Source: Candidatus Latescibacterota bacterium (GTDB taxonomy: Bacteria; Latescibacterota; UBA2968; GCA-2709665). From it: DNA of 26,667 bases. Numbering within the stretch: the stretch's first letter is position 1; each line of letters begins with the position of its first letter. The translations under genes and the position numbers were made by a program. The notes under the pieces are model-generated. The model did not search any database. It worked only from the letters and a program-made list of their open reading frames with translations, and was not told the origin of the DNA. Shown in pieces: positions 1-26,667 of this stretch. The DNA is taken from assembly GCA_963662665.2 (NCBI GenBank), contig CAXXJS010000058.1, forward strand, positions 1-26,667. Reading direction: 5' to 3'.

Positions 1-1201
1 CCCATGGCCTCCCGGGTCTCCCTGTCCCTCATCAGGCGAGAAAGCCCCGCTGCCAGCGCCGCCGGTGATTCCGGATCGACCAGGATTCCTCCGCCGGTAC
101 GTTCGACAAGCTCCGGAAACGCGCCGTGCCGCGGCTGGACCACTGGCGTCCCGCTGGCCAGCGCCTCCAGTACGAACAGGCCCTTCGGCTCCACGGGTAC
201 GGCGTAGGCACCGACAGGACGTGCACACTTCTAAGGAATTCAATCTTCTGTTTCCGGTCCACCTCGCCGCGGTATTCGAACACATCTGAGAGACCGCGGG
301 ATTCGATCAGTGAGGTAACCTGCCGGAAATAGGTCTTCTCGCGCCCTCCCAGATATCCCGCCACCCGCAATCTCAGGTTTTCCCTGCCGACCTCGTCCGC
401 CAGCCGCCCCACGGCATCCGCCAGCAGGTGCAAGCCCTTCTCCGGTGCGATACGGGCCAGATACCCGATGGTAAACGGCTTCTCCGGCACCGTCCGGTCG
501 CCAGGTCCGTGGCCCTCCAGGCTCACGCCCAGACGAACCACGCGCACACGGTCCCGAGGCGCCTGAAGATACGCGGCCATGGAATCCGCGTACCAATCGC
601 ACGTCGCCACAAACGCGTCGACGTCACGGGCCCGATCCCGCATCAATTTCACCGCCTCGTTTCGATACGGTTCGTTCAAGCCATCAAGAAAAACGTCCTC
701 TCCCTGTACGGAACACAATACCGGTACGCCCATTTCGCGTTTCATCTCGCGCGCCATGCCCAGAAACATGGAATTCGTCAGATGAACCAGATCCGGCCGG
801 AGTTCGTCTTTCAACCAACGAACCAGCTTCGTCAGTTCTTTTCTCTGAGAACCCAGGTCTCCTTTCAGCATCGAAACGGTGAGCGCCCCCAGGTCCTCCG
901 CGCTTGTCGATCCACTGAACCACGAAAGGGAATTCAACAGCACGCGACCGTTCATCAGGCGGTCTACAAATTCCGGCGCGCGCCGAAACAGAGCCAGTTT
1001 CTGCTGCAAATAGACATTGATTCCACCGTAAAACACACGGTCGATGCTTGCATCGGGTCCGTCGGTCCGCAGCGGCGTATACGTTGGAACCAGTGCAACG
1101 TCGACTCCCTTCAGCCGGAGAGCCGAGGCCAGCGTATTGTCGTTAATGCAACTCCCGCAATACATCCCCGCGGCGCCGGCGGCTATGTAGGCAATACGCA
1201 T
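1..1201 (-). CDS. Glycosyltransferase family 4 (GT-B fold); 3'-partial, apparent frameshift near 190-197
   Basis: ORF 32..1201 has GT4 motifs (IGYLARIAPEKG, VLSVPTPY). After a frame change at about 190-197 the reverse strand continues EPKGLFVLEALASGTPVVQPRHGAFPELVERTGGGILVDP, the E-x7-E motif, and stays open to base 1. Confidence 0.9.
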
Positions 1202-1360
1202 CGGACGATCCGCCTTGATTTCGTACGCAGAATTCCAAGCCCGGGCGCCCGTTTACATCAACGCCTTGACCGTCCAGCTCTTGGACGACTGCAACGCGGA
1301 GGGGACGCCGCAAGCAGTGCCTGACAGTTCCACCGCCATTTGCCGAGGCGACGCCCCGGC

Positions 1361-2644
1361 TCACACAGCCGTACTCGAATAATGGGCAACGTCATCGGGC
1401 AGATTGCACATTTGCCCCATTGGACCGAAGATCGGCGTGACGTCGTTGACGTAGATCTTCCCGCTCAGAATATCCACGATACCGTTCAGACACTCGGGAT
1501 GCGCTTCCAGGAACCGGCTGAAGCTGAAGTCCTTCGTATAGAAGGCGTACACGAGCTTTCGAATGGCTTCCATGCCCGGAATGAACTCGTCCCCCCAACT
1601 GCCCAGTTGTCTGGCGGAAAAATCGCGCTTTTCAATGGCTTCATGGATCGCATCGGCCGCCATCTCTCCCGACTTGAGCGCCAGGAACACGCCGGACGAA
1701 TACACGGGATCGAGAAATCCGTATGCATCGCCAACCAGCACCCAGCCCTCTCCGGCGACCGAACGTGCCCGATAGGAGAAGTCACTCGTTGCCTTCATGG
1801 GAAACAACTGCCGGGCGCACGTGAGCCGCTCCTGCATCGGGCGGCATTTCTCCAGCTCTTCCTCGAAGATCTCCTGTGGCGTTCCCTCGCGCTTCTGAAG
1901 CAAATAGCCCACGTCCCCAACCACGCCGACGCTGACGACGTCGTCGGCCAGCGGGATATACCAGAACCACGCGTCCTTCGTTCGGGTATGCAGAATCAAC
2001 GTCGCGCCCTCGTCGATTCCGGCATCTCTGGATCCGCCCTTGAAATGCGTAAACAGAGACGCTTTTTTCAAGCTGGGCTCCTCTGTTTTTATCTTGAGTT
2101 TGCGGGAAATCAACGCGCTGCGGCCCGTTGCATCCACCACCACCCGTGCCGAAAGTTCATGCAGGCTGCCGTCGATACGCCTTGCCCTGACGCCGGCTGC
2201 CCGTTCGCCGTCGAAAAGGACCTCCTGAACGGCGGTTCCCTGCTCCACCCGCGCCCCTTTCTCGCGGGCGTTCTCCAGCATCATCCGGTCGAATTCGCTT
2301 CTCAGCACCTGCCACGTGACCGAACTCTCGTGCGGGTCGTGCCGATGGAAATAGAAGGGCGCGGAACCACGGCCCGAACCACCGAAGAACTGAACGCTGT
2401 ACTTCTTGACGAACGCGCTTTTCCTGAGCTTATCAAGAACGCCAAGCCGTTTGAACGACCAGTAGGTTCCCGGCATCAGCGACTCGCCGATCTGAAACCG
2501 GGGGAACTGCGCCCGCTCGAGTAACAGAACGCGATGGCCATGTTCGGCAACAAGCGCCGCTGTTGTGCTTCCCGCCGGCCCCCCGCCGATTACAATGACG
2601 TCGTATGGGTCTGTAACCATATCCGGCTTCCCGCGCAAACTCAT
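1361..2644 (-). CDS. Flavin-dependent halogenase-like FAD oxidoreductase (PltA/CndH/CmlS-type)
   Basis: GGGPAG FAD-binding motif, IGES, FVKKYS (candidate catalytic Lys), WFWYIP (WxWxIP), GDA and FLDPVYSSGV. ATGA overlap with the upstream gene at 2641-2644; alternative start ATG 2620. Confidence 0.8.
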   Translation of the reverse strand: MSLRGKPDMVTDPYDVIVIGGGPAGSTTAALVAEHGHRVLLLERAQFPRFQIGESLMPGTYWSFKRLGVLDKLRKSAFVKKYSVQFFGGSGRGSAPFYFHRHDPHESSVTWQVLRSEFDRMMLENAREKGARVEQGTAVQEVLFDGERAAGVRARRIDGSLHELSARVVVDATGRSALISRKLKIKTEEPSLKKASLFTHFKGGSRDAGIDEGATLILHTRTKDAWFWYIPLADDVVSVGVVGDVGYLLQKREGTPQEIFEEELEKCRPMQERLTCARQLFPMKATSDFSYRARSVAGEGWVLVGDAYGFLDPVYSSGVFLALKSGEMAADAIHEAIEKRDFSARQLGSWGDEFIPGMEAIRKLVYAFYTKDFSFSRFLEAHPECLNGIVDILSGKIYVNDVTPIFGPMGQMCNLPDDVAHYSSTAV

Positions 2645-3918
2645 TTCCGATGGTCCGTGAACCGGTTCGCCTTCATTTCGAACCTCGGCAACGTGTCCCT
2701 GTCCACCGCCCGAGCCCGCACGCGGAACCCCAGCGCGCGCCTCGCCTCCTTCGCCACGGCGTTAACAACGGCATCCGTTGAATCCCCACTGATCTCCAGG
2801 CGAATCTCCATTTCGTCCAGTGAGCGGCGGCGGTAGACGTCAACCGCGAACTCCGTCACTTCGGGACAGGACCTTACGACGTTTTCAACGGCGCTGGGGT
2901 AGATAACCATCCCCTGAACGATCATGCCCCCGTCGATGCGTCCGATCACGCCGTTTTCAATACGGAGGAACCCGGACCCGCAGGGGCATGCGCTCCCGGC
3001 GCGCTTCACTCTGTCGCCGGTGCGATAACGGATTGCCGGCATCCCCGCCCGCCCCAGGTTCGTCAGTACCAGTTCTCCCTCATCGGCCTGCTCGCAGGTA
3101 TCCGGGTCGATCACCTCACAGATGAACTCGGCCTCGTTCACGTGCATGCCGTTTCGAGCGTGGCATTCATATCCCCACGCCCCGACCTCGGTGGCGCCGG
3201 CGTGGTCGAAACACCTCGCGCCCCAGGCCTCCTCAATCCGCCGCCGCGTCGACGGCAGACCCGCGCCGGGTTCGCCCGCATGGATTGTGGTGCGAATGCT
3301 GGAATTCGCAATGTCGATCCCTTCGGACTGTGCCACCTCGGCCAGGTGCAGCGCGTAGGTCGGCGTGCAGACAAGCACCGTCGCCCGGTGTTCTTCAATG
3401 GCATGAAGCCGTTGGATGGATGACATCGAACCGCCCGTAACAGCCATCGCCCCGATCTGCCGGGCGCCTTCATGGGCCGTCCAGAACCCGATAAACGGTC
3501 CGAAAGAGAAGGCGAAGAACAGGCGGTCCTCCCGCGTCACACCGGCGCCGCCATACACCTCGCGCCAGCAACCGGCGAACCAGTCCCAACTTTCCGGCGT
3601 GTCCAACCAGCGCAGGGGCATGCCCGTTGTACCCGACGTCTGATGTACACGGACGTAATCCGCCAGGGAAAACGTCAGGTTGGTCCCGTACGGCGGGCAC
3701 CCGTCCTGGTCGGCCGAGAATTCGTCCTTGGTCGTAACGGGCAGCAGGCGATAATCCTCCAGGGTCCGAATATCTCCCGGATCCGATAGGCCTGCGCTCG
3801 CGAGTTTTCGCCCGTAAAAGGCATTGTTCCGTATGACCGGAACAAGCATTTTCCGAAAGCGCGCCAACTGGGATTCGACCAGCACGCGCCGGTCCCGCAG
3901 CGGGTAATCGGAACTCAT
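2641..3918 (-). CDS. Phenylacetate-CoA ligase (PaaK)-like ANL adenylating enzyme
   Basis: QTSGTTG P-loop, HAGEP, DHAGATEVG, RYRTGD and C-terminal LPRFEMKANR lysine; 425 aa; ATGA overlaps at both ends. Confidence 0.88.
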   Translation of the reverse strand: MSSDYPLRDRRVLVESQLARFRKMLVPVIRNNAFYGRKLASAGLSDPGDIRTLEDYRLLPVTTKDEFSADQDGCPPYGTNLTFSLADYVRVHQTSGTTGMPLRWLDTPESWDWFAGCWREVYGGAGVTREDRLFFAFSFGPFIGFWTAHEGARQIGAMAVTGGSMSSIQRLHAIEEHRATVLVCTPTYALHLAEVAQSEGIDIANSSIRTTIHAGEPGAGLPSTRRRIEEAWGARCFDHAGATEVGAWGYECHARNGMHVNEAEFICEVIDPDTCEQADEGELVLTNLGRAGMPAIRYRTGDRVKRAGSACPCGSGFLRIENGVIGRIDGGMIVQGMVIYPSAVENVVRSCPEVTEFAVDVYRRRSLDEMEIRLEISGDSTDAVVNAVAKEARRALGFRVRARAVDRDTLPRFEMKANRFTDHRK

Positions 3919-6050
3919 AGATCGACCTGGACGGCACTATGGATTCCGAAGGGTGGCGCCGGGATCACCGACGTCGCACCAAAACCGCGTGTTTCATACG
4001 TGCGGTCCGTCAGATTCCGGGCATTGATCCGAATGGTCGCCTGCCTGTATCTGTACGACATCGAAGCGTCCAGCGTCAGCACGCCGCCGATACTGTACTG
4101 ATTGTCCTCGGCGATGAACTGGCTGGCCACGTACCGGGCGCCCAACCCCAGTTCGATACCATTTTCAAAGCCCAGCGCGCTCCAGATATTAAAAATGTGG
4201 CGAGGCGAGAAGGCCGGTCTGTTCCCTGACCGGTCCAGGTGACGGAACTGCACCCCCGTGGCCGTCGGAACGGCCACCATTTCCGTGAAGCGCGTCAGTT
4301 CCGCGTTGGAATACGCGTAGGTCAGGAATACGTGGCAACCGCCACCGGGACGCGCCATCATTTCCAGTTCCAGACCCCGTGAGCGCTGGTCGCCGTCCTG
4401 TTTCGTCACGCCGGTTTCGTCCGGAATGCCAATGTCGTACTTCCGCAGATCGAAGACAGCCAGCGACGCGTGAAGGCGGTTGTCTACAAGGTATTTCTTC
4501 GCGCCCGCCTCGAACTGCGTGGATGATTCGGCGTCCCTCGGTCCCGCGACGAGACTGGACGGCGGCGCAAATGCCTTGCCCGCGCTGGCGTAAAGGGTCA
4601 CATCTTCCGCGGGACTCATCGCCACACCCGCCATGGGACTCAATTCGTGAAACCCTCTTGACGTAGACGTGACCGGGTCGTCGTACCGTATGCGATCGAA
4701 GCGCGCGCCAACGTACGCCTGGAACAATTCCGAAAACACAATCCGGTCCACGACAAAGGGCGCAATGACACCGCTGGTCGCGTCCGCCCCGCGGGACTGG
4801 CCCGGCACGACGTAAAAGGGCGGCGCGGCCGTCTCGACCGGTTCATACAGATCCAGGTTCGGCAGGACCGCCACGTCGAGCGTAAACCTGTCCTGCCACC
4901 GCATCAGTTCCAGACCCGCCAGCAGCGTATGCCTCGCCGGGCCCGTTGCGAAGGAAAATACGAGTTCAAACTGATTGCCCAGCACTTTCTGCCGGTCGTC
5001 AAGCAGCAATAACGTTCTGAACAGATCCAGACTCCCTTCAGCGTTTGGATACACGCCGCTGAACAGGGTGCCGTTGGAGATCCAGGAGAAATCCGTATAA
5101 TACAACTTATTCCGCAACGTGACACCCGGTGACAGTCGAGTCCGCAAATCCACACGGACTCGGAATATCTCCTGATCGGAGACATCGAACGGAGACTGGT
5201 AGGAACGGGTTCGCGGTACGCCGGCCAACTCGCCTCCCACCAGCGGCAGCCCCGAATCCGACTTGTATTCGCTGGTCACGTATTCGAAATTCGCCGTTGC
5301 CGTTGTCTTTTCGTTTCGCAGTGTCACGGCAGGGTTCAGTGCCCATATACCGCTGTTCTTGTCGTCTCGATAGTTGTCCGAAGCCTGACGCAAACCATTG
5401 AATCGCAACGCCACGCCCCGTGCCGGGTCCGCCCAGCCCGCATCCACGCTCCCACGCAGGTTCCGGTACGGCCCGTAGGCGCCTTTCGCCTGGAACATGG
5501 TCTTGAAAACGGGTTGCTTCCGGCTCAGATTGACCGATCCGGACAACGGATTGCCGCCATACAGAAACGCGCCTGGTCCTTTCAGCACCTCGACCCGATC
5601 GAGATTGTAAAGATTGTAAAACGTGGCCTCGGGTTCTGCGGCGCCGTCGGTCAGCACGAGCCCGCTGGACAACGAGTCGAATCCGCGTATAACGAAAAAG
5701 TCCGTCACGCCGAACACCGTCTGGACGTTCACCCCGCTCACGTTTCGAAGCGCATCGCCCAGAACCACGCCGCTCTGGTGGTCGATCAGGCCGCGATTGA
5801 CCACGCTGACACTGGCGGGCGTTTCCCGCAGAGGAACCGGAACCTTGCTGGCTACAGAACTGATCGTGGCAACCTTTTCCTTGCTCTCCGTCACCACGAT
5901 CTCTTCACCTGCGTACACGGGCAGGTCATCCTCGGCTTCCTCGTCGGTCTTGTCGTCCGCGGCAAGCAAGGCGTTTGCAGAAAGACACAGAATCATGCCG
6001 GTCAGCAGGCCCGTTCGGAAAAACAACGACATGCGATTTCCTTTCACCAA
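3915..6050 (-). CDS. TonB-dependent outer-membrane receptor (siderophore-receptor-like)
   Basis: Signal peptide, EEIVVT TonB-box-like segment, plug motifs ETPASVSVV / IRGF / RVEVLKGPGAFLYG and C-terminal NLTDRTY barrel motif. Start may be TTG 6050, GTG 6047 (GGAGG RBS) or ATG 6032. Confidence 0.93.
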   Translation of the reverse strand: MVKGNRMSLFFRTGLLTGMILCLSANALLAADDKTDEEAEDDLPVYAGEEIVVTESKEKVATISSVASKVPVPLRETPASVSVVNRGLIDHQSGVVLGDALRNVSGVNVQTVFGVTDFFVIRGFDSLSSGLVLTDGAAEPEATFYNLYNLDRVEVLKGPGAFLYGGNPLSGSVNLSRKQPVFKTMFQAKGAYGPYRNLRGSVDAGWADPARGVALRFNGLRQASDNYRDDKNSGIWALNPAVTLRNEKTTATANFEYVTSEYKSDSGLPLVGGELAGVPRTRSYQSPFDVSDQEIFRVRVDLRTRLSPGVTLRNKLYYTDFSWISNGTLFSGVYPNAEGSLDLFRTLLLLDDRQKVLGNQFELVFSFATGPARHTLLAGLELMRWQDRFTLDVAVLPNLDLYEPVETAAPPFYVVPGQSRGADATSGVIAPFVVDRIVFSELFQAYVGARFDRIRYDDPVTSTSRGFHELSPMAGVAMSPAEDVTLYASAGKAFAPPSSLVAGPRDAESSTQFEAGAKKYLVDNRLHASLAVFDLRKYDIGIPDETGVTKQDGDQRSRGLELEMMARPGGGCHVFLTYAYSNAELTRFTEMVAVPTATGVQFRHLDRSGNRPAFSPRHIFNIWSALGFENGIELGLGARYVASQFIAEDNQYSIGGVLTLDASMSYRYRQATIRINARNLTDRTYETRGFGATSVIPAPPFGIHSAVQVDL

Positions 6051-6056
6051 TACCTC

Positions 6057-7274
6057 CTAACCGCCCGGCCTGAGATCCAGGCAGACTATTTTCCGCATAT
6101 CCCGGACGAACACGCGGCCGTTGGCCAGGGTCGGCCCGGTCCAGCTGCGGCCTGCAAGCACCTGCACGCCGGCCGTTTCGCTGAATCCTTCTGGCGTTGC
6201 CTTTGCCAGGGCCAGCCTGCCGTTGTCACTCAACAGCAGGAGATGGCCGTCGGCGTAGATCAACGCCCCCTTGCCATACCCGCGGTGTTTCCATTGCTCT
6301 TTCCCCGTCCGTGCTTCGATGCACTTCAGGATGGCATTATCGAATCCATACAGATGGTCCCCCACCAACACGGACGTGCCGAAATGATTCTTCATCCGCC
6401 TGCTCTCCCAGACCCGGGTCACCCCGATTCCGTTGCTTCCAGCTTCGATTCGCAACAGGGCTGCGCCATGGTCGTAGCCGGAGGATATGAAGATCTGGTT
6501 CGGCGGCACGAAGATCGGGGTTGCAATGTTCAAATCGTACGACGTCTTCCACGGGTACCGCCAGTAAAGGGATCCGTCCTCGGGCGAGAGTCCGACCACG
6601 GCTTCCCCCGAGAAATAGATGACCTGACGCACGCCTGCAAGATCCACCACGATGGGCGATGAATACGAAGCCACGTCATTCTGGGAAGCCCAGGCGACTT
6701 CACCGTTCTTACTCCGCAACGCCAGAAACGTACCGTCGCGGGTTGCCGCCTCCAGGAACAGGAGGTCGCCTTCCACCAGTGGCGAAGTCGAAAACCCGAA
6801 CCTGGGAAACCGGCCGCCAAGTCCGTCGACAAGGTCCACGGACCAGATCGTTTCGCCGTTCGCCGCGTTCAGTGCGTACAGGCGTCCCTCAGCGCTGAGG
6901 ACGTAGACCCGATCCCCGTCTACCGTCGGCTGCGAACGGGGTCCGTTGCCCCCCTGCCCTTCCTTGAACATGCGCCCTGTCCTGAACCGCCAGATCTCAT
7001 CGCCGGATTCCTCATTCAGACAGATGACGAACTCATCGTCACCCTCCGCAAACATGGTGAATACGCGACCATTGGCCACCGAAATCCCCGAAAACCCCGC
7101 ACCGAGGTTTTTCTGCCACACAACGTCAGGACCGTTCTTCGGCCAGGTCTTCAGGTATCCCGTTTCGGTCGATAAACCCGTTCGGTCAGGACCCAACCAT
7201 TGGGGCCAATCCGCACGAACGGATTGCGCGTTAAATAACACTATCGCAATAAGAATCACCGACATTCCTTGCAT
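6057..7274 (-). CDS. Secreted PQQ-like (BamB-like) beta-propeller repeat protein, DWPQWxGP type
   Basis: Signal peptide ending VRA followed by DWPQWLGP; repeated blades such as ALNAANGETIW, SGDEIW, TGKEQW. Start set at ATG 7274; the ORF track starts at GTG 7301. Confidence 0.88.
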   Translation of the reverse strand: MQGMSVILIAIVLFNAQSVRADWPQWLGPDRTGLSTETGYLKTWPKNGPDVVWQKNLGAGFSGISVANGRVFTMFAEGDDEFVICLNEESGDEIWRFRTGRMFKEGQGGNGPRSQPTVDGDRVYVLSAEGRLYALNAANGETIWSVDLVDGLGGRFPRFGFSTSPLVEGDLLFLEAATRDGTFLALRSKNGEVAWASQNDVASYSSPIVVDLAGVRQVIYFSGEAVVGLSPEDGSLYWRYPWKTSYDLNIATPIFVPPNQIFISSGYDHGAALLRIEAGSNGIGVTRVWESRRMKNHFGTSVLVGDHLYGFDNAILKCIEARTGKEQWKHRGYGKGALIYADGHLLLLSDNGRLALAKATPEGFSETAGVQVLAGRSWTGPTLANGRVFVRDMRKIVCLDLRPGG

Positions 7275-7382
7275 CTTGCGTTCTTCCTTTCTGACCCTCA
7301 CGAACTCACTATTGACGCGAATGGCCGTGTGGCGGACGATGGGACACGCAACTCGTCAAAGTTCCCGCGTCTGTCGAACCGC

Positions 7383-7454
7383 GGTCATTGAGCTTGTCGA
7401 AACGAGGACATCAGACCTCTCCCCCCGGCCCCCTCTCCTGAAGGAAAGGGGGAG
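7383..7454. repeat. Two adjacent REP-like palindromic remnants
   Basis: GGTCATTGAGCTTGTCGAAAC (7383-7403) and CCTCTCCCCCCGGCCCCCTCTCCTGAAGGAAAGGGGGAG (7416-7454; stem CCCCCTCTCCT/AGGAAAGGGGG with one mismatch). Both resemble intergenic repeat types I recall from other bacteria, but each occurs only once in this window. Confidence 0.45.
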
Positions 7455-7580
7455 ACAAGCGTTGATCCGTCACCCTGTGCCGCTTGGATATTTTCATCTA
7501 TTGCAATGTCATCACCGACGACAGTTCCCTCGTTTCACGCAAAAAGCGGCACAGGGGCCGGGTCTCTTACTGCTCGGATT

Positions 7581-8927
7581 TCAGGTGTACCTGGAATCCC
7601 GATAGACCTCGTGATAGAAGGCAGGCAACAACTGGTCAACACGCAACAGCCCCTCGCGAGTCAGCCTGACCTCCCGCGCGTCGAAATCCAACATACCGAA
7701 ATCTCGCAGCTTCCGGTATGCATCGCCGAACTGCTCCAGGACGTCTACGTCGAATTTATCTCTGAAATAGCCGGTTTCTATCCGTCCAAGCTTGAGCTGC
7801 AGGATCATCTCCCGCACCAGGCGCTCCTCGTCCGTAGGAACGAAGGACCTGTTCAGCGGCAGCCGCCCCTGCATACAGGCGTCGACGTAAGGGTCCCACT
7901 GCGTGTGATTCTGAAAGTGTATCCCGCCCACGTGCGAAAACGACGCAACGCCCGCGCCGATCAGGTCCGCACTCCGCCAGAGCGCGTCCCGGTAGACAAA
8001 GCGTTTCGGTTTACCCTTCTTCACCATCGTATAGGCACTCGAGATCTCGTAGCCGGCCTCGCCGAACTCGTCGATCGCGTGGGCATGCCACGCGCGCTTC
8101 GTCTCCCAGTCGGCAACCGCAAAACCGTTTCCATCCAGCAACGCCCTGGAATAGGTCGTGTTGAACGGCAGTTCCATCTGATAGATCGTGACACTGTCGG
8201 GGTCCAGGTCAATCGTACCCTGCACCGTCTCCTTCCAGGTTTTCCAGGTTTCGCCCACCATCCCGGAAATCAGGTCCACGTTCACCTGTTCGAACGCCTG
8301 CGCCTTCACCCATCCCATGGCCTGGTAAATCTCCTTGCCGACGTGCGCCCGGCCGTTCTCCTTCAGGATCCCGTCATTCAGGTTCTCCAGCCCAAGGCTC
8401 AGGCGCGTCACGCCGATCTCGCGAATGGCCTCCACCTTAGGCTGTGAAAGCGTGCCCGGTTCGCACTCGAACGCGACCTCTTCGGCGGCATCCCACGGCA
8501 AGACGGCCTTCAGCCGATCCACCAGCGCCGTCAGGTGTTTCACACTGATATACGACGGCGTCCCCCCGCCAAAATAGACGAATTGCAGGCTGCGTCCGGC
8601 AATCCTGGGCAGCCCGGCGTAGTGTTCCACCTCTCTGGCCAGCGCATCCAGATAGACCTGGATTTCGGAACTGTTCCGATCCGTATACACCCGAAAATAG
8701 CAGAACTTGCACCGCTTCCTGCAGAACGGGATATGCAGGTACAGTCCCAACGGCGTTCCCCTCGCAGACGGGTCCTTCGTGTGCAGCATATCCACGACCT
8801 GGGGGTTTTGCTCATCCCGCCAGAACGAATACGGCGGATAGTTGGACACAAACACGCTGCCCACCTGCGTTTCCTTCCAATCCTTCCTGGACGTCGCGGG
8901 TTCCGGAACGTGAACTTGCGTACTCAT
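7581..8927 (-). CDS. HemN-like (class C) radical SAM protein; probably not true HemN or HemW
   Basis: YLHIPFCRKRCKFC (CxxxCxxC), YFGGGTPS, RLSLG, NVDLISG and a HemN_C-like tail (LTREGLL); ATGA overlap with the upstream gene at 8924-8927. Confidence 0.9.
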   Translation of the reverse strand: MSTQVHVPEPATSRKDWKETQVGSVFVSNYPPYSFWRDEQNPQVVDMLHTKDPSARGTPLGLYLHIPFCRKRCKFCYFRVYTDRNSSEIQVYLDALAREVEHYAGLPRIAGRSLQFVYFGGGTPSYISVKHLTALVDRLKAVLPWDAAEEVAFECEPGTLSQPKVEAIREIGVTRLSLGLENLNDGILKENGRAHVGKEIYQAMGWVKAQAFEQVNVDLISGMVGETWKTWKETVQGTIDLDPDSVTIYQMELPFNTTYSRALLDGNGFAVADWETKRAWHAHAIDEFGEAGYEISSAYTMVKKGKPKRFVYRDALWRSADLIGAGVASFSHVGGIHFQNHTQWDPYVDACMQGRLPLNRSFVPTDEERLVREMILQLKLGRIETGYFRDKFDVDVLEQFGDAYRKLRDFGMLDFDAREVRLTREGLLRVDQLLPAFYHEVYRDSRYT

Positions 8928-10081
8928 TTCCCTACCTCATTTCCAAAACAGTACAGAGTTCCGTCTGTCGTACCGATAACAAGCCTTCCGCCGGCCACAC
9001 CGGGCGAGGCCAGTATTTCCGATCCGGTCACGAATTCCCAGCGTGTTTCTCCCGAATCCAGATCCAGCGCAACAACCCTTCCGCCGGTCGTACCTGCAAC
9101 AACGCGGTCGCCCGCCACAACCGGAGAGGCGTCGACTCGAGACCGGAACTGCCGGGTCCACAATACCGCGCCAGTTTCCGGGTTCAGCGCCCGCACCATC
9201 CGGTCCCGCCCCGCGACGATTACGTGATTCTCGGTTACCGCTGGAGAGGCGTAGAATGGAAACTTGCGATCCGTGTGCTCGTATTGCCACGCGATTTTTC
9301 CGGCTGCGAGATCCACACCCAGAAACCGGTTTCCGAACGTGCCGACGTAGGCGCGTCCGTTTCGCACCGCAGCGCTGCCCGCCACGTAGTCATGCATTTC
9401 AATATGTGAAATCTCTGCGCCGTTGGAGACGTTCACCGCCCGCATGAATCCGTCGCATCCTGCAAAGAGGACGCTGTCGCCCGCGAGCGCCGGGGCTCCG
9501 TGAACGTATCCATCTGTCTGCAACTTCCACGCCAGAGACCCGTCTTTCGTTTCGAGGCAGTAAAGGAAATTGTCGTAGGAACCGAAAAGTACCCGTCCCC
9601 CTTTTTCGTTGGCCGAGGATACAATTTCACCCCCTGTGCGAAACGTCCACAGCCCCTTGCCGGTTCCCGCGTCCACGGCGTGAAACCAGCCGCCGTCATC
9701 GCCGAATAAGACCCTTCCTTCCGCCACCAGCGGCGAAGACCTGACTTCGCCGCCGGCCGAATACGTCCATTTCAGGCTCCCACCGGCCAGTTCAAAGGCG
9801 TATAGCTTGCCGTCCAGACCTCCGACGTACACCGTCTCCCGCCAGATTGCCGCCGTGGATTCGATTCCCGCCGGTATGCGTGCGGTCCACACAACCCCCA
9901 GGCTATCGGGCAGCGGCCCCTGTGCAATTCCGGTGGATTGCGCGTCGCCGCGAAACCGCGTCCAGGCCGCCTCATTTGCAACGCAGGCGGAGACCATTAC
10001 GTGCAATAAGCAGCAGAAAAGAAAAACGTCCTCTATGCCTCTCGCCCGTCGCCTGACCCGAAACTCAATACGTCTCTTCAT
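8924..10081 (-). CDS. PQQ-like (BamB/AfsK-like) beta-propeller repeat protein, possible lipoprotein
   Basis: About 8 regular repeats of the type SSP-x-V...G-x-DG-x-LYA-x-D-xx-TG-xxx-W. Likely start ATG 10081 overlaps the ADH 3' end. A basic N-region and hydrophobic stretch lead to VSAC, a lipobox-like motif. Confidence 0.85.
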   Translation of the reverse strand: MKRRIEFRVRRRARGIEDVFLFCCLLHVMVSACVANEAAWTRFRGDAQSTGIAQGPLPDSLGVVWTARIPAGIESTAAIWRETVYVGGLDGKLYAFELAGGSLKWTYSAGGEVRSSPLVAEGRVLFGDDGGWFHAVDAGTGKGLWTFRTGGEIVSSANEKGGRVLFGSYDNFLYCLETKDGSLAWKLQTDGYVHGAPALAGDSVLFAGCDGFMRAVNVSNGAEISHIEMHDYVAGSAAVRNGRAYVGTFGNRFLGVDLAAGKIAWQYEHTDRKFPFYASPAVTENHVIVAGRDRMVRALNPETGAVLWTRQFRSRVDASPVVAGDRVVAGTTGGRVVALDLDSGETRWEFVTGSEILASPGVAGGRLVIGTTDGTLYCFGNEVGK

Positions 10082-11180
10082 AGAACGCCAGATAGTCGGC
10101 CGCACGGACCGGCCGCGGATTGAAGGTCCCCGTCCACTGCCTCGCCGCATCCGCCGCCATTTCCGGTAGCCGGTCCCGCTCGACACCCAACTCGCTGAGG
10201 CGCCCGGGCAAACCCGCCGTGCCCTTGAATCGGACGATCTGATCGGCGAGCGCCGCGGCAGTCAGACCCAACCCTTCGTAGAGCGCGCCTTCCGTTTCTC
10301 CATTGAAACGGATCACCGATGGAAGCATCACCCCCACCGCGACGCCGTGTGCGATGCCGTATCGAGCCGTCAGCGGGTTGGCGCACGCGTGGGCGGCGCC
10401 CAGCATGGCATTCTCGATGGCCGCGCCTGCGAAATGCGCGCCAAGAAGCATGGCGGCCCTTGCTTCCACGTCCGCCATGGACGCCAGCGCCGCCTTGAAT
10501 CCCGATGCGAGCAATCGCCAGGCTTCCATCGCGTACATGCGCGACACGGCATTCCGCCGCGTACTTACGTAACTCTCCACCGCATGCGCGATGGCATCGA
10601 TTCCGGCCGAGGCGGCCACATCTACCGGAACGCTCGCGGTTACCTCGGGATCCAGGATGACGCCGCGAAATCGCGCCTTCAGGTCTCCGCAAGCCATCTT
10701 CTCGTGCGTATCCACACTGGCGATCAGCGCGTAAGACTGCGCCTCGCTGCCTGTCCCCGCGGTCGTTGGAACGCCGATCGAGGGCAACATCGGGCGCGCC
10801 GCCCTTCCCATTCCCCTATAGTCTTCGATCCGGCCGCCGTTCGTCAGAATGAAATTGATCCCCTTGGCAGTGTCCATCGCACTGCCGCCCCCCAGGCCCA
10901 CAATAAGATCGATCCCGCCCCGCGCCGCCGCAACCTCGACGCCCGCGTCCACGTGTGCCGTTGTGGGGTTTTCGCCCGCCCCGTCGAACAGGAAGACGTC
11001 GCGGGCCCCGCGCCGCAGCAGCCCCAACGCATTGTCGGCGATGCCCGCGCCGACAATCCCGGGATCCGTAACGAGCAGAGTTCGCCTTCCACCCAGTCCA
11101 TCCGCCATGTCCCCGAGTTGCGCCAGTGTGCCTTCCCCGAAAATCACTCGCGGCGCAGGATGAAGGTCGAAGGGTTCCAT
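10065..11180 (-). CDS. Iron-containing (type III) alcohol dehydrogenase
   Basis: GENPT, GGGSAMD, PTTAGTGSE, DAIAHAVES, GAAHACA and HGVAV: the NAD-binding motif and the Asp/His/His/His metal ligands are all present. Confidence 0.93.
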   Translation of the reverse strand: MEPFDLHPAPRVIFGEGTLAQLGDMADGLGGRRTLLVTDPGIVGAGIADNALGLLRRGARDVFLFDGAGENPTTAHVDAGVEVAAARGGIDLIVGLGGGSAMDTAKGINFILTNGGRIEDYRGMGRAARPMLPSIGVPTTAGTGSEAQSYALIASVDTHEKMACGDLKARFRGVILDPEVTASVPVDVAASAGIDAIAHAVESYVSTRRNAVSRMYAMEAWRLLASGFKAALASMADVEARAAMLLGAHFAGAAIENAMLGAAHACANPLTARYGIAHGVAVGVMLPSVIRFNGETEGALYEGLGLTAAALADQIVRFKGTAGLPGRLSELGVERDRLPEMAADAARQWTGTFNPRPVRAADYLAFYEETY

Positions 11181-11190
11181 ACTAAGGATT

Positions 11191-12615
11191 CTACGCTCCC
11201 CGGGCGAACTGAAAGGCCCGCTGCCGGTAGAGGTGTTCGAACAAATTGCCTTCGTGAGGCTGGTCCCAGGAAATCCGGTTCGTGGGAATCGGCCCGACGT
11301 TCAGTCGTTCCACGTGGGGTGAACCCAACAACCGTGCGATGAGGGATTCATCTTCCGTCAACGCGGTCACCACCAGGCTTGGCCCGATCCGATTGACCAT
11401 TTCCGTCTGCGGAACTTCGACCACGCCGGCGTACGGGAACAGGAACTCGGTATTCGCCAGCGGGTGATCGGGAGACTCACACCACACCAGTGTGGGATTC
11501 ATAAAGGTGAGACCGTCTATCTCGTGGATCCGTTCCCTGCCCGATACCGCGGTCAGGTCCGTTGCGCCGCCGGATCCCAAATGCACGTCGATGGTATTTG
11601 AAACCTGTTTTGCCGACGCCGGGTTGGCAAACGCGGCAAGTTGCGCTTCCGGGTCGTCCAGCGGGCGGGCAACGATACTGGAAAGCCGGCACGCGAGCGC
11701 CTCGGCAATCTCCCGTCCGAACGCGGGCGTCCACACGCCCGAAGCGTTGATGCAGGACCGCCCGCCGTTCGCCGCTATCGAAACGAGGATCACATCCAGA
11801 AATTCTTCCCAGCGCTCGACCAGGTCTTCCCCGAGAATTACCTTGCTTCTTCCCGGGCCGTGAATCGATACCCGTGGATCGTTGCGCCACGGCGCCACAG
11901 TTGCCCCTCCGCCGAACAACAGGGAGCGGCCGCACCGCAAGAGAATCTCATTGGCGCCGGCGTGGGCGGCGGGATAGATGCCGAACGCTTCGGCGGGGCA
12001 TCCCGCGGCAATAAACGCCTGGGCGATCCGATACGGGGTCCAGGGATCCTCGCGTCCCGGCTTCAATACGAGGGGCACCTTCAATGAAATCGCCGGAACC
12101 CAGAGAGAATGCACACCGGGAGAATTGCTGGGTAACACGGCGCCCAGCGCATCGGTCTGACAAAGATAGCTCAACGGCCGGGTGTTTTCAAAATTCCACC
12201 CGCCATCCAGTACCGACAGATCCAGGTCGCGTGTCAGCCCGCAGAGCACGTCTTCGATCTCGCTGCAGACCAACCGGATTTTTTCCATGTTCGACCGGCA
12301 CAGAGCCTGGGGAATTCCCGTTGTCCCCGATACCTGGCGGACATAGTCCTCGGGAGATTGCGGTTCGTTTTCCAGCGGAAGGACCGCATCGGCGAAAAGC
12401 CCGGCAGCCTTCCGGGTCACGGCAACCAGTTCGGAAACGCTCAAAGCGTCCAGGGTGCGCCGGTTCTCAGGAACCGCGCTGAGGTCCCTCGCGATCAGTC
12501 CGGGGTTCGCCTGGCTCACGCGGACCGTGGGTTCTCCGGTCTGCACGTGTGGAACTTCCTGGACGTCAAGGCTCGTATAGGGCTTTCCTGCCCGCAAAAC
12601 GGGGATATGGGTCAC
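11191..12615 (-). CDS. Aldehyde-dehydrogenase-fold protein, EhpG/GriD-like acyl reductase
   Basis: LPSNSP (oxyanion Asn), LKP, NGGRSC (catalytic Cys) and EFLFP. HGPGRSK sits where the ELGGK motif normally is. GTG start at 12615 has a GGAGG RBS; the ORF track starts at 12639. Confidence 0.85.
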   Translation of the reverse strand: MTHIPVLRAGKPYTSLDVQEVPHVQTGEPTVRVSQANPGLIARDLSAVPENRRTLDALSVSELVAVTRKAAGLFADAVLPLENEPQSPEDYVRQVSGTTGIPQALCRSNMEKIRLVCSEIEDVLCGLTRDLDLSVLDGGWNFENTRPLSYLCQTDALGAVLPSNSPGVHSLWVPAISLKVPLVLKPGREDPWTPYRIAQAFIAAGCPAEAFGIYPAAHAGANEILLRCGRSLLFGGGATVAPWRNDPRVSIHGPGRSKVILGEDLVERWEEFLDVILVSIAANGGRSCINASGVWTPAFGREIAEALACRLSSIVARPLDDPEAQLAAFANPASAKQVSNTIDVHLGSGGATDLTAVSGRERIHEIDGLTFMNPTLVWCESPDHPLANTEFLFPYAGVVEVPQTEMVNRIGPSLVVTALTEDESLIARLLGSPHVERLNVGPIPTNRISWDQPHEGNLFEHLYRQRAFQFARGA

Positions 12616-12648
12616 GCGATCCTCCCGGATCGTTATCAAGCCATCACG

Positions 12649-13722
12649 CTAATACACGCCCACGACGACTGACTCCTGCATCTCGGAGAACAGACCCAGG
12701 TTCCTCACACCGTCCCACGGAAACATCTCTATAGGTTCCGCCCGCTCTGCCTGGTCCCTTTCGAGGAACCTCGGCATGAAGAACTCTTTGGTCAGCGTTG
12801 TCAACATCACCCGGCCAACGGCATTGTATTCCACGTTTTCGTCGGGATTTTCCGGGTCCACCAGCTCGATAACCGCCCTGGGCACCGGCGGGTAATAGGT
12901 AATGGCGTAATTGTCCCCGGGCGCCAGCGGCTTGGAATAAGCCAGCCCCATCAACGTATTTCCATACGTCGGCACAAAATCAATTCCGGGAATCAACTCT
13001 TCCCTGGCGAACCGGTTGAACTGCGCGTCCATCTCGGTCCCGCCGCAAAATATCCCCGAAATTCCGACCTTTTTCAACGAAATCTTTTCGCAGATCGCTT
13101 CCAGAAGCTTTGGGGTTGTAAACATGCACTTCACGTTGTCGTTCGCCCGCAATATGGTCAGCGCCTGGTCGATTACGTGTGCCTTGTACAGGTTCAGTTC
13201 CTGCAGCGCTCCGCGCCCGATCAGTTTGTTCACCCACCGGGGGTCCAGGTCCACCAGGAAACAGATCCCGCCGCGGATCTGGCACAGATATTCAACCGCC
13301 AGCCGCAGCCGCCTGGGGCCCGTGGGACCCAGCATGAGCCAGTCCGCCCCCCCGGGGAACGTCTCGTTTGAAAGGTGCCTGCTGAACGTCTCGTAGTCGA
13401 TCTGGAAGTCGTCCTGGCTGATCCGGTATTTGGGTACCCCGGTGGATCCGCCCGTTTCGAAGACGTAGGTCGGTTTGCCCGCGCTGCCACGGGGAATCCA
13501 ACGGCGCACGGGGCCGCCGCGCAGCCATTCGTCCTGAAAATGGCCGAGGATTTTCAAGTCCTCATAGCCCCCGATCTCCCGCCGCGGATCGAAATCCAGC
13601 CCGCCGGCGAATTCCAGCCAGAACGGGCAGCCCGTGTCCGGATTGAAATGCCATGCAACGGTTTCCCGTACATGGGCATCCAGTTCGGCCCTCGCCGCTA
13701 TGACGCTTTCGGCAATCGACAT
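12649..13722 (-). CDS. EhpF/GriC-like atypical ANL adenylating enzyme
   Basis: 357 aa with WHF-x3-TGCPFWL, ETGGSTGVPKY, PTGP, DLDPRWV, TTP, GGTE, YG, ERD and terminal GVY. These are collinear with my recollection of Pantoea agglomerans EhpF. It lies immediately upstream of the ALDH-like gene, as in ehpF-ehpG and griC-griD. Confidence 0.8.
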   Translation of the reverse strand: MSIAESVIAARAELDAHVRETVAWHFNPDTGCPFWLEFAGGLDFDPRREIGGYEDLKILGHFQDEWLRGGPVRRWIPRGSAGKPTYVFETGGSTGVPKYRISQDDFQIDYETFSRHLSNETFPGGADWLMLGPTGPRRLRLAVEYLCQIRGGICFLVDLDPRWVNKLIGRGALQELNLYKAHVIDQALTILRANDNVKCMFTTPKLLEAICEKISLKKVGISGIFCGGTEMDAQFNRFAREELIPGIDFVPTYGNTLMGLAYSKPLAPGDNYAITYYPPVPRAVIELVDPENPDENVEYNAVGRVMLTTLTKEFFMPRFLERDQAERAEPIEMFPWDGVRNLGLFSEMQESVVVGVY

Positions 13723-13724
13723 GT

Positions 13725-14843
13725 CTATTTCCGATCTGAATCCGACGTTTCATCCCGCCATGCATCCAGCGGATGCCTGCGGTCCGAGAGCGGCAGCGCC
13801 ACGCGGCGCCCTCCCTCCCTGTGTGACTGGTAGATGCCGATAATCATCTCGAACGCCGTCCGGGCGTCGGCCCCGCTTGACGGCGGCTCCGTCCCTTCCT
13901 CGATCGCCGCGGCCATGCGGCCATACATCCTGGCAATGGCATCCCGGGCTTCCGATCCTACCGTCTCAACGGGCTTCCAGTCCCCCTGGCCTCCCGGCAG
14001 GCCTTCCATTGGCCTGGGCAGACACCAGAGCGCTTGTCCTACGCTGCCGGAAGCACGGATCGACAATTGCCCATCGGTTCCGATGACGTCCACGCCGTAG
14101 TTTGCGCTATTGGGCGACGCGAATTCCAGGAAATGGATCTCCCCCAGAACGCCCCTTTCGAATCCGTAATGAGCCACCGCGCGATCGCCCATCACCAGCC
14201 CCGAATCCCTGTCCTTCGGCGACATCTCCTTCGCTTCCATGATGTCGTTGGCGTCCGCCAGGCGTCCCTGAAAGTAAACGCTGCCGGCGCACCAGACGGG
14301 CCGGCCGCCGAAGCGCATCATCATATCGGCTACGTGGGTGCCCATCTCCGTAAACTCGTTTCCGCTCCGGCGCCCGGACTTGTTCCGGCCGCGCACCAGC
14401 ACGACCTCCCCAATGTCCCCATTGGAGACCATATCCCGCGCCTTCAGGACCGCCGAACTCACGTGGCTCTGCTGGTTGACGGCCAGCCGCGCGCCCGACG
14501 CCGCGGCCGCCGCGACCATCTCGTCCGCCTCGGCGGGGTCGATGGCGATCGGCTTCTCGCAGAGTACGGATAAACCGCGCTTCAGCGCCGCCACGGCGGG
14601 CGCGTGATGCCCCCTGGTCTGGGTGGCCACCACGACCAGATCGGGCCGCACCTCGTCGTACATCCTCTCGAAATCCAGGAACCGCGCCTGCACGCCGTGC
14701 GTGTCTCCCGTCTCCCTGAGGGTCTCGGCAAAGACGTCGCAGATCCCCGCAACCTCGAAACCGGGCAGCCCTCCGATGACACTCAGATGCTGGCGCCCCA
14801 TCCCCCCGCAACCGACCAGAACGACACGAACCGGCTTCCCCAC
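13725..14843 (-). CDS. Gfo/Idh/MocA family NAD(P)-dependent oxidoreductase
   Basis: VGCGGMG Rossmann motif, CEKP, GTHVAD. Likely GTG start at 14843 after an AAAGGA RBS; the ORF-track start at 14927 overlaps the upstream gene. Confidence 0.9.
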   Translation of the reverse strand: MGKPVRVVLVGCGGMGRQHLSVIGGLPGFEVAGICDVFAETLRETGDTHGVQARFLDFERMYDEVRPDLVVVATQTRGHHAPAVAALKRGLSVLCEKPIAIDPAEADEMVAAAAASGARLAVNQQSHVSSAVLKARDMVSNGDIGEVVLVRGRNKSGRRSGNEFTEMGTHVADMMMRFGGRPVWCAGSVYFQGRLADANDIMEAKEMSPKDRDSGLVMGDRAVAHYGFERGVLGEIHFLEFASPNSANYGVDVIGTDGQLSIRASGSVGQALWCLPRPMEGLPGGQGDWKPVETVGSEARDAIARMYGRMAAAIEEGTEPPSSGADARTAFEMIIGIYQSHREGGRRVALPLSDRRHPLDAWRDETSDSDRK

Positions 14844-14866
14844 GGCAGTTCCTTTCTCCAACAGGT

Positions 14867-15955
14867 CTAATTCGCTTCTTCCCAGCCCTCCGGCGCCAGC
14901 CTGGACAGGGGATTCTGGCGGTGGCATTCTTCCATCACCGCCACCTGCACCGCGACCTGCTCCGGCGTAATGAACAACGGCGCGCCCTCGCGCAGTACGT
15001 CGTATATGTGGTCGTAATACGCCCTGGACATATACGTAAACGCTTCCCTCTCCTCCTCATTGGGCGCCCACGACTCCTCGGCCCACGGCAGTTCCTCGCG
15101 GCAATAGCTCGGCCCCGGCAGCGGGGACCGCAACAGCCTTTGCACGGGTGCATCCGCAGGATCGAAATACCGCCACCTGATCCCGTTGGCGCCGCCAGCC
15201 AGCCCGCCCCGCGTGCCGTATACACGATACATGTTTTCGGAAAACGGGTCACACGAAGAGATCTCCAGATCGATCGTGGGTGATCCCTCGCACCGCAGCA
15301 GCACCTTGACGTGGTCTTCAGCGTCTCCGTAAGTATTCGCCCGGTCCATAATGCAGTGCACCGATGGCTTCTTCCAATCCAGGAGGCAGAGGGCCTGGTC
15401 CATGGGATGGGGCCCTGTATTCAGCAGGTTGCCGCCTTTGAACTCCTGCAGCGTCTGCCAGTCCCATCGGCGGGCGAACCCGTTGAATGCAATGCGGATC
15501 TGCACGATGCGGCCTATGATACCGGAACCGATCACCCGCTGTATCTGTTGAAAATGCGGTGCGTATCTCGACTGCTGGAACGGCGCGAAGATTCTGTCCG
15601 ACCGTTCGGACGCCGCCACCATGCGCCGGAAGTCTTCAGCGCTGGATGCCAGGGGCTTTTCACACACGACATGATGACCCGCGTCGAACGCTTCCTCCGT
15701 GGCCTGCGTATGCATATGGCTGGGCAACGCATTGACCACCAGGTCAATGTCATCCCGCGCCAGCACGTCCCTGTAGTCCGCGTACGCATCGCATTCGAAC
15801 TCACGTACAGCGCGGTCGCGACGGTCCCGCAGCAGATCCGATACGGCCACAATCCGGTATTTGGCAGGGGACCGGACCAGCCACTCCGCGTGAATATCCC
15901 GACCGCTGCGTCCCTGGCCCAGAATGCCGACCCGCACACACCCGCTACCTGCCAT
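14867..15955 (-). CDS. Gfo/Idh/MocA family NAD(P)-dependent oxidoreductase
   Basis: GILGQGRSG, CEKP, GGNLLNTGPHPMDQ. ATG 15955 follows GGAGG; alternative start 15970. Confidence 0.9.
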   Translation of the reverse strand: MAGSGCVRVGILGQGRSGRDIHAEWLVRSPAKYRIVAVSDLLRDRRDRAVREFECDAYADYRDVLARDDIDLVVNALPSHMHTQATEEAFDAGHHVVCEKPLASSAEDFRRMVAASERSDRIFAPFQQSRYAPHFQQIQRVIGSGIIGRIVQIRIAFNGFARRWDWQTLQEFKGGNLLNTGPHPMDQALCLLDWKKPSVHCIMDRANTYGDAEDHVKVLLRCEGSPTIDLEISSCDPFSENMYRVYGTRGGLAGGANGIRWRYFDPADAPVQRLLRSPLPGPSYCREELPWAEESWAPNEEEREAFTYMSRAYYDHIYDVLREGAPLFITPEQVAVQVAVMEECHRQNPLSRLAPEGWEEAN

Positions 15956-15982
15956 CTTTCCGACCTCCATAAATGGTTAACG

Positions 15983-18520
15983 TTACTCTTCTCCCAGGTC
16001 CGCGTCCGAGAGCGCACCGAGGAAATAGGGCACGCCGAAAAACAACAGACTGATGTGCATCGGACTCATTTCGACCGCCCCGTGGCGTTTTGGATCGTCT
16101 CCCCAGTCCTGGCTTTCGATCAGGACCTTCAGAATCGCCCGACCGATTTCCAGGTATTTCCGGTTCCCCGTCATCCTGTACGCGTAGCCCAGGTGACGGC
16201 AAAGGACGCCACCGTATCGCTGTTCGATGGCTTTTTCAGCATTCAATCCGTCCGGAGAGCCGCAGAACCAGTCGACGGCCCTCCGGTAGACCGTCGCCAC
16301 GTCTTCCCTGTCCGTGAGGCGGTGCAGCAATTCCAGACCCACCATCAGATAGTGGGTCTGATACCCTTTCAGTTCCGAAACCGGCAGGACGCGGTGGGTC
16401 GATTTCGCGTCGCCCCTCAGTTTGCGAAACTCGTCGTCCGTGAACGGCGCCGTCGTACCCAGCTCCACGGCCAGCGTGGTGCCCTCCGTGGCCATGCCAT
16501 ACGGCCTCTGGTCGGACAGATGGTCCGCGGTGGAGACCTGAAACCGTTTGTGCCAGCTTCCATCTTCATTCTGACCCCGCGCAATCGTCTCGTACACCGC
16601 AAGTGCACCCGTCCTGAACCGCTCCTCGCCCGTGGCTTCATATACGTATAGCAGACCGCGCATCGCGTTGGCAATGCTGCGCAGGCTGAAACTGAACGCC
16701 GGGTTTTCCGTCCAACGGTAACGCAACAGAAACTCACCGGCCTCGCGGATTACCTCCAGCGTCCGCAGGTCGCCCGTCAGGTAGTAGTAATCCATCCATC
16801 CATCCAGAAACGTGTGCGACGCGCAACTCTCGTCGCCGAAATGGTCCACGCTATGGCGGAAACAGCCGCCAACCATATAGGGTCTGAACGGGTGGTAGTG
16901 GCATGTATCCACGTCCATCGAATGCCGGGTCATTGCTTCGCCCAGCAAAAAATGCCCGGGGTCGCCCGTGCGCATGTACTGCACCCACACCCCGTGCCGC
17001 GGGTCCCACTCGCTGTTGCACCATCCCCAGCGGCCGTAAAAACGCCAGTCGTCGGTGCCCTGGTCCCACGCCACCAGCGCATCGCCCCAATCAAGAAAAC
17101 CGTACCAGGCGCCCAGTTCGATATTCCGCTGCAACCAGTCCAGGAAGCCAGCCATCATCCGCTCGGATTTCGGAAAACGCGCCTCGTCGACAGGATGGAA
17201 CCCCCCCGTAGCTTCACAAACCGCCATCCATTCCGGATCCACTGCGACGTGCGGCGCCTGGAGCCAACCTCTAAGACGATCCGGGACGCCGGCGCTGTCC
17301 GAAGCCCGGTAGTAACAGATAAAAAACTCGGTTGTTTTGGCCGTGCCGGTGCCATCCGCGTAAACCCCCTCGCCTTCATCCCACGCCACGGCTTCCGAGT
17401 ACCGCTTCAGCGACAGGGATTTCCCGTCGGGATCCTTCCAGCAATAGACGTCGATTCCACCGCCGAACCCGGAAACGCCAAGCGCCTTTGGAAATTCCTC
17501 CGGCATGTAACGCAGACCGACGCCGACGCCCACGCGGCCGTCTTCGCAGGCAATCCAGCCCTCCGTGCGGTCTCCTTCGGCAAGTGTTCCAATGCGCTGG
17601 CCCTGACTGCGGTCCAGACGATAATGATTGTGGAGCCGCTGGGAAAGCAACAGCGATTCGCCGGGTGCTGCCGCACCTGAGATTTCACGGCTCGCGGCAA
17701 CACGGTAGTTCACGGAACCCGATAGCGAGACGGGCACCCGCAACCCGATTTCCTCCACTTCCGTCTCCCGGGGATTGCATGCCGCAACGACGGTGTGCAG
17801 TACGCGCAACTCGGTACGACCCGCGTAGGCGTAAATCCGCGTTACGAAACGAAACGGCCGATAACCCGAATAGTGGTGCATCGGCAGGTCGGCTTCGAAT
17901 GCGCCTTCACACCGGATAACGACCCTGAGCGGACCGGCCTCCTCCACGCTCACGTCGAACCCGGATTCCGCGAGGGATGCCAGACAATCGCCTCCCATGC
18001 CGTAAATGTACCGCTTACCCTCGTCGTCCAGAAACGACTCGCGGATACGCACCCAGGCGTCCCCTCCCGGGCTTTCGATTTCCTCTTCCGTCCTGAATTC
18101 GCCGTCCGCTTCCGTCCGCCCCAGCGCCGCGGTTTCCACGAGAGAAAACCGGCGGCGGTTCACGGTGAACCGGAGGGGGCCGGTACATACGACCAGATTC
18201 CCGCCATCCTTCCGGACCCGGACCTCGTCGCCCAGCGCAGCCCCGGCTCCACCCTGGCAGACGGTGTAAATCGACTCTCCGCCGGCCGGCACATCTGCCT
18301 GAAAGTCCGTAAGAACCCACTTGAGACTCCCATCCGGCCATCGATTCAAGACGCGGAACTGCGCGGATACCGGACGGCTATCTACATCCTCTACCACCAA
18401 TGAAGTCGGATCGTGAACGGCGCCCGTGGGAAGCGGGACCCCCCTCGTCACCGGCCAATTCCGGCGTGCAACGCCCGCGGACTCAACCACCCGCAACCTG
18501 GCTTCCAGTCTATCCTGCAT
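15983..18520 (-). CDS. YetA/PcRGLX (exo-rhamnogalacturonan lyase, PL26-like) family protein
   Basis: N-terminal PVTRGVPLP and RWPDGSLKW motifs; C-terminal alpha-barrel motifs YGFLDWGD, WCNSEWD, RHSMDVD, SHTF; 845 aa; no signal peptide seen. Confidence 0.72.
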   Translation of the reverse strand: MQDRLEARLRVVESAGVARRNWPVTRGVPLPTGAVHDPTSLVVEDVDSRPVSAQFRVLNRWPDGSLKWVLTDFQADVPAGGESIYTVCQGGAGAALGDEVRVRKDGGNLVVCTGPLRFTVNRRRFSLVETAALGRTEADGEFRTEEEIESPGGDAWVRIRESFLDDEGKRYIYGMGGDCLASLAESGFDVSVEEAGPLRVVIRCEGAFEADLPMHHYSGYRPFRFVTRIYAYAGRTELRVLHTVVAACNPRETEVEEIGLRVPVSLSGSVNYRVAASREISGAAAPGESLLLSQRLHNHYRLDRSQGQRIGTLAEGDRTEGWIACEDGRVGVGVGLRYMPEEFPKALGVSGFGGGIDVYCWKDPDGKSLSLKRYSEAVAWDEGEGVYADGTGTAKTTEFFICYYRASDSAGVPDRLRGWLQAPHVAVDPEWMAVCEATGGFHPVDEARFPKSERMMAGFLDWLQRNIELGAWYGFLDWGDALVAWDQGTDDWRFYGRWGWCNSEWDPRHGVWVQYMRTGDPGHFLLGEAMTRHSMDVDTCHYHPFRPYMVGGCFRHSVDHFGDESCASHTFLDGWMDYYYLTGDLRTLEVIREAGEFLLRYRWTENPAFSFSLRSIANAMRGLLYVYEATGEERFRTGALAVYETIARGQNEDGSWHKRFQVSTADHLSDQRPYGMATEGTTLAVELGTTAPFTDDEFRKLRGDAKSTHRVLPVSELKGYQTHYLMVGLELLHRLTDREDVATVYRRAVDWFCGSPDGLNAEKAIEQRYGGVLCRHLGYAYRMTGNRKYLEIGRAILKVLIESQDWGDDPKRHGAVEMSPMHISLLFFGVPYFLGALSDADLGEE

Positions 18521-18633
18521 GTCTGAATCCCTTTCCGGGGATTTTTTCGAATTCTACGCTGAATTTACAATGACGAGGAGACCATCGATCGGGCATGGAA
18601 TAAAATTCCGGTCCCGGATCGAGTCGATCGTAT

Positions 18634-19917
18634 CTATGGCCCACGCAGATACGGGATTGTCAAAGGACCGTCCGGCAGCACGGCCACCCGCGCGCCGCCG
18701 CCAATCGCCCGGATCCTTTCCCGAAGGGTTGAATCCAGATCTTCCACGGCGGCCAGCTTGCAGGCCTCGATGTCTGCCTTGTCCATATTGGCGTATACCC
18801 CGACTTCAATCCGCTCAAGGATGGATGCCAGGGTCTGCGCCTGCCACTGGTCCAGGACGGGTTCCCGGCTATGCACCGCCCGAAGCACGTCTCCAGGCCG
18901 GTCTCCCGTCCGCATCAATTCGGCAAAGTTACCGTGATCCGGCACACCGTCGCTGCACTGGCTTGCGACGAGTACGGACCCGCCATCTTCCACGATTCGC
19001 GCGGCCGCCGACATGCCCTTGACGGCCTGATACAGGTTCTGGTCCAGCGGATATCCGCTGTTGGACGTCAGGGCGACCTGGAACGCCTTTTCCACGGGCG
19101 CCATTGAGGCCGCCTTTGCGGAGACACACCCCCGCTGATGCGCAGCCAGATAGTTTCCCGCAAAGAACGCCGAGATCGCCTTGTTTCCGTTCAATGTTAC
19201 GTTAACCAGGAAATCCGGCGGGCAAAGCGCAACGGCTTCGCGGACCTCCCGTTGCAGCGGGTTCCCGTTGAGGACACCCCATGTACTCATGGGGTCTGCG
19301 ATGAGTTCCGACCGATGCAGCCGGTAAATCGTCTCAATGCCCGCCACTCCCGGCGCAACGCCCTTTGCACCGCCTGAAAAACCCGCGAAGAAGTGGGGCT
19401 CTATAAATCCCAGCACGATCCGCTTGTCAGCTTCTACGTACGCCCGGTCCAGCCAGACGGCCGTACCACAGGCGGACTTGCCCAGAAACACGTTTTTCGA
19501 TGCGTCGTACGCGTCGTGGTTCAGGATCTTCAACCGGCCGGCAAGCGCGGCGCCGAACATCCCGGCGATTTCTTCATCCGTATTCGCCCGATGCGTCCCG
19601 TTCCCCAGCAACACCGTGACATTTTCCTCGGGCACCGGGAGAGACTCCATAATCCAGGGAATCAGCTGCCGGTTGGGCACCGGGCGGGTACCGTCCGATG
19701 TCACGATGACCACTCTGTCCCGGGCCGAGACGATCTCGTTGAGCGGAGCGCATTCCACCGGCTTCTCAACGGACTGCCGAAAACGACCTTTCGGATCCGG
19801 AATGGCCGCCTCGAAGGAAGGGCGTATCACCTCCCATTCGGCCAATTCCGGGTCCGCATGGATGGACACGCTGCCGCGGCCAAACGCTACGTCGACCCGA
19901 TGTTCATTTGTGACCAT
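18634..19917 (-). CDS. larA: Nickel-pincer-dependent lactate racemase (LarA) family protein
   Basis: SDGTRP, GTHR, NHDA, EPHFFAGFSGGAK, YPLDQNLYQAVKG, DQWQAQ. ATG 19917 with a GGAG RBS gives 427 aa. The longer 543-aa ORF would span the promoter region. Confidence 0.9.
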   Translation of the reverse strand: MVTNEHRVDVAFGRGSVSIHADPELAEWEVIRPSFEAAIPDPKGRFRQSVEKPVECAPLNEIVSARDRVVIVTSDGTRPVPNRQLIPWIMESLPVPEENVTVLLGNGTHRANTDEEIAGMFGAALAGRLKILNHDAYDASKNVFLGKSACGTAVWLDRAYVEADKRIVLGFIEPHFFAGFSGGAKGVAPGVAGIETIYRLHRSELIADPMSTWGVLNGNPLQREVREAVALCPPDFLVNVTLNGNKAISAFFAGNYLAAHQRGCVSAKAASMAPVEKAFQVALTSNSGYPLDQNLYQAVKGMSAAARIVEDGGSVLVASQCSDGVPDHGNFAELMRTGDRPGDVLRAVHSREPVLDQWQAQTLASILERIEVGVYANMDKADIEACKLAAVEDLDSTLRERIRAIGGGARVAVLPDGPLTIPYLRGP

Positions 19918-19978
19918 AAAGAACTCCGATTTCGGCGACTCCGGGCCATTGGCCGGCGCCTTGATTGACAGCCCGCGA

Positions 19979-20007
19979 AATCTACGGCCTGCACATCCCT
20001 TTGTCAA
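19979..20007 (-). promoter_or_regulatory. sigma70-like promoter for larA and downstream genes
   Basis: The minus strand reads TTGACA-N17-TAGATT, about 60 nt upstream of the larA ATG. Confidence 0.65.
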
Positions 20008-20140
20008 GCTCGGCATGTTGTCCCGAGACCATGCATGCGGGTTCCAGTCCGAACCACGCGATACGACGACTTGCGTTCCGATTCCTGCACGCGAAAGCGG
20101 GTGTGCGACCTGCTGTCGGCTGTCGAGCCCGGCGATTGCA

Positions 20141-20169
20141 TTGACATGGTTGTGGCAGGAAGCTATATT
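20141..20169 (+). promoter_or_regulatory. sigma70-like promoter for the methyltransferase-GT2-GT-C operon
   Basis: TTGACA (20141-20146)-N17-TATATT (20164-20169). Confidence 0.7.
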
Positions 20170-20336
20170 CCACTCGAATCCGGATTCCACGCACCAAGTC
20201 CTACTCGACCTCGCATTTTCGAACCCGAGACTTCGGCCAGTCCCTAAACCTCCGGCAGGTTGCAATGGGGATTCTGACAGTCAAGATCTGCCGCCGGTAC
20301 CGCCGAACTGAGCCGCCGAGAGGGAAGCTGCCAAAA

Positions 20337-21104
20337 TTGCAGACGGACCAGTTTAAGCTACACGCAGAAGTGGAAGAGAACCACTGGTGGTTCCTGGCGA
20401 GACGACGAATCCTGCACGAACTTGCCTGCTATCTGACGCCACCGTCCAAATCCACACTTGCTGTCGACGTGGGGTGCGGAACGGGGGGAAACATCGCAGC
20501 ATTTGCCAATGATTACCGCTGTATCGGCATTGACGCATCGGTCGAAGCCATATGGCTTGCGAAACGCCGTTTTCCGGACGTACGCTTCATATGCGGTTCG
20601 ACGCCAGCCGAACTTGGAGACGCGATGGAGCAGGCCAGTCTTTTTCTTTTAACGGACGTACTGGAACACATCGAGGACGACGTCGGGTTTCTAACCGAAC
20701 TAATCATGGCTCTCAGACCGGGCGCCTGCCTACTCCTCACTGTACCTGCAGACATGTCTCTGTGGAGTGAGCACGATGTAGCCTACGGCCACTTCCGCCG
20801 GTATGATATCCAGAGTCTCCAAGACCTGTGGTCCGGGTTGCCCGTAACCGTACACTTGCTCTCTTATTTTAATGCACGTCTCTACCCGATCGTTAGAACG
20901 ATTCGTGCGTTGAACCGCCTTCGGAAACGCTCCTTTGGTGATGCGGGTACAGATTTGAAATTGCCTATTCGGCCGGTCAACCGTTTATTAACCGCGGTTT
21001 TCGCAGGCGAAATGGGCGTGTTAGTTAAACTTCTGACGCATAAGAGAAAACGAGGCTACGTTTTCGGCGTAAGCCTCATTGCCGCACTGAGCCGGAAAGA
21101 GTAG
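20337..21104 (+). CDS. Class I SAM-dependent methyltransferase
   Basis: EENHWWF, VDVGCGTG, GID, DVLEHIEDD, LRPG, TVPA, HD-x3-GHFRRY. TTG 20337 is the preferred start; the ORF track starts at ATG 20265. Confidence 0.88.
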   Translation: MQTDQFKLHAEVEENHWWFLARRRILHELACYLTPPSKSTLAVDVGCGTGGNIAAFANDYRCIGIDASVEAIWLAKRRFPDVRFICGSTPAELGDAMEQASLFLLTDVLEHIEDDVGFLTELIMALRPGACLLLTVPADMSLWSEHDVAYGHFRRYDIQSLQDLWSGLPVTVHLLSYFNARLYPIVRTIRALNRLRKRSFGDAGTDLKLPIRPVNRLLTAVFAGEMGVLVKLLTHKRKRGYVFGVSLIAALSRKE

Positions 21105-21110
21105 GGTTGC

Positions 21111-21848
21111 ATGGGTCACACGATCGTCGTCGTCCCCTGTTACAACGAGGCTCACCGGCTTCCAGTCGACAAGTTTCAATCCTTTGTAAACCGGGTGCAC
21201 ACCATCAGATTCCTCTTTGTAGACGATGGCAGCACAGATACCACTCTCCAGGTACTCAAGTCGTTGCGGGAGTCCGATCCTGAATCGTTTGACATACACA
21301 CGCTGGCAAAGAATGCAGGAAAGGCCGAAGCGGTGCGTCAAGGACTTCTCAAGGCGCTCGAGTCAGGCGCCGGTTACGTCGGATTCTGGGATGCGGACCT
21401 CGCAACACCCTTAGACGCTATAACGGAGTTTTGCGACGTCTTGGAAAGCAGGCCGAATATCGAGATGGTCTTCGGCGCAAGGGTGCAACTTCTGGGAAGA
21501 ACGATCAGGCGCAACTTGGTGCGACACTACTTGGGCAGGCTGTTCGCAACAGTCGCCTCTATTCTGCTGGGCGTCACTGTATACGACACCCAATGCGGCG
21601 CGAAGCTGTTCAGGGTCACCCCTTGTTTTATCGCTCTGTTGCGAGAACCATTCATCACCCGGTGGATCTTCGACGTCGAAATCATCGCCAGATTTATCCA
21701 AGCAGACGCCACACGCTCCCGTGCGCGAAACGTAATCTACGAATCGCCGCTTTCAGAATGGCGGGACGTCAAAGGCTCCAAAATCACCCCGATCGTTTTC
21801 TTAAGGGCCGCATTTGAGATGATCGCCATTTATCGCAGATACCTCTGA
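21111..21848 (+). CDS. GT2 glycosyltransferase, polyprenyl/dolichyl-phosphate glycosyltransferase-like
   Basis: VPCYNEA, VDDGSTD, NAGKAEAV, DADL, DTQCGAKLFR, WIFDVE. Confidence 0.92.
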   Translation: MGHTIVVVPCYNEAHRLPVDKFQSFVNRVHTIRFLFVDDGSTDTTLQVLKSLRESDPESFDIHTLAKNAGKAEAVRQGLLKALESGAGYVGFWDADLATPLDAITEFCDVLESRPNIEMVFGARVQLLGRTIRRNLVRHYLGRLFATVASILLGVTVYDTQCGAKLFRVTPCFIALLREPFITRWIFDVEIIARFIQADATRSRARNVIYESPLSEWRDVKGSKITPIVFLRAAFEMIAIYRRYL

Positions 21849-21892
21849 CCTAGCTGAACTAGACGCAGCCTGCTACACTTAAGGGGCCAATA

Positions 21893-24102
21893 GTGACCGA
21901 GAAACGATACGCGTACCTGCTTCTTATTTTCTTACTTATTGTATCCGCCGCAGTCCGGTTTTACGGGATTGATTGGGGTATTGACCCGGAAACTGGTAAA
22001 TTTCACGCCTTTCATCCGGATGAACGCACGGTAGTCGAAAGCGCGGGGTGGGTAGGCGTTGACATCCGCAAAGCAGTCACTGCCTATGCCAAGAGCCCGG
22101 CTTACGTCTTGTGGGTCCTGGCCGAGGGCGCCGGTGTGTTTGTGGGGATCGATCCGTTCGACAAAGACGACAACCGGTCGGTGAAATTCACCCATCTTTG
22201 GGGTCGCGGGATCTCGGCCACGCTTGGCATACTTACCGTGTGGGTCGTATTCGCCATCGGCAGGCAGTTGGCCGGAATCTGGGCGGGCGTTCTCGGTGCG
22301 GGCTTTTTGGCGTTCTGCGCCGGGCACATCCAGCAGTGCCACTTCTATACCGTGGACGTGTCCTTTGCGTTCTGGATCACCCTAGGTGTATATCTCATCC
22401 TGAAACTGCCTTCGGACCGCACTTTGCCCTACGTGGTCTGTGGGCTTGTCTGCGGAATGGCGGCGGGAACACGGCTAATGGGAGGAATGCTGTGCCTGGC
22501 ATTCCTAGTGGCACACGTATGGCCCACACCCGGCCCGAGAGATAGACAAAGGCCCCGGCGCAAAACGCGAAAACGGGGACCTCGGAGGCTCTGGGTTTTG
22601 ACGCAGTTCGCACGAGTCTGGCGAAGTGTGCGCCCGGCGTTTACTTGGAGAGCCCTGCTTTGTGGGGCTATCGTGCTGGCGGTGGCGGTGGTCTGCGAAC
22701 CGCTGCTCCTCAAGCCCGGCGAATTCTTCAGTTCCAATGACATGAGGAACTTCCTTCCAAGTGTTAAAATCACGAAAGGCGAGTTAATTCGCATCTGGGT
22801 GCTTTATGATTTCGCCACCACCCCTTATCTCTTTTATGTAACCCACCTGTTCCGCTACGCGATGGGAATGCCCCTGGAAATCGCGTCGCTGTGCGGCGTC
22901 GCGTTGGCCATCTGGAAACGACAGCGAGATTGGTGGGTTCTGCTTGCATGGCTCATTCCCTATTTCCTGATCGTGGGCGGATTTCACGCCAAACCGGTGA
23001 GGTACACGACGCCCATGCAACCCCTTATGGCGGTTTTGGCCGCCTGGGCATGCTTGGAGGCGGCGGGTTGGATACGCGAGCGCCTGAATCAGGTCTGGGT
23101 GTACGCCCTGCCCGTGGCGCTGGTGGTGATTCCCACGGTCGCCTACGGCATCGCGACCGCGGGCGTCTACCGTTCCAGCAGCCGGTTCGAGGCGGCTGGA
23201 TGGATTGAGCGGAATATTCCCGAAGGTGCTGGCGTGCTGACCGAGCGAGGCGGATATCCGACGTCATTGGATGGCGCCAGCCGACCGGTACAAGCGAAAG
23301 CTGGATGAGGCGGCCTGGTTTCTTTCAGCCGACGGCAACCTGCCCTATGAAGCGCACGTCGAGTTCATTCAAAACCGTCTGGCAGGCGTGGACTGGATCG
23401 TCCTGATCGAGGAGAATCGCATGCTGCCGTTCAAGAAGGTACGGCAACGGTTCCCGATCGCGCACACCTACTACCGCCGCCTTGCCGAGGAAAGCCTGGG
23501 ATTCGAGAGGGTCGCGCAGTTCAAAGTGCCCCCGGAAGTCCTGGGTTTTGCCTATTCCGAAGCCGATGCTGAACCCACAATCACGGGATTCGACCATCCC
23601 CTTGTTGCGGTGTACCGCCGGTCCGGCGCGAACGTGGAGGACCTGCTTGAGCGGTGGAAGGCGGAAATCCGGACAGATCCCGCACTCCCGGACAAATACG
23701 CCATTCTGGGAGTGAAGGCCTACCGTCGCAAGGCCTGGCGGCAGGCCGAAAACGCTTTCAGGCGCAGCCTGGAGGTCAAGCCGGAATTCGCTCTGGGACG
23801 CCTGCTGCTGCGCGAGGTTTATATTGCGGAGGGCAGGCACGCGGACGCAAAGCGAGAACTTCGCAGGATCGCCGAGTCCGGGCTGACTGCCGGCGCGTAC
23901 GTGGGCTTGATTCGGGTGGGCCCTTGTGGAAAAAGGCGCGAGGTATCTGAACAAATATCTCAAACTTTCAGCAGCCAGAAAATCGAACGATACCGTTCTG
24001 CAGCAATTCGGTTGGCTGATCCACAAGATCAACGCGGAACAGAGCGCACGGCGCGACAAGACAAGAGGAACCGCAAGAGACTCGCAACAGCCATCGAACT
24101 GA
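21893..24102 (+). CDS. GT-C (ArnT/PMT-like) membrane glycosyltransferase with C-terminal TPR-like region; split by apparent frameshifts near 23267 and 23921
   Basis: First TM helix followed by RFYGIDWG...FHPDE, multiple TM helices and a PVRY motif. Removing one T at 23267/8 joins ORFs 21893..23308 and 23271..24164 (PTSWMAPADRY). Removing one C near 23921 gives a helical tail ending at TGA 24100-24102; this second correction is less certain. Confidence 0.75.
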
Positions 24103-24117
24103 ACGCGGCGCCGTGCA

Positions 24118-25992
24118 TTATCCTGCCAGCGTCACGATTCGCTCGTTCCCGCTACCGTATATGACCCCGGACCGTCGCCGTCCCCGCCTCGACCGATGCG
24201 TCGAACTCCGGACGATCGGAAGCGTTTCCCACGTGAATGCCCCACAACACGTCGATTTCCAGGCAGGGATGAAACGGCCCAAAACTCCGATATTCGACAC
24301 CGACCCGATGGGGTCGATACTGATTGGACTCCGTGTACATGCTGGTTCGCTTTCACGTCGCTTAACCGCCAGCATTCCGCCTCTTCCGGTACCACTCGGG
24401 ACAGCGACAGCGTCACGCCGTTCCGTCTGAACTCGGTTAAGCGCTCGTCGCCCGAAACTTCGGCGCGGTGATGAAACAGCCCACTCCAGCAGCCGGGGTA
24501 ACGTCGGACGATACACGATCGTACACCAGGACGACGTCGGGTTTCACATAGGCCAGCGTACGGAGATATCGCTTCAGTTTCCCGCCGTAAGCCGCCGTGG
24601 CGTCACCCACGGCCACGTCCACCTCCTCACCAACCTCGAAAGACACGATCCTTCCCGGATGGTCGGCGCCGTAGCGCTGACCCTCTCCGTCCACCATCAG
24701 CGTGTTGTGACCGATCGTCCCGTTACCGTCGAAATTCCAGCGCTTCCCCCCGTCGCTGTCGAAGAATCCCAGGTCGTGGCCGTACGGCCAGATGCCCTCG
24801 TCGATCAACAGCCGTTCCCCGCGCGAGGAGACCACAAATGAGTTCGCATCCAGCTGTGAGTGACCTACGGCGCTCGAACCCGATTTGAGGCCCACAAAGG
24901 TCGCCTGATCGTCCCACCCGCTGCGCATGGTCACGACGCCGGTCGTCGGATAACTCCGGGAAGTCTCGCCGGGGATGGCGTCGGACAGCGACGGATCGTC
25001 CCAGATCAGCCGTTCGACGGTCGCGTGATCGCCGGCCCGGGCGGTCCGCGCCCAGTCTCCCCGCCGGTTCAGCTTTGACAGCAACAGCAAATAGTCCAGG
25101 CTGGAGCCGAGCGAAATGCCGTTATCGTTGAAATTGTAGACCTGTCCGTCCGGCTCGGTCACGTGGACGATATAGTCCCCCGTTTCCCGCAATGCCGGAT
25201 GGTCGAACAGATTTACTTCCCCGCCCGTGGCCCGGTGTAAATCCAATCCCGAATTTCACACCGTGCCCAAGCGTGCCAAGCCAGTATCCCGGTCCCTCCG
25301 CCCAGTCTCCTTCCGGCGGGACAAAGTCCAGAATATCCAGACACCCCCGCAAGCGCCGCCCGCATGACTGCGTCAAAGTCCGAAATTGCCTCCGCACACG
25401 CAATTGCAGCCGTACCCATTTCACCGCAGCACATAATCTTCCAGTTCCAGTGGTAATCCGGACTCGACCAGTGCGCATCCTGTTTTTCCCACGTCTCCAG
25501 AAACCGCGCGACCGTATACGCGTTGATCCGATCCGAGATCGACGCGACAGCGTCGGCCGGCCAGAATTCCGCGCAGAGATCCGTCGAGATGCCGATCGCC
25601 GACGCCACGTTCAGCATGGCGTGATCACATCTCATGGGCCGGTGCGGGCGCGCCACCCACTCCTCCGGGGGAAATGAGAACATCACCTCCACGCCCTCCA
25701 GCGCCCTGGCCGCGAACGCCTCATCCTCCAGGATGAAAGCGGCGTTCGCCAGGGAGCGGAGCGGCGTCTGGCAGAAATACGGAAGCTCGGGGTCGGCGCC
25801 GAAGAGATCCTCGCTGGCGGATGCCTCTCGCGCCTCCTCCGCGAGTTTGTCCACAAACCCCGGTGTCGCGCTTGCCCGGTCCCGGACCTCAGACACCTCA
25901 TTTGCGCCCAGCAGAACTCTCGGACGCGTCGGATGAGGGGCCACCGTCGCACTTGCCAGCTTCGCGAGCAGATCTTCAGAGAACGGTTTCAT
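24118..25992 (-). CDS. Heparinase II/III-like (oligo-alginate-lyase-like) protein, broken by six apparent +1 frameshifts
   Basis: AAGGAG RBS and ATG 25992. Motifs HWNW, EGPGYW, NFND, MRSGW, GHSQLDANSF, GHNTLMVDG and LLEWLFH appear collinearly across successive frames. Six single-base removals restore one frame of about 622 aa ending at TAA 24118. Confidence 0.78.
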
Positions 25993-26120
25993 CCATCGAC
26001 TCCTTGATGAGATTAATGCGCGCCGAATCGAGTTCTGCTATAATGCGGTTCAGATATTTTAAAACTCCCAATTGACTGTACCAAAGGTATCTTCCAGCCA
26101 CGCCTCGAATTCCATCTTAG

Positions 26121-26667
26121 TCTGAATAATTCACAAAAAAGGTAGTTTCCTTACCCAAGTCATTGTATTATATTATGGTTACGCGAATAACCTGATAACA
26201 ATGAACCGGGAGGAAACTACCGTGGCAGGTCAAGATAAACAACAAAGGATGTCTTTCGCAAGTGTTTCTGGCAAACGGGTAGAAGCCACCTTCGACGGGG
26301 CATGCTGACCAGCGACACCGGGGCGATGCTGCTTCGCGAGGTGGAGGCCAAAATCGGCATTTTGTGTCGGATCGTTGCGGCGATAACAGATCGTCGGCAT
26401 CCAAGTTACGTGGATCACCCGTCGGTGGACCTGCTGACTCAGCGTGTCTTTCAGATGGCGTGTGGGTATGAGGATGCGAACGACTGCAATGCGTTGCGTA
26501 GTGACCCCGGCTTCAAGGCGGCCTGCGATCGGTTGCCGGTCACCGGTGCCAACCTGGCCAGTCAACCCACGATGAGTCGGTTCGAGAACCGGATCACCAG
26601 AGGTGATTTATATCGGATCGCGACGGCCTTTGCCGATGCGTTTATCGCCTCGTATAAGCACCCTCCC
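26121..26667 (+). mobile_element. IS1380-family insertion sequence, left part
   Basis: AT-rich segment beginning TCTGAATAATTCACAAAA (candidate left inverted repeat, preceded by TTAG), then a transposase ORF running off the window. The exact left end is tentative. Confidence 0.75.
26222..26667 (+). CDS. IS1380-family (DDE_Tnp_1_4-like) transposase, 3'-partial, frameshift at 26297-26300
   Basis: GGAGG RBS and GTG 26222. Reads VEATFDG(G)MLTSDTGAMLLRE...QRVFQMACGYEDANDCNALRSDP...LASQPTMSRFEN. One G is missing from a G-run. Not listed in the ORF track because it has no stop inside the window. Confidence 0.88.

Follow-up and report, generated by a model that had tools for sequence, protein, structure and literature searches.

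A gene cluster shared between bacterial phyla that may convert a carboxylic acid to a modified and halogenated alcohol

The analysed contig of a Candidatus Latescibacterota bacterium (26,667 nucleotides, referred to as the window) encodes on its minus strand, from 3 to 13722, ten co-oriented genes which are no chance neighbourhood. As the first-pass annotation had supposed, they form one conserved functional unit, judged from synteny across phyla and near-perfect co-occurrence. Most likely the encoded proteins make a modified and halogenated alcohol from a carboxylic acid, and the alcohol is handled in the cell envelope. The more specific reading is that the cluster makes a derivative of a halogenated aromatic alcohol, which is exported and may be recaptured; its probability we put at about 0.45. 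The gene identities, motifs, synteny and co-occurrence on which these readings build are direct observations.

Layout of the cluster and its ends

The ten open reading frames lie at the positions and on the strand assigned to them in the first-pass annotation, and the protein classes named there are backed for all ten by domain, profile or PDB matches. The genes are tightly packed. ATGA stop/start overlaps are seen at 2641, 3915 and 8924 and the remaining junctions overlap or span 6, 9 or 10 nt, with only two long gaps of 159 nt (1202-1360) and 279 nt (7302-7580, or 7275-7580 with the ATG start of the downstream gene). Neither NRPS nor PKS genes, nor a carrier protein or a RiPP scaffold, were found on the contig, in line with the earlier annotation. 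The 279-nt gap, which separates the radical SAM gene from that of the second propeller (Prop2), contains a REP-like dispersed palindromic repeat (7412..7455, without strand assignment) of about 42 nt, for which we find 42 matches in the own genome including this copy. At this repeat the Logan contigs break and the depth is elevated.

At neither end does the gene run stop as originally described. Beyond 13722 the co-oriented genes continue with four further minus-strand genes, which extend to 20265 and of which the first follows after just 2 nt; they belong to sugar metabolism, their junctions are as tight as those of the cluster and their conservation is confined to the genus. At the other end the GT4 glycosyltransferase (3..1201, minus strand, Pfam GT4 domains) is no intact reading frame of 389 aa: it has a frameshift near 192-195 and is truncated where the contig ends. 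In a tblastn comparison with the 435-aa GT4 of a related locus (L005) positions 1201..197 match in one frame and 191..3 in another, before the match runs off the contig start. Logan contigs from runs X3, X6 and X7, which stem from two studies, have one base fewer at both 192 and 195 and reach 260 nt past the window start. Since three independent read sets are without the two extra bases, the frameshift probably arose through misassembly of the window. In genomes of the same genus GT4 is followed by a small membrane protein with 4-5 TM segments, a thioesterase of the YbgC type and an ABC transporter of the LolD/MacB type made up of a LolD-like ATPase and a MacB_PCD permease, the complete order being Gfo-EhpF...GT4-c30-TE-ABC-MacB. 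These last genes are missing here because the contig ends.

Enzymes and exported proteins

The first gene of the conserved cluster (12649..13722, minus strand) encodes an EhpF/GriC-like atypical adenylate-forming enzyme of 357 aa without the ANL C-terminal subdomain. Its Pfam AMP-binding match is weak and a LuxE Pfam match is absent; residues 16-344 match the PDB structure of EhpF (3l2k) with E 5.7e-42. The mean column identity is 72% over 15 orthologues, and a set of 5.8 billion proteins holds at least 8000 relatives, the best 120 of which are all at least 72% identical. The adjacent gene (11191..12639, minus strand) codes for a 482-aa EhpG/GriD/LuxC-like reductase of the ALDH superfamily (Pfam Aldedh E 3.2e-10; best PDB matches aldehyde dehydrogenases, E 5e-9) with an invariant Cys296 in the motif NGGRSCINAS (21/21). 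No LuxC Pfam match was obtained for the pair. Structure prediction supports that the two proteins bind each other: the modelled complex reached an ipSAE of 0.75 in three runs compared to 0.00 in the best of 3 controls, with at least 89% contact agreement between runs and a partner pLDDT of at least 89. Of 80 solved complexes 58 reached the ipSAE mark, as did 2 out of 110 mismatched pairs, a calibration which is approximate here as our own alignments were used. The acid-to-aldehyde step of the first-pass annotation is thus upheld as far as the EhpF/EhpG-type pair and its predicted binding are concerned; the aryl character of the substrate, also part of that claim, is an analogy drawn solely from the two characterised relatives of EhpF. 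Next to the pair lies a gene (10065..11180, minus strand) for an iron-containing alcohol dehydrogenase (Fe-ADH; 371 aa, Pfam Fe-ADH and ADH_Fe_C), which matches methanol/propanediol dehydrogenases of the PDB (E 8.5e-57), reaches the cut-off of none of the NCBIfam equivalogs and is present in 60 of 80 related loci.

The radical SAM enzyme (7581..8927, minus strand; 448 aa, Radical_SAM and HemN_C domains) belongs to an unnamed subfamily. With the models of HemN, ChuW, STM4012 and HemW it scores 154-177 bits, each time short of the cut-off; an assignment as ChuW was rejected (173 bits, cut-off 400). The PDB matches include HemN (1olt, E 1.7e-33) and NocN (E 2.5e-23). Over 71 orthologues the CxxxCxxC motif is invariant and 138 of the 448 positions are conserved to at least 97%. 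The identity of the enzyme between phyla is 54-88%. Of 8000 scored candidates, 7959 matched a Gemmataceae orthologue at E<=1e-100. Judged by its sequence the enzyme represents a very large HemN-family subfamily of its own, distinct from the named ones.

The two propellers had been called PQQ-type. This label is misleading: the proteins are exported repeat proteins similar to BamB, show nothing that points to PQQ chemistry, and as PQQ dehydrogenases they were rejected (36-77 bits, cut-off 480). Prop1 (8924..10081, minus strand), a Sec-exported BamB/PQQ_2-like beta-propeller, likely starts with the ATG at 10081 rather than the GTG at 10186. It matches PF13570 with 203 bits (cut-off 133) and in the PDB designer propellers, kinase sensor propellers and BamB, and its orthologues have signal-peptide-like N-termini without a twin-arginine motif. 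Prop2 (6057..7301, minus strand; PQQ_2 E 1.4e-48) is a second protein of this kind with a probable ATG start at 7274; its orthologues bear signal peptides. It is found in 28 of 80 loci and adjoins the TonB-dependent receptor (TBDR) wherever the latter occurs. This receptor (3915..6050, minus strand; plug and barrel) belongs to the siderophore/metallophore subfamily (TIGR01783, 244.3 bits, cut-off 223.5) with CntO, FoxA, FhuA, the enantio-pyochelin receptor and Fiu as PDB relatives, and is present in 21 of 80 loci (Latescibacterota 12/13, Acidobacteriota 8/14).

No other gene accompanies the radical SAM gene as constantly as Prop1 (69/80 loci), which is translationally coupled to it by an ATGA overlap; up to four extra propellers flank the cluster in other genomes, and the cluster genes are single-copy and very strongly conserved. 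These observations would suit cytoplasmic enzymes that make a small cofactor or signal with the exported propellers as its users or receptors, analogous to the supply of PQQ to periplasmic quinoproteins or to ligand-sensing kinase propellers. We consider this very unlikely, since besides their low PQQ-dehydrogenase scores the propellers resemble non-catalytic repeat propellers in the PDB comparison and are substrates of Sec, not Tat, Prop1 is near-invariant at only 22 of 420 positions, and optional halogenation would be odd in a cofactor.

The PaaK-like aryl/acyl-CoA (AMP) ligase (2641..3918, minus strand; 425 aa, AMP-binding_C_2) scores 180-227 bits with the PaaK models, short of their cut-offs, and 164 bits with the FlxY model, matches PDB 4r1l (E 4.3e-56) and is found in 39 of 80 loci. 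The adjoining gene (1361..2644, minus strand) encodes a flavin-dependent halogenase of 427 aa in a short form resembling variant B (Trp_halogenase 97 bits, cut-off 21; PDB 8zop E 2.5e-65, and also 3e1t, PltA and CmlS). In each of 39 orthologues GxGxxG, WxWxIP and Lys81 are unchanged, and this lysine lines up with the Lys of 3e1t and PltA. The protein appears to be a genuine flavin-dependent halogenase whose catalytic signature is intact.

Conservation and the proposed function

For the synteny comparison 80 related loci were fetched via the radical SAM gene; collinearity was testable in the 70 loci with at least three of the ten genes. The loci come from Latescibacterota, Poribacteria, Acidobacteriota, Planctomycetota and KSB1. 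All homologues lie on the strand of the radical SAM gene and 69 of the 70 testable loci are collinear. Among 168 genomes of the phylum the radical SAM gene occurs in 97, the EhpF-like gene in 97 and the halogenase gene in 96; all three are present in 95 and none in 69 (intersections by eye), and the four discordant genomes are 81-86% complete. The genes are co-retained even where unlinked, for example radical SAM and EhpF-like genes in G101, G141, G142 and G130 and halogenase and radical SAM genes in G084, G087 and G091. At genus level the cluster is fixed (14/14, 21/21 and 30/31 genomes). The orthologues are hence not scattered and their profiles correlate. That the genes have no common function and were packed by chance or operon compaction could be argued from the four unrelated sugar-metabolism genes with their equally tight junctions on the same strand; the collinearity over at least five phyla and the joint presence and absence, unlinked cases included, contradict this and make it extremely improbable.

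The ten genes are, however, not one fixed linear pathway as first proposed. The core found in several phyla comprises only the EhpF-like/ALDH-like reductase, Fe-ADH, propeller and radical SAM enzyme, whereas PaaK, halogenase, TBDR and GT4 are lineage modules: PaaK is absent from 14/14 Acidobacteriota loci, TBDR and GT4 from 30/30 Poribacteria loci, and only 2 of the 17 Planctomycetota loci carry a halogenase. Most Planctomycetota loci are without halogenase, PaaK and GT4, and therefore the core function can do without them.

From these data we infer the class of the substrate, the order of the steps, the role of the radical SAM enzyme and the direction of transport. The operon would be biosynthetic, modular and vertically inherited. 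In the core a two-protein ATP/NAD(P)H carboxylic acid reductase of the EhpF/EhpG (GriC/GriD) type would act, the truncated adenylase forming an acyl-adenylate and its ALDH-like partner accepting this on the conserved Cys and releasing the aldehyde, which Fe-ADH would reduce to the alcohol. The HemN-like enzyme would most likely carry out a methylation of the class C type or some other radical modification rather than oxidise coproporphyrinogen, and the Sec-exported propeller would bind or process the product in the periplasm. To this the Latescibacterota, including the window, would add a PaaK-type ligase activating a second (aryl)acid, the flavin-dependent halogenase, an envelope export module of GT4, small membrane protein, thioesterase and LolD/MacB-type ABC transporter, and the second propeller with the metallophore-type TBDR for outer-membrane handling or recapture. 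The product would most likely be a halogenated aromatic alcohol, ester or glycoside. Of the tailoring chain suggested before, the enzyme pair leading from acid to aldehyde is supported; C-methylation, the aryl nature of the substrate and the glycosylation step on the alcohol stay conjectural.

Several findings speak against a biosynthetic reading. PltA, one of the closest solved halogenases, uses carrier-tethered substrates, yet the contig encodes no carrier protein; genus-level fixation and the high radical SAM identity are unusual for a secondary-metabolite cluster; no flavin reductase, precursor-supply gene or acyltransferase for the PaaK product lies within the cluster; and the recurrent transporters are mostly importers whose form varies by phylum (TBDR 21/80, SSF 13/80, DUF3311 9/80 and TAXI 19/80 loci, with SSF and DUF3311 in Latescibacterota and Acidobacteriota and the TAXI-TRAP binding protein in 19/30 Poribacteria loci). 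The cluster could instead serve to take up an exogenous carboxylic acid, aromatic or other, and to convert it for salvage, detoxification or catabolism; TBDR, propellers, SSF or TAXI would import the compound and PaaK and the reductase/ADH convert it, with a degradative radical SAM enzyme like ChuW. The enzyme indeed scores as high with ChuW/HutW as with HemN (173 and 177 bits), fixation at lineage level suits a physiological trait, and upstream in poribacterial loci lies a 2-oxoacid:ferredoxin oxidoreductase, an enzyme known to work with PaaK-type ligases in the metabolism of arylacetates. We nevertheless regard uptake as unlikely. The ChuW score lies below the cut-off, most Planctomycetota loci have no importer, the reduction of acid to alcohol spends ATP and NAD(P)H and gives no energy, and no catabolic role is known for a halogenase with an intact signature. 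A halogenase, GT4, reduction at the expense of ATP and a MacB/LolD-type ABC transporter all belong to anabolism or export, the last and GT4 pointing outward.

The same export module, following an acid-aldehyde-alcohol sequence, could point to an envelope lipid. A fatty acid would be reduced to the fatty alcohol, which after methylation or halogenation and after glycosylation would be flipped and then drawn out to the outer membrane by the Lol/MacB-like ABC transporter, resembling heterocyst glycolipids or bartolosides. Genus-level fixation would suit an envelope component, and a preprint reports matches to BrtI (bartoloside glycolipid export) among Halo_AMP clusters (Loureiro et al., bioRxiv 10.64898/2026.08.03.742642). 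This is quite unlikely, as LuxE/LuxC matches are lacking and the match is to EhpF, an activator of aromatic acids, relatives of the PaaK-like ligase and the variant-B-like halogenase use aryl or pyrrolyl substrates, and all 30 Poribacteria loci and most Planctomycetota loci lack the GT4/ABC module.

Comparison with known systems

Neither profile matches nor the literature, including the pertinent part of the preprint 10.64898/2026.08.03.742642, revealed a characterised pathway with this gene set, as had been expected. The architecture itself is not undescribed: the preprint lists such clusters from sponge microbiomes as uncharacterised "Halo_AMP" BGCs, a pseudoclass defined by an FADH2-dependent halogenase together with an AMP-binding enzyme. 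In the part concerned they are reported from Latescibacterota, Poribacteria and Acidobacteriota, with PQQ-like, radical SAM, TonB, GT, thioesterase and ABC genes, with PaaK-like A-domains (BagE/YtkN matches) and with no family including a MIBiG cluster. Defining enzymes, phyla and accessory genes thus agree with the present cluster. The custom halogenase plus AMP-binding rule used there suggests that rule-based BGC finders miss it, again as anticipated. Halo_AMP clusters are treated in that part as sponge-specific, host-specific secondary-metabolite clusters; sections 14-16 do not describe the core of EhpF/EhpG reductase, Fe-ADH, propeller and radical SAM enzyme or its spread to Planctomycetota and non-sponge Acidobacteriota.

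With the HemN family (HemN, HemW, ChuW/HutW and the class C methyltransferases NocN/NosN) the radical SAM enzyme shares the radical SAM core, CxxxCxxC and HemN_C, but it stays below the cut-off of every named subfamily. The halogenase matches variant-B halogenases (PltA, CmlS, 3e1t) with E 1e-48 to 1e-65 and has their GxGxxG, WxWxIP and catalytic Lys; it falls below the CmlS equivalog cut-off (209 vs 900 bits). PltA, CndH (which we take to be 3e1t) and Bmp2, the closest solved halogenases, act on carrier-tethered substrates, although no carrier protein is encoded on the contig. Aryl-polyene, flexirubin and xanthomonadin clusters likewise combine an aryl-acid ligase (compare the FlxY match), halogenase, glycosyltransferase, thioesterase and Lol-like export, but the present cluster is without ketosynthase, ACP and polyene machinery.

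Among the closest parallels to the core are EhpF/EhpG, from the pathway to the phenazine D-alanylgriseoluteic acid in Pantoea agglomerans, and GriC/GriD, from the pathway to grixazone in Streptomyces griseus. They share the truncated ANL adenylase of about 360 aa beside a conserved-Cys ALDH-like reductase, here as a predicted pair. In the Pantoea pathway the aldehyde is reduced further and the alcohol esterified, so that the logic of acid, aldehyde, alcohol and conjugate would be common to both. In contrast to these pathways, the present cluster has no phenazine or 3,4-AHBA synthesis genes; the pair stands here beside a radical SAM enzyme of the HemN type, the exported propellers, the TBDR and the halogenase, and the cluster is fixed in entire genera of uncultured phyla rather than being a strain-level antibiotic cluster.

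Gene order and surroundings of the operon

The ten minus-strand genes constitute a real, conserved and uncharacterised operon of known kinds of enzymes, and we read this halogenase/acid-reductase operon, at a probability of roughly 0.45, as an anabolic pathway in which an acid would be turned into a modified, halogenated and exported product that is possibly recaptured. The window covers one entire contig of its source MAG, which has a size of 4.86 Mb and is 92% complete; the nearest public relatives are Latescibacterota MAGs, and the radical SAM protein is 88% identical to the copy in one related locus (L003). In the direction of transcription the genes encode an EhpF/GriC-like adenylase (12649-13722, the most upstream gene), an EhpG/GriD-like reductase of the ALDH superfamily (11191-12639), an Fe-ADH (10065-11180) with methanol and propanediol dehydrogenases as closest solved structures, the exported propeller Prop1 (8924-10081), a HemN-like radical SAM enzyme (7581-8927), a second exported propeller, Prop2 (6057-7301), a TonB-dependent receptor (3915-6050), a PaaK-like ligase (2641-3918), a predicted flavin-dependent halogenase (1361-2644) and a GT4 (3-1201), the most downstream cluster gene in the window. 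Of the features given in the first-pass annotation, the three ATGA overlaps (2641, 3915 and 8924) and both long gaps are present.

The GT4 gene is truncated by the contig end. Its reading frame, judged by homology to a 435-aa orthologue, switches near 191-197 and then passes the contig start. Three public runs, belonging to two studies, have contigs that each lack one base at 192 and one at 195, and the frame shift in the window is therefore probably an assembly error; these contigs have no further insertion or deletion relative to the window across 1-14000, and two of them reach 260 nt beyond its start. At 24437-25992 (minus strand) two ORFs in different frames overlap, one of 269 aa with a heparinase II/III-like C-terminal domain and one of 259 aa with no Pfam family; as in GT4, a frameshift may have split a single gene.

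The 279-nt gap between the radical SAM and Prop2 genes is an insertion and not a conserved regulatory region. It holds a REP-like palindromic dispersed repeat of about 42 nt (7412-7455) which has 42 matches across the contigs of its own genome, the window copy counted, and at which independent assemblies break; in relatives such as the loci L004 and L005 the gap is nearly absent. Scans for promoters and terminators returned no more sites than in shuffled sequence, and neither the window nor any of five related loci has an Rfam match at gathering score. Among the sequencing runs listed as containing the sequence, none is of RNA.

Upstream of the cluster four more co-oriented minus-strand genes follow with tight junctions (13725-20265), coding for two Gfo/Idh/MocA oxidoreductases, a PcRGLX-like/GH127-like protein (845 aa) and a LarA-like protein of the lactate-racemase family that is extended by about 140 aa at its N-terminus. 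They accompany the cluster only within the same genus and resemble a sugar or polysaccharide utilisation block. A divergent plus-strand block (20265-24164) with a SAM methyltransferase, a GT2, a PMT_2/ArnT-like membrane glycosyltransferase and a TPR protein is possibly an envelope glycosylation unit. On the other side, past GT4, same-genus genomes encode a small protein of 4-5 TM segments outside any Pfam family, then a YbgC-type thioesterase, and an ABC transporter made up of a LolD-like ATPase and a MacB_PCD permease; a single query for the small membrane protein found no match in the 92%-complete genome of the window itself.

Conservation across phyla and co-occurrence in genomes

A search with the radical SAM protein of contigs from one genome per species yielded at least 560 confirmed relatives, and the best 80 loci were compared (labelled Latescibacterota 13, Poribacteria 30, Acidobacteriota 14, Planctomycetota 17, KSB1 1, other or unclassified 5). 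With tblastn Prop1 was found in 69 and Fe-ADH in 60 of these loci, the halogenase in 44, PaaK in 39, the reductase in 35, Prop2 in 28, the receptor in 21, the EhpF-like adenylase in 20 and GT4 in 15, all of these counts being lower bounds since many of the loci are cut by contig ends. Every match lies on the strand of the radical SAM gene, and of the 70 loci that have three or more of the ten genes, 69 keep the gene order of the window (the exception is L074). The genes form a conserved unit whose enzymes are of anabolic kinds.

Its make-up is modular. PaaK is missing from all 14 Acidobacteriota loci, and the receptor and GT4 from all 30 Poribacteria loci, 19 of which end in a gene for a TAXI-TRAP binding protein instead. 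The Latescibacterota and Acidobacteriota loci have added SSF and DUF3311 symporter genes, and those of the Planctomycetota consist mostly of the core alone, together with a GcvH-like gene (12/17) and a 4Fe-4S gene (10/17). The observation of the first-pass annotation is confirmed and the pathway sketched there is plausible, but the full set of ten is an assembly specific to the lineage, built around a universal core of fewer genes, and not one fixed linear pathway.

The main alternative to synthesis and export is that an exogenous acid is taken up and converted. The recurrence of importers suggests this; the intact halogenase, the energy consumed by the reduction and the outward-facing ABC module argue against it, however, and we consider it unlikely.

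In most Planctomycetota loci (L070-L082) the GcvH-like gene, with an intact lipoyl-lysine motif, and a gene for a 370-aa 4Fe-4S dicluster protein stand directly after the radical SAM gene (e.g., L072 6263-6727 and L082 11746-12858), and a role of the two as carrier and reductant was considered. A few of these loci have a squalene-hopene cyclase and a DUF116-polyprenyl synthase fusion further downstream. In seven Poribacteria loci (L021, L024, L025, L027, L036, L037 and L040) genes for two CBS-domain proteins, both subunits of a 2-oxoacid:ferredoxin oxidoreductase and an M55 D-aminopeptidase form a conserved block upstream of the set of Fe-ADH, Prop1, radical SAM, PaaK, halogenase and TAXI genes.

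For the phylum of the window a phyletic profile was compiled from 168 genomes, with thresholds of E ≤ 1e-100 (radical SAM and halogenase) and E ≤ 1e-80 (EhpF-like). Matches were obtained in 97 genomes for the radical SAM enzyme, in 97 for the EhpF-like protein and in 96 for the halogenase, each single-copy where present. Cross-reading of the three tables places all three genes in 95 genomes and none of them in 69, leaving four discordant genomes (G067, G094, G100 and G147) which are 81-86% complete. Presence follows lineages: the genes are found in 14/14, 21/21 and 30/31 members of three genera, in 0/8 of another genus and in 0/36 genomes of ten families. Because these genomes are related and not independent, no statistic is attached to the co-occurrence. 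The radical SAM gene and its partner are hundreds of kilobases to megabases apart and yet co-retained in G101, G130, G141 and G142 (EhpF-like) and in G084, G087 and G091 (halogenase). The orthologues are hence not scattered, a pattern that the first-pass annotation had named as speaking against its proposal; the three genes occur together even where they are unlinked. Open frames of 833-1017 aa in the three profile searches suggested gene fusions, which in the four genomes examined turned out to be read-through into neighbouring genes.

The individual proteins

No curated NCBIfam equivalog cut-off is reached by the cluster proteins, and only the broad subfamily model TIGR01783 passes. We assigned proteins to the EhpF/GriC type by similarity over the whole N-terminal ANL domain, lack of the C-terminal subdomain, a total length of about 360 aa and pairing with a neighbouring ALDH-like reductase. 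The adenylase has 357 aa without the C-terminal ANL subdomain, aligns over residues 16-344 with residues 22-352 of EhpF (PDB 3l2k/3hgu; E 5.7e-42) and has a partial AMP-binding domain at 195-292 as its sole Pfam match. Its gene is joined to that of the reductase by a 9-nt junction, and the two are adjacent or near in the loci holding both; in L004 and L005 two paralogous DUF3857/transglutaminase-like/DUF3858 proteins (657 and 629 aa; L005 2316-6194) are encoded in between.

Cys296 of the reductase is kept in 21 of 21 orthologues. Binding of the adenylase to the reductase is supported by complex models: each of the three runs gave an ipSAE of 0.75, the highest of three controls 0.00, with at least 89% contact agreement between runs and a partner pLDDT of at least 89. 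In the calibration of the tool 58 of 80 solved complexes reach the mark for this score, as do 2 of 110 mismatched pairs, counts which hold only roughly here since the alignments were our own. The modelled interface involves conserved positions, 23-25 and 45-48 of the reductase and 205-243 of the adenylase.

Neither of the Pfam families LuxE (PF04443) and LuxC (PF05893) is listed at E ≤ 0.001 for the adenylase or the reductase. A LuxE/LuxC fatty-acid reductase was rejected for this reason, and the two-protein carboxylate reductase EhpF/EhpG (GriC/GriD) is the better comparison. That the operon makes a fatty-alcohol glycolipid appears quite improbable to us.

The radical SAM enzyme matches HemN (E 1.7e-33) and the class C methylase NocN (E 2.5e-23) among the solved structures. 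It has HemN-like domains and may be a class C radical SAM methyltransferase, a class with a HemN-like fold, two SAM sites and methyl transfer. The models for HemN, ChuW/HutW, STM4012 and HemW gave 154-177 bits, all under their cut-offs; in particular it was rejected as a HemN coproporphyrinogen III dehydrogenase (176.8 vs 324.95 bits, TIGR00538) and as a ChuW/HutW anaerobic heme-degrading methyltransferase (173.2 vs 400 bits, TIGR04107). Since it scores under every named-model cut-off, we place it in an unnamed HemN-like subfamily. Its identity across phyla is 54-88%, and of its 448 positions 138 hardly vary among 71 sequences.

For the radical SAM and EhpF-like queries at least 8000 clusters at 90% identity exist each. 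Of the radical SAM candidates scored, 7959/8000 (at least 8000 exist) match a Gemmataceae orthologue at E ≤ 1e-100; for the EhpF-like protein (again at least 8000 exist) all 8000 candidates scored lie within E ≤ 1e-20, the top 120 with at least 72% identity. The public names of these relatives are 'hypothetical', 'phenylacetate-CoA ligase' and 'coproporphyrinogen-III oxidase family protein', and the Protein Atlas returned only 'coproporphyrinogen-III oxidase family' and HemW clusters for the radical SAM query. The cultured Gemmataceae Limnoglobus roseus and Fimbriiglobus ruber have radical SAM orthologues 74-78% identical to the Gemmataceae query.

Sec-type signal peptides stand at the N-termini of both propellers, and likewise in the orthologues. 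Twin-arginine motifs are absent, orthologues included, and Tat export, which would imply cytoplasmic cofactor loading, was rejected. The closest solved structures are designer propellers, kinase-sensor propellers and BamB; the scores of the two proteins are 74 and 154 bits for BamB proper (TIGR03300, cut-off 285) and 36 (Prop2) and 77 bits (Prop1) for PQQ-dependent dehydrogenases (TIGR03075, cut-off 480). The earlier designation 'PQQ-type' is a Pfam label that carries no chemistry. We read the propellers as periplasmic binding or processing proteins; that the operon supplies them with a cofactor or signal is rather unlikely.

The TonB-dependent receptor has plug and barrel Pfam matches and scores 244.3 bits with TIGR01783 (cut-off 223.5), which places it in the siderophore-receptor subfamily, whose members have a plug, a 22-strand barrel and a model score exceeding the cut-off. 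The metallophore receptors CntO, FoxA, FhuA and Fiu are its closest solved structures.

The halogenase is similar to the solved structures 8zop, 3e1t, PltA and CmlS (E 1e-48 to 1e-65) and scores 97 bits with PF04820 (cut-off 21). GxGxxG, WxWxIP and Lys81, the catalytic signature of such enzymes, are invariant in 39/39 orthologues, and Lys81 aligns with the lysine of 3e1t and PltA in HMMER alignments. By these motifs the protein is assigned to the flavin-dependent halogenases. The ligase resembles PDB 4r1l (E 4.3e-56) and by its scores is PaaK-like only, falling short of a true phenylacetate-CoA ligase with 179.7 vs 646.3 bits (TIGR02155) and 226.9 vs 700 bits (NF041878).

The absence of an NRPS, PKS or RiPP scaffold, noted in the first-pass annotation, was borne out: the cluster has no Pfam match for a carrier, condensation or ketosynthase domain and no conserved precursor peptide. 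No carrier protein is encoded on this contig, and the four PP-binding matches of the genome all lie on other contigs. As RiPP precursors the two long gaps offered only unconserved ORFs of 28-73 aa, the larger gap being the one with the REP-like repeat.

Proposed pathway and comparison with known systems

In the anabolic pathway an acid, which by analogy with the two characterised EhpF relatives is probably aromatic, would be adenylated by the EhpF-like protein and reduced to the aldehyde on the cysteine of the reductase; Fe-ADH would convert the aldehyde to the alcohol, and the radical SAM enzyme would modify the scaffold. In the lineage of the window the PaaK-type ligase may activate another acid, from which an ester or amide would be formed, while Cl or Br may be added by the halogenase and a sugar by GT4. 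Export of the product may be the task of the membrane protein, the thioesterase and the ABC module, and the propellers and the metallophore-type receptor would then handle or recapture it.

A wider and doubtful idea is that the EhpF/EhpG-type reductase, Fe-ADH, HemN-like radical SAM enzyme and exported propeller form an ancient multi-phylum system for a periplasmic small molecule, either a metallophore-like compound which is made, exported and recaptured or a ligand or cofactor of a new class of BamB-like propellers, with halogenation, acylation and glycosylation as lineage-specific decorations. This would be a new widespread physiological pathway and not a secondary-metabolite cluster.

The radical SAM enzyme and the EhpF-like adenylase are members of very large unnamed families. 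Among Latescibacterota-like bacteria entire genera have the cluster genes as a fixed trait, and Poribacteria, Acidobacteriota and Planctomycetota living in sponges, soils and sediments carry them too. The product, if found, would give a function to thousands of proteins mis-annotated as 'coproporphyrinogen oxidase family' or 'phenylacetate-CoA ligase' and a role to exported BamB-like propellers, and it might tie an abundant symbiont pathway to halogenated sponge compounds. The radical SAM orthologues of the cultured Gemmataceae could make the question testable.

Our literature searches found nothing joining EhpF, a halogenase and a radical SAM enzyme, and the records on GriC/GriD and EhpF/EhpG, as far as accessible, were papers on phenazine or 3,4-AHBA clusters and unrelated matches. 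Full-text searching found a single relevant work, a preprint on sponge metagenomes (Loureiro et al. 2026, bioRxiv 10.64898/2026.08.03.742642). According to its accessible text 840 clusters with a halogenase and an AMP-binding enzyme are grouped there as Halo_AMP, in gene-cluster families without any MIBiG reference; Latescibacterota account for 9% of the families, Poribacteria for 8% and Acidobacteriota for 16%; PQQ-like domains, radical SAM, TonB, GT, thioesterase and ABC genes often accompany them (10.64898/2026.08.03.742642). Given this gene content the architecture is already in print as an uncharacterised class, so that the cluster, a candidate undescribed system in the first-pass annotation, is still uncharacterised but not first in print. 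The cluster of the window falls under the Halo_AMP definition, an FADH2-dependent halogenase with an AMP-binding enzyme, the halogenase gene (1361-2644) overlapping the PaaK-like gene (2641-3918) by 4 nt. Relative to the accessible text of the preprint, our analysis adds the core of reductase, Fe-ADH, propeller and radical SAM enzyme, its spread beyond sponges and its fixation at the level of lineages.
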